From positions 12,477-76,476 of the forward strand of contig NJBL01000001.1 in the NCBI GenBank assembly GCA_005223145.1: DNA of 64,000 nt, read 5' to 3'. Both the position numbers and the translations under genes were made by a program. This document shows, one piece after another, positions 1 through 64,000 of this stretch (the stretch's first letter is position 1; each line of letters opens with the position of its first letter). This stretch comes from a bacterium (candidate division B38) B3_B38 (GTDB lineage: Bacteria > Acidobacteriota > B3-B38 > Guanabaribacteriales > B3-B38). Under the pieces are notes generated by a model. The model saw only the letters and a program-made list of their open reading frames with translations. It did no database searches and was not told where the DNA came from.

Positions 1-1
1 G

Positions 2-121
2 ACAGCAGAACCCGAAGAGCTTATTCTGGAGATTAAATTCGAAGAGACCAAAAAGTTCGTCCAGCGGGTGATGAGGAGCTATTGGAGATATAAGGAAATC
101 TACGGAGACGGGATGAATTGA
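2..121 (+). CDS. 3' end (39 codons) of an upstream gene truncated by the window start; function unknown
   Basis: Open frame from the window edge to TGA at 119-121 (..KKFVQRVMRSYWRYKEIYGDGMN*). No recognisable motif. Confidence 0.3.
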   Translation, partial: TAEPEELILEIKFEETKKFVQRVMRSYWRYKEIYGDGMN

Positions 122-202
122 CCTTTTCTATCCAGCTGTGCCCCCTCCTTTTCTGATAAGGGGAGAGATTTTATTTATCGTCAATCGCAATTGGGCTTAA
201 AT

Positions 203-230
203 TGACATCGTATTTATACTATGATATAAA
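203..230 (+). promoter_or_regulatory. sigma70-like promoter (TTGACA-N16-TATAAA) upstream of the acylase gene
   Basis: TTGACA at 203-208 and TATAAA at 225-230. A strong SD (AAGGAGGAG) at 301-309 precedes the ATG at 316. Confidence 0.5.
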
Positions 231-315
231 AATCTCAGGGAGAAAGAGGGTGAAGTCATTTTTAGCAAGGACCAATTTTCATTAAAATTCATTAGCGAAA
301 GTAAGGAGGAGATAA

Positions 316-2436
316 ATGAGGCGAGCCTATAAAACTATTCTTGTCGTCCTCAGCATAAGCCTGTTATTAGTCTCTTGCGCCCCCAGGGAAAAAGCGGAGC
401 GCTTAGCCAGAAGTGTAGAAATAAGAAGAGATACTTTTGGAATTCCTCATATCAAGGCTAAAGATGAGGAAGCCCTCTATTTTGGGATGGGCTTCGCCCA
501 GGCAGAAGATAAGCTGGAACTGCTGGCCAAGAATTACATTCTCTCCCAGGGTCGGGGAGCTGAGGTTTTTGGTAAAGATTACCTGCAATCCGATATGCTC
601 ATCGCCCGCTTCCGGATCAGTGAAATTGCAGAGCGAGAATTTGACCAGGCTTCCAGCCAAATGAAACAGACCTATGAGGCTTTTACTCAGGGATTGAATT
701 ATTACATTGACAGCCATCGGGATTCCTTGCCAGAGTGGATACCACATTTTTCTCCTATCGACTCCTTCCGTAATACGGTGTTTGGGATATTTTATTTTAT
801 ATACTTCTCTCAATCTTATGAGATTGAGCGTTATCTGGCTCCATCAGGCTCCAATATGTGGGCTATTGCTCCGCAGAGGACAGCAAATGGTCATACCCTT
901 TTCCTGGCTAATCCCCACCTTTCCTGGGTTAATGGATTTGTCTGGTATGAAGCTCATTTAACCATTCCTGGGAAATTAAATGTATCGGGGGCAACTTTGA
1001 TCGGGATGCCCGCTCTGTCTGTGGGGCATAACGAGTTTATGGCCTGGTCTCCTACGGTGAACTATCCTGACTTACTGGATATCTATGAGCTAAAGCTCAA
1101 TGAGGATAAAAGTTCTTATTACTACGATGGCACCTGGGTTCCCCTGGAAAAACGCGAAGTCGTTATTAAAGTCAAAGAGGAAACCGGAGTCAGAGAGGTA
1201 AAGAGGGAGCTGTTTTTCTCTCAGCATGGACCTATTATGAAGATTGATGGAGATAAGGCTTATGCGGTAAAACTGGCTGGCATAGGGGAAGCTAACCGGC
1301 TAGAGGGTTGGTTCCATATACCCAAAGTCCGCTCTTTTCCGGAATTTAAAAAGGTTCTTGAAGAGCACACTCTGCCATTTTTCAATATTGCTTACGGCGA
1401 TAGAGATGGAAACATTTATTACGCCTCCCTGGCCACCATTCCTGTTCGCACAAAAGGTTATGATTGGAAAGGAATTGTTGATGGCTCAACCTCAGAAACC
1501 CAATGGTTGGGCTTTCATTCTTTGAAAGATATGGCTCAGGTCTCTAACCCCTCTTCAGGCTATGTGCAGAGCTGCAACGGAAATCCCGGTTATACTACCT
1601 TAAGTGAGACTTTCAATATTGAGAGCTTTCCTTTTATGTATAGAGACAGCCAGTCCATCGACCTTCGCACCCAGCTCAGCTTGATAATGCTGGAGGACGA
1701 GGAGAAATTTACCTTAGAGAAACTATTAGACTGCAAGTGGAACACTCGTCTCCTGAGCGCCGAGCGATACAAAGACGAGCTGCTCCAGATATGCCGACAG
1801 CATCCGGTAACAGGGGAGGATCGGAAAATCCTTGATGAAGCCATAAAAGTCCTTGAGGAATGGGATAATACCACCTCGGTAGATAACAGAGGTGCTCAGC
1901 TCTTTCTTCTCTGGGCTCTTGATTATATGTATAGGACTGAAAATCCCTGGATTGAACCCTGGAATGCTGACCACCCCATCTCCACGCCACGGGGTATCGC
2001 CAATAAAAAAGCAGCCGTTGAGCTCCTCATTAAAGCTGCCAAAAAGATGCAAGAGCAATATGGCACCCTTGCACCTCTTTGGTCGGATATTAGATATATT
2101 CAGCGGGGAGATAAAACTCTGCCACTCGCCGGCGAGGGAGGGCATTTCGGCTCTTTTCGGGTCACCTTCTGGACTCCCCTGGAGCAGGGAAAATACAGAG
2201 CAGTCGGAGGCGACTCTTTTGTGATGGTGGTTGAATTCTCCGACCCCCTTAAGGCGTTTACCATAACTCCTTACGGAGCTAGTGATGACCCCTCGTCCAG
2301 CCATTTTTCCGACCAGACTGAGCTCTTTGCCAAAAGCCAGATGAAGCCGGCCTGGTTCAGCGAAAAAGAGGTGAAGGCCAACCTGGAGAAAAAATATAAA
2401 CCGTCAGAGGTAATACCCAGGAGAAAAACTGAATAG
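316..2436 (+). CDS. Penicillin amidase / acyl-homoserine-lactone acylase family protein (peptidase S45, Ntn-hydrolase), secreted lipoprotein
   Basis: 706-aa ORF with signal peptide and lipobox (LLLVSC). An internal SNMWAIAP matches the N-terminal nucleophile Ser-Asn-Met-Trp start of the beta subunit of penicillin G / AHL acylases. Length is typical for the S45 family. Confidence 0.8.
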   Translation: MRRAYKTILVVLSISLLLVSCAPREKAERLARSVEIRRDTFGIPHIKAKDEEALYFGMGFAQAEDKLELLAKNYILSQGRGAEVFGKDYLQSDMLIARFRISEIAEREFDQASSQMKQTYEAFTQGLNYYIDSHRDSLPEWIPHFSPIDSFRNTVFGIFYFIYFSQSYEIERYLAPSGSNMWAIAPQRTANGHTLFLANPHLSWVNGFVWYEAHLTIPGKLNVSGATLIGMPALSVGHNEFMAWSPTVNYPDLLDIYELKLNEDKSSYYYDGTWVPLEKREVVIKVKEETGVREVKRELFFSQHGPIMKIDGDKAYAVKLAGIGEANRLEGWFHIPKVRSFPEFKKVLEEHTLPFFNIAYGDRDGNIYYASLATIPVRTKGYDWKGIVDGSTSETQWLGFHSLKDMAQVSNPSSGYVQSCNGNPGYTTLSETFNIESFPFMYRDSQSIDLRTQLSLIMLEDEEKFTLEKLLDCKWNTRLLSAERYKDELLQICRQHPVTGEDRKILDEAIKVLEEWDNTTSVDNRGAQLFLLWALDYMYRTENPWIEPWNADHPISTPRGIANKKAAVELLIKAAKKMQEQYGTLAPLWSDIRYIQRGDKTLPLAGEGGHFGSFRVTFWTPLEQGKYRAVGGDSFVMVVEFSDPLKAFTITPYGASDDPSSSHFSDQTELFAKSQMKPAWFSEKEVKANLEKKYKPSEVIPRRKTE

Positions 2437-2570
2437 CTATTGCGTATTTCTAATGATATTTTCAGCTCGCTTTTAAAGTATTGAAATATTGACACTTTCT
2501 GCACTAATGCAATATACCCGCATTGGGCAGTTTATTAAAAATAACCAAAAATTTTTGATGGTGAAGAGCT

Positions 2571-3716
2571 ATGAAGAAACCCCTGTTTCCTTGTTTAATA
2601 GGGCTTAGCCTGCTTCTATTGATGAGTTGTGTAGTGGTACAGCCTGAAGGAGGCACCCCCTCCTACCAGACGCCTTATGCACCATATAGGGATTTAGCCT
2701 CTGACCTGGAGCGCAATTTAGGAGAACTTTATAACTCCAGCAAAGCTCAGCTCACTGAGGCTACACCCAGCGACCGGAGACTGCTGGAAGATCTCGACCA
2801 GCTATGGCAAGATTCCAAGGAGCTGCGGCGCTACCTTCGATTTTACCCTTCCAATGAGATGCGAGCCGACCCCCTCATCAACAGGATGCTCTCTCAGGCA
2901 GAAAGGATAGACAGAGGCTTCCGATATCAGAGCTCCTTCAGAATGTTTCGCCGGGATTGGGATGATTCTTACTCCATTCTCAAGGGGATCGCCAACTTTA
3001 TGATAGGTGAGGTAGTGGAATGGCTTACCGAAGAGACTGACCGCCTATATACGAAGCTAAAGGAGATGACCAAGGAAAAGACGCCACAAGAGATCGAGGT
3101 GCTCGATAGCCTCTACCAATTCTGGTCTCAGAGCCGGGATATCGACCTCTACCTTGGGGCTACCTATTTTAATAAAACCAGACTTCTGCAGATGACAAAC
3201 CGTCTCCAATACCGAGCCGACCGCACCGACCGTCAGCTCCACAGCCTGCCTTATTACTCTGCGTTAGAAGAAGGGTGGGAGCAGTGCCTGGGGCTGACCG
3301 AGAGGCTGACCGGTAAAGCAGAAAGAATCTATGGCTACCGCAGACCGTATGCACCGCCAGAGGAAAGAAAAGAGGAAAAAAAGGTAGCTAATATCAAACC
3401 AGTCGGCTATATAGATATCGCCACCCCTGAGGAGGTCGCTGGCTGGGCTTTTGACGAGGATGCGGGAACTGCGCCCATTGAGGTCCACATTTACCTTGAC
3501 GAAAAACATATAGCCACCCTTACTGCCAACCTCAGGAGAGAAGACCTCGTCGGAAAAGTAAAGCAGTTAAAGGACCCCTTACATGGCTTCCGATGGACTC
3601 CTCCAGCTTTGTTGCCGGGACGCCATACTGTCAAGGTCTATGCCATCAATGTGCCCCCGGGAGATAATATTCTCATTAGCACAAAGATAGTCTTTATACC
3701 GCCTAAAAAGAGATAG
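2571..3716 (+). CDS. Hypothetical secreted lipoprotein
   Basis: 381-aa ORF with signal peptide and lipobox (LLLMSC). No recognisable catalytic motif. Confidence 0.5.
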   Translation: MKKPLFPCLIGLSLLLLMSCVVVQPEGGTPSYQTPYAPYRDLASDLERNLGELYNSSKAQLTEATPSDRRLLEDLDQLWQDSKELRRYLRFYPSNEMRADPLINRMLSQAERIDRGFRYQSSFRMFRRDWDDSYSILKGIANFMIGEVVEWLTEETDRLYTKLKEMTKEKTPQEIEVLDSLYQFWSQSRDIDLYLGATYFNKTRLLQMTNRLQYRADRTDRQLHSLPYYSALEEGWEQCLGLTERLTGKAERIYGYRRPYAPPEERKEEKKVANIKPVGYIDIATPEEVAGWAFDEDAGTAPIEVHIYLDEKHIATLTANLRREDLVGKVKQLKDPLHGFRWTPPALLPGRHTVKVYAINVPPGDNILISTKIVFIPPKKR

Positions 3717-3781
3717 CGTATCTTCCTCACCTCTTGTCAGAAGGAATGAAAGAAGGGGAGGCTCCACTGTGTTGGCTGCTC

Positions 3782-5179
3782 TTAAGATTCCTTCTGGCTT
3801 TTCTGCTCTCTGCCGAAATAGAACTCCTCCCGGGTTTTCTCCCAGAGGCTATCGGTCAGGCGGTGCATCTCCGCTGCGTAGCGGTCGAGGTGGGCTTTTA
3901 TCCGGGGGTCGCTGACCACTGTTTCCGCCCCCTGGTGGGTTGGATGCGCTCCGCTGAGGGCTACTATCTCCCTTAAAACCTGTGGGTTATCTATAATCAT
4001 ACAGGGAGCATAAAGGTTATCGCTATAGGGTTGCTTTTCTCTTATCATTCGGAAAAGGTCTGATTTCAGAATCTCCTTCAAGCTCTTATCCTTGATATTA
4101 TCCACCGCAAAATGCGTGAACACACAGGGCTCCACATCCCCCTTATGATTTATATGAAGATATTGTCTCCCTCCCGCAATGCACCCACCCACATAGGGTC
4201 CATCATTCCAGAAGTCCCCGAGAAAAATCGGTTTGTTTGTCCTCCATTGGCTTATGCTCTCCCGGAGACTATTCCTCTGCTGCGGGGTGGACATAAGGTT
4301 AATGTCGGGATTGCGTCCGATGGGTATGTACTGGAAATACCAGCCAAAAAAGCACCCTTTCTCAATATAGAAATCTATGAATTCTTCGCTGGCAAGGAGG
4401 TCGGAGTTATACCTGGTAGGGGTAGCTGAAAAGCCGAACATTACCCCGTTCTCCTTTAGCTTCTCCATAGCTTTCATTATGCGGGCAAAGGTCCCCTTTC
4501 CCCGTCTCTCATCGGTCTCCTTCTCCAACCCTTCTACGCTGATACTCGGGGCTACATTCCCCAAAGAAGCTAACTCTTTAGCCATCTGCTCATCGATGAG
4601 GGTGCCATTAGTATACACCTGAAAATAGACATCGTTATGTTCCCTGAAGAGCCTCAGAAGGTCCCCCCAGAGGAATGGTTCCCCGCCGCTGATGGTGATA
4701 AAGTGGATCCCCATCTCATAGCCCTCGGTTATCACCCGACTAACAGTTTGATAGTCGAGGTCCTCACCCTTAGTGTAATCTCCTGCATAGCAGCCGATAC
4801 ACTTCAAATTGCAACGCATGGTGGGGCTTATAACCATAAAGTAAGGGGGCATAAAGCCCTCTTTCTCATTAAACCGGCTCCTGAAATGCCACCCCATAAG
4901 GGCTGAATTAACAAAGAAATTAGTCAACAACTTATCCCGGCATTTAGGAGAGAGCTTGGTCAGTATCCTTTTACCAAGAACCACATAGGTGGTTTGCTCT
5001 TCGAAGGCTTTCCTGATAGTCCGGATCGCCTCTACATACCCCTCTTTATAATCAATCCTCTCGGCTAAGTAGGTGAGTCTAATTAGGTTTTTATCGGAAA
5101 CCTTGGGGAGGAGTTTTAACATCTGAGTTAAAGCTTTTTGTTTAGCTCTATCCATCAATTTCATATCTCTTACCCCCAA
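3782..5179 (-). CDS. Radical SAM domain protein with an approximately 120-aa N-terminal extension and a Cys-poor twitch/SPASM-like C-terminal region
   Basis: Canonical CxxxCxxC (CNLKCIGCYAGDY) followed by a GGEP motif (ISGGEPFLW). C-terminal GGCIAGG...EPCVF. Stop TAA. RBS GGGGGTAAGAG upstream on the minus strand. Confidence 0.75.
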   Translation of the reverse strand: MGVRDMKLMDRAKQKALTQMLKLLPKVSDKNLIRLTYLAERIDYKEGYVEAIRTIRKAFEEQTTYVVLGKRILTKLSPKCRDKLLTNFFVNSALMGWHFRSRFNEKEGFMPPYFMVISPTMRCNLKCIGCYAGDYTKGEDLDYQTVSRVITEGYEMGIHFITISGGEPFLWGDLLRLFREHNDVYFQVYTNGTLIDEQMAKELASLGNVAPSISVEGLEKETDERRGKGTFARIMKAMEKLKENGVMFGFSATPTRYNSDLLASEEFIDFYIEKGCFFGWYFQYIPIGRNPDINLMSTPQQRNSLRESISQWRTNKPIFLGDFWNDGPYVGGCIAGGRQYLHINHKGDVEPCVFTHFAVDNIKDKSLKEILKSDLFRMIREKQPYSDNLYAPCMIIDNPQVLREIVALSGAHPTHQGAETVVSDPRIKAHLDRYAAEMHRLTDSLWEKTREEFYFGREQKSQKES

Positions 5180-5402
5180 AATTTAGATTCATCTATTTTA
5201 AGACGAAATTCCTCTCATTGCAACAGATTTTTTCGCTGGAAGTAGAAGCATCCCCCTTCTCCTTTGCATCTTATCCTTTCTAATATCAAAAACTTTTTGA
5301 ATCTCCCCCGTCCTGTGATATTATTTCCCTTGTAAGTATAAAGGCTCCAGCAAAGCAAAGGTATGGTGTTAATTCACTTAGGTTGTACCAAAGGAGGATG
5401 AA

Positions 5403-6422
5403 ATGAAGACAAAGGGGAATGTTCTCATCTCTATCATCTTCGGCTGTGTTATCCTGCTTTGCATTGCCCCTGCAAAGGCACAGAACCCAGCATTAAAGGT
5501 TCAGAAGATAGCCACCGACCTTTATCTCCTGGTGGGGAACGGAGGGAATGGTACCTTTTTGCTCTCCTCAGAAGCTGTGCTAGTGGTCGACAGCAAAAAC
5601 GACCCGACCACCGCCAGAGAAATCGTGCAGGAGGTCAAGAAGCTCACTACCGCCCCGGTCCGATATCTCGTCAACACGCATTACCATGGCGACCATACCC
5701 ATGGAAATCAGGTCTTCTCACCTCTGGCTACTATCATCTCTCATCAGAACACAAGGGAAAACACCATCAAATTTGACCTTCCCAGAAACGAGGAATCCCG
5801 TACCTCTCGCCTCCCTCAGATGCTGCGCGAGCAGGAGGCAAAAGTGGCTCAACTGGAATCCCAGAATTCCCCCCAGCTTCAGGAGGAGAGTCAGAGACTG
5901 GAAGAGCTGAAGAGAACGGCAGAGGAGCTGGAGCAGCTGCGGATAACCCCACCCAGCCTCACCTTTGAGACTCAGTGCACTATATACCTCGATGATTACA
6001 CAGTGGAACTCCTCTACCTGGGAGCGGGTCATACCAACGGCGATGTGGTCGTCTACTTCCCTCAGCAAAAGGTAATCCACCTGGGGGACCTCCTTTTTCA
6101 CCAGGTCATCCCCTATATAGATGTGGCAGCTGGAGCGGATACCGCTCACTGGATTGAGATACTCAACCAGACAAAGGAAATGGAGGTAGAAACCATCATC
6201 CCCGGGCATGGAGAGGTGACCGATAAAGCCGGACTGGAGGAGTTTATCAATTATTTAGCCGACCTGCGCCAGGAGGTGAAAAACTTCATCGACCAGGGAA
6301 AAACTCTGGAAGAGACTAAAGAGAACCTCCGGCTCCCCAAATACAGCCATTTCAGCGGATATAGCTCCCGCCTGCCAGGAAATGTGGAAGCCATCTACCG
6401 GGAGCTGACCAGGGGAAATTAA
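5403..6422 (+). CDS. Metallo-beta-lactamase fold hydrolase, secreted
   Basis: N-terminal signal peptide and an HxHxDH zinc motif (NTHYHGDHTHGN). Downstream HTNGD and PGHG motifs. RBS AAAGGAGGA 6 nt upstream. Contains an unusual Glu/Gln-rich coiled-coil insert. Confidence 0.75.
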   Translation: MKTKGNVLISIIFGCVILLCIAPAKAQNPALKVQKIATDLYLLVGNGGNGTFLLSSEAVLVVDSKNDPTTAREIVQEVKKLTTAPVRYLVNTHYHGDHTHGNQVFSPLATIISHQNTRENTIKFDLPRNEESRTSRLPQMLREQEAKVAQLESQNSPQLQEESQRLEELKRTAEELEQLRITPPSLTFETQCTIYLDDYTVELLYLGAGHTNGDVVVYFPQQKVIHLGDLLFHQVIPYIDVAAGADTAHWIEILNQTKEMEVETIIPGHGEVTDKAGLEEFINYLADLRQEVKNFIDQGKTLEETKENLRLPKYSHFSGYSSRLPGNVEAIYRELTRGN

Positions 6423-6579
6423 GCTGAATAACACAGCTTTCCAAACCGAGCGGAACTTATCAAAAAAAGGAGTACTTCTCCTTCACAGCATGCCAAAGGC
6501 ACCAGAGGGCATTCCCCTTGACATAACGCTTTAAATCCTTTAAACTTGCTAACAGGTCTTAAGGAAAGAAGGCTATCAT

Positions 6580-6882
6580 ATGAGAACACTCCTCTGGTTG
6601 GCTTTGGCTCTGGTAATCTATCTGATATGGCGGTTGATAACTGCTTCACCACTCCGAATCTCCTCCCCCAGAGGGGGAACCACTAAGGGAAGGTCCTCCG
6701 GGGGCAAGCGAGTAATCGATGCCGGGGATATGGTCAAAGACCCGGTGTGCAATACTTACATCCCGGCAGGAAACTCCATCGTAGAGAACATCGGAGGGCA
6801 AACCTTCCACTTTTGCTCTCCGCAGTGCCGCGATAAGTTTATAAAATCCCAGGATAAATCTAAGGATCAGGCAGCGATTTGA
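6580..6882 (+). CDS. Small membrane-anchored YHS-domain protein
   Basis: One N-terminal TM helix. DPVCNTYI ... FHFCSPQCRDKF is a YHS/TRASH-type metal-binding motif. Confidence 0.55.
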   Translation: MRTLLWLALALVIYLIWRLITASPLRISSPRGGTTKGRSSGGKRVIDAGDMVKDPVCNTYIPAGNSIVENIGGQTFHFCSPQCRDKFIKSQDKSKDQAAI

Positions 6883-6934
6883 CAATCCATCATTATCATA
6901 TATTTATTATATATTCTGAAGAGGAGAGAACAGT

Positions 6935-7891
6935 ATGAAACCCTCTGTTCTGGTAACCCGAAGACTTCCCGAGCCTGTTCTCCAGAAGCTGAAGGCTAAG
7001 TGTCAGGCGGATATCAACTACGAGGATACACCGTTATCCAAAGAGGAAATCATCCACAGAGTTGCCGACAAAGATGGAATGGTGACCCTCCTCACCGACA
7101 AAATCGACCGCGATATCATTGATGCGGGCACAAAGCTCAAAGTCATCTCCAATGTCGCTGTCGGATACGACAACATCGACTATCACTATGCTCGCCAAAA
7201 AAACATCTATGTCACCAACACCCCCGAAGTCCTGACCGAAGCTACCGCCGACCTGACATGGGCTCTCATCCTCTCGGTAGTCCGCAACATCGTCCCTGCC
7301 GACAGGTTCACCCGGCAGGTGAAGTTCAAAGAATGGCAGCTTTTCCTCTTCCTGGGCTCCGACCTGAAGGGGAAGAGGTTAGGGATAATAGGTCTGGGAA
7401 GAATAGGAAGGGCAGTTGCCCAGCGAGCCTCCGGGTTTGAGATGGAGGTGGTCTATTATGATATCCAGCGAGCCGACAGGGAACTGGAAAAGAGGCTAAA
7501 AGTCACCTATTTACCACTTGATCAGCTATTGAAAACTTCTGACATAATCACCCTCCATCCACCGCTGACTTCCCAAACCCACCACCTCATCGACCAAAAA
7601 GAATTCCAGCTTATGAAGCCAGGAGCTTATCTCATAAACGCCAGCCGGGGTCCTGTAGTGAACGAGAAGGCATTGGTGGAGGCTCTGAAAAGAAAAAGTA
7701 TAGCCGGTGCCGGGCTCGATGTCTATGAAAACGAGCCCCGTATAGAACCCGAACTGCTCGCTATGGATAATGTGGTTCTCCTTCCTCATATCGGCAGCGC
7801 TTCCCTGGAGACCAGGACCAAAATGGCTATGATAGCAATAGAAAATGTCCTTCAGGTGGTCTATGGGGAGAAACCGACTAACTACGTTTAG
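6935..7891 (+). CDS. D-isomer-specific 2-hydroxyacid dehydrogenase (glyoxylate/hydroxypyruvate reductase or D-glycerate dehydrogenase family)
   Basis: NAD-binding GIIGLGRIGRAVAQRA. Catalytic-domain motifs NASRGPVVNE and LDVYENEP. 318 aa. Confidence 0.85.
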   Translation: MKPSVLVTRRLPEPVLQKLKAKCQADINYEDTPLSKEEIIHRVADKDGMVTLLTDKIDRDIIDAGTKLKVISNVAVGYDNIDYHYARQKNIYVTNTPEVLTEATADLTWALILSVVRNIVPADRFTRQVKFKEWQLFLFLGSDLKGKRLGIIGLGRIGRAVAQRASGFEMEVVYYDIQRADRELEKRLKVTYLPLDQLLKTSDIITLHPPLTSQTHHLIDQKEFQLMKPGAYLINASRGPVVNEKALVEALKRKSIAGAGLDVYENEPRIEPELLAMDNVVLLPHIGSASLETRTKMAMIAIENVLQVVYGEKPTNYV

Positions 7892-7997
7892 GAATAAAAG
7901 AGCGTCCTTTCTTGTTAAGGATAGCACCTTTGGCTATCAATTATAAGAAGACAATCTCTCCGCTTGCGAGCATACCTCTATTGTCCTGATAAATTGT

Positions 7998-8013
7998 GGA
8001 GGGATTTCCCTCC
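7998..8013 (+). promoter_or_regulatory. Short perfect hairpin (GGAGGG-ATTT-CCCTCC) in the folD leader
   Basis: Seen directly; 22 nt upstream of the folD ATG. No adjacent T-tract on either strand. Confidence 0.2.
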
Positions 8014-8034
8014 AAAAGGAAATAGCACATTAAG

Positions 8035-8961
8035 ATGACAGCCAGAATAATCGACGGCAAAGGGATAGCCCGGCAGATAAAAGATGAAGTCAGACTCGGC
8101 GTGGAGAAGCTGAAAACTACCAGGGGTGTCCAGCCAGGACTGGCAGCCATTCTGGTGGGAGACCACCCCGCCTCCCAGGTCTATGTCCGTATGAAGACCA
8201 GAGCCTGCCAGGAAGCCGGCATCCGCTCCGCCACCATCCTGATCGACAAAAATTCTACCACTGAAGAGGTGCTCCGCCAGATTGAGCAGTTAAACCGCGA
8301 TGACCAGACCGACGGAATACTGGTTCAGATACCCTTACCTCCTCATATTGACGAAGGTCTCCTCCTTCAGGCAGTCGACCCCCAGAAGGATGTCGACGGC
8401 TTTCATCCCGTGAACTTCGGCAACCTTCTTGCCGGGCGGGAGTGCTTTGTCCCCTGCACCCCTGCGGGAATTATGGAGATACTGAAAAAGGAGAGAGTTC
8501 CCCTCAAGGGGAAAAGGGCGGTAATGTTGGGCAGAAGCAATATAGTAGGCAAGCCTACAGCCATTCTCTTGATGCACCAACATGCCACGGTAACCATCTG
8601 CCACTCCCGCACCGAAAACCTCCCCCAGGTCACCTCCGAGGGGGATATACTTGTGGTAGCTGTCGGACGCCCGGCAATGGTCACCGAAGAGTTCGTCAAA
8701 CCGGGAGCAGTGGTCATCGATGTTGGCGTAAATCGTCTCAGCGACCTGGCGGAGATAAAAAGAATCTTCGGCAACGACCCCCTCCGCTTAGCAGAGCACC
8801 AAAAAAAGGGGTATACCATAGTGGGAGATGTGCATCAGGCGAGGGTTCAGCAGGTTGCCTCGGCGCTGACGCCGGTCCCCGGTGGGGTGGGACCCATGAC
8901 CATCGCCATGCTGCTCAAAAACACATTGATAGCCGCCCGAAGAAGGAGAGGAGATGGCTGA
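8035..8961 (+). CDS. folD: Bifunctional methylenetetrahydrofolate dehydrogenase / methenyl-THF cyclohydrolase
   Basis: MTARIIDGKGIA N-terminus, ILVGDHPASQVYV, and Rossmann GRSNIVGKP. 308 aa. Confidence 0.9.
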   Translation: MTARIIDGKGIARQIKDEVRLGVEKLKTTRGVQPGLAAILVGDHPASQVYVRMKTRACQEAGIRSATILIDKNSTTEEVLRQIEQLNRDDQTDGILVQIPLPPHIDEGLLLQAVDPQKDVDGFHPVNFGNLLAGRECFVPCTPAGIMEILKKERVPLKGKRAVMLGRSNIVGKPTAILLMHQHATVTICHSRTENLPQVTSEGDILVVAVGRPAMVTEEFVKPGAVVIDVGVNRLSDLAEIKRIFGNDPLRLAEHQKKGYTIVGDVHQARVQQVASALTPVPGGVGPMTIAMLLKNTLIAARRRRGDG

Positions 8962-9616
8962 GGATAAACCCCGTCGAGGGAGAATCCTGAAAGTAGGGTT
9001 AACGGGTGGAATAGCCTGTGGCAGAAGCACGGTAGCCAAGATGTTCGGAGAGCGGGGATGTTATTGTATTGACGCCGATAAAATAGCCCATCGCCTCCTC
9101 CAGCCTCCGAGCGCTATCTGGCAGAGGGTAGTAGGGTATTTCGGTGAGGAGATTTTAAACCCCGACCAGACCATAAACCGAGAACGGCTGGGGGCCATCG
9201 TCTTCTCAGACAGAGAGAAAAGAGAGAGGCTCAACTCCATCGTCCACCCTCAAGTAATAGAAGAGGAGAACAGGTTCGTTGAGGAATACCTTCTCTCGGG
9301 TGGCGAGGAGATAGTGATCGTGGACGCTGCCCTTATGATAGAAACCGGAAGCCACCATCGCTTCGACAAAATAACGGTGGTTTACACAGATGAACAGACC
9401 CAGCTCGAAAGGCTTATTGAGAGAAGTGGACTCTCTCCGGAGGAAGCCCAAAGGAGGATAAAAGCCCAGCTCCCTCTCAGGAAGAAGCTCCTTTATGCTG
9501 ACTATAAGATTTCTAACTCCAGAAGCCTGCAGGACACAGAGAGACAGGTAGAGGAGGTTTTTCAATCCCTTAAGGAGGATTGGAGAAGAAAATTTTCCCT
9601 CCTCCCCCCCCGATAA
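8954..9616 (+). CDS. coaE: Dephospho-CoA kinase
   Basis: P-loop GLTGGIACGRST. Approximately 200-aa CoaE architecture. Overlaps the folD stop by 8 nt. Confidence 0.85.
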   Translation: MAEDKPRRGRILKVGLTGGIACGRSTVAKMFGERGCYCIDADKIAHRLLQPPSAIWQRVVGYFGEEILNPDQTINRERLGAIVFSDREKRERLNSIVHPQVIEEENRFVEEYLLSGGEEIVIVDAALMIETGSHHRFDKITVVYTDEQTQLERLIERSGLSPEEAQRRIKAQLPLRKKLLYADYKISNSRSLQDTERQVEEVFQSLKEDWRRKFSLLPPR

Positions 9617-9665
9617 AAATCTTTAGAGAATGCCTCTCTTTTTGGGGGAAGAAGAGGAGCTAAGA

Positions 9666-10040
9666 ATGTATGAGATAATGATAGAGACCGGGTTTTCGGC
9701 TTCTCATCAAGTAAAAGGCTACCCGGGTGATTGTGCCCAGCCCCACGGGCACAACTGGAAGGTGAGGGTGTATGTGAGGGCTGACCGCACCAATAGCCTG
9801 GGGATGGTGATAGATTTCCGCCGCCTGAAAGAGATAACCTGCGAGTTCACCGAACAGCTCGACCACAAGTCGCTGAATAACCTCCCTCCCTTTGACAAAG
9901 AGAACCCCACCTCCGAAAACATCGCCAAATGGCTCTATGATAATCTCAAGAGGAAAATAGATACTGAGGACTATTATCTGTGGGCAGTGGAGGTTTTCGA
10001 AACCGAGACCAGCCGAGCTTTTTACTCAGAAAGTGAATAA
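9666..10040 (+). CDS. queD: 6-carboxy-5,6,7,8-tetrahydropterin synthase (6-pyruvoyl-tetrahydropterin synthase family)
   Basis: CxxxHGH-type zinc motif (CAQPHGHNWKVRV). Start chosen at ATG 9666 (MYEIMIETGFSASH) with GAGGAG upstream. The ORF track begins 36 nt earlier at 9630. Confidence 0.8.
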   Translation: MYEIMIETGFSASHQVKGYPGDCAQPHGHNWKVRVYVRADRTNSLGMVIDFRRLKEITCEFTEQLDHKSLNNLPPFDKENPTSENIAKWLYDNLKRKIDTEDYYLWAVEVFETETSRAFYSESE

Positions 10041-10054
10041 CCTGCAAGGGGGAA

Positions 10055-11248
10055 CTATAGCTTCTCCTCCACAAAGCTATTCCAGGCGTGGCAATGAGGA
10101 CATCTCCAGAGCAGCTCGGTGGTCTTATAGTGACATTTCAGACATATATATGGGTCAAGAAAGAAGACCATCTCCCGTGAAGCATCGACATACTCCTCCA
10201 CTTTATCCCGCGGTAGTCCTTCCTCTAATAGCAACCTCCAGAAAAATTGGTGTACGGTCAGAGAGTGGGGATTAATGCGAGAAGCCTCCAGCAGCCAGCG
10301 ATAAGCCTTCTTGGCTTTCCCATTTTCCCTGTCATGCTCAGCAAGGGCTACCCTCACCCGCCAATCCTTCCGATTCTCCCCGGCTAACCGCACCAGAAGA
10401 GCTTCATACCTGTCAGGTTCTTCAACCATCTCATAAGCCTTCTTCAAGCGGTCTAACACCAGATATGACTTCAAGGGGGCAATAGCTATCAGCTTCTCCC
10501 AGTAGTTGATAGCCAGGGGAACCTCCCCACTTTCAAGATAAGCATCCCCCCGATTGATGTAGGCAGGATAGATAGTCGGGTCGGTCGAAATCGCCTTTTG
10601 AAATCTCTTGATGGCGCCTGGATAATCCTTCTCGCCAAGGGAGATAAGCCCCAGCTCATTTTGAATAAAACCTAATGCCATACGACTGGTAGAATACCCC
10701 ATCTGCAATACCTTCTCGTGGGCAGCATAGGCTTTCTCCCAATCCTTCAGCTCCTCATATAGTTCGGCGAGGTTGAGGTAGCCGTTTATGCTATCGGGGT
10801 CGCGCTGGATTAGCTCTTCGAAAATGCCGATGGCTCGGTCGATGATGCCCGCTTTTTTAAAATCTATCCCCAGACACAGCAGCGCCTGGTTGCGCTCCAC
10901 ATCGCTAAGATGGGAACGGTGGAGCACCCCCCTGTGAATCTGAATCGCTCGCTCCACATGACCCTTCTCCCGAAACAGGTTCCCCAGAGTGATAAAGACC
11001 TCCACCGTTTCACTGTCCAGCTTGGCTGCCTTTCCCAGCTCCAAAATGGCTAAATCGGTCTGGTTAGATATAAGATAGTTCAATCCCAATATGTAGTTAG
11101 TCGAACCTCGGCTCCCCTCCCGACGAAAGCCCGCTGGCTCCGGGCGTATAAACAAAGCCCATACTCTACCCAGCAGAACCCCCACCAGCAGGGCAATTAA
11201 TACATACCACAACATCCGACACCCCTTCCCTCCATACAGAGGGGGCAC
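10055..11248 (-). CDS. lapB: Lipopolysaccharide assembly protein B (TPR protein with C-terminal rubredoxin-like metal site)
   Basis: N-terminal TM helix, multiple TPR repeats, C-terminal CLKCHYKTT...RCPHCHAWNSF (Cx2C...Cx2C). Sits directly downstream of the lapA-like gene. Confidence 0.8.
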   Translation of the reverse strand: MPPLYGGKGCRMLWYVLIALLVGVLLGRVWALFIRPEPAGFRREGSRGSTNYILGLNYLISNQTDLAILELGKAAKLDSETVEVFITLGNLFREKGHVERAIQIHRGVLHRSHLSDVERNQALLCLGIDFKKAGIIDRAIGIFEELIQRDPDSINGYLNLAELYEELKDWEKAYAAHEKVLQMGYSTSRMALGFIQNELGLISLGEKDYPGAIKRFQKAISTDPTIYPAYINRGDAYLESGEVPLAINYWEKLIAIAPLKSYLVLDRLKKAYEMVEEPDRYEALLVRLAGENRKDWRVRVALAEHDRENGKAKKAYRWLLEASRINPHSLTVHQFFWRLLLEEGLPRDKVEEYVDASREMVFFLDPYICLKCHYKTTELLWRCPHCHAWNSFVEEKL

Positions 11249-11262
11249 GAAAGTTTGAGAGC

Positions 11263-11610
11263 TTATAACTCTTCTGTCAGCCTGTTTGGCTGATTCAGGT
11301 TCTCTTTTTCCCTCTCTATGCCCTCGGCAATAGGGAGATGCCTCAGGGAGTTGACTTCCTCCTCCAACCTTTTTATTTCCTGCCTCAACTGACGTTGGGT
11401 CAGCCTAAGCCTCATATTCTCAGCTAGCCCAATAATGCCGGCAATTATCACCCCAACCAGCAAAGAGGCAAGGATTATAAAAATCAAAGGGATATCCGGT
11501 AAGGTACGCCAATAGAGATTTAACGACACTGACTCCCCGGAGTTGAGCACCGCCAGAATAAGCAGGGCAAAAAAGAGGATAATTATTATTACGGCTCTCA
11601 AGATATTCAT
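11263..11610 (-). CDS. lapA: Lipopolysaccharide assembly protein A-like inner-membrane protein (DUF1049-like)
   Basis: Two TM helices followed by a short coiled-coil. Position immediately upstream of lapB. Confidence 0.6.
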   Translation of the reverse strand: MNILRAVIIIILFFALLILAVLNSGESVSLNLYWRTLPDIPLIFIILASLLVGVIIAGIIGLAENMRLRLTQRQLRQEIKRLEEEVNSLRHLPIAEGIEREKENLNQPNRLTEEL

Positions 11611-11633
11611 TAATCACCTCCTCTGAAAGGTTG

Positions 11634-12545
11634 TTAGTCGTGGGCTCTCTTTATTGTCTTCCACCGTTGATGCATCCAGGTCCATTGCTCGGGGTGCTTC
11701 CTGACAATATCTTCCAAAACAGTGGTATAGAGCTGGGTGTTGGCAACCAGCTCCTCCGCCCGCTTGCCGCTACGAAGGGGTGGCAAAGGGGGTCTAAAGG
11801 TAATCGTGAGGCTATTGTTTTTCTGACGTACAATAGAACCAATAATCACTTCCGCCTCGGATCGCAGAGCTAAAGAGGCAGCAGACGAAGGGGTGTAAGC
11901 AGGACGACCGAAGAAGTCGACAAAGACGCCCTTGACTCTGGTGTCCTGGTCAATTAAGAGCCCCATCACCTCCCCCTTTTTTATAACCCGAAGAATTGTC
12001 CGCCGGGCTGAAGGGTGGTGGCGATAAATTGTCTGCACTCCATATCTTTTCCGTATTCCGGCTACTACCCAGTTCAATCGGGGATCGTAAAGGGGAGCGG
12101 CAACCACCCACAGAGGGTAGCCTGCCGCAGCTACTGCCGCCGCCATGAACTCCCAGTTGCCTATATGCCCGGTGACCAGAAGGACCCCTTTCCCTCTCTG
12201 ATATGCACTCTGCATATGCTCCATCCCCTGAAAATGCACCTGCCGGAGGAGCTCCGAAGGTGAGACCCTGGAGAGCCAGAACAACTCAAAGAGGTTCCTC
12301 CCTTGATTGACGAATACCCTCCGGTTTATGCCTCGCAGCTCCTCGGCTGATTTCTCCCCCTGAAAAGCCAGCTCCAAATTTCTTATTGACTTTCGCCGTT
12401 CAGCCCTGAGAACACCGTAAGCAAGACGCCCCACCTGACCCCCCACCCAGAGGTTCCACCGGCGAGGTAAAAGCCATCCCACACCATTCACCACACGCAG
12501 CGAGTAGTATATAATAGACCTCAAGAAGCGCTTTTTTAGCTCCAT
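11634..12545 (-). CDS. Lipid A biosynthesis (Kdo2-lipid IVA) acyltransferase, LpxL/HtrB family
   Basis: Lysophospholipid-acyltransferase-type HIGNWE motif and N-terminal membrane anchor. 303 aa. Located within the kds/lap cluster. Confidence 0.75.
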   Translation of the reverse strand: MELKKRFLRSIIYYSLRVVNGVGWLLPRRWNLWVGGQVGRLAYGVLRAERRKSIRNLELAFQGEKSAEELRGINRRVFVNQGRNLFELFWLSRVSPSELLRQVHFQGMEHMQSAYQRGKGVLLVTGHIGNWEFMAAAVAAAGYPLWVVAAPLYDPRLNWVVAGIRKRYGVQTIYRHHPSARRTILRVIKKGEVMGLLIDQDTRVKGVFVDFFGRPAYTPSSAASLALRSEAEVIIGSIVRQKNNSLTITFRPPLPPLRSGKRAEELVANTQLYTTVLEDIVRKHPEQWTWMHQRWKTIKRAHD

Positions 12546-12557
12546 CAGTATTATTGC

Positions 12558-13091
12558 TTAGCTAAGAAACTCTTCCAGCATCGTATCCCACCTCCCCTGG
12601 GCTTGGAGGATGAGTTCAATCAGCTCCCGAACCGCCCCCCGCCCCCCAGTGGAGGTGGTCACCAGGTCCACCCTTTTTTTCACCTCGGGATGAGCATCAG
12701 CTACCGCCGCCGATAAGCCCACCCGCAACAGAATAGGGAGGTCGAGAATATCGTCGCCTATGTAGGCTACCTCCTCGTCCCGCAGGGAACACCTCCCTAA
12801 TATCTCCTTATATATCTCCACCTTGTTTATGACTCTTTGATGAACCTCCTCTATCTTCAACTCTTTAGCCCTCCGCTGGAGCGCCCCAGACTGCCGACCG
12901 CTAATAATGCCGGTCTTGATGCCTGCCATGCGGGCAAGCTCAATGCCGGCTCCGTCCTTGACATCAAAGGATTTCAACTCCATGTTCCCATCCCCATAGG
13001 TCACCTTTCCCTCGGTCAGAACCCCATCGGCGTCCATCAGGACGAGCTTAATCCGCCTGGCTTTGGCTGAGATTATCTGCGAAATCTCCAT
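12558..13091 (-). CDS. kdsC: 3-deoxy-D-manno-octulosonate 8-phosphate phosphatase (HAD family)
   Basis: HAD motif I (LVLMDADGVLTEG). 177 aa. Overlaps kdsA by 1 nt. Confidence 0.8.
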   Translation of the reverse strand: MEISQIISAKARRIKLVLMDADGVLTEGKVTYGDGNMELKSFDVKDGAGIELARMAGIKTGIISGRQSGALQRRAKELKIEEVHQRVINKVEIYKEILGRCSLRDEEVAYIGDDILDLPILLRVGLSAAVADAHPEVKKRVDLVTTSTGGRGAVRELIELILQAQGRWDTMLEEFLS

Positions 13092-13921
13092 CAGAACCCT
13101 TTCGCTAACCTGTCTATCTCCGTCAGTTTAGGCAAAAGGTGGGGGAGTAGTTCCAGCTTCAGGACGTTTGTCCCATCGGATAGAGCCTCCGAGGGGTCGT
13201 CGTGCACCTCCATAAACAGACCATCTATGCCAATGGCAAGACCCGCCCGGGCAAGGGGCTCAATGAACTGCGCCTCCCCACCTGAGGAATCACCCCGCCC
13301 ACCGGGGAGCTGGAGGCTGTGAGTCACATCGAAGATAACCGGATAGCCAAAGCCCTTAAGAATATGGAGGCTCTTCATATCAACCACCAGGTTATTGTAT
13401 CCGAAGGAGGTCCCCCTCTCGGTTATCATTACCCTCTCATTTCCTGTAGAGATGACTTTTTTGATGATATGTTCCATATCCCAGGGGGCTAAGAACTGCC
13501 CCTTCTTCACATTGACCACCCTTCCGCTTCGGGCAACAGCCAGTATTAGGTCGGTTTGTCGGCAGAGGAAGGCAGGTATCTGGATGATGTCCAGCACCTC
13601 GGCTGCCCGCTCCACCTGCCCCAGCTCGCTGACATCGGAAAGGAGAGGAAGAAGATGCTCCTCTTTAACCCGTTTTAAGATGCGCAGCCCCTCCTCCAAT
13701 CCCGGACCCCGGTAGGAAGCCAGGGAGGTGCGGTTTGCCTTGTCAAAAGAGGCTTTGAAGACAAAGGGTATGGACAGCTCATCTGCCACCGCCTTAATGC
13801 TGGCGGCGAGGCGGAGGGTATGCTCCTCGCTCTCTATCACGCAGGGTCCCGCTATCAGCACAAAGGGGGTATCCCCCCCTACTGTTAATTTGTCGGATAT
13901 GTTAACCTTTTTGGCTGGCAT
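13091..13921 (-). CDS. kdsA: 2-dehydro-3-deoxyphosphooctonate aldolase (Kdo-8-phosphate synthase)
   Basis: FVLIAGPCVIESEEH N-terminal signature of the DAHP/KDO8P synthase family. 276 aa. Confidence 0.9.
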   Translation of the reverse strand: MPAKKVNISDKLTVGGDTPFVLIAGPCVIESEEHTLRLAASIKAVADELSIPFVFKASFDKANRTSLASYRGPGLEEGLRILKRVKEEHLLPLLSDVSELGQVERAAEVLDIIQIPAFLCRQTDLILAVARSGRVVNVKKGQFLAPWDMEHIIKKVISTGNERVMITERGTSFGYNNLVVDMKSLHILKGFGYPVIFDVTHSLQLPGGRGDSSGGEAQFIEPLARAGLAIGIDGLFMEVHDDPSEALSDGTNVLKLELLPHLLPKLTEIDRLAKGF

Positions 13922-15540
13922 CAGTGATTGGAATGCTTTCTCCTTTGTCGATGGTCATAAGCGGCTTTGATAAAGTTGCTATAAAGGAGGTGGGGCTGAA
14001 GGGGCTTCGCCTTCCATTCGGGATGGAACTGGCAGGCGACAAACCATGGATGCTCCGTTAGCTCCACAATCTCCACATAGCGCTTATCCGGGGACTCGCC
14101 CACAATCCTCATCCCATTCTTAACCAACATCTCCTCGTACTCTCGGTTGAATTCGTAGCGATGGCGATGGCGTTCGTACACCTCCTCCTGCTGATAAGCT
14201 TCATAGGAAAAGGAGGGATTGGCAAGGCGACAGGGGTACTGTCCCAATCTCATAGTCCCTCCCATGTCCTTGACGCCTACCAGGTCCTTAAGGAGATGGA
14301 TCACCTTGTGAGGTGTCCGCTCATTGAACTCGGTACTGTCAGCGCCCTCCAGGTGGCAGACATTGCGGGCGAACTCTATCACCGAGCACTGCATCCCCAG
14401 GCATATGCCGAAGAAGGGAACATTATTCTCCCGGGCATAGCGTATGGTTTCTATCATCCCCAGAATACCCCTTTTCCCAAATCCACCCGGAACCAGAATA
14501 CCATCCACCTCCTCCAATCTGTAAAGGTTGATGCCCTTTTCAATATCCTCCGCTTCAATCCACTCTATGTTCACCTTTAAAGAGTGAGGGTAGCCTCCTT
14601 GTTTCAACGCTTCAATAAGGCTTTTATAAGAGTCCTGGAATCGGACATACTTCCCCACCACCCCGATAGTTGTCTCATCTGCAGGGTGCTTTATACTGTC
14701 AATTAGCGCCTCCCATTCCTTCAAATCTAAATAATGGTATGGGAGATTTAGGAGCTTAAGGACGATCCTGTCCAGACCTTCCTTGCGGAAGACCAGGGGA
14801 ACCTCGTAGATGCACCCCACATCCTTGGCAGTGATCACCGCCTCCTCAGATACATTGCAGAAGAGAGAAATTTTAGCTTTTATCTCAGGGGGGAGGAAGC
14901 GGTCGGTGCGGCAGAGGATAATATCGGGCTGAATACCGATCTCCCGGAGCTGCTTGACGCTGTGCTGGGTTGGCTTAGTTTTCAACTGCTCGGCGGTCTT
15001 TATATAGGGGACCAGAGTAAGATGGATGTTTATGGCATTGTGAGGACCCACCTCTTGCCTGAGCTGCCGAATAGCCTCCAGGAAGGGAAGACCTTCAATA
15101 TCCCCCACGGTCCCTCCTATCTCCACAATCTCTAAATCCACATCGTGGGAGATCTTGGTTATGGCTCTCTTTATCTCATCGGTAACATGAGGGATGACCT
15201 GCACCGTGTTCCCTAAAAATTCTCCTCTCCGCTCCTTGAGAATCAGCGTCTCGTAAATCTGTCCGCTGGTAAGATTGTGGTCTTTGGTAGTTTTGCAGTG
15301 GGTGAATCTCTCATAGTGCCCCAGGTCGAGGTCGGTTTCTGCTCCATCATTGGTGACATAGACCTCGCCATGCTGGAAAGGGCTCATGGTTCCGGGGTCA
15401 ACATTCAGGTAGGGGTCCAGCTTCTGAAGGGCAACCTTATAACCATGGCTCTCCATCAGACACCCTAACGAGGCAGAGGCCAGCCCCTTACCAAGAGAGG
15501 AGATGACCCCACCGGTCACAAATATGAATTTGGCTCCCAT
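13921..15540 (-). CDS. pyrG: CTP synthase
   Basis: MGAKFIFVTGGVISSLGKG N-terminus and C-terminal glutamine amidotransferase GICLGMQ. 539 aa. Confidence 0.95.
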   Translation of the reverse strand: MGAKFIFVTGGVISSLGKGLASASLGCLMESHGYKVALQKLDPYLNVDPGTMSPFQHGEVYVTNDGAETDLDLGHYERFTHCKTTKDHNLTSGQIYETLILKERRGEFLGNTVQVIPHVTDEIKRAITKISHDVDLEIVEIGGTVGDIEGLPFLEAIRQLRQEVGPHNAINIHLTLVPYIKTAEQLKTKPTQHSVKQLREIGIQPDIILCRTDRFLPPEIKAKISLFCNVSEEAVITAKDVGCIYEVPLVFRKEGLDRIVLKLLNLPYHYLDLKEWEALIDSIKHPADETTIGVVGKYVRFQDSYKSLIEALKQGGYPHSLKVNIEWIEAEDIEKGINLYRLEEVDGILVPGGFGKRGILGMIETIRYARENNVPFFGICLGMQCSVIEFARNVCHLEGADSTEFNERTPHKVIHLLKDLVGVKDMGGTMRLGQYPCRLANPSFSYEAYQQEEVYERHRHRYEFNREYEEMLVKNGMRIVGESPDKRYVEIVELTEHPWFVACQFHPEWKAKPLQPHLLYSNFIKAAYDHRQRRKHSNH

Positions 15541-15563
15541 TTTCTAATCCCTTTTATCTCCTT

Positions 15564-16367
15564 CTAAGTAAGTTGTGAAGAGCCCCCCATGGAACTCCTC
15601 TTGGATAGCCTCTCTTTAACCCAGCGGAGGTCTTGGGAAGTATCGATGCCCCTACTTGAACACTCGGCGGTAATCACCTTAATTTTATGCCCGTTTTCCA
15701 GAACTCTCAACTGCTCTAATCCCTCCAGCTCCTCCAGAGGGGAGGGTCCCCATCCGGCATAGCTCATCAGGAACTCCTTCCGATAGACATAGAGACCGAT
15801 GTGCCGGTAATAGCTGGAGAGCAGTTCCGGGTGTTCCATCAGAAACTTCTGATGGCTGAGTCCTTCTCTCCTCCCCTGCTGTATAAAAGGAAGCGGAAGC
15901 CGGGAGAAGTAGAGGGCATAATCCTCACGGTCGGTGACCACCTTCACAATATGGGGGTCAAAGAGGTCCTCCACCTTGTGCGCTCTGCTCTTTACAGTTA
16001 CCATCATTAGAGAGCTATCTCTAAGTAGGGGGGCAATAGCAAGGTCTATGACCTGAGGCTCCAGAAGGGGCTCATCCACCTGGATATTGACTATTATCTC
16101 GGCGTCAAGCTGGGCGGCTACCTCCACTACCCGGTCAGTTCCCGAGTGGTGTCTGGGTAAAGTCATACGAGCTTCCCCACCGAAGGCTTCTACAACCTCC
16201 AATATCTCGCGGTTATCGGTAGCCACAATAACCCTCTCCAGCAATGAAGCCTCCCTGGCTGCTTCGTAGACCCACTGTACCATAGGCTTCCCCCCAATGT
16301 CCAGCAGGGGCTTTCCAGGGAGTCTGGTGGAACCATATCGAGCAGGTATTATCCCTACCACCATCAT
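15564..16367 (-). CDS. kdsB: 3-deoxy-manno-octulosonate cytidylyltransferase (CMP-Kdo synthetase)
   Basis: VVGIIPARYGSTRLPGKPL nucleotidyltransferase N-terminus. 267 aa. Confidence 0.85.
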   Translation of the reverse strand: MMVVGIIPARYGSTRLPGKPLLDIGGKPMVQWVYEAAREASLLERVIVATDNREILEVVEAFGGEARMTLPRHHSGTDRVVEVAAQLDAEIIVNIQVDEPLLEPQVIDLAIAPLLRDSSLMMVTVKSRAHKVEDLFDPHIVKVVTDREDYALYFSRLPLPFIQQGRREGLSHQKFLMEHPELLSSYYRHIGLYVYRKEFLMSYAGWGPSPLEELEGLEQLRVLENGHKIKVITAECSSRGIDTSQDLRWVKERLSKRSSMGGSSQLT

Positions 16368-16623
16368 TTAGACCTCGCCTCTCCTTGCTTTTTTAACTGC
16401 TTCATTTACAAGCCCTTATTGCTAAATTTACTGAGCTAATATTAGCCTACTTTCCCTCCGATGTCAAATGAAAATTTCTCCCCCACTGCCGAAACAACCT
16501 TTGCAAAGGGGAAGGAACCAGATCCGAAAGACATCCGCCCAAAAGGGTGGACCGATGCGTTCCTTTAAAAATGGGAATCCCGGGGGGTCTCTCGCTGAAG
16601 GGTCTTTTTAATGAAAATAAACC

Positions 16624-16653
16624 TTGACAACTGTCTCTTCTTTTCTCTAATAT
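16624..16653 (+). promoter_or_regulatory. sigma70-like promoter (TTGACA-N18-TAATAT) upstream of the plus-strand lipid gene pair
   Basis: TTGACA at 16624-16629, TAATAT at 16648-16653. About 130 nt upstream of the CDP-alcohol phosphatidyltransferase ORF. Confidence 0.45.
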
Positions 16654-16783
16654 AAGTAAGGATGCTGGCGAAAGAGATGTGCGGTCCTCCTAAAAAATAT
16701 CGTCCTCAACTCTTTTTATGAGAGGAGGGAATTGTTTTTCCCTTTCTTCTCTTGCCTAAAGGGGGAACGCTCTTTTTCTTAAA

Positions 16784-17452
16784 ATGCTATGTGTCCCGAT
16801 GGGAAAGATGGGATATTCCTTTCTAAGAACCTTTTTTATAAGACCGCTCACTATAATAGGGAAAAAAGTAGGATGGCTTTTTGGGCAGATAAAGAGAATT
16901 ATGGTCCAGCTTCTTTCCCGGCTGGGCGTTAATCCCAATCTGCTGACCTTTCTGGGGCTGCCATTCAATTGCGGGGCGGCAATCGCCTTTGCCTACGGAA
17001 GAATCAGAACGGCGGGGGTGATAATTCTTCTGGCTGGTCTGTTCGACTGGCTCGATGGCGAGGTTGCTCGCATATCAGGGCGGGTGACCAAGTTCGGCTC
17101 CTTTTTTGATTCCGTCATCGACCGCTACTCCGATATGATCCTCCTGCTGGGGATAATCATATATTTCTCTAAAAAGGACCAGATCGGCTATATAGTGCTT
17201 ACCACCATTGTGATGATGGGAGCCCTACTGACCAGCTACACCCGTGCCCGGGCTGAGAACCTTATCCCCCGCTGTCAGGTGGGATTTATGCTCCGCCCTG
17301 AAAGGATTGTCACCCTGATAATCGGATGCCTGGCTAACCATCTGCTAACCGCCCTCTGGATTCTGGCAGTTATGGCCCAGTTAGCGGCGGTTCAGCGTAT
17401 ATATTACACTTGGAAGGAATTGCTCAAGCTTCCCCAAACTGATACTAATTAA
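16784..17452 (+). CDS. CDP-alcohol phosphatidyltransferase family protein
   Basis: D(x2)DG(x2)AR...G(x3)D(x3)D motif (DWLDGEVARISGRVTKFGSFFDSVIDRYSD). Multiple TM helices. Exact start uncertain. Confidence 0.7.
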   Translation: MLCVPMGKMGYSFLRTFFIRPLTIIGKKVGWLFGQIKRIMVQLLSRLGVNPNLLTFLGLPFNCGAAIAFAYGRIRTAGVIILLAGLFDWLDGEVARISGRVTKFGSFFDSVIDRYSDMILLLGIIIYFSKKDQIGYIVLTTIVMMGALLTSYTRARAENLIPRCQVGFMLRPERIVTLIIGCLANHLLTALWILAVMAQLAAVQRIYYTWKELLKLPQTDTN

Positions 17453-17493
17453 CGCTTTTCAGTCACCTTAAATATTAAGGGAAAGGAGATGAG

Positions 17494-19104
17494 ATGGCTA
17501 AGGCAACGGATTACAACGAGATAACACGCCAGGAAGAGATGGAGAAAAAAGGTGTAGAGCCCGTTACCCATACCTATCTGGGCTCGCTCATAAATCCGCT
17601 ACCCCGAGGTCTGCCCAAAACCATCTCCTCCCTGTGCCCTGAATGCTGCAAGGTAATCGAAGGTCGCCTCTTTGAGGAGAATGGGAAAGTCATTCTGGAA
17701 AAGGAGTGCCCGGTCCACGGTAGTTTCCGGGATATTTACTGGTCTGATGTCAATCTTTACCTGAAAGCCGAAAGGTGGACCTTCGGGGAGGGGCATGGGC
17801 TCACTAATCCCAAGGTGACCAAAGCCACCAAGTGCCCCCAGCAGTGCGGTATGTGTAACCTACACACCAGCCACGCAGCTCTGGGGAATGTCGACCTCAC
17901 CAACCGCTGCGACCTCACCTGCCCGGTCTGCTTTGCCAATTCCAATGTCGCCGGCTACATCTACGAGCCCTCCTTCGAGCAGATTCTGGTGATGTTAAAA
18001 GCCCTCCGCGATATGAAGCCGGTGAAGGCTCGGGCAGTACAGTTCTCCGGCGGAGAGCCCACCTTACATCCCAGGTTCTTAGATGCCCTGCGGGCAGCCA
18101 GGGATATGGGGTTCTCTCATATCCAGCTCGCCTCCAATGGCCTGAATCTGAGCGATCCTGAGTTTGCCATGAAGTGCGCCGAGGCGGGTCTGCACAACGT
18201 CTACCTTCAGCTTGACGGAGTGAGCGACGATATCTACCTCAAAACCAGGGGTCGACCCCTCCACGAGATAAAGCTCAAAGCCATAGATAGCCTCCGAAAG
18301 GCACACATAAAGGTCGTTTTCGTCCCCACCATTATTAAAGGGGTAAACGACCATGAGGTGGGCGACATCCTCAGATTAGCTATGGAAAACATAGACACGG
18401 TATCCGGCATCAGCTACCAGCCTGTGGCGTTTACCGGAAGGATAACCGAAAAGCAGAGGGAGAAGCAGCGTTACACCCTTTCTGACCTGGCTAAAGACCT
18501 TAGAGAGCAAACCGGGCTGTTCACCGACGACGACTGGTACCCCCTGTGCTCCACTGTCCCCTTCTCCCGATTCTTAATGGCGTTACGAGGGTTCAACTCG
18601 GTAAACATCACCTGCCATCCTCACTGCTCCTTGGCCACCTACCTCTTCTATAACCAGGACGACCCCTTCAACACTGCCAAACCGATCACCCAATTTGTCG
18701 ACATACCCAACATGCTCAAAGACCTGAACAAGCTGGCTGGAGAGGCCGGAAAGTCCCGCATTAAAGCCTTCTCCAAGATCAAAGCCTTTAATGCATTTCG
18801 TAAACACTACAAAAATGACCAAGCCCCCCGCGGACTCACATTCCCCAAATTTCTCGACCAGCTGGCCGGGTTGATGGATAAGGATATAGGCAGAGCGCGA
18901 GAAGGACATCAGAGAATGGCTCTAATGGTGGGGGGAATGCACTTTATGGACCTTTATAACTACGATGTGGAGCGGGTGAAAAGGTGCGTCATCCACTATG
19001 CCATCCCTGATGGGAGCCTCTATCCCTTCTGCACTTACAATTCCGGACCCTACTTCAGGGAGAGGATAGAAAAGAAGTTCTCCACCCCCTTGCCTGGCAA
19101 ATAG
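17494..19104 (+). CDS. Radical SAM protein with N-terminal CxxC zinc-ribbon-like region (COG1964 / tetraether-synthase-like family)
   Basis: Paired CxxC motifs (CPECC ... CPVHG ... CPQQCGMC) precede a radical-SAM CxxxCxxC (CDLTCPVCF). GGEP motif present. 536 aa. Immediately downstream of the CDP-alcohol phosphatidyltransferase. Confidence 0.7.
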   Translation: MAKATDYNEITRQEEMEKKGVEPVTHTYLGSLINPLPRGLPKTISSLCPECCKVIEGRLFEENGKVILEKECPVHGSFRDIYWSDVNLYLKAERWTFGEGHGLTNPKVTKATKCPQQCGMCNLHTSHAALGNVDLTNRCDLTCPVCFANSNVAGYIYEPSFEQILVMLKALRDMKPVKARAVQFSGGEPTLHPRFLDALRAARDMGFSHIQLASNGLNLSDPEFAMKCAEAGLHNVYLQLDGVSDDIYLKTRGRPLHEIKLKAIDSLRKAHIKVVFVPTIIKGVNDHEVGDILRLAMENIDTVSGISYQPVAFTGRITEKQREKQRYTLSDLAKDLREQTGLFTDDDWYPLCSTVPFSRFLMALRGFNSVNITCHPHCSLATYLFYNQDDPFNTAKPITQFVDIPNMLKDLNKLAGEAGKSRIKAFSKIKAFNAFRKHYKNDQAPRGLTFPKFLDQLAGLMDKDIGRAREGHQRMALMVGGMHFMDLYNYDVERVKRCVIHYAIPDGSLYPFCTYNSGPYFRERIEKKFSTPLPGK

Positions 19105-19412
19105 AAAAAAGGATTCCAATTCCCCAGAGTCGCCTCGCCTGAGAGTAGGGAGCCCCCCTATCTATGGAAATAAGGGTGGTTTGTCCAGGCTAATCAGGAC
19201 TTCCCCTAAAAATTAGGGTTAGCTGACGATAACTCTTTTATTATTTATATTTACATGAAACTGCAGCTGGAAAACTGAAAAGATAGCTCTAAAGAAGACT
19301 CAATATCGTTTGCGTCGTCAGTTAGGCAGAGCAGGGCTTTGGGAGAAATTAACCCAATCGTTGATACAGATGGGTACTCAAATGGTGGGTCCAATTTCTG
19401 TTCCATATAACC

Positions 19413-19441
19413 TTGACATTTATAAAATAGCTTGCTATAAT
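19413..19441 (+). promoter_or_regulatory. Consensus sigma70 promoter (TTGACA-N17-TATAAT)
   Basis: Perfect -35 at 19413-19418 and -10 at 19436-19441. An 8-bp inverted repeat CTTTCACA/TGTGAAAG (19444-19482) follows in the leader of the 19525 gene. Confidence 0.6.
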
Positions 19442-19524
19442 TTCTTTCACATTTAGAGGAAAAGGTCTTTCTTGTGTGAAAGGAGAAAAGGGGAACTAAT
19501 TTTTTAGACAGAGAGAAGAAGGTT

Positions 19525-20448
19525 TTGAGGTTAAATCTTTCCGCAAAGACTGTTATTTTTTTTACCTTGATAGGGGTATTCCTCTATGGGGGATGCAGCT
19601 TATTCCGCTACGAGATAAAGAAAAGGGAGGTGAAAGTCTCCTATAAGGAAGCCTCATTGGATCGATTGTTAGAGCTTATCAATCGGAACCAGGAGCTGAT
19701 CCATAGCCTGACTGCCTCTTTGCAAGTAGGGTTGAACTTTGGTGTCCCCGGTAAATACGATAACTGCAACGGTCAATTGCTAATAGAGCGCCCCCATAAG
19801 ATCCGCCTTACTGGCTATCGCTCGCTTATGCCAACTATCTTCCTTATGGTGGCCGATGCCGACAATTATTGGGTTTACATACCCTCAAAGAAGAAGGCTT
19901 ATCAAGGACTTACCGCTGAAAACAATATGCTCTCTCGTAAGGGAGAAGAGGCCTCCATCGAGGATATTAAGCCGCACGAAATCCTGGCTGCCCTTATGCT
20001 GGACGATAAGATTACTCCCAGCCAGAGTAAAAGGAAGGCATATCTTGACATTTTGCCGAATATGTATATTATTAATATTGTTGAGAGGAAGGGAGAAGGT
20101 CTGTTATATCCGGTAAGAAGGATATGGGTGGAAAGAGAAGAGCTAACTGTTGTGAGGCACGAGCTATTCGACTCCCAGGGGCGTTTGCGCAGCGAGGTTT
20201 ATTTTAGAAACCATCGCCCAGCAGGGGAGGCAACTTTCCCCTGGCTGGTGCTTATAAAAAGACCGTGGGAGGGAATGAGCATAAGGTTGGTGTTCAAAAA
20301 GATTAAATTAAATCAACCTCTTAATCCTGAAGCTTTCCGCTTCCAACCTTCTGAGAGTGTCGATGTTATCAGAGTAGGCACCCATAATCCAGGGCTCCCT
20401 ATAAGAATCTCAACCAAAAACTATCGGAATGAACAATGGCAAACTTAG
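19525..20448 (+). CDS. Hypothetical lipoprotein, possibly LolA/LolB-like fold, first gene of a Lol-like module
   Basis: Signal peptide with Cys (LYGGCSLF). No catalytic motif. Overlaps the following FtsX-permease gene. Confidence 0.5.
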   Translation: MRLNLSAKTVIFFTLIGVFLYGGCSLFRYEIKKREVKVSYKEASLDRLLELINRNQELIHSLTASLQVGLNFGVPGKYDNCNGQLLIERPHKIRLTGYRSLMPTIFLMVADADNYWVYIPSKKKAYQGLTAENNMLSRKGEEASIEDIKPHEILAALMLDDKITPSQSKRKAYLDILPNMYIINIVERKGEGLLYPVRRIWVEREELTVVRHELFDSQGRLRSEVYFRNHRPAGEATFPWLVLIKRPWEGMSIRLVFKKIKLNQPLNPEAFRFQPSESVDVIRVGTHNPGLPIRISTKNYRNEQWQT

Positions 20449-21539
20449 CCTTAGCCAATCTCACCAAGAGAAAAACAAGGACCTTAGTCAGCATCCTGGC
20501 GGTTGCTATTGAAATAACCCTCATATTAGTGCTGATCGGCCTAACCAAAGGGACCCTCAACGATGTTGCCGCCCGCATCCAGAGTATAGGGGCGGACATA
20601 CTTTTCCTTCCACCGGGATCTTCCAGCATCCTCAGTTTGAATAACTACTTTATGCACAGCAACCTTAAAGAGTCCATTATAACCACCGAAGGGGTCAAAG
20701 CGGTTTCTCCGGTAATAACCTGGTTTACCAACAAACTTGGAGGCATGGGGGGGAACATTATCTTTGGAATAGATCCCAAAGAGTTCAATAATGTCGGGGG
20801 AAAGCTGGAGCTACTGAGAGGAACCTCTTTGCAAGGTGAATACGATATGTTAGTAGATAGACGGTTGGCAGAGGCTAACAATCTGCACCTGAACGACCAG
20901 GTTGAGCTCTTAAATCGCCAGTTCACCATAGTCGGGATTTTGAAGGTGGGAGTAGGGGCAAGAATCTACATCCTCTTGACCACTCTCCAGAACGCCCTAA
21001 ACGAACCCAATCGCGTATCCCTGTTTTTTGTCAAATGCCAGTCCGCAGAGTTAGTGGGGGAGGTCGCCAGCCGGCTGGAGAAGAGCTTCCCCGGTTACAA
21101 GACCCAGCTCAGTGAAGCCTACGCCGAAGATTTAGCTGAAAGTGCCCAGGGGATTAATCAATTTATCAGTGCCATTACTGTCATTGCCATCCTGGTGAGC
21201 TTCCTGGTGATACTTTTGGCTATGTATACCACCATCATCGAACGAACTCGAGAGATCGGTATCCTCAAAGCCCTGGGAGCTACCAAAGCTTACATTGTAA
21301 AGGCCATTGTGACCGAAGCTGTCGCCCTCAGCATTATAGGAATACTTTGCGGATATCTCCTGTCTTTTGCCGCTCAAACCTGGATCAGTAATACTTATCC
21401 CCTAATTACCATCATCATCACTCCCACATGGATAATCTTGGCGGGTATTTTAGGACTGGTAAGTGGCTTCCTCGGCTCCCTTTACCCCTCCTACCGGGCT
21501 GCCCGATTAGACCCGGTGGAGGCTCTTAATTATGAGTAA
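20436..21539 (+). CDS. ABC transporter permease, FtsX/MacB/LolCE family
   Basis: N-terminal TM, large periplasmic loop, then three C-terminal TM helices. 367 aa. Confidence 0.8.
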   Translation: MANLALANLTKRKTRTLVSILAVAIEITLILVLIGLTKGTLNDVAARIQSIGADILFLPPGSSSILSLNNYFMHSNLKESIITTEGVKAVSPVITWFTNKLGGMGGNIIFGIDPKEFNNVGGKLELLRGTSLQGEYDMLVDRRLAEANNLHLNDQVELLNRQFTIVGILKVGVGARIYILLTTLQNALNEPNRVSLFFVKCQSAELVGEVASRLEKSFPGYKTQLSEAYAEDLAESAQGINQFISAITVIAILVSFLVILLAMYTTIIERTREIGILKALGATKAYIVKAIVTEAVALSIIGILCGYLLSFAAQTWISNTYPLITIIITPTWIILAGILGLVSGFLGSLYPSYRAARLDPVEALNYE

Positions 21540-21590
21540 AAGGAAAGCGGATATTATAGCAAGCATAAACATCTTAACAAGGGACTTCCT

Positions 21591-22268
21591 GTGAATAAGA
21601 TTCTTCGGACTGAGAATTTAGAGAAGGTTTATCGTGTGGGCAAGATAGATATCCACGCTGTTCAGGGTGTTAATCTTGGTATTGAAAAGGGGGAGTTTGT
21701 ATCCATTGTGGGACCGTCAGGCTGCGGAAAATCCACCCTCCTGCACCTCATGGGAGGGATGGCAAAACCCACCACCGGAAGGGTGTTCATAGAGGGGATT
21801 GACATCTCCACGATAAGCGATGTCAAGCGCGCTAAGATCCGCCGTGAGAAAATAGGCTTCGTCTTCCAGCGATTTAACCTCTTCTCCGCCCTTAGCTCTC
21901 AGCAGAACCTGGAGATTGCCATGCAGATATGCCGCAATGGGAATGTCGACCACCAGCGTATAAAAGAAATCATGGCATTGGTGGGATTAGAGAATAAGCT
22001 CCATCATAAACCATTGGAGCTATCTATGGGGGAACAGCAGAGGGTTGCCATCGCACGTGCCCTGGTAAATGACCCCTTATTAATACTGGCTGATGAACCT
22101 ACCGGTAACCTCGACTCGGAAAACTCCTATAGGGTTCTCTATTTGCTGAAAGACCTAAACCGCAATTTAGGACAGACAATAGTCCTCATCACCCACAATC
22201 AGGAGGCTTCTAAAATAGCCGATAGAAAAATCAAAATGAAGGATGGGATGGTAATATCCCCTTCCTGA
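21591..22268 (+). CDS. ABC transporter ATP-binding protein (LolD/MacB-type)
   Basis: Walker [10 protein letters not shown], signature LSMGEQQR, Walker [13 protein letters not shown]. Confidence 0.85.
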
Positions 22269-22342
22269 TGACCCTCTTTCCAGCTTAGCTAAAATATCCC
22301 CTCTGCTATGACCTTGATGACGGGGGGTAATTGACTTAAGAC

Positions 22343-22720
22343 ATGAAGCCAATAATTCAGAAGATAGGAGCCACCTGCTGGAAGTGGATTTTCTGGCCTT
22401 ATGTGAGGGGGAGCTGGCAATACACCCTACTATGCGCTATTATAATTCTGATTCTAATCTTTGTCCCCTTCTGGCACCGGAAAGAAAAACCGCAGGATAC
22501 CTCCCCCGCGGTCGTCGTGGTGGAAAAAGAGCTGAACCAAGAGCTTCTTTACATTACAATAGAGTTAGCACCCAACGAGAAGCCGGGCACAACCGAGGTG
22601 AAGCAGCTTATCTCCGCTTTGACTGATGAGCTAAAGAAACACCATCAGGTGAAAAATATCATCCCTCTTCTGTCAGAAGATGGCAATCTGATAGGATTTT
22701 CCTTTTTTGTTCAGAAATAG
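22343..22720 (+). CDS. Hypothetical small membrane protein
   Basis: One TM helix. No motifs. Confidence 0.35.
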   Translation: MKPIIQKIGATCWKWIFWPYVRGSWQYTLLCAIIILILIFVPFWHRKEKPQDTSPAVVVVEKELNQELLYITIELAPNEKPGTTEVKQLISALTDELKKHHQVKNIIPLLSEDGNLIGFSFFVQK

Positions 22721-23492
22721 AGCTTTGTTCGTTATGAACCGCAAAAATAAGACCGCAAAGCTGAAGACCGTCCTAATTGTGCTTCTCGTCTGCTTATTCT
22801 GCGGCGTAAAAAGCAGGGCGTCTGAAACACCAGGTAGGCCTTTGCCGGTGACTCCGGAGGATAAATTACACTTTATCCTGAGTCAGCTGAAGAAAGCCGA
22901 TGCGCAGTTGACGAGCTTTGTCGCCGACTTTAAGGAGACCAGAATTTTCCTCTACAGCCCCGAGCCGGAGGTTGCCGAGGGGAAGATATATTTCAAAAAG
23001 CCAGGGCAAGTCCGCTGGGACTATTACCCCCCAGGGGAGAAACATATTGTTCTCACCCCTACTAAAGGGTGGCTCTACCTTCCTGAAATAAAACAGGTTC
23101 AACTGATAAATTTGAAGGGGGAAAGGAAACTCTCCTCCCTCCCCATCGGTCTCAGTGGTCCAGCACCCGACTTTGAAAAAAACTACCACATCCGCTTGAT
23201 AGAAGAGGAAGGAGAAACTACAGAAGAGAAGAGATATATATTGGAGCTCACCCCCGTTTCCGGCAGCGAAGTGGCCGCCGTTTACACCCGCCTCCTGCTA
23301 TCCTTATCCGAAAGGAGGTGGCTCCCTGCTGATAGGATTGAATTGCTGGAGGTGGCCGGGGACAAGTCGATTATAGAACTCAGCGGAATCTCCCTCAATA
23401 CCAAGCTCTCCTCTAAGCTTTTCAAGTTTGATGTCCCCAAAGATGTCGAGATTATCGACCACACCCCAAAACAGCCTCCTTCAGAAACCTAA
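22707..23492 (+). CDS. Outer-membrane lipoprotein carrier protein LolA-like
   Basis: Signal peptide. Approximately 230-aa LolA-like beta-rich region (KLHFILSQLKKADAQLTSFVADFKETR). Confidence 0.6.
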   Translation: MFRNRALFVMNRKNKTAKLKTVLIVLLVCLFCGVKSRASETPGRPLPVTPEDKLHFILSQLKKADAQLTSFVADFKETRIFLYSPEPEVAEGKIYFKKPGQVRWDYYPPGEKHIVLTPTKGWLYLPEIKQVQLINLKGERKLSSLPIGLSGPAPDFEKNYHIRLIEEEGETTEEKRYILELTPVSGSEVAAVYTRLLLSLSERRWLPADRIELLEVAGDKSIIELSGISLNTKLSSKLFKFDVPKDVEIIDHTPKQPPSET

Positions 23493-23497
23493 CCTGC

Positions 23498-24922
23498 TTA
23501 ATCTCCCCGGGCGAGCTCCTTTAAAGCTTTTATTAACTCCCTATCCTCTGAAGGTAGAACGGTGCGGAGGTCTATAACTACCTTCTCCTCCTGAATGCGA
23601 GCAATTACCGGAAGCGACCTCATCCTAAGCTTTCGACTAATAGTATCAGCGGTATATCGGGGAGAGTTTACTCCCATAAGCCGGGTGGGAAGCTCCACCA
23701 GGGGAACTGTCCCGCCACCCACCTTGGAAACGCCCTCCATAAGCTCTACATTTAAGGAAGAGCCCTTAACCCTACGAAGCTCCTCAATAATCGCCTCCGC
23801 CCTCCCTTGAAGCTCCGCCACCGATGTGGAGAGCATCTTCAATACCGGGATGGAGACCTCGGGTCGTCCCTTCAAGTACTCCACAAGGGTGGCTTCCAGA
23901 GCAAGATAGGTCAGCTTGCCCGCCCTGACTGCCCTCAAGAGGGGATTCACCTTGATTTTCTTGATTAACGCCCTATCACCCACTATGACCCCCGATTGGG
24001 GTCCTCCTAACAATTTATCCCCACTAAAAGTCACAATATTGGCCCCTCTTGCCAATATTTCCCCCACCGAGGGCTCATCTGGTATGCCGTAAGGGCTGAG
24101 GTCTACCATATTACCGCTGCCCATATCTTCCATCACCGGTATTCCATGCCTACGTCCCAGTGCCACCAGCTCCTCCATCCTCACCGATTCGGTGAAGCCG
24201 AGGATGCGGAAATTGCTCTGGTGTACTGCCAGCAGCAGGGCTGTATGGGGAGAGATTGCCTTCTCGTAATCCTGCAGCCTGGTCTTATTGGTGGTGCCCA
24301 CCTCTTTTAGTATCGCTCCACTCTTCTCCATGACCTCGGGTATCCTGAATGAGCCCCCTATCTCCACCAGCTCCCCCCGCGATACGATAACCTCTTTTCC
24401 CTCTGCCAGGGTGTTCAATACCAGCAATACGGCGGCAGCGTTGTTATTAGCAACCACACAAGATTTTCCTGGAAACAACCGAGAAATAAGACGCTCCACT
24501 GGAAGGTCCCGCCCCCCTCGCTTTCCCTCTTCCAGGAAAAACTCCAGATTCAGGTAGCGGCAAGAAAGCTCCTGCAATCGCTCCACCGCCGAGGGGCATA
24601 GCAGCGCCCTCCCCAGGTTGGTGTGGATGATGACCCCCGTAGCATTGATCACGCGACGAAGGGTGGGTGAGAGCTGCTCTTCCAGCCTCTGTCTCAGCTC
24701 ATCAATGAGACCCTCAACCCTCTTTTTCACCCCCTGGGGATCAGCTTTCCCCTGGGAAATCTCTTCCCTTATCACTGCCAGCAACTCCCTGATGTTATGC
24801 AGAATGAACTCCCGACTGTAATTGGATATGAGTCCCTTCACCTCATCCTTTTCCATAAGCTGGTCTACGGAGGGAAGGAGGCGATAGCTCCTCTCATGGT
24901 TTGCAGAGCTTGCATTTTTCAT
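23498..24922 (-). CDS. selA: L-seryl-tRNA(Sec) selenium transferase (selenocysteine synthase)
   Basis: PLP-lysine region FSGDKLLGGPQSGVIVG characteristic of SelA. 474 aa. Confidence 0.9.
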   Translation of the reverse strand: MKNASSANHERSYRLLPSVDQLMEKDEVKGLISNYSREFILHNIRELLAVIREEISQGKADPQGVKKRVEGLIDELRQRLEEQLSPTLRRVINATGVIIHTNLGRALLCPSAVERLQELSCRYLNLEFFLEEGKRGGRDLPVERLISRLFPGKSCVVANNNAAAVLLVLNTLAEGKEVIVSRGELVEIGGSFRIPEVMEKSGAILKEVGTTNKTRLQDYEKAISPHTALLLAVHQSNFRILGFTESVRMEELVALGRRHGIPVMEDMGSGNMVDLSPYGIPDEPSVGEILARGANIVTFSGDKLLGGPQSGVIVGDRALIKKIKVNPLLRAVRAGKLTYLALEATLVEYLKGRPEVSIPVLKMLSTSVAELQGRAEAIIEELRRVKGSSLNVELMEGVSKVGGGTVPLVELPTRLMGVNSPRYTADTISRKLRMRSLPVIARIQEEKVVIDLRTVLPSEDRELIKALKELARGD

Positions 24923-24980
24923 CGTTGACTATTCCAGTATCCTCTGATAAGATTAAGCATACCGATAAGGGTAGATACTT

Positions 24981-25388
24981 ATGCCCAGAAAAAAGCGACG
25001 AACTTCTCTGAAATACATCGACCAGTTGAAACCTATCGTCCCTCCGGCAGAAAGAGCGGTCTCTCATCTGAACCGCCGCATGAAAGAAATACTCTATCCG
25101 GATAAATTAAAAGAAAAGTTCACCATCACCGTTGTCTTTGGTCACTCGAGAAAGAAGAAATATCGTCAAGCAGTAGAACTGGCAAAACAAGCCTCTTCTT
25201 ATAATACCGAAGGGGAAGGACGTTGGCTGAAGCATTATGCTAAATACGACCCCCCTTCTGCCGCTAAGCTCTTCGAGCTGACCGCCCTTCTCAACGAATC
25301 TATCGAATATGAGGTTTTAGTGCAGGATAAACCCCTTCCCTACGGGCATGACTTATGGCTGCCTCTTATGTGGATTTTCCTCCCTTGA
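24981..25388 (+). CDS. Hypothetical basic protein
   Basis: ORF only. Confidence 0.3.
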   Translation: MPRKKRRTSLKYIDQLKPIVPPAERAVSHLNRRMKEILYPDKLKEKFTITVVFGHSRKKKYRQAVELAKQASSYNTEGEGRWLKHYAKYDPPSAAKLFELTALLNESIEYEVLVQDKPLPYGHDLWLPLMWIFLP

Positions 25389-26177
25389 GTTTTCCTTTTG
25401 AACGCCCTGCACCGGCAAATGACTTTTCAGCCACTCCAGAATTACCTCTGATGCACCCTCCCCTTTCCGCAGCAGCCTGTTGCCGTGACCCACATTTTGG
25501 TAGAGCTTCAAATCCTTTATTCCCTGTGCCAGGGAGTAGAGCTCGTTGGCAGAAAATGCAGAGTAGATATCCTCTTCGCTGGCAATTAGCAATATAGGGC
25601 GCACGCCATAGCTGGTGATAGCCCCTACGGAACTCACCCCCCGATAATTCAACCCCGGGGAAATCAAGACCACAGCCCTTATCTGCCGATTCTGCGATGC
25701 GTAATTGAGAGCCAGATTAGCGCCCAGATTTGTCCCCACTATCCCTATCATATACGGATCAAGCTCGGCTCTGCTCTTCAGGAATTGAATCCCACTGGCT
25801 ACATCCATAAGCATCCGACGAAAGTCCTCGTCAGAAAAGCTCACCCATCTCATCAGCCAGTCACCCTGCCTCATGGAATCGCCATGACCCCTTAAATCGA
25901 TGGTCAAGACCCCGTATCCGTTACCCTGTAAGAGCCGAGCAAATCCCTCCCAATCGAGCCGGTTACGGTTCATCCCATGCACAAGCAATATGGCGGGGGA
26001 GTCTCCCTTGTGGGGTGCATAATAGGTTCCTACAAGGTTAAGATTACCTTCGGTAGTAAGGTTTACATCACGGCTGGAATCCTCTTGGGATGCCGGGCTG
26101 AAAACTTCACCTCCATAAAAAAGGAAGCAACCGGCTAATAAAAATATGCAAAACCAGCCCTTCACCTTGTACCTCAT
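25353..26177 (-). CDS. Secreted alpha/beta-hydrolase fold protein
   Basis: Signal peptide. Nucleophile-elbow-like GTNLGANLAL and oxyanion LLVHGMNRN. Confidence 0.7.
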   Translation of the reverse strand: MRYKVKGWFCIFLLAGCFLFYGGEVFSPASQEDSSRDVNLTTEGNLNLVGTYYAPHKGDSPAILLVHGMNRNRLDWEGFARLLQGNGYGVLTIDLRGHGDSMRQGDWLMRWVSFSDEDFRRMLMDVASGIQFLKSRAELDPYMIGIVGTNLGANLALNYASQNRQIRAVVLISPGLNYRGVSSVGAITSYGVRPILLIASEEDIYSAFSANELYSLAQGIKDLKLYQNVGHGNRLLRKGEGASEVILEWLKSHLPVQGVQKENSREENPHKRQP

Positions 26178-26369
26178 AGAGAAATATAATATCTTATTTC
26201 TCCACTCTTATCAAGGGGATAACCTTGAGGGACAAAAAGGCGAGAAGAAATATCTCTTATTAAGTGGCAGAATAGTGGCGAAGCTCTTTTCCCCGTTAAT
26301 AATCGTTCTGCCCGGCAGGGGGAAAACTGAAAGAGTTCTATTTATTATTCAAAGACGAGTTACCAGGTG

Positions 26370-27101
26370 TTAGCCAGAGGCTTCTTTTACTACTTCACCT
26401 CTCATATAATCGAGGTAGAGCTTTTCGAGGTTCTCCTTCTCCAGCTCTTCCCTGGTCATGATGCCTACCAGGCGCCCGGTCTTCATAATGCCGACCCGGT
26501 CTGCAATCTCTTTTGCCCGGAAAATATCATGGGTGGACATGAATATAGCCCTGCTCTCATCCTTGAGCTGACGCAGAATATCCAGAAATTCCGCCCCTGC
26601 CTTAGGGTCCAGCCCAACAGTGGGTTCATCCAGCAGGATTGCCGGGGCGTTCTTACTTATGGCTATGGCAATGCCCAGCTTCTGCCGCATACCTTTGGAG
26701 AAATGCTTGAGCCTCTGCTCAAAAGCCCTCTCTTCCAGCCCCACCTTGCGCATTATCTGGTAGTAATCCTCCTTGGTCATCTCCTTTCGTCCGCCCAGCT
26801 TGGTGAAGAAGTCGAGGTTCTGGCTGGCGGTGAAATTGCCGTAGAGCATCACATTCTCCGACACATAAGAGACATACTTCTTCGCTTCCAGGGGGTCTTT
26901 AGTCACATCAATGTCGTTTATCTTGGCGGTGCCTGAGGTCGGCTCAATAAAGTTCAGAAAGAGATTGATAACGGTGGTCTTTCCCGACCCGTTTGCCCCT
27001 AAGAGGCAGAATATCTCTCCACATTCCACCTTGAGGTTAAGATTGTCCACCGCCAAGAGACCGTCTTCATAACGTTTGCTCAGATTTATGGCTTCTAACA
27101 T
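26370..27101 (-). CDS. ABC transporter ATP-binding protein (ABC-2 exporter type)
   Basis: Walker A GANGSGKTT, signature FSKGMRQKL, Walker B ILLDEPTVGLD. Confidence 0.85.
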   Translation of the reverse strand: MLEAINLSKRYEDGLLAVDNLNLKVECGEIFCLLGANGSGKTTVINLFLNFIEPTSGTAKINDIDVTKDPLEAKKYVSYVSENVMLYGNFTASQNLDFFTKLGGRKEMTKEDYYQIMRKVGLEERAFEQRLKHFSKGMRQKLGIAIAISKNAPAILLDEPTVGLDPKAGAEFLDILRQLKDESRAIFMSTHDIFRAKEIADRVGIMKTGRLVGIMTREELEKENLEKLYLDYMRGEVVKEASG

Positions 27102-27205
27102 AACTCATTTCCTCTCTTTTAACTCCGTAGTTCGTCCCTTAATAAGGGGAGAACCTAAGGGGTAGTTAAAACCCTTTCCAAAACTTATTCTTCTGCGAAA
27201 ATAGC

Positions 27206-28759
27206 TCAACGGCGGCTCAGCCTGATGCCGAAGACCACAATCCCCACCACCAGACCGACCAGGAATAAGACCAGAAGAGTGCTGCCCAGAATGTTGGCTT
27301 TTGCCTTCACATGAACCCTGATGGTCTTATCCTCGGTTTCTACCGGGCGGTTATCGGCAATGGCTTCGGTTTTGAGCTTGGACTCATAGTCCCCTACTCC
27401 CACATCCTCCGGAGGATAGAAGGCTATATTGACCACCTTCTCCTTCTCCGGCATCAGGGAGGGAATCACATCGGGCTCTATCTTCGATTTCCACCGGTAA
27501 GGAAGGTCGGTCTTCAAAGTAATATTGTCCAGCCGGCGGGTCCCGGTATTTCGCACCGTAACCTCCATATTCAACTCTTTGCCAGGGTCAATCTCATGGT
27601 AAAGACTCACCGCCTCCACCTCAATCTTGCCCACCCCCTTGGGAATCAGCTCCAGCTCCACTACTCCGCCCTTTATTTCTTCTACTTCCTCTTTGGTGAA
27701 GTTATGACCTTCTTTAGCGCTTAAATCCTCTGCCTCCCGAGGGTCTAAAACGAGGGCGTAAAATTCCATCTTCTTGTCAATAACTATCTGCTCATCGGCT
27801 CGCTTGGGCAGATGGAGGGTGAGAGAGAGCTTCTTGCTGGTTACCCCTTCGGTGAACTTCACCTGCGATAGGCGGGCACTGGTCTCCGTGTCAACAAACT
27901 CGTAGGATACTTGCTTGGGGAGGTTGATGACCTTGAGCTTGAAGATATTGCTCTCGCTGGTGAACCTCTCCAGCATGAGGTCGTAGGTCGCCTCGCCCTC
28001 TAAATTCGCCTCCTGGGAGAACTGGGAGGAGTTCATGGTTACTATGTTGGCACTGGCGTCCTTCTGCAGATAAATCTGCTTCTCATCTAACTTATCCGCA
28101 TAGTTGATGGAGACCACTACATTGTCCACATCCTTCAGCAGGAGGAAATCAACATTCGCCTTCCCGTTATTGGGCAAGACTGGTATCCTCGCCTCATACG
28201 GCTCGGAGATGATAGAACCCTCGCTCTTCAGGGAGACGTACACATTGGTCAGCTTGCTGAGGTCCAGCCCGGCGGTGAGCGAGGGGTCCTCCTTCTGCAG
28301 AAACTCCAGCTGCTCCAGTTCAAAGGAGCCCCCCGAGGAGTTCTTGAGGGTCAGCTTTACCCGCTTCTGCCCTTCGGGGGTCTGGTATTTTATCGCCTTG
28401 AGGATAGTCACATGGGGTCGGTCAAACACCACATTGAGCATAGCTTCCTGATAGGCTACCCGAGCGGTATGGTAGTCGGCTTCTGCTTTCTCAAAGTTCT
28501 CCCGGGAGACCAACTGCTTCTCAAACAGGTCTTTCATACGCTCGTATTTCTGGCGGCGGTCCTCAAGAATAATCTGCGCTCTTTTCAATGCCAGAATCTT
28601 GAACCGCTCATCCCAACGCTGGCCTGTCTGAGGTATCTGAGGTGTCTGGGGTGTCTGAGGAGCGATGAATGCCGAAGCCGCAGGGAGAAAGAGGAGCAAT
28701 GTAAGGATAAGTGCTCCCATTAAAAAAGTGTGCTTGTTCCACGAACCTTTCACTACCAC
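27206..28759 (-). CDS. Large periplasmic protein with N-terminal signal, coiled-coil, beta-rich repeats and C-terminal TM anchor, associated with the ABC-2 exporter
   Basis: QTPQTPQIPQT tandem repeat after the signal peptide. C-terminal TM helix (LLVLFLVGLVVGIVVFGI). Confidence 0.5.
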   Translation of the reverse strand: MVVKGSWNKHTFLMGALILTLLLFLPAASAFIAPQTPQTPQIPQTGQRWDERFKILALKRAQIILEDRRQKYERMKDLFEKQLVSRENFEKAEADYHTARVAYQEAMLNVVFDRPHVTILKAIKYQTPEGQKRVKLTLKNSSGGSFELEQLEFLQKEDPSLTAGLDLSKLTNVYVSLKSEGSIISEPYEARIPVLPNNGKANVDFLLLKDVDNVVVSINYADKLDEKQIYLQKDASANIVTMNSSQFSQEANLEGEATYDLMLERFTSESNIFKLKVINLPKQVSYEFVDTETSARLSQVKFTEGVTSKKLSLTLHLPKRADEQIVIDKKMEFYALVLDPREAEDLSAKEGHNFTKEEVEEIKGGVVELELIPKGVGKIEVEAVSLYHEIDPGKELNMEVTVRNTGTRRLDNITLKTDLPYRWKSKIEPDVIPSLMPEKEKVVNIAFYPPEDVGVGDYESKLKTEAIADNRPVETEDKTIRVHVKAKANILGSTLLVLFLVGLVVGIVVFGIRLSRR

Positions 28760-28955
28760 TCTCCTTGAAAACTAGGGCTTGATAAATTTAATTTAATTAT
28801 ACCACATTCCAGGAAGAATCCATAACCCTCTAAGTCTCTTTTGCCATTGGCAAGTCCAAACAATAACCTTTATTATATAAGACGCAAAAAGAGAAGGAAT
28901 AGTTCTCTCTATGTGCCAATAGCTTATTTTTGGGGCTCATTGTAATAGATTAACC

Positions 28956-30404
28956 TTAAAATCTGGGGTCGTATCGGATGAACAGCACGAAGGAGATGAG
29001 GAAGAAAATGATATTTAGCATAATCATATAAAATATTCCCCAGAGATAATCTCCGAAATTAACCGGCATCCCTGCTTCCGGCTCGTTGGGTATTTTAAAT
29101 TGAGCCTCATCCAATTTGATGTCACTAAAAGCATCTGGTGATAATCCTTTTAAAACAAAATTACCAATCGAAACCCAAGAGCTTTGCTTTTTATCAGCTA
29201 CCTCAAAAAGATTCTGTTTCTTATAGTCAAAAGCTATATGCTGAAATTTCTCTCTGATATTTTCTGCCAATCTTTGAAGCAAAGCCTGGTGTGCATACCC
29301 GGTGCTGCCGGTCATTTGGCACAGATTCTGATAAAGGAAAAAGGGTGATATCTTCGCTAACAGGAATTTCAATCGTATCTGCTCATTTATTTTATTCTGG
29401 AAATCTCTTTTCACTTTCGCCTCGGCATTTAGCATTTTGCTTTGTATAGAGAAATGCTTCTCGTAGATTTCTTTTTGAAATTGCTCTATTAACTTCTGCT
29501 TCTGCTCATCAGGTATAGGCTTATTTACTATCGGCTGTAATAATAAAGATGAAACACTTAATTGCCGAGAAAATGGCCTCCTTGCATCTTTAATATTCTC
29601 CTCCTGGACAATGGGAGATGGGGAAGGCTTGAGATACTCACCGGCTATAAAGCTTAAATTGGGTATTATAAAAATAAAGGCAATCCATATCAACAGAGCA
29701 AAAAGCAGAGAGATGGATGAGTTTTTGAAGAGAACCGAGCAGAATATCCCCATCAAGCTTATCAGGGAGATAAATAACACAGATAATATGAAAATTATCA
29801 GGATTTTATAAAAATCGAAAACGCTCAGATATACATTCCCCATCACCCTCAATATCAGAACATCAATCAGCAGCCCCATCACCAACAGCACGGAGAGAAA
29901 CACCACCACACTGATATACTTGCCCAGAAGGAGGTCGGATTTTCTCACCGGGTTGGACAGGGTCAATGCCAGAATGCCGCTCTCTCTTTCCCCGGAAATC
30001 TCAGAATAGGTCAGCAGCAGCGCCAGCAGGCTGATAAATACGCCCACTATAAAGGTCCAATCGGGCTGGACGATGTCTTTCAAATAGGAGAGGGCATCAA
30101 TCTTCTTATATTCTTCCTCCACCAGAAAGGGGGTAATCCTGAACACATCCGGCAGCCCCTTCTCACCCCCCTCGGATAAAAAGACTAACTTGGACGGCTT
30201 CTTAACATATTCTATGCTTTCAATGGAATACCCTTCCTTTGCTAAGGCATTAAGCCTATAATAAATCCTTTGCCTTTGATTGATTTCATTGGAGTAATAG
30301 AGCCCGCTTAAGGATATGAGAATTATTATCACCAGCAGAGATATGACCAGCCGCAGGTCAAGCAGGTATTTCCGCAGGGTATTTAAAATAATCAGCCGTT
30401 TCAT
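28956..30404 (-). CDS. ABC-2 family transporter permease
   Basis: N-terminal TM, large periplasmic domain, then a cluster of 5-6 TM helices. 482 aa. Confidence 0.6.
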   Translation of the reverse strand: MKRLIILNTLRKYLLDLRLVISLLVIIILISLSGLYYSNEINQRQRIYYRLNALAKEGYSIESIEYVKKPSKLVFLSEGGEKGLPDVFRITPFLVEEEYKKIDALSYLKDIVQPDWTFIVGVFISLLALLLTYSEISGERESGILALTLSNPVRKSDLLLGKYISVVVFLSVLLVMGLLIDVLILRVMGNVYLSVFDFYKILIIFILSVLFISLISLMGIFCSVLFKNSSISLLFALLIWIAFIFIIPNLSFIAGEYLKPSPSPIVQEENIKDARRPFSRQLSVSSLLLQPIVNKPIPDEQKQKLIEQFQKEIYEKHFSIQSKMLNAEAKVKRDFQNKINEQIRLKFLLAKISPFFLYQNLCQMTGSTGYAHQALLQRLAENIREKFQHIAFDYKKQNLFEVADKKQSSWVSIGNFVLKGLSPDAFSDIKLDEAQFKIPNEPEAGMPVNFGDYLWGIFYMIMLNIIFFLISFVLFIRYDPRF

Positions 30405-31664
30405 CTATCTTAAGTCGTATCTATTAAAGTTATACAAGGAGAGAAGCAGCAGTATTACATTCCAGGATATTAAGATAACAAGTCCCTTCAGGCTTTCTGT
30501 AAGACTTGCCAGGAGAGAGGATTTCTTATACTCCACATGGGGGATTCCCGAGGTATCCAGGGGCTCGTCACCGGTGCTCCAGTACATTAGTCTTCGGGGA
30601 CTTGTTTTTAGTTTCTCCGCCTGCCACAAAGCGAAGGTCTCGTTCAAATTCTGCGCCTGTCTGATAAATTTCAGATAAGACGGCAGACTGGTATTGGAAA
30701 GAGATTCTAAGCCGCTCTGGTAGGCCATGAAAGGAGATAAAAAAGAGAGAGAGTTTCTTACATTATATTGCTGAACCTTTTCATTTATATACAGCATATC
30801 CCACAGATTTGCAGGAGGTTTTTCGCTACCTTCTCCAATAATTGGCTTCTCTATTTCGGGAATGGGATGGTATCTCTCAGCTATATAGGAAGAGAAATTT
30901 GGTATTATCAAAAGCAATACAATCCACAGCAGCAGTAAAAGGGAAAGCGAATTAGCCGACGAGTGAAAAAGGTATGAAATAGATACCCCTAACAGGGCGA
31001 AAACCGAGATAAACACCACGCTCAACAGAAAAGAGAAATTGAGCCGTAGAAAATCTTCAGCATTCAAATCAATCTTCCGGGAGCTCACTAATATCAATTC
31101 CAATATAATAAATGACATTAGCAGGGGAATTATTAAGGTTAAAATGGCGCCAAGATACTCTCCCAGAATAACCTTGTATCTGGCAAGGGAATGAGAAAAG
31201 CACAGGCTCAATGTCCTATTCTCTTTTTGCCCGGTCACGGAGTCGTAGGTTATGATAATGGCAATAAAGCTGATCAGCACGGCGATTATCTTCCCCAGGT
31301 CCAGATATCCAAACAGCGGGGACAGGCTGTAATGGCTGCTGTATTTGGTTATGCTCATCCTCCCGGCAAATTCTCCCGGAATTTTAATGCTCGAGCCAAA
31401 CTCGTCGGTATAGCCGGTGCTTATCAGCGACAGCTGCTCCACCGGACGATTTAAATACAAGTGAAGCTGCCCATACATTCTGGCGTAATATCTGACAGTG
31501 GCCGCCCGATCCTCAGCCGCCTCGTATAGCTCCTTTTCCATCTGATAGCGCCCCAGTAAAACCAGCGTTCCGATGCTTATACACACCACCAATAGAATGG
31601 TCAAGATGATAAACCGTAATGAAAAAATATTGAGAAGTATTCTTTTTTTAATAATTAACCACAT
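30405..31664 (-). CDS. ABC-2 family transporter permease (paralog of the adjacent permease)
   Basis: Same topology as the 28956 gene. Abutting stop/start. Confidence 0.6.
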   Translation of the reverse strand: MWLIIKKRILLNIFSLRFIILTILLVVCISIGTLVLLGRYQMEKELYEAAEDRAATVRYYARMYGQLHLYLNRPVEQLSLISTGYTDEFGSSIKIPGEFAGRMSITKYSSHYSLSPLFGYLDLGKIIAVLISFIAIIITYDSVTGQKENRTLSLCFSHSLARYKVILGEYLGAILTLIIPLLMSFIILELILVSSRKIDLNAEDFLRLNFSFLLSVVFISVFALLGVSISYLFHSSANSLSLLLLLWIVLLLIIPNFSSYIAERYHPIPEIEKPIIGEGSEKPPANLWDMLYINEKVQQYNVRNSLSFLSPFMAYQSGLESLSNTSLPSYLKFIRQAQNLNETFALWQAEKLKTSPRRLMYWSTGDEPLDTSGIPHVEYKKSSLLASLTESLKGLVILISWNVILLLLSLYNFNRYDLR

Positions 31665-31776
31665 TTTGACCTCTCTTCAGGGAAATATGTTGTTACATGT
31701 AATAAAGCATATTATTTTCATCTTTAAAGTGATACATATTACAGTTTTCGGATTTTAATTATTTGTTAAAACCTAT

Positions 31777-31962
31777 TTATAAAAATTGCTCCATTTTAAA
31801 ATTGACAGGTATAAATGTTTGAACGAAGCCCACAGAAAGTTGATTAAAATCAAAATCCAATAAGATCTGTGTTAATTGTATGGGCGTTACCGGCACTTCC
31901 TCTTCTTGTAATGATAAACCTAAATTTAATAGCGCTACCATAATTAAGGTAATTATCCACAT
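31777..31962 (-). CDS. Small (61 aa) predicted membrane peptide with a strong Shine-Dalgarno site
   Basis: GGGAGGG 9 nt upstream of the ATG. N-terminal hydrophobic helix. Lies in an AT-rich patch. Confidence 0.3.
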   Translation of the reverse strand: MWIITLIMVALLNLGLSLQEEEVPVTPIQLTQILLDFDFNQLSVGFVQTFIPVNFKMEQFL

Positions 31963-32253
31963 TTTAATACACCCTCCCTATTATTTCAGGTGACAGATAT
32001 TCTACCTCTTTGATTTGTCCCATTTTATTAAATACCAGAACTCTTGGTTTATCATCAATGCCAAATATTTGTTCTGCGGAGATATAAATTTTGGGTCTAA
32101 TAATTTATCCCCTCCTCATCAATTCTAAACTACCTTTTCACTATAAATTAACGACATTATTAAGAGAGCTGTTACAACCCTTTTATTCAAATCTCAATAA
32201 ATGCAAATGAAAAAGGATGAGAAGGTATTAAAAATTAAAAAACTCATTTAAAC

Positions 32254-32282
32254 TTGACAAGTAGCGACTAAGATTATATATT
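32254..32282 (+). promoter_or_regulatory. sigma70-like promoter (TTGACA-N17-TATATT) for the Hsp20 gene
   Basis: -35 at 32254-32259 and -10 at 32277-32282. SD AAAGGAGGT at 32301-32309. Confidence 0.5.
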
Positions 32283-32317
32283 ATACTATGACTAAAGATT
32301 AAAGGAGGTAATGTTCA

Positions 32318-32764
32318 ATGGAACTCATCAGATGGAAGCCTTTCAGATAGTTCTTCACCCTTCCTGAGCGGCTCGACCGACTCTTCGACGAGAGCCTGGC
32401 TCGGATGGAGGAAAATCTCCCCTCCTGGTGGATGAGAAGGTGGCCGTTGACCGAAATCTACGAGACCGACCAGGAGATCATCCTCAAGGCAGAGCTGCCG
32501 GGCATTGACCCCAAAGATGTGAGCATTCATGTGGACGATGGGAGACTGCACATAGAGGGTGAGCGGAAGCATGAGAAGCGAGCGGATGAGGAGAACTATC
32601 ATCGTCGGGAGCTCGCCTACGGCAAGTTTTTCCGCTCCTCCACCCTACCAACCTCAGTCGACCAGGGGAAGATTAATGCCCGTTATGAAAAGGGTATCCT
32701 CCACATAACCCTCCCCAAGAAGGAGGAACACAAGGGGAAGAAGATAGAAATAAAGATCGAATAA
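32318..32764 (+). CDS. Hsp20/alpha-crystallin family small heat-shock protein, interrupted by an in-frame TAG at 32348-32350 (uninterrupted ORF from internal Met 32405)
   Basis: ATG at 32318, optimally spaced from the SD, encodes MELIRWKPFR, the conserved sHSP N-terminus. A TAG follows, then FFTLPERLDRLFDE... and the alpha-crystallin domain (ILKAELPGIDPKDVSIHVDDGRLHIEGERK). Confidence 0.7.
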
Positions 32765-32877
32765 TCAGCATAACTCAAAGGCAATGGAAGACTAAAGCGC
32801 CCCTGCCCTTTTTTTTATCCCCTCCCCCTGGTTGCTTCTAATCCTCTGGACAATGTGGAGGTCAGGTTCTATTTCAC

Positions 32878-32900
32878 CTTGACAAATGAGGATGCTTATG
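32878..32900 (+). promoter_or_regulatory. Candidate promoter of the hdr/metF cluster (TTGACA-N17-TAGATA)
   Basis: TTGACA at 32878-32883. A T8 tract at 32808-32815 after the hsp20 gene suggests termination upstream. Confidence 0.35.
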
Positions 32901-33069
32901 GTAGATATAATAGCTTTGAAATTTATTTTTTTCTACAAGGGAAGGACAAGAAGAGGCACAAAAGAGATTCTTGCGGATATGAATTTTCATCCTGAATAAT
33001 CTTCTTTGAAGAGAGACGGGGGGATAATCTCTCCCAGACCGTTTCAAGCTACTCACAAGGATTTAAAAA

Positions 33070-34317
33070 GTGGATAAAAGTGTCCTGGTTATCGGAGCTG
33101 GGGTGGCGGGTATTACAGCAGCCCTTGAGTTAGCGAACAGCGGAGTGCCGGTTGCCCTGGTAGAAAAGAGCCCGGGGCTGGGTGGTGCAGTTGCCTCATA
33201 TTGCTGCAAAGCCACCGACCAGTGCAACAAGTGCTCGGTATGCGTCGCCAATCAAAAGATGGAGGAGCTGCGGAGCGCGACCAATCTTTCACTCTTCACC
33301 AACTCCGACATTGAGAAGGTAGCCCGCAGTGATGGCGCGTTCCAAATCACGGTAACGCGCAAGCCCACCTATATTGATGACGATAAATGCGTTCGTTGTC
33401 AGCTGTGCGCTGAGAAGTGCCCCACCACGCCAAGCTCCATTTTCCTCCCTCCTCCTCACTCACCTTTGCAGAGCTATGTAATTGACCTTGATAGGTGTGT
33501 GCATTTTCAGGGCAAAAAGTGTAAGCTTTGCCAGGATGTATGCCCTACGGGAGCGATTGACCTTTCTCAAAAAGCAAGGGAGGAGAACCTTCAGGTGGGA
33601 GCCATCGTTGTGGCAACCGGCTTTTCTGCCTTTGACCCCACCAGGAAGAAGAGATATGGCTATGGAGCTCATCCCGATGTGATCACAGCCCTTGAATTGG
33701 AGGAGCAGCTGCGAATAGCAGGGAAGCTCAGCCGTCCCTCCAATGGCAGCCAGCCCAAACAGATAGCCTTTATCCAATGCTTCGGCAGCCGGGATGCTCA
33801 TGTGGGGAACAACTACTGTTCCCGAGTCTGCTGCACCTACACCATGAGGCTGGCAAACCTTCTCAAGTTCAAGCTCCCCGACTCAAGCATAACCATATTT
33901 TATATGGACATCCAGACTTTCGGAAAAGAGTTTGAGCAGTTTTATCAGCAGTGCCGCCAGAAAATTCAATTTATCCGTGATATACCCTCTCACATCCAGC
34001 AGGATGGGAATAACCAGCTCCTGATAACCTATCAGGACAGAAAAGAAGGCAAAGTGGTGCAAAGCAATTTCGACCTGGTGGTTCTTTCCGTGGGCCTTTG
34101 TCCGAGAGAAGATACCGAGAAGCTGGTTGAACTGTTGGGACTGCAGACTAACGAGCACGGCTTTTTAAAATCGCTAAGCCCCCTGCAAACCAACGAGACA
34201 GAGGCAGAGGGAATATTCCTTGCCGGCACCTGCCAGGGACCCCGGGACATAAGCGAATCTATCGCCCATTCTATCGGTGCGGCGGAGAAAGCCCTCGCCT
34301 ATCTGGGAGCCAAATAG
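33070..34317 (+). CDS. hdrA: Heterodisulfide reductase subunit A-like flavoprotein (complete HdrA-type FAD domain with inserted 2x[4Fe-4S] ferredoxin)
   Basis: GTG start. FAD Rossmann VLVIGAGVAGITAALELA. Ferredoxin CVRCQLCAEKCP and CKLCQDVCPTGAI. HdrA signature FIQCFGSRD...YCSRVCC. Ends in TAG at 34315-34317, in frame with the next ORF. Confidence 0.85.
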   Translation: MDKSVLVIGAGVAGITAALELANSGVPVALVEKSPGLGGAVASYCCKATDQCNKCSVCVANQKMEELRSATNLSLFTNSDIEKVARSDGAFQITVTRKPTYIDDDKCVRCQLCAEKCPTTPSSIFLPPPHSPLQSYVIDLDRCVHFQGKKCKLCQDVCPTGAIDLSQKAREENLQVGAIVVATGFSAFDPTRKKRYGYGAHPDVITALELEEQLRIAGKLSRPSNGSQPKQIAFIQCFGSRDAHVGNNYCSRVCCTYTMRLANLLKFKLPDSSITIFYMDIQTFGKEFEQFYQQCRQKIQFIRDIPSHIQQDGNNQLLITYQDRKEGKVVQSNFDLVVLSVGLCPREDTEKLVELLGLQTNEHGFLKSLSPLQTNETEAEGIFLAGTCQGPRDISESIAHSIGAAEKALAYLGAK

Positions 34318-35994
34318 ATGACAGAGGAGAAAAGAATAGGGATTATTCTCTGCAACTGCGGGGGAAGTCTTGAGGGTCATTTAGACCTCAAGAGACTGAA
34401 GGAATATAGCCAGGGTCTACCCCAGGTAGCTTATGTTGAGGAGCTGGGCACCTTTTGCCTTCCGGAGGATCCTCAGAAGATAGCCTCCATCATCAACAAG
34501 GAGAACCTCTCGGGCATCGTATTAGCCGGGTGTCCTCATCGGAATTCCGAAGCCATAGCTTCAGCCATAGCCCGGGAGTCTCACCTGAATCAGCATTTAA
34601 TCAACTTTGCTCCCATCAGGGAGCAGTGCGCCTGGGCCTATCCCCGGCGGCAAATAGCAACCGTAAAAGCCGAAAGGATGCTGGCATCAGCGGTAGCCCG
34701 AAACATCCGTCTTCATCCCCTGGAAGAGGAGGAGTTGTCCGCCGAGAAAAGCGTCCTTATCATAGGGGGAGGCATTGGGGGCATTCAGACCGCTCTGGAA
34801 CTCTCCCGCCTGGGATTTGGAGCCACCATACTGGAGAAGAAGTCCCACCTGGGAGGACTGATGAAAGGCACTGCCGCTCCCTTCGATTCCGTAACCCAAC
34901 CTCTGGAGCTAATTTCCTCCCGCATAGAGACCGCCACGCAAGACCCCAGGATAGATATCCTCACTTCCAGCGAACTGGTAAAGCTGGAGGGAGAGCCGGG
35001 CAGATTCCAGGCTCATATAAAACATAAAAGAAAAAAGAAGACTATAACAGCGGGCGCCGTAGTGGTGGCTGCCGGCTATCTGGTCAGTTTCCCCAAGGAG
35101 AGCTATGGATTCCCACTCTCTGAACGAGTCATCACCCAATCGCAGTTATCCGCCATACTGGCTGATGAGAAGAAGACCGAGGCTCTGCTGGGGGGAAATA
35201 AAGGAAAAGAGAGGAATCTCATCTTCATCCTCGGAATGGGCGGGGAGAGCACTCCCTTGACCACCGCCTTCACCCTCAAGGTATCATCGCTTATTAAAGA
35301 AAAGTATAAGTGGAACATCTTCATTATTTACAACAATATCAAAGTTGCCGGCGAGGGACTGGAGGCGCTCTTCCGTCAGTGCCGCAGTCAGGGTATTATC
35401 CTGTTAAGATACGATGAGCCCCGTCCCGGGTTCACCGTCAGCAAGGAGAAAATAGACATCCGCCTCAGCGGTCTGCTCACCTCATTGGAAAAAGAGGAGG
35501 AGGTAACTATCCCCGGTCACCTGATGGTGGTCGAAGAGCGGATAGAGCCCGAGCCCGACTTTGAAAACCTGGCTCAACTGTTGGGAATAAATGTTGACCC
35601 TCAGGGCTTTCTCCAGAAGGATAACCCTCATCTGTTCCCCATTGCCACTAATAAGGCGGGAGTCTTCGTGATGGGCTCTTGCCATCATCCCATGCTGCTG
35701 CCATTTATTATGGAAGAGGCGGCGGCAACAGCTTCCCATATCGCTGAGCAACTCTCTGAAGGGAAAATCAGGGTCTTCAAAGAGAGGGCAATGGTAGATA
35801 AGGGTAAGTGCACCCTTTGCCTGACCTGCATTCGTCTCTGCCCCCACCATGCCATCTCTTACGACCGAGCAGCGGTCATCTCGGAGGCTTTGTGCCAGGG
35901 CTGCGGAGTCTGCGCCAGTGAGTGTCCGGCAGAGGCGATAGAGATTAGAAACTATACCACCCATCAGCTTATGGCTGAGATAGGAGTTAGCTGA
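34318..35994 (+). CDS. hdrA: Second HdrA-type unit (Cys-rich inserted domain, second FAD site, C-terminal 2x[4Fe-4S])
   Basis: ILCNCGGSLEGHLDLKRLKEY, VLIIGGGIGGIQTALELSRLG, CTLCLTCIRLCPHH...CQGCGVCASECPAEAI. ATG directly follows the upstream TAG. Confidence 0.85.
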   Translation: MTEEKRIGIILCNCGGSLEGHLDLKRLKEYSQGLPQVAYVEELGTFCLPEDPQKIASIINKENLSGIVLAGCPHRNSEAIASAIARESHLNQHLINFAPIREQCAWAYPRRQIATVKAERMLASAVARNIRLHPLEEEELSAEKSVLIIGGGIGGIQTALELSRLGFGATILEKKSHLGGLMKGTAAPFDSVTQPLELISSRIETATQDPRIDILTSSELVKLEGEPGRFQAHIKHKRKKKTITAGAVVVAAGYLVSFPKESYGFPLSERVITQSQLSAILADEKKTEALLGGNKGKERNLIFILGMGGESTPLTTAFTLKVSSLIKEKYKWNIFIIYNNIKVAGEGLEALFRQCRSQGIILLRYDEPRPGFTVSKEKIDIRLSGLLTSLEKEEEVTIPGHLMVVEERIEPEPDFENLAQLLGINVDPQGFLQKDNPHLFPIATNKAGVFVMGSCHHPMLLPFIMEEAAATASHIAEQLSEGKIRVFKERAMVDKGKCTLCLTCIRLCPHHAISYDRAAVISEALCQGCGVCASECPAEAIEIRNYTTHQLMAEIGVS

Positions 35995-36020
35995 AAGGCT
36001 TCAAAAAAGGGGGATTTAAA

Positions 36021-37421
36021 TTGCCAAAATATGATGTTGCCATAATAGGAGGGGGACCTGGAGGTTATGTGGCTGCCATAAGGGGAGCCCAGCTGGGCGG
36101 GAGAATCTGCGTGATAGAGAAAGGAGAGCTGGGGGGAACCTGCCTTAACTGGGGCTGTATCCCCACCAAAGCGCTCATCGCCTCCACCTCAGTGCTGAGA
36201 TACATCAACGAGGCAAAGCGCTACGGGATAAACATCAAGGGCGATGTAGAAGCAGACTTTCCAGCCATTATGGAGAGAAAAAACAAGGTGGTAGCCACCC
36301 TCGTTAATGGTATAAAGACCGTATTCAAAAGCTATGATATTGACCTCATAAAGGGCACCGGCTCATTCCTCGCCCCCCATAGGCTTAAGGTAACCCTCCC
36401 CGATGGCTCTACTCAGGAGATAGAGGCGGAAAAGGTGCTCATCGCCACCGGTTCTGTCCCCGCTGTCATTCCAGCCTTCCCCATCGATGGGAAGAAGATC
36501 ATCTCCAGCGACGAAGCCGTCAACCTGAAAGAAGTCCCTAAAAGCATTCTGATTATCGGCGCCGGAGCTATCGGCTGCGAGTTTGCTTTCATTCTGCACG
36601 AACTGGGCTGTCAGGTTACCATGGTAGAGATGCTCGCTCATGCGGTCCCTCTGGAGGACATAGACACCTCCAAGACCATGGACCGAGAGCTAAAGAAGCG
36701 CAAGATCAAGCTCTACTGCAGCCAGAAGGTTCAGAAGGTCAAGGAAGACGCTGATGGGATGATGTTAGCCACCCTGGAAAGCGGCGAGGAGATAAAAGCC
36801 GAAAAGGTGCTGGTCTCCATAGGGAGAGTCTTTAATGTGAAGGGGCTTGACCTCGAAAACATCAAAGTAGCCCAGGGAAGGAGGGGTGACATTCTGGTGA
36901 ACGACCGCCTGGAGACCAATGTCCCCGGAGTATACGCCATTGGAGATGTGATTGGGGGAATTATGTTAGCTCATGTCGCCTCAAAAGAGGGGATAGTAGC
37001 CGTCGAGAACGCTCTGGGCGGCAATAAAAGGATAGACTACCGGGTGGTGCCCGCGACCATCTTCAGCAATCCTGAGATTGGCAGCGTCGGTCTGAAAGAG
37101 AGAGAAGCCAGGAAGCAGGGATACGACATCCGCATAGGGATGTTTCCCTACCGGGCTCTGGGGAAATCTCATGCCATGGGTGAGATCGTGGGACAGGCGA
37201 AAATCATCGCCGATGCCAAAACCGACAAGATTCTGGGGGTCCACATCGTGGGGGCGCATGCCACAGACCTTGTCCACGAGGCTGCTATAGCCATCCAGCA
37301 CGGATTAACCGCTCAGCAGTTGGGTGATACCATACACTCCCATCCTACTTTATCTGAAGCTCTTATGGAAGCCGCCCACGATGTCCACCAGATAGCTATA
37401 GATATGCCCAAAAAAAACTAA
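36021..37421 (+). CDS. lpdA: Dihydrolipoyl dehydrogenase (E3 / L-protein)
   Basis: FAD site DVAIIGGGPGGYVAA. Redox-active disulfide GGTCLNWGCIPTK. NAD site IIGAGAIGCEFA. C-terminal HSHPTLSEA interface motif. 466 aa. Confidence 0.9.
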   Translation: MPKYDVAIIGGGPGGYVAAIRGAQLGGRICVIEKGELGGTCLNWGCIPTKALIASTSVLRYINEAKRYGINIKGDVEADFPAIMERKNKVVATLVNGIKTVFKSYDIDLIKGTGSFLAPHRLKVTLPDGSTQEIEAEKVLIATGSVPAVIPAFPIDGKKIISSDEAVNLKEVPKSILIIGAGAIGCEFAFILHELGCQVTMVEMLAHAVPLEDIDTSKTMDRELKKRKIKLYCSQKVQKVKEDADGMMLATLESGEEIKAEKVLVSIGRVFNVKGLDLENIKVAQGRRGDILVNDRLETNVPGVYAIGDVIGGIMLAHVASKEGIVAVENALGGNKRIDYRVVPATIFSNPEIGSVGLKEREARKQGYDIRIGMFPYRALGKSHAMGEIVGQAKIIADAKTDKILGVHIVGAHATDLVHEAAIAIQHGLTAQQLGDTIHSHPTLSEALMEAAHDVHQIAIDMPKKN

Positions 37422-37483
37422 AAAAGGGAAATTTTTAAATGGTCTCAGATATGTTAAACTTAATCGCAAAGGAGGCCCAATAA

Positions 37484-37858
37484 ATGGGAGACGAGGGTTA
37501 CAAGTTTCACAAAGAGCATTTATGGTTTAAGGCGGAAGGCGATACCGCGTTGGTTGGTATCACCGATTACGCCCAGCAGCAGTTGGGAGATATTGTATAT
37601 GTTGACCTGCCCGATGTAGGGGACGAGATTAAAAAAGACGAGTCCCTGGGGGAGGTCGAGTCGGCTAAAAACCTCTCCGACCTTATTGCGCCGGTAAGCG
37701 GAGAGGTAATCGAAATCAACAACGACGCCGTTGACGACCCCTCAATCATCAACAAAGACCCTATGGGTGAGGGATGGCTTCTCAAAGTAAAGCTGTCCGA
37801 CCCATCAGAGCTGGACGACCTCCTCTCTGAAGAAGATTACAAGAAATTGGCAAAATAG
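37484..37858 (+). CDS. gcvH: Glycine-cleavage H-protein-type lipoyl carrier protein
   Basis: VGITDYAQQQLGDIVYVDLPDVG and lipoyl-lysine motif GEVESAKNLSDLIAPVSGEV. 124 aa. Confidence 0.9.
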   Translation: MGDEGYKFHKEHLWFKAEGDTALVGITDYAQQQLGDIVYVDLPDVGDEIKKDESLGEVESAKNLSDLIAPVSGEVIEINNDAVDDPSIINKDPMGEGWLLKVKLSDPSELDDLLSEEDYKKLAK

Positions 37859-37912
37859 CCTGAGAGAAGTCCATCTGTCTGGGGAAAGAGGGGTAGTGTG
37901 AGGTTGTAAGGC

Positions 37913-38359
37913 ATGAGCGACCAGGAGAGCCTCGGGAAGGAATCCGACGATTTTTGTCCACGAATAGTAGCCTTCTGTTGCCAGCGTTCAGCCTACCGTG
38001 CAGCAGATTTAGCAGGGGAGATGCACCTTGGTTTTCCCGAAGGGCTTGATATTATTCAGGTCCCTTGCACCGGCAGGGTCGACCTCGTCTATCTGCTGCG
38101 GTCACTGGAAGAGGGCGCCGATGGGGTGCTCATCCTTGCCTGTTTTGAGGACAACTGCAAATACATCTCAGGCAACATACGCGCCCGCAGACGGGTGGAG
38201 TACGCCCGAAAACTCCTCAAAGAGCTCGGACTGGAGGAGAAGAGGGTAGCCATCGGGAACCTCGCCTCTAACACGCCCCATCGGTTTGTAGAGCTCACCC
38301 AAGCAATGAGGGAAGAAATTAAAAAATTAGGACCAAGCCCCTTGCGGGCTAAGCAATAA
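37913..38359 (+). CDS. mvhD: Methyl-viologen-reducing hydrogenase delta subunit-like protein (MvhD/FlxD), Cys version
   Basis: Conserved CCQRSAY, VPCTG, and ACFEDNCKY motifs. 148 aa. Confidence 0.85.
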   Translation: MSDQESLGKESDDFCPRIVAFCCQRSAYRAADLAGEMHLGFPEGLDIIQVPCTGRVDLVYLLRSLEEGADGVLILACFEDNCKYISGNIRARRRVEYARKLLKELGLEEKRVAIGNLASNTPHRFVELTQAMREEIKKLGPSPLRAKQ

Positions 38360-38381
38360 AGATTAAGGACTTATCTGAGAG

Positions 38382-41300
38382 ATGGGCAACGAACAGAAAA
38401 AAGTTGGCGCAGTGCTGGTAGTGGGAGGTGGAGTCGGCGGTATGCAAGCCGCCCTCGACCTGGCGGACTCCGGCTTCAAAGTTTACCTGGTAGAGAAAAA
38501 GAGTTACATCGGCGGAGTAATGGCTCAGCTCGACAAGACCTTCCCCACTAACGACTGCGCGATGTGCATAGTAGCCCCCAGGCTGGTGGAGACAGGAAGG
38601 CATCTCAACATAGAGACCATCACCAATGCTGAGATAGATAAGGTCGAAGGAAAACCGGGAGACTTCAAAGTCACCGTCCGCAAGAAAGCCCGATACATTG
38701 ACCTTGACATATGCACCGGCTGCGGAGAATGCGCCAAAGTCTGCCCTGTGGAGATAGGGAGTGAGTTCGACCTGGGAATGGTCAACCGTCATGCCGCCTA
38801 TCGGGGCTACCCTCAGGCGGTCCCCAGCGCCTATACCATTGAGAAGACGGGGATAGGACCCTGCACCCTTACCTGCCCTGCAGGGGTAAACGCTCACGGG
38901 TATGTGGCGCTCATAGCTGAGGGAAAATTCGCCGAAGCGCTGACCTTGGAGAGAAGACGGAACCCATTCGCAGGTATCTGCGGGCGAGTCTGTCACCACC
39001 CCTGCGAAATAGCCTGTCGCCGGGGCGAATATGACCAGCCCATTTCCATCTGCCACCTCAAACGTTTCCTGGCAGATTGGGAGCTGGAGCACGGACCCCT
39101 CCCCCTCCCCACCATAGAAAAGCCCAAAAAGCAAAAAGTGGCTATTATCGGCTCCGGTCCGGCAGGTCTGGCAGCCGCCCACGACCTCGCCCTGATGGGA
39201 TACAAGGTCACCATCTTCGAAGCCCTGCCAGTAGCCGGAGGAATGCTGCGAACAGGCATCCCTGCCTACAGGCTGCCCCGCGATGTGCTCGACTACGAAA
39301 TAAAAAGAATTACCGACCTGGGGGTGAAGCTCAAGCTCAATACCCCCATCGGCAAGAAATTAACTATTGATGCCCTCAAGAAGAAGGGTTATAAAGCCAT
39401 CTTCATCGCCATAGGCGCCCATAAAGGACTGAAGCTCCGCATCCCCGGAGAAGAAGATTATGAGGGCTTTATGGACTCTGTCAGCTTCCTCCGCCAGGTC
39501 AACCTCGGCGAAAAAGTGAGCCCGGTAAAGAGGGTGCTTATCATCGGCGGCGGGAATGCAGCCATAGATTCTGCCCGCGCCTCTCTGAGGATAGGCTGTG
39601 AGGAGGTATTCATCGTCTATCGGCGGTCGCGTAAGGAGATGCCCGCCAACGAGCCAGAGATTCAAGCGGCAGAGTTCGAAGGGGTAAAAATCCACTACCT
39701 GGCTGCTCCGGTGAGTATCCTCGGCTCCAATGGCAAGGTTACCGGCATGGAGTGCATCCGCATGAGGCTGGGGGAGCCTGATGCCAGTGGTCGCCGAAGA
39801 CCTATCCCCATAGAGGGGACCGAGTTCGTAATAGAAGCCGACCGCATCATCCCTGCCATCAGTCAGGAACCCGACATTTCCTTCCTTTCCGCTGACCATA
39901 AGTTCAATATATCCCGCTGGAATTCCTTTGTGGTAAATGAGGTCAGCTACCAGACCAATATCCCGGGAATCTTTTCCGCTGGGGATGCGGTGACCGGACC
40001 CAACACGGTCATAGATGCCATTGCTGCCGGTAAAGAGGTAGCCATCTCCATTGACCGGTATATTCAGGGGAAAGACCTCCTGGCTGACAGACCGGAAAAG
40101 AAGCCCTGCGAGGGAATGCCAGGACAAAAGGCAGGACCACCCAAACCCCGGCAGGAGATGCCTGCCCTAACTCGTGAAAAAAGGGAAAAGAACTTCAAGG
40201 AGGTAGAACTCGGCTTCACCGAGGAGATGGCTGTTGAAGAAGCCAGGCGATGCCTTGATTGCGGCGTATGCTCCGAATGCCTGGAGTGTGTTAAAGCCTG
40301 CGAAGCCAAAGCCATCGCCCACGAGATGTCTGATGAGCAGTTAGAGGAACTGTCGGTCGGAGCCATAATACTGGCTCCCGGCTACCAACTCTTCCCCGCT
40401 GAGCAAGCTCAGGAGTTCGGCTACGGCAGGTTCCCCAATGTGGTCAGTAGTCTGGAGTTTGAACGCATCCTCTCAGCCAGCGGTCCTTATATGGGGAAGG
40501 TGTTGCGACCCTCCGACCAGGATAAGCCGAAAAAAATTGCCTTCATCCAGTGTGTCGGCTCACGCGATGTGGAGAGAAACTACTGTTCGTCTGTGTGCTG
40601 TATGTACGCCATTAAGGAGGCGGTTATTGCCCGGGAGCATGATCCTGATATCGAGTGTCACATTTTCTATATCGACCTGCGAGCCTTCGGCAAAGGCTTT
40701 GATGAATATTACGAGCGAGCCAAGGAGAGCGGCATCAAGTTTACCCGCTGCCGCCCATCTTCGGTGAAAGAGATACCCCACAGCAAAGACCTCGTGGTCC
40801 GCTATCAGACTGAGGACGGAAGGTTTATCGACGAGGAGTTCAATCTGGTGGTGCTCTCCTGTGGTCTCCAGCCGCCCGAGGGTGTGGAAGAGTTAGCCTC
40901 CACATTGGGGCTGAAACTCGACCAGCATAAGTTCTGCCAGACAGAGAAATTTACCCCCATTGAGACCTCCCAGCCCGGTGTTTTCGTCTGCGGACCCTTC
41001 TCCGAACCCAAGGATATACCAGAAACGGTGACCGAAGCCAGCGGCACCGCCGCTTTGGCTATGGGGATGTTAGCGCCTGCTCGAGGGGAGCTGATCAAGG
41101 AGAAGGAATATCCTCCTGAAAAGGATGTAACCGGGCAGCCACCCCGCATAGGGGTATTTATATGCCATTGCGGCAAGAACATAGGGGGCGTCATTGAAGT
41201 GAAGAAGCTGGTAGAATATGCCAGCCATCTCCCCGATGTGGCTTATGCCACCGATATGATATACACCTGCTCCCAGGATGCCCAGGAGATTATGAAACAG

Positions 41301-42809
41301 ACCATCGAAGAGCACAAGCTGAATCGAGTGGTGGTCGCCTCCTGTACCCCCCGAACCCACGAGCCCCTCTTCCAGGAGACCATCCGCCAGGCGGGGTTGA
41401 ATCCCTATCTGTTTTCCATGGCCAATATTCGAGACCAGTGCACCTGGGTTCACATGCACGAGGCTGACAGCGCCCTGGAAAAGAGCAAGGTGCTGGTTCG
41501 TATGGCTGCTGCCCGAGCCCGCTACATCCAGCCCCTCCACAAGGAAACCATCGGTTTAACCAAGGAAGTCCTGGTCATAGGCGGTGGGGCAGCTGGAATG
41601 GTAGCCGCCCTCAATATGGCGGATGAAGGATACAATGTCCATCTGATAGAGAAAGAAGAGGTGCTGGGAGGCAACCTGAGGCATATTTACTACATCCTTG
41701 AGGGGATAGACCCTCAGAAATATCTGGCAGAGCTGATAGATAAGGTCACTTCAAACCCAAAGATTACCGTCTACCTGGGAAGTGCTCTTACCGGGTTTTC
41801 GGGATTTATCGGCAACTTCCAGGCTGCCATAAGCACCAACGGCGGACCGCCGGAAAATATAAACTGCGGAGTAGCGATAGTAACCACCGGAGGCACTGTC
41901 TACCAGGGAGAGGAGTATCTTTACGGAAAGGATGACAGAGTCATTAACCAGCAGAACCTGGAGGAGACCATCTATCACCATCCGGAGCGGATAAGAGAGC
42001 TGGGACAGGTGGTGATGATCCAATGTGTGGGTTCGCGAGAGCCCGACCATCCCTCCTGCAGCCGCATCTGCTGCGGAGAAGCGATAAAGAACGCATTGAA
42101 AATCAAAGAGATAAGTCCATCGACCGATGTTTTCATCCTTTATAGAGACATCAGAGCCTACGGCTTCCGGGAGAAATATTACCGGCAAGCCAGAGAGCAG
42201 GGGGTCTATTTTATCCGCTATGAGGCTGAGGAAAAGCCCGAAGTAACCAACGAGGGAGCGCTGAAAGTCAGAGTTAAGGATTATATCTTCGGAGGAACAA
42301 TGGAGCTGAGACCCGACCTGCTGGTACTGAGCACGGGAGTCAGAGCCCATCCCGACAGCGAGGAGCTGGCTACCATGCTTAAGGTACCCTTGACTCAGGA
42401 GAAGTTCTTCCTGGAAGCTCATATGAAGCTCCGACCGGTTGACTTCTCCGCTGACGGCATCTTTCTGGCGGGGCTGGCTCATTATCCGAAATATATTGAC
42501 GAATCGATTGCCCAGGCACGGGCGGCGGTATCGCGGGCAAGCAGAGTCATCTGGCAGGATACCTTGCAGGTGGGAGGAGCTATATCCCGGGTGGACGAGA
42601 ACCTGTGTGCGGCCTGCCTCACCTGCATCAGGGTCTGCCCTTATGATGCCCCCGCCTTCCGTGATGGAGTAGCTTATATTGAGATAGCCAAATGTCAGGG
42701 ATGTGGAATATGTGCCGATGCCTGTCCTGCAAAAGCAATACAGCTATTGCATTCCACTGACCAACAGATTATAGCTATGACCGACGCTTTGGCTGAGGCA
42801 GCTTCCTGA
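38382..42809 (+). CDS. hdrL: HdrL-type giant fusion: N-terminal HdrA FAD domain + ferredoxin + GltD/NfnB-like NAD(P)H:FAD module + second HdrA unit with C-terminal 2x[4Fe-4S]
   Basis: VLVVGGGVGGMQAALDLA, NDCAMCIVAPR, CTGCGECAKVCPV. GltD-like FAGICGRVCHHPCEIAC + VAIIGSGPAGLAAAHDLALMGYKVTIFE...GGMLRTGIPAYRLP + VLIIGGGNAAID. Second unit FIQCVGSRD...YCSSVCC, GVFICHCGKNIGG, VLVIGGGAAGMVAALNMA, CAACLTCIRVCP...CQGCGICADACPAKAI. Confidence 0.85.
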   Translation: MGNEQKKVGAVLVVGGGVGGMQAALDLADSGFKVYLVEKKSYIGGVMAQLDKTFPTNDCAMCIVAPRLVETGRHLNIETITNAEIDKVEGKPGDFKVTVRKKARYIDLDICTGCGECAKVCPVEIGSEFDLGMVNRHAAYRGYPQAVPSAYTIEKTGIGPCTLTCPAGVNAHGYVALIAEGKFAEALTLERRRNPFAGICGRVCHHPCEIACRRGEYDQPISICHLKRFLADWELEHGPLPLPTIEKPKKQKVAIIGSGPAGLAAAHDLALMGYKVTIFEALPVAGGMLRTGIPAYRLPRDVLDYEIKRITDLGVKLKLNTPIGKKLTIDALKKKGYKAIFIAIGAHKGLKLRIPGEEDYEGFMDSVSFLRQVNLGEKVSPVKRVLIIGGGNAAIDSARASLRIGCEEVFIVYRRSRKEMPANEPEIQAAEFEGVKIHYLAAPVSILGSNGKVTGMECIRMRLGEPDASGRRRPIPIEGTEFVIEADRIIPAISQEPDISFLSADHKFNISRWNSFVVNEVSYQTNIPGIFSAGDAVTGPNTVIDAIAAGKEVAISIDRYIQGKDLLADRPEKKPCEGMPGQKAGPPKPRQEMPALTREKREKNFKEVELGFTEEMAVEEARRCLDCGVCSECLECVKACEAKAIAHEMSDEQLEELSVGAIILAPGYQLFPAEQAQEFGYGRFPNVVSSLEFERILSASGPYMGKVLRPSDQDKPKKIAFIQCVGSRDVERNYCSSVCCMYAIKEAVIAREHDPDIECHIFYIDLRAFGKGFDEYYERAKESGIKFTRCRPSSVKEIPHSKDLVVRYQTEDGRFIDEEFNLVVLSCGLQPPEGVEELASTLGLKLDQHKFCQTEKFTPIETSQPGVFVCGPFSEPKDIPETVTEASGTAALAMGMLAPARGELIKEKEYPPEKDVTGQPPRIGVFICHCGKNIGGVIEVKKLVEYASHLPDVAYATDMIYTCSQDAQEIMKQTIEEHKLNRVVVASCTPRTHEPLFQETIRQAGLNPYLFSMANIRDQCTWVHMHEADSALEKSKVLVRMAAARARYIQPLHKETIGLTKEVLVIGGGAAGMVAALNMADEGYNVHLIEKEEVLGGNLRHIYYILEGIDPQKYLAELIDKVTSNPKITVYLGSALTGFSGFIGNFQAAISTNGGPPENINCGVAIVTTGGTVYQGEEYLYGKDDRVINQQNLEETIYHHPERIRELGQVVMIQCVGSREPDHPSCSRICCGEAIKNALKIKEISPSTDVFILYRDIRAYGFREKYYRQAREQGVYFIRYEAEEKPEVTNEGALKVRVKDYIFGGTMELRPDLLVLSTGVRAHPDSEELATMLKVPLTQEKFFLEAHMKLRPVDFSADGIFLAGLAHYPKYIDESIAQARAAVSRASRVIWQDTLQVGGAISRVDENLCAACLTCIRVCPYDAPAFRDGVAYIEIAKCQGCGICADACPAKAIQLLHSTDQQIIAMTDALAEAAS

Positions 42810-42813
42810 AGAA

Positions 42814-43257
42814 ATGGGGGAATCAGGATTGAAGGAGTTTGAACCAGAAATTCTGGCTTTTGCCTGCCACTATTGTGCCTATGCAGCAGCCGACCTGGCA
42901 GGCTCTATGAGGCTGCAATACCCCACCAATGTCAAAATAATAAAGCTTCCTTGTTCGGGGAAAATTGACATTATCTATATTTTAAAAGCATTGGAAGCGG
43001 GAGCCGATGGCATACTGGTGGCCGGGTGACTGGAAGGAACCTGCCATTACCTGGAAGGTAATTCGAGGGCAAAGCAGAGAGTGGAGCATGCCAAAAAGCT
43101 CCTTGAAGAGATTGGTATGGAAGGGGAGCGGGTGGAGATGGTCTTCATCTCAGCATCGGAGGGAAATAGATGGGCGGAGACCATAAGCCAGATGAGAGAG
43201 AAACTGAAAGAGCTGGGACCCAATCCCCTTAAACAGAACCGAGGGAGTGGAAAATAA
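42814..43257 (+). CDS. mvhD: MvhD-like selenoprotein: in-frame TGA (Sec) at 43027-43029 replaces the first Cys of the CxxxxCxY motif
   Basis: Upstream part AFACHYCAYAAADLAG...KLPCSGKID...ILVAG, then TGA, then LEGTCHYLEGN...RVEHAKKLL, in frame to TAA at 43255-43257. Aligns residue-for-residue with the Cys paralog (ILACFEDNCKY vs ILVAG-U-LEGTCHY). selA is in the window. A hairpin lies 14 nt downstream. Confidence 0.75.
43043..43070 (+). ncRNA. Candidate bacterial SECIS stem-loop within the mvhD mRNA
   Basis: ATTACC-TGGAA-GGTAAT perfect 6-bp stem with G-containing apical loop (43046-43062), flanked by GCC/GGC, 14 nt 3' of the UGA. Confidence 0.45.
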
Positions 43258-43925
43258 TGATAACCGCTGTAAGGAAGCCACTCAACGAAATTATAGAAAT
43301 GGTAGCCCCCTGCGAGAAGATATTGGTAACTGGCTGTGGCACCTGCGTTACTATAGATTACTCTGGCGGGGCTAAAGAGGCAGCCATCCTGGCCTCGCAG
43401 CTGCGTATTGCGCGGCGGCTGGGAGGGAAAAAGCTGGAAACCCTGGAGCAGACGGTGGAGCGACAGTGCGAATGGGAGTTTGTAAAAGAGTTTACCGACC
43501 ATGCGGCTGAGTGCCAGGCGATAATAAGCATGGCTTGTGGAGCGGGAATACAGACGGTAGCCGCTGCCTTCCCTGATAAGCCGGTCTTCCCCGGAGTCAA
43601 CACCCGATTTATCGGAATGCCCCAGAAACAGGGTGTCTGGGAGGAGAGATGCATCTGCTGTGGCAACTGCGTTCTCCATCTTACCGGTGGGCTTTGCCCA
43701 TTTGCCCGTTGCGCCAAGACCCTTCTCAACGGACCCTGCGAGGGGTCGCAGGACGGCAAGTGTGAGGTGAACCGAGAGCTTGACTGCGTCTGGCAGCAGA
43801 TATACGACAGCTTAAAAGAGAGAGGGAGGCTGGCTGACCTGCAGAAGATATTCCCTCTGCGCGACTGGTCTACCGGTGAGGATGGAGGCTACCGGATAAC
43901 CGTCAGGGAGGATATGATGCTATGA
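43257..43925 (+). CDS. metV: MetV: zinc-ribbon/Cys-rich partner of methylene-THF reductase (MTHFR C-terminal-domain-like protein)
   Basis: CEKILVTGCGTC ... CICCGNCVLHLTGGLCPFARC ... NGPCEGSQDGKC pattern. ATG overlaps the stop of the Sec-mvhD (TAATG). Confidence 0.8.
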   Translation: MITAVRKPLNEIIEMVAPCEKILVTGCGTCVTIDYSGGAKEAAILASQLRIARRLGGKKLETLEQTVERQCEWEFVKEFTDHAAECQAIISMACGAGIQTVAAAFPDKPVFPGVNTRFIGMPQKQGVWEERCICCGNCVLHLTGGLCPFARCAKTLLNGPCEGSQDGKCEVNRELDCVWQQIYDSLKERGRLADLQKIFPLRDWSTGEDGGYRITVREDMML

Positions 43926-44806
43926 ACGCCAACAGCGGTCTGAAAAAGCTATTAGCCAAGGAGGAGTTTGTAGTCATTGCCGGCATCGGTATCCCCCGGG
44001 GGGCTGATTTCAAACCACTGGAAGAGCGATACAAGCTATTAGAGAAGAAGGTCAATGCCTTTTATATACCCGATAACCCGGGAGCAAATGTCCACCTACT
44101 GGGTCTGGCAGCAGCGGTCCACCTTGAGAAGCTGGGCGGGGAGACGGTGCTGGAGCTGAACTGCCGGGATAGAAATCGCATCGCCATCCAGAGCTCTATT
44201 CTGGGAGCGGCTGCTCTGGGTATACCCAACCTTCTCTTCTCTACCGGCGACCATCAGACCCTGGGCAATTTCAGAGGGGCTAAGAGGGTCTACGATGTGG
44301 ACCTGACTCAGGCCATCCAGGTAGCCAGGGGGATGAGGGATGAGAAAAAATTCTCCAATGGTGAGGAGGTAGCTCAACCGCCCTCCATCTTCATCGGTGC
44401 CGAGGCAAACCCCTTTGCCGACCCCTTTGAATTCAGAGCAGCCCTTATGGCGAAAAAGGTCGAAGCAGGTGCGGACTTTGTTCAGATCCGAGCGGTCTTC
44501 GACCTGGAGCGCTTCGGGAAATGGATAAAGCTGGTGCGGCAGCAAGAACCCCTTCAGAAAATCCCCATCCTGGCAGGGATAATACCTCTGGTCTCGGTGG
44601 AGCAAGCCAAATCCCTTCAGGAAGCACCGGGGATGATAGTGCCCGACTCCATCATCCAGCGGCTGGAAGCGAGCGGCAAACCCGAGGATGAGGGCATCAA
44701 GATAGCAAAGGAGATTATCGCCCAGGTGAAGAAAACGGAAGGGGTGAGAGGGATTGTGCTCCACGCCAGCGGGATGGAAAGCCTGGTGCCCGACCTCATC
44801 AAATAG
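43922..44806 (+). CDS. metF: 5,10-methylenetetrahydrofolate reductase
   Basis: MTHFR TIM-barrel fold (FVVIAGIGIPRG, LELNCRDRNRIAIQSSILGAAALGIPNLLFSTGD, GADFVQI). Overlaps the metV stop (ATGA). Confidence 0.85.
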   Translation: MNANSGLKKLLAKEEFVVIAGIGIPRGADFKPLEERYKLLEKKVNAFYIPDNPGANVHLLGLAAAVHLEKLGGETVLELNCRDRNRIAIQSSILGAAALGIPNLLFSTGDHQTLGNFRGAKRVYDVDLTQAIQVARGMRDEKKFSNGEEVAQPPSIFIGAEANPFADPFEFRAALMAKKVEAGADFVQIRAVFDLERFGKWIKLVRQQEPLQKIPILAGIIPLVSVEQAKSLQEAPGMIVPDSIIQRLEASGKPEDEGIKIAKEIIAQVKKTEGVRGIVLHASGMESLVPDLIK

Positions 44807-44871
44807 GATGGTTATTCTGAATAGCTTAATGCACTTCTTCTTTGAATGGAGGATTCAAGGGAGCTGAGACA

Positions 44872-45435
44872 ATGGATAAGGTGTTAACGCCGGAAACCCT
44901 GAAATCGGATTTTATAGACAAAATCGCCCAGGAAAGCGACCAGAATGTGTACCTCTGCTATCAGTGCCGCAAGTGTGCCGCCGGGTGCCCGGTCACCTAT
45001 GAAACTGACTATACCCCCTTCCAGATAATTCAGGGGGTGATATATGGCCAACGGGAGCTGGTGCTCAACAGCAAGATGATATGGCTATGCACCACATGTG
45101 AGACCTGCACCACCCGCTGCCCCCAGGAGATAGATATCGCCCGGGTGATGGATGCCGCCCGAATTATCGCCCAGCGAGAGGGAATAAAGGCTAAATATCC
45201 GGTGGTGCCCGCCTTTTTCCAAACCTCATTACAAAATATCAGTTGGTTCGGGAGGCTGTACGAGGTGGGACTGATAATGATGCTCAAGCTGCGGACAAAG
45301 GATTTCACTAAAGATATGGGCCTGGGGATAAGGATGTTCTTAAATAGAAAGCTCAAGCTCACTCCCAAGCCCACCGCATTGCGAGAAGTAAGGCGGATTT
45401 TCAAGAAAATCAAAGAGATAGAGGAGACCAGTTGA
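44872..45435 (+). CDS. hdrC: Heterodisulfide reductase subunit C-like (2x[4Fe-4S])
   Basis: CYQCRKCAAGCP and CTTCETCTTRCP. Start placed at ATG 44872 (AAGGGAG 9 nt upstream). The ORF track begins at 44842 without an RBS. Confidence 0.85.
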   Translation: MDKVLTPETLKSDFIDKIAQESDQNVYLCYQCRKCAAGCPVTYETDYTPFQIIQGVIYGQRELVLNSKMIWLCTTCETCTTRCPQEIDIARVMDAARIIAQREGIKAKYPVVPAFFQTSLQNISWFGRLYEVGLIMMLKLRTKDFTKDMGLGIRMFLNRKLKLTPKPTALREVRRIFKKIKEIEETS

Positions 45436-46337
45436 TGAGATATGCCTACTACCCGGGATGCTCTCTCCACTCCACTGCCTTTGAATATGACCTCTCCATG
45501 AGAGCTGTGCTGGAAAAGCTGGGGATAGAGTATGAGGAGCTGCGGGGATGGATTTGCTGCGGCACGTCCCCGGCTCACTGCAGCTCGAAGCTTCTGGGGG
45601 TAACCCTTCCAATAAAGAACCTGGCTATCGCCGAGGAGGACGGCTTCCGGCAGATGATAGTCCCCTGCGCTTCGTGTTTCTCCCGGTTGAAGATCGCCCT
45701 GCACGAGACAAGCGAGAATCCCGAGCTAAAGGAGAAAGTGGAGCAGGTCCTCAACTATGCCTATCAGGGTAGTGTTGAGGTTCGCCATCCTCTGGATATC
45801 CTCTATAACGAGGTGGGACTGGAACGGATAAGGGAATCGGTCAGAGAAAACCTCTCACGGATGAAGGTAGTGTGCTATTACGGCTGCCTCTTAACCCGTC
45901 CCCCCAAGGCGGTTAATTTCGACCAATGTGAGTATCCTATGACCATGGACAACTTGCTAAAAGGCTGCGGAATAGAGGTGCTCGACTGGTCTTACAAAAC
46001 CGATTGCTGCGGTGCGGGGCAGGCTTTGGCACTGACCAATATCGTAGTCAAGCTGAGCCGAGACATCCTGGACAACGCCAAGCAGGTGGGCGCCGAGGCA
46101 GTGGCAGTAGCGTGTCCGCTGTGTCACAGCAACCTTGATGCCCGACAGAGTGAGATAGAGCAGACTTATAAACTGAGTCTCAATCTGCCCATCTTCTATT
46201 TCAGCCAGCTCATCGCCCTGGCTATGGGAGTGGACAAGAATAAAATAGGATTGCAAGGGCATCTGGTAAATCCCTTTCCCCTGCTCAAAAAAATAAAATC
46301 CCCTTCATCCCCTGCCAGGCCGCCGTCTCGGGGATAA
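45432..46337 (+). CDS. hdrB: Heterodisulfide reductase subunit B-like (two CCG Cys-rich domains)
   Basis: YYPGCSLHS, WICCGTSP, CASC, YYGCLLTRPP, TDCCGAG, CPLC. Confidence 0.9.
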   Translation: MMRYAYYPGCSLHSTAFEYDLSMRAVLEKLGIEYEELRGWICCGTSPAHCSSKLLGVTLPIKNLAIAEEDGFRQMIVPCASCFSRLKIALHETSENPELKEKVEQVLNYAYQGSVEVRHPLDILYNEVGLERIRESVRENLSRMKVVCYYGCLLTRPPKAVNFDQCEYPMTMDNLLKGCGIEVLDWSYKTDCCGAGQALALTNIVVKLSRDILDNAKQVGAEAVAVACPLCHSNLDARQSEIEQTYKLSLNLPIFYFSQLIALAMGVDKNKIGLQGHLVNPFPLLKKIKSPSSPARPPSRG

Positions 46338-46646
46338 ATCTTTTCCTATCCATTTCTTTCTTGATTAAATATTATATGTCCCTAATCCCCTTGCTCTATC
46401 ATAATCAACCCAAATTAGGACTGTAATTAAGACCCTTGGACAGTTGAATCGGCTGAAAATTTACCATATAAAAGAGCCCCTAAAAAGTCAAACAACTAAA
46501 AATAGCAATTTAGCGGCTTACTATCTCTGTCACAACGGTGAAGGTATTGTTCTTAGACAATAAGCCCATAATATAATAACACCTTACGGTTTATTTAAAG
46601 GGAGTTGTTTGTAAAGTCAATTTTGGCTCCAGGGGCATTTTTTATG

Positions 46647-46675
46647 TTGACATTGCTCTATTCTATGCTAATAAT
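46647..46675 (+). promoter_or_regulatory. sigma70-like promoter (TTGACA-N16/17-TAATAA) for the tricorn protease gene, overlapped by a 7-bp inverted repeat
   Basis: TTGACA at 46647-46652. CTATGCT(9)AGCATAG at 46663-46685. SD AAGGAGGGG before the ATG at 46715. Confidence 0.5.
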
Positions 46676-46714
46676 TAAAGCATAGTAACCTTATATTTTT
46701 TAAGGAGGGGTAAG

Positions 46715-49700
46715 ATGAAAGCAAAAAAACTGTTTGGCTTTCTTCTTGTTGTGTTTTTATTGTATTGTGGGCTTTCCTATGCCATGCCAGAAGCCCGTCC
46801 GCTTCGCTTCCCGGCAATTTACCACAACCAGATCGTATTTACCTATGCCGGCGATCTCTACACGGTTCCATCAACAGGCGGGGTTGCTCGCAAGCTGACC
46901 AGCCACGAAGGCTTCGAAATCTTTGCCCGCTTCTCGCCTGATGGAAAGAACATAGCGTTTACTGGGGAATATGACGGCAATCGCGAAGTTTATCTATTAC
47001 CGGCAAACGGCGGGGTACCTGAACGGCTTACATACACCACCTCCCTCAGCCGTGATGATGTTTCAGACCGTATGGGTCCCAATAATATAGTAATGGGATG
47101 GAAGCACGACAATAAGCATATTGTTTTTCGCTCGCGCATGCGGGAATGGAATGATTTCAATGGTCAGCTCTATCTTGCTTCTGTTGATGGCGGAACTCCG
47201 GTACAGTTGCCGCTGCCGAGGGGTGGATTTTGCTCATTCTCTCCCGACGATAAAAAGTTTGCCTATAATCGTATATTCCGTGAGTTCAGAACCTGGAAGC
47301 GTTACCGCGGTGGAATGGCGGATGATATCTGGATCTACGACTTTGATACAAAGAAAATAGAAAACATCACCGACAATCCCGCACAGGATATTTTCCCCAT
47401 GTGGAGTGGCGACAAAATCTACTTCCTTTCCGACCGTGATGAGAACAAAAAGATGAATCTCTATGTCTATGACATGGCGACCAAAGAAACAAGAAAATTA
47501 ACCAATTTCACAGAATTCGATATCAAGTTTCCTTCTCTTGGTTCTGAGGCTGTTGTGTTTGAAAACGGGGGCTACATCTATCGCTTTGATCTGGCCGAAG
47601 AGCAGGCGGTTAAAGTTCCCATTGTCATAGCTAACGATATGGTTTCTGGACGCGATAAGATTGTTAATGTAATGGACAAGATAACCAATTATGAAATCGC
47701 TCCCGATGGGAAAAGGGCATTATTTGGCGCCCGAGGTGAAATCTTCACGGTGCCAGCAAAGCATGGAAATACACGCAACCTGACAAACACCTCTGGATTT
47801 CATGAACGAAACTCAAAATGGTCACCAGACGGTAAATGGATTGCTTATATTTCCGATGCCAGCGGTGCCAATGAAATCTACATCATGCCGCAAGATGGTG
47901 CTGAAAAGCCTCAGCAGATCACAAAAGATGCTGACACTTATAAATATCAAATATACTGGTCTCCCGATAGCAAAAAACTGATCTGGAGTGATAAGAAACT
48001 CCGCCTAAATTATGTTGACATTGAGACGAAGAAGACCGTTGAGGTAGCAAGAGCAAAAGCTTGGGAGATACGCCAATACGCCTGGTCTCCAGATAGCATG
48101 TGGATTGCTTATGCAAAACCGGAAGCAGAGGCTATGACAAAGGTCTATCTTTACTCCCTTCCGGCAAAAAAGACATACGAAGTGACGGATGGTTGGTACT
48201 CTTCGAATAGTCCTTCCTTTAGTTCGGACGGAAAGTTTCTGTTTTTTGTTTCCGACAGAGATTTCAATCCTATTTATAGTCGAACAGAATTTAACCATGC
48301 CTATCTAGCTATGTCCAGAGTCTATCTGGTAACATTGTCTGCCGATGAGAAATCACCCTTCGAGCCCATAAGCGATGAGGTCGAGCTCAAGCAGGAAGTT
48401 AGCGAGGAGACCGGAAAATCCGGCAGTAAACTTGCACCAGACAAAAAGGACAACCTTCAGGAAAAGGAAGTTCAGGTAAATGTTGATGCCACTGGTTTAA
48501 AGGAGCGAATCGTCGGTCTTCCAATCGAAATCGCCTATTATTATCATATTACATCCGTTGGAGACAAAATCTACTACATGAAGAGGAAGGATGGGGAGAG
48601 GAAAGCATCTTTGAAAATGTATGACCTGGAGGAAAAAGAGGAAAAGGATTTAGGTTATATCAACGGTTACGAAATCTCAGCCGATCAAAAGAAGATGCTG
48701 GTATCCCAGGATAAATCCTACGCCATCATTGACCTTCCGAGAGCTCAAATAAAAATCGAGGACAAGCTGGATTTATCCCATATGGAAATGAAGCTGGACC
48801 GAAGAGAAGAGTGGAACCAGATTTTCGATGAATGTTGGCGCCAGATGAAGTACTTCTTTTATGACCCCAATATGCATGGGGTTGATTGGGAGGCGATAAA
48901 GCTTCGCTACCAACCACTGGCGCAGGCAGTGAACCACCGTGCCGACTTGACCTATGTCATTGGAGAAATGGTCGGAGAGCTGAACATAGGGCATACCTAT
49001 GTCGGCGGCGGTGATGTACCAAAGCTTAAGAAGCTTAAGGTAGGGAGGCTTGGCGCCCAATTTGTACGGGACCCAAAAACACGCTTTTACAAAATCGCCA
49101 GGATACTGAAAGGTCAGAACTGGGATAAGTCCCTGCGCTCGCCCTTAACCGAGATCGGTGTTAATGTGAAAGAGGGTGACCACATTATAGCCATTAATGG
49201 AAAGCTGACAAACAAAATGACCGACATGTATGAATCCCTGCTAAACACTGTAGGAAAGCAAGTGACCCTTAAAGTGAACACCAAATCCGAAGAGAAGGGA
49301 AGCCGTGAAGTTGTTGTTGTCCCTATTGAAAATGAGCAATCCCTGCATTACTACAACTGGGTCCAGAACAATATTGAAAAAGTCAATAAAGCTACCAACG
49401 GGAAAGTCGGCTATATCCATGTACCGGATATGGGAGCAAGAGGTCTGAGTGAATTTGTAAAACATTTTTATCCACAACTCCGGAAAAAGGCGCTGATCAT
49501 CGATGTTCGGAGCAATGGCGGCGGTAATGTTTCTCCTATGCTTATTGAACGGTTGAAGCGGGAGATAGCCATGGTGGGTATTGCCCGCAATACCATCCCA
49601 ACTCCTGACCCTGAAGCGATAATATTAGGTCCCAAGGTCTGTTTGATTGATGAGTTTTCCGCCTCCGATGGGGACATCTTTCCGTATCGTTTCAGGAAAG

Positions 49701-50002
49701 CTAAACTCGGCAAATTAATCGGAAAACGCACCTGGGGTGGCGTTACCGGGATTCGTGGTTCCTTGCCCCTTGTTGATGGCGGCTTTTTAATGAAGCCCGA
49801 GTTTGCTATCTATAGCGTGGACGGGAAAGAATGGATTATTGAGGGACACGGTGTTGAGCCTGATATTCCTGTAGATAATGATCCAGCCAAGGAGTTTGCA
49901 GGCATCGATGAGCAGTTAAACAAGGCTATTGAAGTCATTCTCGAAGAGTTGAAAACCAAAGGAAGGGAATTGCCTTCACCTCCACCTAATAAGGACAAAT
50001 AA
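46715..50002 (+). CDS. Tricorn protease homolog (N-terminal beta-propellers, PDZ, C-terminal S41 peptidase domain), secreted
   Basis: 1095 aa with signal peptide. Repeated propeller-like segments (YHNQIVFTYAGDLY, WSPDGKWIAYISD, WSPDSKKLIW, WSPDSMWIAY). C-terminal peptidase region (GYIHVPDMG ... IDVRSNGGG ... LIGKRTWGG). Confidence 0.85.
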   Translation: MKAKKLFGFLLVVFLLYCGLSYAMPEARPLRFPAIYHNQIVFTYAGDLYTVPSTGGVARKLTSHEGFEIFARFSPDGKNIAFTGEYDGNREVYLLPANGGVPERLTYTTSLSRDDVSDRMGPNNIVMGWKHDNKHIVFRSRMREWNDFNGQLYLASVDGGTPVQLPLPRGGFCSFSPDDKKFAYNRIFREFRTWKRYRGGMADDIWIYDFDTKKIENITDNPAQDIFPMWSGDKIYFLSDRDENKKMNLYVYDMATKETRKLTNFTEFDIKFPSLGSEAVVFENGGYIYRFDLAEEQAVKVPIVIANDMVSGRDKIVNVMDKITNYEIAPDGKRALFGARGEIFTVPAKHGNTRNLTNTSGFHERNSKWSPDGKWIAYISDASGANEIYIMPQDGAEKPQQITKDADTYKYQIYWSPDSKKLIWSDKKLRLNYVDIETKKTVEVARAKAWEIRQYAWSPDSMWIAYAKPEAEAMTKVYLYSLPAKKTYEVTDGWYSSNSPSFSSDGKFLFFVSDRDFNPIYSRTEFNHAYLAMSRVYLVTLSADEKSPFEPISDEVELKQEVSEETGKSGSKLAPDKKDNLQEKEVQVNVDATGLKERIVGLPIEIAYYYHITSVGDKIYYMKRKDGERKASLKMYDLEEKEEKDLGYINGYEISADQKKMLVSQDKSYAIIDLPRAQIKIEDKLDLSHMEMKLDRREEWNQIFDECWRQMKYFFYDPNMHGVDWEAIKLRYQPLAQAVNHRADLTYVIGEMVGELNIGHTYVGGGDVPKLKKLKVGRLGAQFVRDPKTRFYKIARILKGQNWDKSLRSPLTEIGVNVKEGDHIIAINGKLTNKMTDMYESLLNTVGKQVTLKVNTKSEEKGSREVVVVPIENEQSLHYYNWVQNNIEKVNKATNGKVGYIHVPDMGARGLSEFVKHFYPQLRKKALIIDVRSNGGGNVSPMLIERLKREIAMVGIARNTIPTPDPEAIILGPKVCLIDEFSASDGDIFPYRFRKAKLGKLIGKRTWGGVTGIRGSLPLVDGGFLMKPEFAIYSVDGKEWIIEGHGVEPDIPVDNDPAKEFAGIDEQLNKAIEVILEELKTKGRELPSPPPNKDK

Positions 50003-50354
50003 ACAAATTCCCGGCCTGATGTTTTGCTTTTGAGGTAAGAGGAAAAGGCTATATCCGTATTTAATCTCTTACCGAATATGAAAGGAGTAAAGAACCTTAC
50101 CGCAAAAAGTGGTGTGTGGTCGTTGCAAATATCCCCTTCCTGTGCCGGGCACAATTCTTGGTCTCCGCCAGAGGAAGTAGCAAATCCTCCTCAGAATTTG
50201 ATTAATATAGTTCGACCCAAGCTAAAGCTGACCAGTCAGTTTCTCCGCCCCTACTATCCAGTTCAAGAGAAAACTGCTAATTGTTACTGTTATTTTAAAG
50301 GTTGAATTATAGACTGAAAATCAAGAAGGCTAAGTTTGTATTTATAAAAGAAGA

Positions 50355-50579
50355 ATGACACTAATGTCTAAGGATAAAGCCTTCTGGGGCAAAACAGCAC
50401 TGCTTTCCTCTGCCGGAATAATGTTCCCTCTTTGCACTGCTTTAGGATATGGCTGGGGATATCTGATGGACAAATGGCTGGGCACCAAGCCCATCTTTTC
50501 CATCATCTTCCTCCTTTTAGGGATAGCCGCCGGGTTTATAAACTTTTTCCGCGTTATTGCCAAAGTTGAAAATAAGTAG
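50355..50579 (+). CDS. AtpZ/AtpI-family small membrane protein preceding the ATP synthase Fo genes
   Basis: 74 aa, two TM helices. Position upstream of atpI/atpB. Confidence 0.5.
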   Translation: MTLMSKDKAFWGKTALLSSAGIMFPLCTALGYGWGYLMDKWLGTKPIFSIIFLLLGIAAGFINFFRVIAKVENK

Positions 50580-50970
50580 CTGGACACTATTGAAGGACGA
50601 GGACCCACTGGTAAGGAGAGTGGGACGAAACGCCCTCATCTACCTGATAGGGCTTCTCGTGGTAAGCCCCTTGCTCTTCGGCTGGAGCTTCGCCGGGGGA
50701 TGCCTGATAGGGGGAGTAGTCGCCATTTTAGCCTTTCAGTGGCTCAAAAAGGGGAGCGACATCATTTTGAGCGGGAAGAAGAGGGCTTCTTTAGTGGCGA
50801 ATCTTTTCAAATTTCTCCTTCGTTTTCTCTTGATTGCAGCGGCGTTATATGGTAGTATTAAAAGCAATTTTTTTGATGTTAACGGCATAGTTGTGGGACT
50901 ATCCGCTATGGTCGCTGGAGTAATAGGAGAAGGTTTTTATCAGACGGCTCTAATCTTCAAGAAGCGGTGA
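50557..50970 (+). CDS. atpI: ATP synthase protein I-like membrane protein
   Basis: 137 aa, four hydrophobic helices. Immediately upstream of atpB. Confidence 0.5.
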   Translation: MPKLKISSWTLLKDEDPLVRRVGRNALIYLIGLLVVSPLLFGWSFAGGCLIGGVVAILAFQWLKKGSDIILSGKKRASLVANLFKFLLRFLLIAAALYGSIKSNFFDVNGIVVGLSAMVAGVIGEGFYQTALIFKKR

Positions 50971-50976
50971 CGACGA

Positions 50977-51690
50977 ATGCCTGAAGAACATTCACTCCTG
51001 TACAGCATTATTAATCCGCTTCTGGTGAAGCTGTTCCATCTACCCGGGGGTACCTCTGTCATTCCGGAGCATGTCCTTATGGCCATGGTGGTAGTGGTGG
51101 GCTGTCTTATTCTATTTCCTCTAATTCGAAGAAAGCTCAGACCAACCAACCCGGGCTACTTCCAGCAGATGCTGGAGCTGGGAGTGGAGTGGTTGCTTCG
51201 GCTTCTCACCAGCCATATCGGTCCTCAGGGAAGGAAATACCTCCCCCTTATTGGCACACTGGCGATATTCATCCTTTTCGCCAACCTCCTCGGCATAGTG
51301 CCCGGTTTTCTTCCACCTACCAGCAACATCAATACCACCGTTGGGTTAGCATTAGTCTCCTTTTGCTATTACAATATGATGGGGGTCAGGGAGAAAGGCC
51401 CGCTAAAGTATCTGAAGCAATTCGGCGGAACTGTATGGTGGATATCCCCTCTGATCTTCCCTATCGAGGTCATAAGCCACTTTGCTCGCCCCCTTTCCCT
51501 CTCCATCAGGCTTTTCGGTAACATCTTCGGCGACCATGTGCTAATAATGGTATTTTTTTCTCTTTTCCCTCTATTCATCCCTCTGCCGATGATATGCCTG
51601 AGCCTTTTTGTGGCGGGGATACAGACCTACATATTTGTCTTATTGTCAACCATTTACATCGCTGGCGCGGTGGCTGCAGGGGAGCATTAA
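50977..51690 (+). CDS. atpB: F-type ATP synthase Fo subunit a
   Basis: Conserved Arg-containing helix LSIRLFGNIFGDHVL. 237 aa. Confidence 0.9.
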   Translation: MPEEHSLLYSIINPLLVKLFHLPGGTSVIPEHVLMAMVVVVGCLILFPLIRRKLRPTNPGYFQQMLELGVEWLLRLLTSHIGPQGRKYLPLIGTLAIFILFANLLGIVPGFLPPTSNINTTVGLALVSFCYYNMMGVREKGPLKYLKQFGGTVWWISPLIFPIEVISHFARPLSLSIRLFGNIFGDHVLIMVFFSLFPLFIPLPMICLSLFVAGIQTYIFVLLSTIYIAGAVAAGEH

Positions 51691-51798
51691 GTGGGAGGGA
51701 AATCAATCCCATGGGGAGTAAGACTTTAAATTGTCGCCAAGAAACTAAAGGGAATTTATCAAACTCAACCTATTACTTTCAAAAGGAGGAGGGCTAAA

Positions 51799-52122
51799 GT
51801 GTACCGGAAACCGTTGATAATGCTGTTCTTAGCAGGGATGCTTTTGCTGATAGTAGCTCCAGCCTTCGCTCAGGAGGAGAAACCCTTGAAGGAGACCGAC
51901 CCCAGAGTAGCTATATGGGCTATGATCCTCTCTGCAGCTGTGATGGGTCTGGTCTCCTGTCTTTGCGCCTGGGCACAGAGCAGTGCCTTAGCATCGGCTT
52001 GCGAAGGGATGGCTCGAAACCCATCGGCGGCAGGAGATATAAGGGGGATTCTCATTATAGGGTTGGTATTAATCGAGTCCCTGGCACTGTACAGTTTGGT
52101 GGTGATCTTCATTAAAATTTAA
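51799..52122 (+). CDS. atpE: F-type ATP synthase Fo subunit c with N-terminal signal-peptide-like extension
   Basis: GMARNPSAAGDIRGILIIGLVLIESLALYSLVV hairpin motif with carboxylate Glu. About 30 extra N-terminal residues (MYRKPLIMLFLAGMLLLIVAPAFAQEE). Confidence 0.8.
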   Translation: MYRKPLIMLFLAGMLLLIVAPAFAQEEKPLKETDPRVAIWAMILSAAVMGLVSCLCAWAQSSALASACEGMARNPSAAGDIRGILIIGLVLIESLALYSLVVIFIKI

Positions 52123-52308
52123 GCTTCTTGAAGATAGCCCACCCTCCGGAGATGGGAAAAAGAGAGAGTTTTCCCAAATGCTTTGACTTCCCCTCTCCCA
52201 GGGAGCAGATGCTACAAATTTCCCTGACTGGGGAGGGGTGGAGACTGTTGCCCAGAAAACATATATTCGTTTATAATAAAGTATTATTAAACCCTCTCAG
52301 GAGGTAAG

Positions 52309-52893
52309 ATGGAACCTTTCGTAATCAAGGACGATAAGGTAAATGTGGCGGAGATTATGGAGCACATCCGCCAGCAAATTGAGAAGAAAAAGAGGGTATT
52401 GTATACAGAAGAGGAACTGGAAGAACTGGCAAAAACCAAGCTGAGCTCCTACATTCACTCCTCTGAAGTGAAAAGCTCCTTTGCCGAGGAGCTTCAAGCC
52501 CTGAAAGCCGATTGGAACATCTCCATATCCCTGGAGTCCCTCTACAAATCCCACCCCAGCCTTTATGGGAGGATGATCTACCGAATCAGGAAGCTTCTCC
52601 GCCCCGTAACAAGGTTCTTTATGAACATTGATGTCCTTTTTCCTGAATTTCATAAGCAAACAAAGCTCAATCTCAACTTCGCCCATCTACTCCATAATCT
52701 CATTCTGGAACTTACCAAGCTGAGACTGGATCACGACGAATTGAAGAGCCGTCTCGAGGGCCTCAACCAGCGTTTGGAACATCAGACCAAAAGGGAAAGA
52801 ACCCTGGAAAAGATGGTGGTTTTCAAAAAGACCACCTCCCCAAGTAAAGGGACCAAAAGGGGAAAAAGCTCTCCTGACAAGGACAAAAGGTGA
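52309..52893 (+). CDS. Hypothetical coiled-coil protein, first gene of the glycosyltransferase operon
   Basis: ORF with SD AGGAGG upstream. No motif. Confidence 0.4.
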   Translation: MEPFVIKDDKVNVAEIMEHIRQQIEKKKRVLYTEEELEELAKTKLSSYIHSSEVKSSFAEELQALKADWNISISLESLYKSHPSLYGRMIYRIRKLLRPVTRFFMNIDVLFPEFHKQTKLNLNFAHLLHNLILELTKLRLDHDELKSRLEGLNQRLEHQTKRERTLEKMVVFKKTTSPSKGTKRGKSSPDKDKR

Positions 52894-54155
52894 ACTCAAC
52901 CCCCCATCTACCCACGCTCTGTTTAGGTGCAAAAGAGAACCCTTCGCCCCTGAGGATTGCTTTTGTCATCCAGCGATATGGCTTGGAGGTCAACGGGGGA
53001 GCAGAACTCCTTTGCCGATGGGTAGCAGAACATCTGGCTAAATACTGCCAGGTGGAAGTTTTCACCACCCAAGCCCTCGATTACATCACCTGGAAGAACT
53101 ATTACCACCGAGGAAGAGCTCTGGTAAACCAGATTCCGGTCAGGAGGTTTCCGGTCAGAAGGGTAAGAGACTCTTACAAATTTGGGCTGATTCAGGAATA
53201 TGTCTTTAACCATCCCCATCAGGAGAAGGATGAGCTCCGCTGGCTCAAAGAAGAGGGTCCTTACTCCCCTGCCCTGATAAAGGAGATAAAGAGGAAAAGG
53301 GGGGAGTTTGACTACTTCATCTTCTTCAGCTACCGCTATTATCACTCCTATCATGGCATCAACGCAGTCCCTGAGAAGAGCATCCTGGTCCCCACCGCCG
53401 AGCACGACCAGGCTATCTACCTGAGCATCTTTCGCCCCTCTTTTACCCGACCCCTGGCTATTGTTTACAGCTCATTGGAAGAGAAGGCTCTGATTAACCA
53501 GAACTTTCACAATGAAGAGGTTCCCAGCAATATAGTGGGAGTGGGAATTGAGCTTCCGCCAGAAACCGATGCTAACTCTTTCCGCCAGAAGTTCAATATC
53601 CCCGGAAGGTTCATCCTCTATTTAGGTCGCATTGACGAGAATAAGGGCTGTCCCCAGCTCTTCCGTTACTTCCTCCGCTTTCTGAACGATACCAAAGAGG
53701 AAGAGCTCCAACTCCTCCTGGTAGGCTCCAGCATAATAGAGATTCCTGAGCACCCTCAAATCCGTCATTTAGGTTTTCTTCCTGACCAGGACAAGTTCGA
53801 TGCCCTGGCTGCTGCTGAGCTACTGGTTATGCCCTCCTTATACGAAAGCCTCTCAATAGTTTTGCTGGAAGCCTGGGCAATGGGCAAACCGGCGTTAGCC
53901 AACGGCAAGTGCGAGGTTCTCCGAGGGCAATGTCTCCGGAGCAATGCTGGGCTTTTCTATACTTCTTATGAGGAATTCCAGATGGCGCTGGAGTTACTGT
54001 TGAAGAACCCATCTCTTTCAAAAGCCCTGGGAAAGAATGGAAGGAAATTCTGCCGTCAGAATTATAGCTGGGATATAATAGAGAAGAAATACATCAATCT
54101 GATAAACCAACTGGAGAGCAGACGAAAAGCAGGAACCCCAAAACCGAGGGCTTAA
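52890..54155 (+). CDS. Glycosyltransferase, GT4-like (type A)
   Basis: N-terminal IAFVIQRYGLEVNGGAELLCR. C-terminal GT-B domain with E-x7-E-like region (PSLYESLSIVLLEAWAMGKP). Confidence 0.75.
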   Translation: MNSTPHLPTLCLGAKENPSPLRIAFVIQRYGLEVNGGAELLCRWVAEHLAKYCQVEVFTTQALDYITWKNYYHRGRALVNQIPVRRFPVRRVRDSYKFGLIQEYVFNHPHQEKDELRWLKEEGPYSPALIKEIKRKRGEFDYFIFFSYRYYHSYHGINAVPEKSILVPTAEHDQAIYLSIFRPSFTRPLAIVYSSLEEKALINQNFHNEEVPSNIVGVGIELPPETDANSFRQKFNIPGRFILYLGRIDENKGCPQLFRYFLRFLNDTKEEELQLLLVGSSIIEIPEHPQIRHLGFLPDQDKFDALAAAELLVMPSLYESLSIVLLEAWAMGKPALANGKCEVLRGQCLRSNAGLFYTSYEEFQMALELLLKNPSLSKALGKNGRKFCRQNYSWDIIEKKYINLINQLESRRKAGTPKPRA

Positions 54156-54169
54156 AGAGGGGGGAAGCT

Positions 54170-55237
54170 ATGGAAGTTCATCAGATGCTCGTCTCCATGT
54201 GCTATGGCGATGCCATCACTGATTACAGCCTGGAGATTCAAAAGATTCTCAGGCGTCAGGGATACCATTCGGAGATCTTCGTGGAGATGTGCGATAGCCG
54301 TATGTGGAAGCATATCAGGAGGTTCGAGGAATATCCTAAGATAAGCTCCCCCTCCAACATTCTTATCCTCCACTTTTCTATCTTATCTCAAGTTTCAAAG
54401 TTAGCTTATCATCTTCCCGATAAAAAGATTTTGATCTATCACAATATCACACCCAGCATCTTTTTTGCCGACTTCCATCCCCATCTGGCAGGGGAATGCT
54501 ACCATGGTAGGAGGGAGCTTAAGGCGTTTAAGGATAAGTGTGATTTAGCTCTGGGGGACTCGGAATTCAACCGTCAGGAGCTGGAAAACCTGGGGTTCCC
54601 GCAAACCGGGGTGCTCCCCATTATCCTCAACTTCCGGAAGTTTGAACCGGCTCCGGACCCGCTGGTCCCCCATCTCTATCCTAAAGGGAGAACCACCTTC
54701 CTCTTCGTGGGTAGGATGGTACCCAATAAAAGGGTGGAGGATATAATTAAGCTCTTTTACTGCTATCATAAATACATCAATCCTAAATCGCAGCTGATAC
54801 TGGTGGGGGAGTACCGGGGTTTCGAGCGATATTACGACTCTTTAAGGAACCTTAGTGCCGAGCTCTCCCTGGAAGATGTTCATTTCACCGGGCATGTGGA
54901 ATTGGAGGAGTTGATTGCCTATTATAAAATGGCTGATGTTTACATCTCCATGAGCGAGCACGAGGGGTTTTGCGTTCCCATTCTGGAAGCTTTCTACTTT
55001 CAAACACCAGTAGTGGCATACAACTCTGCCGCAGTCCCTTATACCATGAGAGGAGCTGGGGTAATGGTTAACCATAAGGACCACCCCCTGATTGCCGAAC
55101 TCATCCATCATATCCTAAGCCATCCGTCCCTAAAGGAGGAGATTATCGCTTCTCAGAACAGAATCTTAGCAAATCTAAAACAAGCCAAGAGTGACCGGTT
55201 ATTATTGAAATATGTAGAGATGGTGGCAGGTCGATGA
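54170..55237 (+). CDS. Glycosyltransferase, GT4-like (type B)
   Basis: MCYGDAITDY N-terminus. C-terminal SMSEHEGFCVPILEAFYFQTPVVAYN. Confidence 0.75.
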   Translation: MEVHQMLVSMCYGDAITDYSLEIQKILRRQGYHSEIFVEMCDSRMWKHIRRFEEYPKISSPSNILILHFSILSQVSKLAYHLPDKKILIYHNITPSIFFADFHPHLAGECYHGRRELKAFKDKCDLALGDSEFNRQELENLGFPQTGVLPIILNFRKFEPAPDPLVPHLYPKGRTTFLFVGRMVPNKRVEDIIKLFYCYHKYINPKSQLILVGEYRGFERYYDSLRNLSAELSLEDVHFTGHVELEELIAYYKMADVYISMSEHEGFCVPILEAFYFQTPVVAYNSAAVPYTMRGAGVMVNHKDHPLIAELIHHILSHPSLKEEIIASQNRILANLKQAKSDRLLLKYVEMVAGR

Positions 55238-56304
55238 AGATAAGCCAGTTAGTCCCGGCCATGCATTATGGGGATGCGATAGGGGATAGCGCCCGCAGGA
55301 TGAAGCTTCTCTTCCTCCAGCGGGGCTATGAGGCTGAAATTTACTCCCTTACCATAGATGAGAGTCTGAAAGATGAGATAAAACCCTTCGCCCAGTTCCA
55401 CCAGGAATATCACTCTGATGACCTCGTCCTGCTCCACTTTGCCCTTCCCTCTCCTATGACCAACCATTTCAAGGAGCTTCCAGGAAAGAAGCTCATCATA
55501 TATCACAATATCACCCCGCCGGAGTTCTTCGCTCCATATAGCTCGGAGCTGGCTAATATAGCGGCAGTAGGAAGGGAGGAGCTTGCCTCCCTGGCTCAGG
55601 TAGCAGATTTGGCCTTAGCAGACTCCGAATATAACCGCCAGGAGATGGAACTATTGAATTTCCCACGCACCGCCGTATTGCCTCTCTTCGTAGACCTGAA
55701 GAGGTATAACCAGCCCTCCGACCCCCTGGTGCTCCAGATGTTTGGAGACGACTCCTTAAATATTCTGTCAGTGGGAAGGGTAGTCCCCAATAAGAAGATC
55801 GAAGACCTGCTGAAGATAACATCCTACATCAGGCACTATCTCACCCCGCTGGTCAGGCTCCTTCTGGTGGGAAAATATAACCTCCTTCCCAATTACTACC
55901 ACCTTCTGATGGAGCTCAGTGCTGACCTCGGGCTCACCCATGAGCAGGTCATCTTTACCGGTCATATCAGCCCTGAGGAATTGGTAACTTATTACAAAGT
56001 TGCCGATATCTACCTCTCTATGAGCGAGCACGAGGGGTTCTGCCTCCCCTTGGTAGAAAGTATGCACTTTAAAGTTCCTATAATAGCCTATAACTCCACC
56101 GCCATCCCTTACACCCTGGGTGGTGCTGGCATACTGGCGAAGGTCAAGAATATACCAGAGATTGCTGAGCTGTGTTATCATCTGGCAAACAACCGACAGC
56201 TACGACAGCGTATTATCTCCACCCAGCAGAGGCGTCTTCGAGATTTTGAGACCTCCAAGTTAGAGAGGCTCTTTATACGGTACATCAGCGAGGTTCTGGG
56301 ATGA
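55234..56304 (+). CDS. Glycosyltransferase, GT4-like (type B', paralog of 54170)
   Basis: MHYGDAIGDS N-terminus. SMSEHEGFCLPLVESMHFKVPIIAYN. 4-nt overlaps with both neighbours. Confidence 0.75.
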   Translation: MKISQLVPAMHYGDAIGDSARRMKLLFLQRGYEAEIYSLTIDESLKDEIKPFAQFHQEYHSDDLVLLHFALPSPMTNHFKELPGKKLIIYHNITPPEFFAPYSSELANIAAVGREELASLAQVADLALADSEYNRQEMELLNFPRTAVLPLFVDLKRYNQPSDPLVLQMFGDDSLNILSVGRVVPNKKIEDLLKITSYIRHYLTPLVRLLLVGKYNLLPNYYHLLMELSADLGLTHEQVIFTGHISPEELVTYYKVADIYLSMSEHEGFCLPLVESMHFKVPIIAYNSTAIPYTLGGAGILAKVKNIPEIAELCYHLANNRQLRQRIISTQQRRLRDFETSKLERLFIRYISEVLG

Positions 56305-57512
56305 AATTAGCCTTTGTCATCCAGCGGTATGGCGCCTCGGTAACCGGAGGGGCGGAGACCCTGTGCTATCAGTTGGCAAGGCGCCTTAGCCCCTGGTATA
56401 AGATCACCGTCATCACCACCTGTGCCCAGGATTATACCACCTGGAAGAACCACTTCCCCGCAGGAGAGTCGACCCTGGAGGGAATCAGGGTCTTAAGATT
56501 TCCGACGAAAAGAGAACGGGATATGACGGCTTTTAACCGCTATTCCGATTGGCTTTACAAAAACCCCCATCGGAAGGAAGACGAGCACCACTGGCTGGAG
56601 CTTCAGGGACCCCACGCCCCCTCCTTAATCGAATATGTCAAAGGGCACAGTGATGACTTTGACCTGTTCATCTTTTTCACCTATCTCTATTACCCCACAT
56701 ATTGGGGTTTGAAGGAACTGGGAGATAAGAGCATCCTCCTGCCCACCGCTCATCAAGAGCCCCCTATATTTCTGAATATTTACCAGAAGGTGTTCAGCTC
56801 GCCTGTGGGGATAATCTTCAATACCCCTCCAGAGGCTGAATTTGTGCGGAAGAATTTCCCCCTGAAAGGGGTTCTCTCAACTACTATAGGAACCGGAATG
56901 GAAATTCCTGGAAAGCTCCCTGCTAAACAATTTATCCACAAGTACAGGCTCACCAACGCGTATATTCTTTGTGTGGGAAGAATAGAGCCCGGTAAGGGTT
57001 GCCGGGAGCTTTGCCACTACTTCGTCAATTTTAAACAGGGGGAGGACGAGGTGGAATTGGTCTTCATCGGGACCCTGCTGATGGAATTACCCCGGCATCC
57101 CAGCATAAGGTATTTAGGCTACCTTTCCGAGGAGGAGAAGTTAGCCGCCATGAAAAAAGCCGAGGTGGTGGTGATACCATCCCCTCTGGAGAGTCTCTCC
57201 TTGAGCCTGCTGGAGGCTTTCTCGGTCAGAACTCCAGTGCTGGTGGATGAAAGGAGCGAGGTTCTCAAGGAGCACTGCCTGCGGAGCAACGGAGGTCTCT
57301 ATTACAGGGGGTACGATGAGTTTTATTATAGCTTGAAGCTCCTCTTATCAAGCGGGCAATTGAGGAGATTGATGGGAGATAACGGTTTTACCTATGTGAG
57401 GGAAAATTACGATTGGCAAAAGATTGTTAAGCGTTACACGGAATTTATAAGCCTGGTCTTTCAACAAGTTCGGGAAAGGAAAAAACACTCTTCAAACCCC
57501 TCCATTCCTTGA
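56301..57512 (+). CDS. Glycosyltransferase, GT4-like (type A', paralog of 52890)
   Basis: LAFVIQRYGASVTGGAETLCYQ N-terminus. PSPLESLSLSLLEAFSVRTP. Confidence 0.75.
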   Translation: MKLAFVIQRYGASVTGGAETLCYQLARRLSPWYKITVITTCAQDYTTWKNHFPAGESTLEGIRVLRFPTKRERDMTAFNRYSDWLYKNPHRKEDEHHWLELQGPHAPSLIEYVKGHSDDFDLFIFFTYLYYPTYWGLKELGDKSILLPTAHQEPPIFLNIYQKVFSSPVGIIFNTPPEAEFVRKNFPLKGVLSTTIGTGMEIPGKLPAKQFIHKYRLTNAYILCVGRIEPGKGCRELCHYFVNFKQGEDEVELVFIGTLLMELPRHPSIRYLGYLSEEEKLAAMKKAEVVVIPSPLESLSLSLLEAFSVRTPVLVDERSEVLKEHCLRSNGGLYYRGYDEFYYSLKLLLSSGQLRRLMGDNGFTYVRENYDWQKIVKRYTEFISLVFQQVRERKKHSSNPSIP

Positions 57513-57517
57513 CCCTA

Positions 57518-58198
57518 TCAGCCTGCGCCCGATTTTCTTCTGTATTCTTGCATGATGTCAACCCCTGCGCTGGTCCCTATGCGTGAAGCCCCTGCTTCTA
57601 CAAGTTCTGTGACCTGCTGAAGAGTTCTTATGCCACCGGAGGCTTTTATCCCGATGTCAGGATGAAGATGATGGCGGATGGCGACCACGTCTTCCACCCG
57701 GGCACCACGGGCGAGGAAACCGGTAGAGGTCTTCACGAAAGCCGGCTTAACCCTGTTGACCACCTCTATCATCCTCTTCAGCTCCCCCTCTGTTAGCAGG
57801 CCCACCTCCACAATCACCTTGTGCAGGCACTCTGGGGTTTTAGAGATTATCCCCTTGAGTTCCCTTTCCAGGTAAGGGAAATCCCCGGATTTCAGAGCCC
57901 CTATGTTGATGACGATATCGAGCTCCTCCGCCCCCTGCCGAAGGGAGTCGATGGCCTCGAATATCTTGCTGGTGGTGGAGTTCCCCCCCAGAGGGAAGCC
58001 AATCACCGTACCTACTTTGACGGGGGCTTTCCTGAGCTTCCTGACGGCAACGGGAAGGTAGCATGGGAGAAGGAAAACAGAGTGAAACCGGTAATTAAGT
58101 GCTTCCTTACACAGGCGAAGGATCTCCTGCTTGTTTGCCTCGGGCTTCAGCAAGGTATGGTCGATGATAGAGGTCAGTTCATATTCAGAGGCAAACAT
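57518..58198 (-). CDS. deoC: Deoxyribose-phosphate aldolase
   Basis: IDHTLLKPEANKQEI N-terminus and Schiff-base lysine region FVKTSTGF. 226 aa. Confidence 0.85.
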   Translation of the reverse strand: MFASEYELTSIIDHTLLKPEANKQEILRLCKEALNYRFHSVFLLPCYLPVAVRKLRKAPVKVGTVIGFPLGGNSTTSKIFEAIDSLRQGAEELDIVINIGALKSGDFPYLERELKGIISKTPECLHKVIVEVGLLTEGELKRMIEVVNRVKPAFVKTSTGFLARGARVEDVVAIRHHLHPDIGIKASGGIRTLQQVTELVEAGASRIGTSAGVDIMQEYRRKSGAG

Positions 58199-58336
58199 CT
58201 CTTCCCCTCCCCAATAAAAAACCCCTTCGCCATGAAGGGGCTTTCGTTATTCACTAATTTAATAAGAAAGTTGCACCCTGTGAGGGAAAAACTTCTTGAG
58301 GACCCTCCTTTTGACTATCCTTTTTGGCTAAAGCGC

Positions 58337-59419
58337 TTATGATAAAGGAGGTGGCGGAGAGGTCTGTTCTGCTTTTTGTAATCGCTTGTTTATGCGGTCA
58401 ATACTCGCTTTGTATTGAGGATCAGGTTTGAGAGTATAAGCCTGCTCGTAAGCTTTGAGGGCATCTTCAAACCGCTTGTTCTTTTCATAAATGAAACCCA
58501 GAGAATCGAATATCGCTGGGTCGTCAGGTAAGAAGCTGGCTGCTCGTAGGAGATAGTCGACTGCTTGTCCAAAGTCTTCTACCATCTTATAAGACTCTCC
58601 CAGCAGCTTCATAGCACTGCCGTTATTCGGCTCAACTTCTAATACTGCTCTGAAAGACTTAATAGCACCCTGATAATTCTTTACCCCCAGATAGGCGTTT
58701 CCCAATATAAAGCGGATTTTTGTATTACGGGGAGCTACTCTCTCCCCCTGCTCTCCTACTCTCACCGCATTGGCAAATTCACCCTTTTTAAGGTAAGCCC
58801 TTCCCAGAAAGACGATAGATTCCGCATCATTGGAGTGAAGCTTTATTGCCTGGCTTAAGGCTTTTATAATTCCGTCGGTATTGTCCAGCTCCACATAGCA
58901 TTTACCAAGATTGCTAAGAACATCGTAATCTTGAGGCAGATGGCGAGCAGCTTCTTCCAGTGCGCTGGCAGCCTGCTTGAAGTTTTTCATATTTATGTAG
59001 CACATCCCCAGCAACTTGTTTAAAGCGCCTTTCTCCTTGGTTTTGGTAGCAAACCCTTTGCTCCTGTTTAAGGTGCTGATAGCCTCCCGATAATTTTTCT
59101 GCATATAGTAAATGTCGGCGAACTCGTATGCAGTAGTGAACTTCTGGCTATTGTCCCGAGTAATTGCCTCAGCCTTCTTAAGTTCGGCTATAGCCTGATT
59201 AAAGTTTCCCAGCTTCTTATAACAACGTCCAATCATAAACTGGGCATACCAGAAATCGGGAGCCATCTCTAAAGAGGCATGAAATTCCTTAATAGCTCCC
59301 TGATAGTCTCCCTGAGTATAGAGCTGATAGCCCTTTTTATGGTCAGCAAAGGATGGAAGGGAGATAAGTAAAGCAAGAATTATCCCTAAAACCGCATTTC
59401 CATATCTTGTGCACCTCAT
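58337..59419 (-). CDS. Secreted TPR-repeat protein
   Basis: Signal peptide and about 8 TPR repeats. Confidence 0.7.
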   Translation of the reverse strand: MRCTRYGNAVLGIILALLISLPSFADHKKGYQLYTQGDYQGAIKEFHASLEMAPDFWYAQFMIGRCYKKLGNFNQAIAELKKAEAITRDNSQKFTTAYEFADIYYMQKNYREAISTLNRSKGFATKTKEKGALNKLLGMCYINMKNFKQAASALEEAARHLPQDYDVLSNLGKCYVELDNTDGIIKALSQAIKLHSNDAESIVFLGRAYLKKGEFANAVRVGEQGERVAPRNTKIRFILGNAYLGVKNYQGAIKSFRAVLEVEPNNGSAMKLLGESYKMVEDFGQAVDYLLRAASFLPDDPAIFDSLGFIYEKNKRFEDALKAYEQAYTLKPDPQYKASIDRINKRLQKAEQTSPPPPLS

Positions 59420-59556
59420 CTCTGCCCTCTCTAAATTCTCTTTGTTTCAACCTCTTTCAATTATTAAAGCCATTATTTCAACAAAAGGATTACCCTTTTC
59501 CCCTCATAAGAAATCAGACCTTTCTCTTTATCTTTATAGCGAGAAGCCGGAAAAGG

Positions 59557-60279
59557 CTACTTTGTAAGTTTAAACTGCACTGTCAGAGCATAGATTACTG
59601 GAACAGGAACACCATTCTGCAAACCTGGTTTAAATTTCCACTGCTTCACCGCCTCCAGGGCAGCGTCATCAAAGCCGAAAGCCTTGCCAGGGCTTCTCAG
59701 TATCCGAGCTTTCACTACATTTCCATTTTCATCGATGATCGCTTCAAGGATTACTATCCCCTCAATCCTCGCCTTGCGGGCTAACTCCGGATATTTGGGA
59801 TACACATCCTTGATTTTTATGGGCGGGGAGACATCCCCTCCTACTCTCAAGGGTTCAGGAGGAAGCTGGGGGGGACCGAAGTCGAATTCAGTGTTAGGCG
59901 GTGGTGGCTCGTATTCATCGACTATCTCAGCCCACTCCTGATAGGGCTCGGGCTCGTCGGGGGTGGGGTCTGGTATCGGTATGGCCCTTGTCTTGGTCTT
60001 CACTGTAGCAGTGGTGGTCCTCTTCGGAGGCTCCTTTTTCCTGGGTGGGGGGAGCTTAAATTGCTTGATAACCACCGCTTTTTCCGCCTTCTTCTCCTCG
60101 GTGACTACTCTTTTAGCTTCGGGAAATACAATCCACATCATCAGAGTATAAAAAGCAATAGAGATTATGGTAGCAACTTTAAGGGGTTTACTCTCCTCCT
60201 CACTGGCGCCATAGTAGGTTCTTAGCATGGCGCTCATTTCTCCCCCTTTAGGGGTTACCTTTTTATCTTCTTGGTTCAT
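59557..60279 (-). CDS. tonB: TonB-family energy transducer
   Basis: N-terminal TM, Pro-rich linker (PPPRKKEPPKR...PDPTPDEPEP), C-terminal TonB domain (GIVILEAIIDENGNV). Confidence 0.7.
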   Translation of the reverse strand: MNQEDKKVTPKGGEMSAMLRTYYGASEEESKPLKVATIISIAFYTLMMWIVFPEAKRVVTEEKKAEKAVVIKQFKLPPPRKKEPPKRTTTATVKTKTRAIPIPDPTPDEPEPYQEWAEIVDEYEPPPPNTEFDFGPPQLPPEPLRVGGDVSPPIKIKDVYPKYPELARKARIEGIVILEAIIDENGNVVKARILRSPGKAFGFDDAALEAVKQWKFKPGLQNGVPVPVIYALTVQFKLTK

Positions 60280-60340
60280 TGCAGCTCCTACACTTCAAAA
60301 GGATAATTCCTTTTAACAGACCTCCTGCTAAAAATTAATC

Positions 60341-60826
60341 TTATTCAGAGACTCCCCCTAACAGATCGCTCCAGGCTTCTATCTCTTTTCGGCTGGGAAT
60401 GGCTATATTTATATGCTTATCGTTGGTAGGGTCATCATCCCGATTTTCGGGATACATATCGAACTCCAGCTGCTTTAGCTCATCGAAGACATCGACCATA
60501 TGGGCATAAAGGGCGTTGGGCTCGCAATGGATTATGACTGGCTTGGTGCGGTTGATCTCCACTTTATTCCTCACATATTCCTGTATCTCCCTGAGCATCA
60601 TCGGTTTCTGGTCTACCATAATGCTTCCATTTTCCAAAATGTGAACGTAGATAGCCTCTTCCGCCCTTGCTAAGGTTGCGGGTGCCTCTTTAGGGAGGTT
60701 GAATAATATCCCTTTACTGACAGCGAATGTCGAGGTTATCATAAAAAGGACTATCAGCAAAAACGCAATATCAGCCATGGAGCAAGTGGGTATCTCGGCC
60801 TCTTCCTTCTTTCTCTGCAATCTCAT
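60341..60826 (-). CDS. exbD: ExbD/TolR biopolymer transport protein
   Basis: MADIAFLLIVLFMITSTF TM signature. Confidence 0.8.
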   Translation of the reverse strand: MRLQRKKEEAEIPTCSMADIAFLLIVLFMITSTFAVSKGILFNLPKEAPATLARAEEAIYVHILENGSIMVDQKPMMLREIQEYVRNKVEINRTKPVIIHCEPNALYAHMVDVFDELKQLEFDMYPENRDDDPTNDKHINIAIPSRKEIEAWSDLLGGVSE

Positions 60827-60827
60827 A

Positions 60828-61256
60828 TCATCGCCCTCCTATTGTCTCCTGCTCGGTTAAAAGGGTTACATTCGCCGCTTTTGCCTGCCTCAACTGGTCC
60901 ATTATGCTGTCAATTATCTCGTATCGGAGATTAGAATCCGCTTTGATGATGAAGCTGTGCAGTGGGTCGTCCCCCAAGACGACTGCTGCGAAAGAGAATA
61001 TATCCCCGATATTGCCAATGGCGTAGCTCTGCTCCTCTCCCGAGGTCACATTTATCAGACCTTCGGAGGTTACAGCAATAATGGCTGCCCCTTCAGGGGT
61101 ATCGGTCCTCTCCATACTTCTGGGGAGGGTGACCGGTGTGCTGTCCACAGCAATTGTGGTGGAGATAATAAACAGAACAATCAGCAAAAAGGCGATGTCA
61201 GCCATGGAGGCGGTAGGGATATAGGCCTTGATATCTGAAGATTTCTTGAATTTCAT
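60828..61256 (-). CDS. exbD: ExbD/TolR biopolymer transport protein (second copy)
   Basis: MADIAFLLIVLFIISTTIAV. Tandem with the previous exbD. Confidence 0.8.
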   Translation of the reverse strand: MKFKKSSDIKAYIPTASMADIAFLLIVLFIISTTIAVDSTPVTLPRSMERTDTPEGAAIIAVTSEGLINVTSGEEQSYAIGNIGDIFSFAAVVLGDDPLHSFIIKADSNLRYEIIDSIMDQLRQAKAANVTLLTEQETIGGR

Positions 61257-61258
61257 TA

Positions 61259-61912
61259 TTATTCACTTCCGCTGGTTGGAGAGGCTTCCATCTCCACAAA
61301 AGTCTCCAGCAACATATTAGAACCGGTCTCCATATCCATCACAAAGCGGGAGACTCGAGATGAAAACCAGTTATAAAATAATAGTGCTGGAACAGCAATA
61401 GCCAACCCTGTTGCTGTAGTGATCAGAGCCTGAGCAATCCCAGCAAAAACAGCCGCTGGATTCTTCAGCCCTTCCCTTGCCAAGGCTTCGAAGGAGACAA
61501 TCATCCCCGCCACCGTGCCCAAGAACCCAAGTAGGGGACTTACATTAGCCACGGTAGCCAGTATCGGCAGACCCCTCTCCAGGCGGGCTAATTCGTGAGT
61601 TACAGCAATCTCTATCGACTTCTCAATCTCTTCATCTGTTGCCCCGTACTTCAGCAAACCAGCCTTCAGAATGTTAGCAATTGGTCCCTTGTATTGTTCG
61701 CAAACGGATATAGCCTCTTTTACGCTCTTCCTCTTCAGCAATGCCACTCTCATCTTGTTAAGAAAATCTTCAACCTTTATCCTCGATTTAGCAAAAACCC
61801 ACCAGCGCTCGATAATAAACGCCAGCCCCAGAATCGCCATCAATAGCAACGGCCACATTACCGGACCGCCCCGCTGAAAATAATTCAAAAGTGTCCCCTG
61901 AATAAAACTCAC
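61259..61912 (-). CDS. exbB: MotA/TolQ/ExbB proton channel protein
   Basis: Three TM helices. Conserved region GLLGTVAGMIVSFEALA. Confidence 0.85.
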   Translation of the reverse strand: MSFIQGTLLNYFQRGGPVMWPLLLMAILGLAFIIERWWVFAKSRIKVEDFLNKMRVALLKRKSVKEAISVCEQYKGPIANILKAGLLKYGATDEEIEKSIEIAVTHELARLERGLPILATVANVSPLLGFLGTVAGMIVSFEALAREGLKNPAAVFAGIAQALITTATGLAIAVPALLFYNWFSSRVSRFVMDMETGSNMLLETFVEMEASPTSGSE

Positions 61913-62328
61913 TTCTAAACCCTCCTAAGCTTTAAGATTGACGATTGGAATAATACGATTTCTAACTTCCCGCGATAGAGCGATATCCGACCTTCTTCTT
62001 GGGCAAATATTACCTTCTTCATCACCTCCCTAACATCACCGTTCCTACTAAATTCTAAATTATAATGACCTTTTATCCCCTTGTCAAGACTTTTTATGAC
62101 TTAATATTTTTATCACACCAGGCTCGTTTCTTTTGAGGTTCTGAACAGAATAAGTGCCTTCCCTCTGATGGTTCTTGGTAAACTATTAACCTAAATACTC
62201 CCTTATCTTTTATTAAATTATAATAATACTCCCTTCTAATATGTAAGTGGAATTACACTTCGCAAGCAGGCTAAGATGCTTGATTTCAACAATGAAAGAA
62301 TTAACAAGCTGGCTTTTATCCGCCCTTT

Positions 62329-63549
62329 TTACTCATACCTTAAGGCTTCGATAGGGTCCAACTTCCCCGCTCGTGCTGCCGGGTATATCCCGAAGAAGAG
62401 CCCTACCAGAGTGGAGAAGCCAAAACCAAGAGCAACAGCCCACAAGGGGACATGAGCTGGAGGCAATTGGGGTATGAGTTTAGTGACTATTGTCCCTAAG
62501 ATGTAACCAAGGAATACACCGATGATGCCGCCTATCAAGCTTAGAATAACAGCTTCTACCAGAAACTGTAAGATAATATCTCTTCTTTTAGCCCCTACTG
62601 CCTTACGGATGCCAATCTCTCTGGTCCTCTCGGTCACTGAAACCAGCATGATGTTCATTATCCCGATACCCCCCACCACCAAAGAGATGCCCACAATTCC
62701 AGCCACTACAGCGGTTACACTACCCAGAATGGTGCTAATTCTCTCCAATAGGTCCTTTTGCAGTAGAACCAGAAAGTCGTCCGGCTGACCGCTCCTCAGG
62801 GAGTGTTGTTTCCTGAGGGTCTCAGTTATCTGTTCCTTAGCCAGCTCCATATTTTCAGTTGATTTAGACCGGAAGTAGAGGATCAAGCTACGAGTAGCCT
62901 CCTCCCCGAAGAGGAGGCGAGAAGCGTTAAAGGGTATAATACAAATATCGTCGGCATTCTGCCCCAGAGCTTGCCCCTTCTCTTCCAGAACCCCTATAAT
63001 GGTGAAGCTATGCTTGTGGATGCTCACCCCTCGTCCCAGGGGGTTCCCCTTTATCCCCAGGTCTTCCACCACTTTGGTCCCCAGCACGCACACCTTCTTG
63101 CGATGGTCATTATCCAATTTGGTGAGAAACCGCCCCCGGTCTACATAGTGATTGTTTATCTCCTGAAAGGATGATGTGGTGCCACATATATTGGTAAAGG
63201 TGTGTTCGTCGGCAAACTTAACCGTTGCCCTTCTCTGTAAAAAGGGGGAAAAGTCCTTAACCTCCGAGGCTCTCTTCTTTACTGCCTGCCCATCTTCATA
63301 GGTGAGCTCAATTCTACCCAGCATTTCCCCTTCATGCCCGCGGGGACGATTAGGAACCACAATTATGAAGTCGGCCCCCGCTGCCTGCAATTCGGAAGTG
63401 ATTAAGTAAGAGAGCCCTTGCACTACGGAGACCACGGCAACCACCGCCGCCACCCCGATTATAATCCCTAAAGTGGTAAGGATTGCTCTTAACTTATTGG
63501 AGTTTAGAGCCTGCATGGCGAGCTTGATATTTTCTACTATCAGCATCAA
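62329..63549 (-). CDS. ABC transporter permease, MacB/FtsX family
   Basis: N-terminal TM, large periplasmic domain, three C-terminal TM helices. 406 aa. Confidence 0.8.
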
Positions 63550-64000
63550 CCCTTCCTCTCATCACTGATAATCTTCCCATCTAACAGGCGGATGACCCTT
63601 TTGGTGTGCCTGGCAATATGCTCTTCGTGAGTGACCACTATTATGGTATTCTCCTGTTCATGGAGCTGGTCAAAGACCTGCATTATCTCCTCCCCCATCT
63701 TGGAGTCGAGATTCCCGGTAGGTTCATCGGCTAACAGAAGGGAGCAGTTATTCACCAGAGCCCGGGCAATTGCTACCCGTTGCCGTTCCCCCCCCGACAG
63801 CTCGCTGGGTTTATGTCTCACCCTATCTCTCAGTCCCACCACTTCCAGTGCTTGAAGAGTTTGTCTCCTCCTCTCCTTGGCTGAGATATTAGAATATATA
63901 AGAGGGAGCTCGACATTTTGTAATGCGTTGGCCCGGGAGAGGAGGTTAAAGGTCTGAAAGACAAAACCGATCTCCTTATTCCTTATCTCCGCCAATCTGT
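63546..64000 (-). CDS. ABC transporter ATP-binding protein (MacB/LolD type); N-terminus lies beyond the window end
   Basis: Signature LSGGERQR and Walker [13 protein letters not shown] are present. Walker A is missing from the window. Confidence 0.8.

Follow-up and report, generated by a model that had tools for sequence, protein, structure and literature searches.

The window, a stretch of 64,000 nucleotides (64 kb), comes from an uncultured, Aminicenantes-like sediment bacterium ('candidate division B38' B3_B38). Positions 33070–46337 of its plus strand carry eleven co-oriented ORFs in the order hdrA, hdrA', lpd, gcvH, mvhD, hdrL, mvhD(Sec), metV, metF, hdrC, and hdrB. Families were assigned by Pfam and NCBIfam profile searches. 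Each ORF was found where an earlier reading, made from the sequence only, had placed it, and the families, order, and spacing (gaps of 0–62 nt or overlaps) given there were borne out.

33070..34317, +, HdrA-like subunit, 415 aa (NCBIfam HdrA2 positions 139–559)
34318..35994, +, HdrA'-like subunit, 558 aa (aligns to HdrA residues 10–245 and 305–639)
36021..37421, +, Lpd, dihydrolipoyl dehydrogenase, 466 aa (TIGR01350 equivalog, 539 bits against a cutoff of 408.8)
37484..37858, +, GcvH-type lipoyl carrier, 124 aa (TIGR00527 equivalog, 149 bits against a cutoff of 115.9)
37913..38359, +, MvhD1, [2Fe-2S] adaptor protein, Cys form (PF02662 FlpD, E 1e-41)
38382..42809, +, HdrL, 1475 aa (Pfam Fer4_20, Pyr_redox_2 x4, Fer4; NCBIfam HdrA2, 1004 bits in 4 stretches; PRK12771, 573 bits)
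42814..43259, +, MvhD2, selenoprotein (FlpD, E 2e-51, U read as C)
43257..43925, +, MetV, Zn/FeS subunit of MetVF methylene-THF reductase (PF12225 DUF5981, E 2e-35)
43922..44806, +, MetF, flavin-containing catalytic subunit of methylene-THF reductase (PF02219 MTHFR, E 9e-22; PRK08645 MTHFR part, 173 bits)
44842..45435, +, HdrC, 2x[4Fe-4S] (TIGR03290, E 3e-19; Fer4_8, Fer4_17)
45432..46337, +, HdrB, two CCG domains, non-cubane [4Fe-4S] disulfide site (PF02754 CCG x2)

The successive spacings are 0, 26, 62, 54, 22, and 4 nt, two overlaps, 35 nt, and a last overlap, with the hdrA' start abutting the hdrA stop and metV overlapping both the mvhD2 stop and the metF start. No terminator-like sites were found at the internal junctions. 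Because the identical arrangement is seen in at least seven further contigs from several metagenomes (GcvH 84–93% and Lpd 88–92% identical), it is not an assembly artefact. The locus is a single tightly packed 11-gene unit built of two blocks. The first, HdrL-MvhD(Sec)-MetV-MetF-HdrC-HdrB, is a full set of the Moorella/Desulfobacterium type and makes up a methylene-THF reductase (or methyl-THF dehydrogenase) that is Hdr-type and NAD(P)H-linked. The second, HdrA-HdrA'-[Lpd-GcvH]-MvhD, comes in addition; its HdrA bears the ferredoxin-interacting inserted domain.

HdrA consists of a thioredoxin-reductase-like FAD domain with an inserted 2x[4Fe-4S] ferredoxin domain, without the domains that methanogen HdrA has at its N and C termini; the match to solved HdrA (8RVU/5ODC, E 1e-99) spans residues 151–569 and takes in both Cys motifs of the inserted domain. 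HdrA' has the N-terminal domain, an FAD domain without the insertion, and the C-terminal ferredoxin domain. HdrL is an HdrA-GltD-HdrA fusion with an HdrA-like N terminus, a GltD-type NAD(P)H/FAD/FeS module, two HdrA-like FAD regions, and a C-terminal ferredoxin domain. HdrB retains both CX..CCG..CXXC motifs, matches solved HdrB over its whole length (5ODC_B/9SFI_C, E 1e-47 to 1e-49), and is 42–49% identical to hdrB products adjoining hdrL in Desulfobacterota loci. The second mvhD contains an in-frame TGA at 43027–43029 (VAG-U-LEGTCHY in translation). It is a genuine Sec codon, in agreement with the sequence-only reading: among homologous mvhD genes of the fetched loci this column reads as Cys in 81 cases and as a stop in 31, and selA is present in the window. 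A hairpin downstream of the TGA is of no significance on energy alone.

Both embedded proteins are canonical in sequence. Lpd has the redox disulfide (CLNWGC), the His-Glu dyad (HSHPTLSE), and an NAD-type VEM motif, and the GcvH lysine K62 (codon 37667–37669, in VESAK) occupies the position that the lipoyl Lys has in other GcvH proteins. The gcvH gene does not adjoin hdrB, which lies 7 kb away. As claimed earlier, gcvT and gcvP are missing: no ORF of at least 150 aa within the 64-kb window matches GCV_T or GDC-P. No acs genes were found in the window either; folD is present.

The hdrL-mvhD(-metVF) core is widespread, occurring at 78 other (non-Aminicenantes) hdrL loci, 46 of them with metV. 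Neither an lpd nor a GcvH at least 40% identical lies within reach of hdrL at any of these 78, and the core enzyme therefore needs no Lpd-GcvH. Some Desulfobacterales hdrL loci have nearby GcvH-domain proteins without a lipoyl lysine. The full embedded lpd-gcvH pair is confined to one narrow Aminicenantes-like clade. A second lineage (L087, L170, L171, and L172; Lpd 61–62%, HdrA 49%, HdrA' 42%, and MvhD 57% identical to the window proteins, the last value, for L087/L170, referring to MvhD1) carries an Hdr supercluster, hdrC-hdrB-hdrA(417)-hdrA'(558)-lpd-mvhD-hdrC-hdrB-hdrL, with gaps of 12–25 nt, in which lpd fills the same slot as in the window (hdrA-hdrA'-lpd-mvhD). Its Lpd is a bona fide dihydrolipoyl dehydrogenase by score and motifs (TIGR01350, 556 bits), and metVF, folD, and gcvH are absent within 8–10 kb. 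The two Hdr-linked Lpd clades are sisters at an NJ bootstrap of just 50%.

Ten loci fetched for the closest relatives of Lpd, in roughly five different arrangements, contained neither gcvT/gcvP nor 2-oxoacid dehydrogenase E1/E2 genes. Here gcvH-lpd stands alone, follows rnfCDGEAB, or lies beside DsrE/DsrH genes. At L145 genes for a GlcD-like oxidase and an FeS/2xCCG protein are followed by gcvH and lpd; L105 has the same order, and at L104 the sequence ends upstream of gcvH-lpd. Adjacency of metF and lpdA(-gcvH) was seen in T. oceani (L005) and at 22 of 39 loci with Lpd 43–51% identical. A rough tree places the window Lpd outside the clade of clostridial LpdA proteins linked to metF. T. acetatoxydans carries gcvH1-lpdA1 at metF in addition to a gcvH2 that adjoins gcvPA/PB.

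Lpd and lipoylated GcvH may be a redox partner of the Hdr module, a reading held tentatively and at somewhat below even chances. They would form an NAD(H)-linked protein dithiol/disulfide shuttle exchanging electrons with the module, the likeliest contact of GcvH being the CCG site of HdrB, where the lipoyl disulfide would be a catalytic, recyclable substitute for the CoM-S-S-CoB heterodisulfide. Lpd would equilibrate this disulfide with NAD+/NADH, and HdrA/HdrL would couple the shuttle to ferredoxin and, via MetVF, to the methylene-/methyl-THF couple. Electrons could pass from methyl-THF and reduced ferredoxin to lipoyl/NAD+, or from dihydrolipoyl to methylene-THF and ferredoxin. Judged by standard potentials, lipoamide (E0' about −290 mV) lies too low to take up electrons at the high-potential end of a bifurcation driven by NAD(P)H. 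The pair may additionally serve glycine cleavage.

The sequence-only reading had proposed lipoyl-GcvH/Lpd as the heterodisulfide analogue for HdrBC while calling the coupling undescribed. The novelty does not stand: a model of just this bifurcation, with LpdA/GcvH and MetVF, was drawn by Oppinger et al. (2021), who considered it unlikely. With C. ljungdahlii MetFV, dihydrolipoyl dehydrogenase (DLDH) plus free lipoamide gave no activity and DLDH could not act as electron-transfer subunit, and Yi et al. (2021; PMC8515935) rejected the coupling in favor of glycine cleavage proteins sharing the methylene-THF pool. Free lipoate or dihydrolipoate was without effect on the S. ovata Hdr-type enzyme, and proteinogenic dithiols at HdrB were proposed (Kremp et al., 2022; PMC9430772). 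The analogue itself finds some comparative support in the lpd slot of the second lineage, the operon joining a CCG protein to gcvH-lpd, and the nearest gcvH-lpd pairs, which are never found with gcvT/P. Gene identities and packing, uninterrupted junctions, and the conserved arrangement also favor it, as do the sHdr-LbpA precedent and the extra copy in T. acetatoxydans. Against it count the low potential of lipoamide, the negative results with free lipoamide, lipoate, and dihydrolipoate, the missing pair at the 78 hdrL loci, and the second lineage without a nearby gcvH. The equivalog models passed by both proteins, the lack of a dedicated lipoate ligase (unlike sHdr-LbpA), the NAD(P)H site already present in HdrL, the weak bootstrap of the Lpd sister clades, and an HdrB that is orthologous to the one accompanying hdrL elsewhere and is encoded far from gcvH point the same way.

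About as likely is the explanation published for acetogens, by which Lpd and GcvH would do no more than serve glycine cleavage (or a reductive glycine route) as its L and H proteins, co-transcribed with the methylene-THF reductase because both pathways draw on the methylene-THF pool, without any lipoyl-Hdr electron transfer. Scores above canonical thresholds with all catalytic motifs kept, the recurrent and well known metF-lpdA(-gcvH) adjacency in clostridial Wood-Ljungdahl clusters, the judgments of Yi et al. and Oppinger et al., the glycine cleavage system reported for an Aminicenantes MAG (PMC4897734), and folD in the window all agree with it. However, the insertion point of the pair is between hdrA' and mvhD, away from metF and folD, gcvT/gcvP are absent both here and from all ten fetched loci, the second-lineage Lpd sits in an Hdr cluster without a C1 gene within 8–10 kb, and the window Lpd branches apart from the clostridial clade. 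The negative biochemistry, moreover, used free lipoamide and, for C. ljungdahlii, an enzyme without HdrB.

That lpd lies directly upstream of mvhD, or one gene from it, in both lineages would also suit an Lpd docking on MvhD/HdrA as a direct NADH-input flavoprotein, like MvhAG, FlxA, or RnfC2, since the mvhD product normally links a donor module to HdrA. There would be no lipoyl substrate, and GcvH would be a passenger in the Aminicenantes clade, in keeping with the second lineage having no nearby gcvH. This is quite unlikely: Lpd is devoid of Fe-S clusters and retains both the disulfide and the His-Glu dyad specific to lipoamide, DLDH failed as electron-transfer subunit for C. ljungdahlii MetFV, and an NAD(P)H site is already available in HdrL. 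Less probable still is neutral hitch-hiking of a mobile gcvH-lpd cassette, functionally unrelated to its neighbors, in a highly expressed operon; the full insertion in only one narrow clade (84–94% identity) and the many unrelated neighborhoods of gcvH-lpd pairs would fit, but lpd fills the same slot in a lineage just 62% identical, and the genes are closely spaced, without terminator-like sites between them. The locus makes a protein-bound lipoyl group a candidate for the thiol partner long sought for Hdr-linked methylene-THF reductases, but is no proof of it.

Among known systems, the clostridial Wood-Ljungdahl clusters (C. ljungdahlii, A. woodii, T. oceani, and T. acetatoxydans) likewise combine dihydrolipoyl dehydrogenase and GcvH with metV-metF in a cluster without gcvT/gcvP, but there lpdA directly follows metF and the 2- or 3-subunit reductase lacks HdrB, whereas here the pair lies within the hdr genes and Lpd belongs to a separate clade in the rough tree. 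The sHdr-LbpA systems (Hyphomicrobium, Aquifex, and Sulfolobales) also tie an Hdr-like complex genetically to a GcvH-like lipoyl protein, which is essential, with electrons proposed to flow from Hdr via the lipoyl group and DLDH to NAD+; in sulfur-oxidizing archaea the DLDH gene is linked to the hdr clusters (PMC6067878). The window, in contrast, lacks the hdrC1B1A-hyp-hdrC2B2 layout, DsrE/TusA sulfur transferases, and a dedicated lipoate ligase or LipS; its GcvH is canonical rather than LbpA-type, MetVF and MvhD are present, and its HdrA units are methanogen-type, with the N-terminal domain and the inserted and C-terminal ferredoxin domains that short sHdrA (6TJR, 349 aa) lacks. HdrA, HdrB, and HdrC match the solved subunits of methanogen HdrABC-MvhAGD over their full length, with the ferredoxin insertion and the two CCG motifs retained, although HdrA is here split into two complementary proteins and there is no hydrogenase and no CoM/CoB metabolism. 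As in Desulfobacterium autotrophicum and other Desulfobacterota, the HdrA/GltD fusion is followed by (seleno)MvhD and, as often there, metV-metF; lpd or a lipoyl-lysine GcvH accompanies none of those 78 loci. HdrL matches in architecture both D. autotrophicum HdrL and Moorella HdrA (1487 aa; PMC9430772). With HdrCBA-MvhD-MetVF of Moorella thermoacetica and Sporomusa ovata the locus has six parts in common in one gene cluster (MetV, MetF, MvhD, HdrC, HdrB with two CCG motifs, and a giant HdrA of ~1480 aa with an inserted GltD NAD(P)H module). It differs from them in its uncultured Aminicenantes-like host, a window without acs genes, the permuted order hdrL-mvhD-metV-metF-hdrC-hdrB, the seleno-MvhD, the additional hdrA-hdrA'-mvhD block, and the lpd-gcvH pair embedded in it.

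All eleven ORFs of the hdrA-hdrA'-lpd-gcvH-mvhD-hdrL-mvhD(Sec)-metV-metF-hdrC-hdrB cluster (33070-46337) were present at their expected positions on the + strand, and the gene order and every assignment made in the sequence-only reading were upheld by Pfam and NCBIfam. The same holds for its claim that gcvT and gcvP are absent, since the GCV_T and GDC-P profiles gave zero matches among ORFs of at least 150 aa across the 64 kb window. Intergenic distances, in gene order, are 0, 26, 62, 54, 22 and 4 nt, followed by two overlaps, 35 nt and a further overlap. The locus is best understood as comprising two blocks, with hdrA-hdrA'-lpd-gcvH-mvhD as block 1 and hdrL-mvhD(Sec)-metV-metF-hdrC-hdrB as block 2. 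Individual features used in the analysis were placed as follows:

23498-24922, - strand, selA (Sec synthase), within the window and fitting a seleno-MvhD
32405-32764, + strand, hsp20, the upstream border, 305 nt before the cluster
43257-43925, + strand, MetV, overlapping mvhD2 and metF
43922-44806, + strand, MetF, overlapping metV

Divergent ABC-2 transporter genes also bound the cluster upstream, and downstream there is a tricorn protease gene that has a promoter-like site of its own. A promoter/terminator scan, whose counts were not above those of shuffled sequence, found no terminator-like sites at the internal junctions, and co-transcription of the cluster is weakly indicated by these missing terminators. 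The region's best sigma70-like site (32254-32282) precedes hsp20, and a TTGACA box (32879-32884) can be seen before hdrA at a distance of approximately 185 nt. Neither the Rfam nor the tRNA scan of the window gave a match. Elsewhere in the window, folD (8035-8961, +) is in keeping with C1/THF metabolism, fhs, acs and fdh genes were not found, and two ORFs (2571-3716, +, 381 aa; 52309-52893, +, 194 aa) had no Pfam match at the thresholds used.

The Lpd (identical to TKJ36111.1) scored 539 bits against TIGR01350, the dihydrolipoyl dehydrogenase (DLDH) equivalog model with a cutoff of 408.8, and carries the CLNWGC disulfide, the HSHPTLSE dyad and an NAD-type VEM motif. The GcvH (identical to TKJ36112.1) scored 149 bits against TIGR00527 (cutoff 115.9), with its lipoyl lysine at K62 within VESAK. 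HdrB keeps both CCG motifs and can be aligned over its full length with the solved methanogen HdrB. The two HdrA proteins of block 1 complement each other: the first aligns with residues 151-569 of the solved HdrA, a stretch that takes in the inserted two-cluster ferredoxin domain, and HdrA' with residues 10-245 and 305-639, comprising the N-terminal domain and the C-terminal ferredoxin domain without the inserted domain. HdrL (1475 aa) contains Fer4_20 and Pyr_redox_2 at residues 155-650, with HdrA-like regions on either side.

The second MvhD gene contains an in-frame TGA at 43027-43029. In homologous MvhD genes from the fetched loci, this column is Cys in 81 cases and a stop in 31, and because of this alignment column and the selA gene in the window, the predicted Sec assignment is considered sound, bearing out the mvhD(Sec) claim. 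A hairpin is predicted after the UGA, with a fold energy that is not significant (z = -1.0 versus shuffles) and no Rfam match.

Several metagenomes supplied at least seven more contigs with the same gene order (L001-L003, L007/L091, L008, L090, L092 and L093), their GcvH 84-93% and their Lpd 88-92% identical to those of the window; the closest relatives carry the names Candidatus Aminicenantes or Acidobacteriota. The arrangement is therefore genuine, and its full form is limited to a narrow clade. An HdrL scan of species-representative genomes yielded 80 loci, which were compared by tblastn with all window proteins; 78 of these are from outside the Aminicenantes clade (Desulfobacterota, Anaerolineae, Bacillota, Latescibacteria, Planctomycetota and SAR324). 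metV adjoins hdrL-mvhD in 46 of the 78, and neither lpd nor a GcvH of at least 40% identity was detected in any of them by tblastn. The survey of hdr/metF clusters suggested by the sequence-only reading thus shows that the pair is not general, and its absence from 78 loci means that the core enzyme does not need it. Two Anaerolineae loci (L017 and L032) have the order hdrA-hdrA'-mvhD-metV-metF-hdrC-hdrL-mvhD without lpd-gcvH, a parts list nearly equal to that of the window, with an hdrB match recorded in neither. Weak gcvH-like matches near hdrL in Desulfobacterales were considered as a wider GcvH-Hdr link and rejected, as the lipoyl lysine is missing. They belong to two tandem proteins of 300-400 aa with a C-terminal GcvH-like domain (L046:4007-5927, L053:20785-22835, L054:3615-5600), which adjoin a sigma54 histidine-kinase/response-regulator pair and are 4-7 kb away from hdrL-mvhD.

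Beyond its own clade, the closest relatives of the window Lpd are approximately 62% identical and belong to a second lineage (contigs L087, L170, L171 and L172) with the order hdrC-hdrB-hdrA(417 aa)-hdrA'(558 aa)-lpd-mvhD-hdrC-hdrB-hdrL-mvhD-hdrCB fusion-mvhD-hdrA(about 1000 aa). Here lpd, which encodes a bona fide DLDH, occupies the same slot as in the window, with hdrA' before it and mvhD after it, at gaps of 12-25 nt. No gcvH, metVF or folD was found within 8-10 kb of it. These contigs carry a very large Hdr supercluster (L170:5586-21395, GCA_964645975.1; also L087, L171 and L172). As far as the sequence extends, it encodes four HdrA-type proteins, three MvhD, a single Lpd and three units of HdrB type, of which two are hdrCB pairs and the third is an HdrCB fusion. 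A search with the lineage's truncated 1003-aa HdrA-like protein gave a best match of 61%. The HdrL homologue was called as pieces of 55 aa and approximately 800 aa (L087:11273-14002, L172:9400-12129), which suggests that an in-frame stop, possibly a Sec codon, is present close to the N-terminus; the HdrL of the window, unlike these calls, is uninterrupted.

Other related Lpds occur in different settings, as a gcvH-lpd pair alone (L088), as lpd alone (L174), or with gcvH-lpd directly after rnfCDGEAB (L089:968-8796, L175:136-7891, L176 and L177). The rnf-linked contigs are Nitrospirae-named or related metagenome contigs, and their Lpds are 78% identical to one another and 55-59% to that of the window. 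In L173 (4029-10389), gcvH-lpd (4-nt overlap) is divergent from an ArsR-type regulator, the divergent set comprising two DsrE, DsrH, a Pyr_redox_2 protein and a DrsE_2 protein; it resembles the accessory sulfur-transferase sets of sHdr-LbpA systems. No gcvT/gcvP or E1/E2 genes were found near the lpd loci of L088, L089 and L173-L177. A further operon-like set, in L145 (6553-11374), follows a PucR-type regulator and encodes a GlcD-like FAD-linked oxidase (479 aa), an Fe-S protein with two CCG domains (389 aa), a GcvH with lipoyl lysine, and Lpd, which suggests a 2-hydroxyacid dehydrogenase handing electrons to lipoyl-GcvH/NAD+. In L105 the CCG protein is likewise followed by gcvH and then lpd, and L104 ends just upstream of gcvH. 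Among Lpds 43-51% identical to that of the window, the classical clostridial folD-metV-metF-lpdA arrangement was present in 22 of 39 loci, and the best GcvH match from a named genome outside the clade (57%, Thermosediminibacter oceani) lies in a folD-metV-metF-lpdA-cooC-acsDCEB-gcvH cluster. A rough neighbor-joining (NJ) tree of Lpd places the window clade, the second Hdr-linked clade and the gcvH-lpd pair clade together, with the clostridial metF-linked LpdA outside this group. Bootstrap support is modest: the sister relation of the two Hdr-linked clades reaches 50%, and the grouping of all three clades 69%.

No description of lpd/gcvH inside an hdr/metVF cluster was found in the open-access literature, nor anything on this cluster in Aminicenantes papers. 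The coupling itself, which the sequence-only reading took to be undescribed, is in its general form already published: Oppinger, Kremp and Muller modelled reduced GcvH, recharged by LpdA with NADH, as donor for a bifurcating MetVF and graded their own model highly unlikely (PMC8760232). The interpretation is to that extent less novel than was held. In Tepidanaerobacter acetatoxydans, gcvH1-lpdA1 is found at metF, besides a gcvH2 next to gcvPA/PB (PMC13564433).

Our tentative preference, possible rather than probable, is for Lpd/GcvH as a redox partner of the Hdr module, in which lipoyl-GcvH, equilibrated with NAD(H) by Lpd, would exchange electrons with that module, most plausibly at HdrB. The same-slot lpd in the second supercluster, with no C1 genes nearby, and the CCG-gcvH-lpd operon favor this reading, as does the fact that gcvT/P are consistently missing from the surroundings of this Lpd/GcvH lineage, which also speaks against a plain glycine-cleavage role for the pair. 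Such a role is nevertheless a serious contender, if itself somewhat doubtful. Yi et al. observed no activity when purified C. ljungdahlii DLDH and MetFV were combined with NADH, lipoamide, ferredoxin and methylene-THF, and their conclusion was that lpdA encodes the L protein of glycine cleavage and is co-located through a shared substrate (PMC8515935). Counting against the redox-partner reading are the NAD(P)H site that HdrL already has, the orthology of the window HdrB to hdrL-associated hdrB elsewhere (42-49% identity) and the fact that this HdrB is not adjacent to gcvH. Lpd acting as a direct NADH module appears improbable, and neutral hitch-hiking of lpd-gcvH very improbable. The earlier proposal of lipoyl-GcvH as the heterodisulfide analogue of HdrBC is partly supported but unproven: gene neighborhoods and missing gcvT/P speak for it, and the survey and the HdrL site against it.

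NADH lies at about -320 mV and ferredoxin at about -450 mV. With standard potentials of -290 mV for lipoamide (PMC6067878) and -200 mV for methylene-THF (PMC9430772), the lipoyl disulfide cannot be the high-potential acceptor in an NADH-driven bifurcation. It could take electrons if methyl-THF and reduced ferredoxin were confurcated, and the dihydrolipoyl form could donate toward methylene-THF plus ferredoxin, with a driving force of roughly zero.

A broader proposal, unlikely as it stands, is that in anaerobes lipoylated GcvH works with Lpd as an NAD(H)-linked protein-dithiol electron shuttle that serves CCG-domain (HdrB-like) enzymes in general. Its clients would be Hdr/HdrL-MvhD complexes, among them the Hdr-type methylene-THF reductase, as well as GlcD/CCG 2-hydroxyacid dehydrogenases and perhaps Rnf-linked pathways. 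If true, lipoyl-GcvH would be the missing "heterodisulfide" of bacterial Hdr systems, a recyclable disulfide newly linking NAD(H), ferredoxin and C1 metabolism, and lipoate would have a role beyond 2-oxoacid/acetoin dehydrogenases, glycine cleavage and sHdr. The role of HdrB/HdrC and the second substrate of the presumed bifurcation bear on the bioenergetics of acetogens, sulfate reducers and syntrophs. Free dihydrolipoate, lipoate and glutathione, as tried by Kremp et al., were without effect (PMC9430772); by contrast, the locus, its same-slot relative and the CCG-gcvH-lpd operon give a genomic reason to consider protein-bound lipoyl-GcvH, and the value of the locus lies in naming it as a specific candidate thiol/disulfide partner of bacterial HdrB.

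Among known systems, a lipoyl-lysine H protein and an L protein are shared with the glycine cleavage system, whose T and P proteins (GcvT, GcvP) were not found within the 64 kb window. In sulfur oxidisers, the Hdr-like complex requires the GcvH-like lipoyl protein LbpA, from which electrons are proposed to pass to NAD+ via a DLDH whose gene is hdr-linked in archaea (PMC6067878). By analogy, sHdr-LbpA may be taken as the mechanistic precedent for the locus. The window differs from it in having a single hdrCB pair rather than hdrC1B1A-hyp-hdrC2B2, no DsrE, TusA, LplA or LipS-like gene found in the window, and a lipoyl protein that passes the GcvH equivalog model and is not LbpA-type. Compared with the clostridial Wood-Ljungdahl cluster folD-metV-metF-lpdA, the window lpd is placed between hdrA' and gcvH and 6 kb upstream of metV, with folD 25 kb off and acs/cooC not found in the window. 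The Hdr-type methylene-THF reductase has been proposed to occur in Moorella thermoacetica and has been investigated in Sporomusa ovata (PMC9430772), and the names HdrL and seleno-MvhD date from work on Desulfobacterium autotrophicum (PMC2702500). As in the Moorella type, metV and metF are adjacent and co-oriented with hdr/mvhD, HdrC and an HdrB with two CCG motifs are both encoded, and HdrL is, like the Moorella HdrA, large with an inserted GltD-type NAD(P)H/FAD module (PMC9430772). Judged by gene content, block 2 holds the full parts list of this reductase, and the locus is a variant of both the Moorella/Desulfobacterium-type Hdr-MetVF cluster and the clostridial lpdA/gcvH linkage.

Follow-up and report, generated by a model that had tools for sequence, protein, structure and literature searches.

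Positions 42814-43257 of the forward strand of the window (the whole stretch of 64,000 nucleotides analyzed here, 64 kb) very probably encode a full-length MvhD-type [2Fe-2S] electron-transfer subunit in which codon 72, a UGA, is decoded as selenocysteine (Sec). The gene (mvhD) starts with an ATG at 42814, 4 nt past the stop codon of an HdrL-type gene, ends with a TAA at 43255-43257 and contains 147 codons including the UGA at 43027-43029. It was cut by the ORF lister into two pieces (42814-43029 and 43081-43257). An earlier reading made from the sequence only had proposed that translation continues in frame across this TGA and that the continuation restores the full MvhD fold. Both proposals were confirmed: 75 sense codons lie between the TGA and the TAA, and when Cys was put for the stop, the read-through product covered the entire Pfam profile PF02662 (FlpD/MvhD; 1-123 of 123 positions) with 173.8 bits (cutoff 22.3). 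A PDB sequence search aligned solved MvhD chains over residues 8-141 (E-values 2e-44 to 4e-36), and the alignment with PDB 7bkb_F (E = 2e-44) was end to end.

All five conserved Cys/Sec positions of the family are found in the product (C18, C21, C47, U72 and C77). Positions 18, 21, 72 and 77 were tabulated in 98 related copies, and C47 was taken from the alignments to solved chains. The residues around Sec72 read ...GILVAG-U-LEGTCHYLEGNSR. A second, all-Cys mvhD copy is present in the window at 37913-38359 on the forward strand (PF02662, 142.2 bits; Cys pattern CC..S..C..C....C). In a gap-free BLASTP alignment of the two copies (47 % identity), position 72 falls on the Cys of ...LACFEDNCKY, the first Cys of the C-x4-C-x-Y motif, exactly where the sequence-only reading had placed it. 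The comparison with known VhuD/MvhD selenoproteins gave the same column, as position 72 corresponds to the second Sec (X) of VhuD (PDB 9sfi_K). MvhD/VhuD (PF02662) is already on the list of selenoprotein families (PMC13188914). This family is widespread in bacteria and its genes are usually mis-annotated; mvhD is a genuine member of it, but not a remarkable one. The window contributes one more example of Sec-MvhD and no new chemistry.

The gene directly 5' of mvhD (38382-42809, forward strand) encodes an HdrL-type flavoprotein of 1475 aa, in which a GltD-like NAD(P)H module is inserted among HdrA-like domains. Its Pfam matches are FAD_oxidored, Fer4, Fer4_20 and Pyr_redox_2 (252-550), with a second FAD site at 1063-1099 and a further Fer4 at 1403-1455. 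Since almost every related locus has HdrL directly 5' of mvhD, it is likely the partner of Sec-MvhD. Downstream, and on the same strand, are metV (43257-43925; PF12225, 121 bits), metF for methylene-tetrahydrofolate reductase (43922-44806; PF02219, 78.2 bits), an hdrC-like gene for a ferredoxin subunit (44842-45435; Fer4_8 and Fer4_17 matches) and an hdrB-like gene (45432-46337; TIGR03288, E = 2e-56, below the equivalog cutoff), each in a conserved position. With metV, metF, hdrA-type, hdrB, hdrC and mvhD clustered in the window and their order conserved across phyla, the HdrL-MvhD-MetV-MetF-HdrC-HdrB cluster is assigned, by sequence, as a Moorella-type methylene-tetrahydrofolate reductase module. 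The same clustered set is known from the MetFV-HdrABC-MvhD system of Moorella thermoacetica (PMC5861303, PMC5736913), but HdrA is here the 1475-aa HdrL with its inserted GltD-like NAD(P)H domain, and the gene order differs. A selenoprotein is thereby placed in an electron-bifurcating methylene-tetrahydrofolate reductase module in this Aminicenantes-like bacterium and in many Chloroflexota, so selenium supply may bear on C1 metabolism in sediment lineages.

The presence of both a Cys and a Sec copy had been read earlier as selenium-dependent tuning of the electron-transfer module, and we found no support for this. If the two copies were interchangeable, the Sec form would be used with selenium and the Cys form without it, like Vhu and Vhc of Methanococcus. 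For Vhu/Vhc there is documented exchange of Sec and Cys isoenzymes (PMC13518236), and the same was proposed for Desulfobacterium autotrophicum (PMC2702500); in the window the same HdrL gene is flanked by the Cys and the Sec copy, an arrangement shared with L002 and L003, the two genomes closest to this one. We nevertheless consider the switch unlikely. An isoenzyme pair would consist of closely similar isoforms with the subunit set duplicated as a unit, whereas here the copies share only the 47 % identity given above, and where the Sec copy has C21 the Cys copy has Ser, with a CC doublet in its stead. HdrL, MetVF and HdrCB are single, and mvhD is the one gene of the set that occurs twice. The Cys copy lies directly 3' of two HdrA-like genes, Lpd and GcvH, also in L002 and L003, which suggests that it has its own partner module. 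Elsewhere, too, second mvhD copies each come after their own HdrA-type gene, as reported for D. autotrophicum (PMC2702500), and the metagenomic contig L158 carries two Sec-type pattern sites 3.8 kb apart (pattern matches alone). We also considered the Cys paralog as the member of a cross-phylum "upstream" orthogroup. This grouping was rejected, as upstream copies in Chloroflexota are 37-45 % identical to the Cys copy and 46-54 % to the Sec copy, values that likewise argue against a switch between the two forms.

The TGA itself recurs widely. By motif search, 51 of 80 genome-contig loci had TGA in the position-72 column and all other copies had TGY; by tblastn, 54 related MvhD copies (genome-contig loci and the window) had TGA in this column and the rest TGY. 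The assemblies that contain the TGA-bearing loci are labelled Aminicenantes, Chloroflexota or Thermodesulfobacteriota, and the Sec-type pattern with TGA was found at no fewer than 121 metagenomic sites (at least 121 being a lower bound). Past the TGA, all 51 of the genes extracted can be read in frame for at least 68 codons. Among the Sec-type loci, the entropies at the three codon positions were 0.74/0.49/1.37 after the hairpin described below and 0.57/0.21/1.34 upstream. Judged by these values, the frame beyond the UGA is under purifying selection with the same signature as the upstream part.

A hairpin follows the UGA at 43046-43062 (ATTACC/TGGAA/GGTAAT). Positions 43046-43051 pair with 43057-43062 around the apical loop UGGAA (43052-43056), and the whole lies within a conserved block, CAUUACCUGGAAGGUAAU, at 43045-43062 on the forward strand. 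The 6-bp stem and 5-nt loop were as first described, but the spacer to the UGA measures 16 nt (43030-43045) and not the 14 nt given before. The block is essentially invariant in the 51 Sec-type loci, synonymous sites included, while the same sites are free in 31 Cys-type homologs. Thus the hairpin codons in Sec-type genes are His CAU, Tyr UAC, Leu CUG and Asn AAU (51/51 each), with Gly as GGU in 49 genes and GGA in two, and their third-position entropy is 0.18 vs about 1.3 for the codons on either side. Across the 51 loci the stem pairs fully (100 %) and includes one compensatory pair, an A-U to U-A change by which Tyr becomes Phe and a Gly codon is altered synonymously. This pair was also scanned in metagenomes with a pattern open to all four combinations, and at 121 sites among the matches listed it was A..T in 101, T..A in 20 and mismatched in none. 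RNAalifold, unprompted, returned the same helix.

When the window sequence was folded by itself, the hairpin was not distinguished. The 54-nt fold gave z = -1.4, with 18 of 200 shuffles folding equally well, and its unconstrained MFE of -13.2 kcal/mol was built on another hairpin, CCUGGAA/GGUAA/UUCGAGG at 43050-43068 (forward strand), with a pair probability of about 0.68 against 0.14 for the hairpin at 43046-43062. The competing hairpin is window-specific and shows no conservation; over the 51 loci its pairing reaches only 56 %, no better than in shuffles, and for this reason it was not accepted as the functional element. From the single sequence the hairpin at 43046-43062 is no better than chance, but the comparison of loci goes far beyond what chance would give, and on the strength of that conservation we identify it, the hairpin to which the sequence-only reading had pointed, as a conserved SECIS. 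The frozen synonymous sites, the covariation and the geometry all point this way.

The bSECIS model (PMC13188914) describes a loop of 3-9 nt with a G in its first two nucleotides and the form N1-G-[G/U]-N-N2, a stem of 4-16 bp, a distance of 16-37 nt from the UGA and an MFE of -7.5 kcal/mol or lower. The hairpin has a 5-nt loop (U-G-G-A-A), a stem of 6 bp (7 with the U-A closing pair) and a UGA-to-loop distance of 22 nt, so that the geometry part of the earlier expectation stands, although the MFE of the 54-nt fold uses the other hairpin. Loop size, stem length, the loop Gs with the N1-N2 closing pair and the UGA-to-loop distance agree with the bSECISearch consensus. The element differs from that consensus in being a very small AU-rich hairpin that is almost invariant across phyla, and in its energy: alone it reaches -4.5 to -5.1 kcal/mol, and the threshold is passed only with extra lower pairings, at -11.9 kcal/mol for the 54-nt fold constrained to keep the hairpin. 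It also has no Rfam match, as neither a SECIS nor another relevant family was detected in the whole window at the gathering threshold or in 42950-43150 at E-values up to 10.

Of the Sec machinery, selA (selenocysteine synthase) is found at 23498-24922 on the reverse strand, about 18-19 kb upstream of mvhD as had been noted earlier (TIGR00474 equivalog, 576.6 bits, cutoff 267.9, profile positions 2-455 of 455). ARAGORN detected no tRNA, and therefore no tRNA-Sec, within the 64 kb window, and no match to selB or selD was obtained among the 48 larger ORFs scanned in it. The window was also scanned for further Sec sites. A possible second selenoprotein at an HdrA-like junction (34315-34320) was rejected, as the in-frame stop is a TAG with an ATG directly after it, which indicates two genes and no Sec site. 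The TGA at 50968, which joins two open frames, is an ordinary stop ahead of atpB, and the remaining long-flanked TGAs are in alternative frames of real genes.

Three other explanations of the TGA in mvhD were weighed. The UGA might be read without selenium, with a near-cognate Cys or Trp inserted and the hairpin merely stimulating read-through, and some bacterial Sec-UGA codons can indeed be misread when selenium limits. This is very unlikely here, in view of the intact selA in the window, the fit of the hairpin to the SelB-type bSECIS model and the proven Sec site at this position in VhuD. It is still less probable that the TGA is a true stop which leaves a pseudogene or a split gene with one polypeptide of 71 aa and another of 58 aa that starts from GTG 43081. 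Standard gene callers do split the gene in this way, the 71-aa fragment being the only product of mvhD called on a public contig, and TGA is an ordinary stop elsewhere in the window, where it ends 14 of 48 genes. A true stop is opposed by the recurrence of the TGA in several phyla and in metagenomes, by purifying selection on a frame that is open both before and after the TGA, and by an RNA hairpin conserved at synonymous sites; moreover, the split would put four cluster-binding Cys positions on two chains. A sequencing or assembly error for TGC or TGT, in favor of which there is nothing specific beyond the fact that a one-base change would give a Cys codon, is the least probable, as the same TGA is found in three independent assemblies with 95-97 % protein identity (L001 from Logan SRR35494108, L002 and L003) and in dozens of more distant loci. 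The apparent stop in mvhD is, from these comparisons, almost certainly a selenocysteine codon.

Decoding by the bacterial Sec pathway would proceed as follows. With the ribosome at the UGA, the 17-nt hairpin AUUACC-UGGAA-GGUAAU located 16 nt downstream would be bound by SelB carrying Sec-tRNA(Sec), the latter presumably made by the SelA encoded in the same window. Sec would then be inserted at codon 72 and the 75 remaining codons translated. Gene order and the solved Mvh-Hdr structures suggest that Sec-MvhD serves as adaptor in an HdrL-MvhD-MetVF-HdrCB complex. This would be a variant form of the Moorella-type electron-bifurcating methylene-tetrahydrofolate reductase, with a GltD-like NAD(P)H domain inserted into HdrA.

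In this complex, Sec72 would occupy one of four [2Fe-2S]-ligating positions. Cys16 of Methanothermobacter marburgensis MvhD (C21 here) was named an "additional" non-ligand Cys (PMC13580544), so the other four conserved Cys positions, position 72 among them, are putative ligands by elimination from that statement rather than from coordinates. The residues next to the putative ligand position 72 face the redox-active Cys pair of HdrA (PMC13580544), and by analogy with the methanogen Mvh-Hdr structures the Sec72 loop would face this pair and the flavin of HdrA. With Sec at a ligand position on the HdrA-facing loop, selenium would most likely tune the electron hand-over from the [2Fe-2S] cluster to the flavoprotein, and the placement bears on electron transfer between the MvhD cluster as donor and the bifurcating flavin as acceptor. 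A more specific proposal, that Sec72 is a direct selenolate ligand of the cluster on the face giving electrons to the HdrA-type flavin, is put forward only tentatively, and we regard it as possible rather than probable. If it is true, both Sec residues of the family would have a role at the point where Hdr-type bifurcation goes over from a one-electron cluster to a two-electron flavin, and the near-invariant 18-nt SECIS would represent a new family-specific RNA motif which could repair many split mvhD annotations.

The closest selenoprotein counterpart is VhuD of Methanococcus, the delta subunit of the F420-non-reducing hydrogenase (9sfi chain K). It has the same PF02662 fold (E = 2.8e-40) and Sec in the same column as residue 72, and like mvhD it is an adaptor to an HdrA-type bifurcating flavoprotein (PMC13518236). 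In VhuD, however, a further Sec is found at the CxxU position (C21 here), so that both sites are used; its SECIS, VhuD being archaeal, is in the 3' UTR and not in the coding region as in mvhD; and it docks a [NiFeSe] hydrogenase or Fdh, with no MetVF reductase. In D. autotrophicum HRM2, four Sec-containing genes (MvhD1/2/3/5) directly follow HdrA or HdrL (an HdrA-GltD fusion), and Sec and non-Sec mvhD paralogs occur in one genome as here (PMC2702500). This species belongs to another phylum, and its HdrL contains Sec, unlike the HdrL of the window.

Bacterial MvhD adaptors carry Sec at either of two positions. It is at residue 72 in Chloroflexota- and Aminicenantes-type genes, and at the equivalent of residue 21, not 72, in the Desulfobacterales-type orthologs L031, L036, L048 and L062. 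BamF of the class II benzoyl-CoA reductase of Geobacter metallireducens, a bacterial Sec-containing MvhD homolog in a relay from [2Fe-2S] to an HdrA-type flavin (bioRxiv 10.64898/2026.04.10.717634), has a non-ligand Sec19 near the cluster instead of Sec at position 72 and is more than 100 residues longer; we infer, not from an alignment, that Sec19 is the same position as residue 21. In the tentative proposal above, the residue-72 and residue-21 sites would each have their own SECIS, with the apical motif ACCUGGNAGGU common to both. The pattern TGA-N12-TGY-CATTWCCTGGANGGWAAT recovers Sec-type mvhD genes with at least 120 matches, and the split annotation seen on that public contig probably affects many other contigs.

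Judged by its sequence, the window mvhD (42814-43257, plus strand) is almost certainly a genuine selenoprotein gene; apart from the folding energy, it passed every family and recoding test run. The frame opens with ATG at 42814, meets an in-frame TGA at 43027-43029 (codon 72) and continues for 75 further sense codons to TAA at 43255-43257. The mechanical ORF list breaks the gene in two (42814-43029 and 43081-43257); translation of the window confirmed the coordinates, the in-frame TGA and the continuation described in the sequence-only reading. When the stop was translated as Cys, the product matched the Pfam FlpD/MvhD profile over positions 1-123 of 123 (173.8 bits), so that the full domain is restored as proposed, and residues 8-141 aligned with solved MvhD subunits (7bkb_F, E=2e-44; 5odc_D, E=2.5e-37). 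A gap-free alignment with the Cys-type paralog at 37913-38359 (47% identity) placed residue 72 opposite the first Cys of C-FEDN-C-K-Y, where the Sec had been put. In VhuD (cryo-EM entry 9sfi, chain K), residue 72 aligned with one of two non-standard residues printed X; the second X is the CxxU position and equals C21 of the window MvhD.

A scan of 185,579 species-representative genomes yielded 80 loci. The two closest (97% and 95% identical) belong to one Candidatus Aminicenantes MAG and one unclassified MAG, which makes an Aminicenantes-type bacterium the most likely source of the window. TGA in the residue-72 column was found by motif search in 51 sequences (the window, its close relative L001 and 49 of the 80 loci), mostly from Anaerolineae and other Chloroflexota, with one labelled Thermodesulfobacteriota. 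By tblastn, 54 MvhD copies carried TGA in this column and all other copies TGY. The frame after the TGA stayed open for at least 68 codons in 51/51 Sec-type sequences. Nucleotide entropy by codon position was 0.74/0.49/1.37 downstream of the hairpin discussed below versus 0.57/0.21/1.34 upstream of the UGA; as this pattern is alike on both sides, the post-UGA sequence is evidently translated and under purifying selection. TGA terminates 14 of the 48 window genes. The genetic code here is the standard one: a single site is recoded, and TGA as a codon is not reassigned.

The hairpin ATTACC/TGGAA/GGTAAT was correctly located at 43046-43062 in the sequence-only reading, but 16 nt, rather than the 14 stated there, separate it from the UGA. 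Folding of the window alone did not favor it: the 54-nt fold gave z = -1.4 (18/200 shuffles folded equally well), and the MFE fold picked a competing hairpin at 43050-43068 (pair probability ~0.68 vs 0.14). By itself the first hairpin reaches -4.5 to -5.1 kcal/mol. An Rfam search of the window and hairpin region returned nothing for a SECIS element. Since the single-sequence fold is no better than chance and Rfam was blank, the case for a SECIS rests on comparison across loci, which did bear it out. The competing hairpin was rejected as a functional element, being 56% paired across loci and no better than shuffles. It arises from codons after the SECIS (UUCGAGG) in the window only; at that place its close relatives (L001-L003) read CAGAGG or CUGAGA.

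The 18-nt CAUUACCUGGAAGGUAAU, which spans +18 to +35 when counted from the UGA's U, was essentially invariant in 51/51 Sec-type genes, synonymous positions included. Its His (CAU), Tyr (UAC), Leu (CUG) and Asn (AAU) codons were each identical in 51/51 and its Gly codon was GGU in 49 and GGA in 2, while neighbouring Gly, Thr and Cys codons varied freely in the same genes. The six hairpin codons were free to vary in 31 Cys-type homologs. Thus, the constraint acts on the RNA and not on the protein, and only where the UGA is present. Stem pairing was found in 100% of cells across the 51 loci, the sole variation, seen in two loci, being compensatory (A-U to U-A): there, Tyr-to-Phe is matched by synonymous GGU to GGA. 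RNAalifold recovered the same helix unprompted. When metagenome contigs were scanned with a pattern that accepted any of the four combinations at the two covarying positions, at least 121 distinct sites, each open on both sides, were obtained; among the matches listed, 101 were A..T, 20 T..A and 0 mismatched, where independence of the two positions would leave about a quarter mismatched. Flanking peptides at these sites were far more diverse (HPGECHYLEGN, HLGECHYLDGN and others), which indicates that a wide range of bacterial MvhD genes use this SECIS.

The hairpin geometry agrees with this assignment. The published bSECIS consensus has an apical loop of 3-9 nt with G within the first two positions (typically N1-G-[G/U]-N-N2, N1 pairing with N2), an upper stem of 4-16 bp, a UGA-to-loop distance of 16-37 nt and an MFE no higher than -7.5 kcal/mol (PMC13188914). 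The window loop, U-G-G-A-A, is an exact instance, and its stem (6 bp; 7 bp if the closing U-A is counted) and 22-nt spacing fall inside these ranges; the energy was reached only with lower pairings (-11.9 kcal/mol, fold constrained to keep the hairpin). The selA gene noticed upstream is present at 23498-24922 (minus strand; equivalog-level score); tRNA-Sec, selB and selD were not found within the 64-kb window.

The five conserved family Cys positions are C18, C21, C47, U72 and C77 in the window MvhD. Alignment with solved chains showed that the 'additional', non-ligand Cys of M. marburgensis MvhD (Cys16; PMC13580544) corresponds to C21. With C21 set aside, position 72 falls among the four remaining and is, by elimination, probably one of the four [2Fe-2S] cluster ligands, which makes the earlier '[2Fe-2S] motif' wording reasonable. 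In M. marburgensis, His68 and Asp71, after the residue-72 equivalent, face the Cys202/Cys205 pair of HdrA (PMC13580544). Desulfobacterales-type orthologs share the HdrL-MvhD-MetVF context and have Cys at position 72; TGA was confirmed at their C21 equivalent (CCNF-U-GY) in three loci (L031:6043, L036:1060 and L062:6043), and L048 has the same peptide. Their downstream hairpin, CGGACC-UGGCA-GGUUCG, has the apical motif ACCUGGNAGGU in common with the window SECIS. Archaeal VhuD carries Sec at both positions, whereas the window MvhD has Sec at 72 alone and Cys at 21.

The gene order in the window is HdrL, mvhD, metV, metF, hdrC-like and hdrB-like. The HdrL-type flavoprotein (38382-42809; 1475 aa) consists of HdrA-like domains for FAD and Fe-S centers, into which a GltD-like NAD(P)H module is inserted. 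HdrL-MvhD-MetV-MetF recurs in Chloroflexota, the Aminicenantes relatives, Desulfarculia and Thermoleophilia; the MvhD of these clusters contains either Sec or Cys, and HdrC-HdrB often come next. The genes correspond to those of the purified MetFV-HdrABC-MvhD methylene-tetrahydrofolate reductase of Moorella thermoacetica (PMC5861303), and marine Chloroflexi have been noted to carry such a cluster (PMC5736913). The first description of HdrL, in which HdrA is fused to glutamate synthase and mvhD comes directly after, was in Desulfobacterium autotrophicum, whose genome also has four Sec-containing mvhD genes (PMC2702500). The window also has a FolD (methylene-THF dehydrogenase/cyclohydrolase) gene at 8035-8961, upstream of the MetVF genes by 34 kb, as would suit an organism with a tetrahydrofolate C1 pathway. 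In some long-read MAG contigs (L069, L060 and L079) HdrL matched in many short pieces; these look like frameshift assembly errors, not recoding.

Nothing was found in support of the proposal that the Cys/Sec pair provides selenium-dependent tuning. It is unlikely that the copies are interchangeable isoforms of such a switch: they are only 47% identical, mvhD is the sole duplicated subunit, and the Cys copy has a CC doublet, Ser in place of C21 (C-Q-R-S for C-x-x-C) and C-K-Y, against C-H-Y/F in most of the family. It also has its own context, directly after two HdrA-like genes (33070-34317 and 34318-35994, with TAG then ATG between them), dihydrolipoamide dehydrogenase (36021-37421) and GcvH (37484-37858), and the Lpd-GcvH-MvhD part of this arrangement is kept in L002 and L003. 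Additional mvhD copies elsewhere each sit behind their own HdrA-type gene, and one metagenomic contig (L158) has two Sec-type pattern sites 3.8 kb apart (728-763 and 4556-4591, both minus strand), so a locus may carry two Sec-form copies. It is more economical to assume one MvhD for each HdrA-type module, and 33070-38359 possibly encodes an Hdr-type module that works with a lipoyl carrier protein. The Cys copy as a cross-phylum conserved orthogroup was ruled out by identity comparison of upstream copies.

MvhD/VhuD (PF02662) already figures in lists of selenoprotein families and has been verified by experiment (PMC13188914, PMC9312934), and bacterial Sec-MvhD genes adjoining hdrA/hdrL have been reported since 2009 (PMC2702500). 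The lineage record may be new, because our literature search found no paper discussing selenoproteins in Aminicenantes. Two details are new: the near-invariant 18-nt SECIS common to several phyla, and the placement of Sec at one or the other of two positions in orthologous bacterial MvhDs, where each position has a hairpin of its own and both hairpins carry the apical ACCUGGNAGGU.

Elsewhere in the window, a homolog of the tetraether lipid synthase Tes (17494-19104; NF045702, 571 bits vs cutoff 450) adjoins a gene resembling archaetidylinositol-phosphate synthase (16784-17452), a pair suggesting that this bacterium may make ether lipids that span the membrane.
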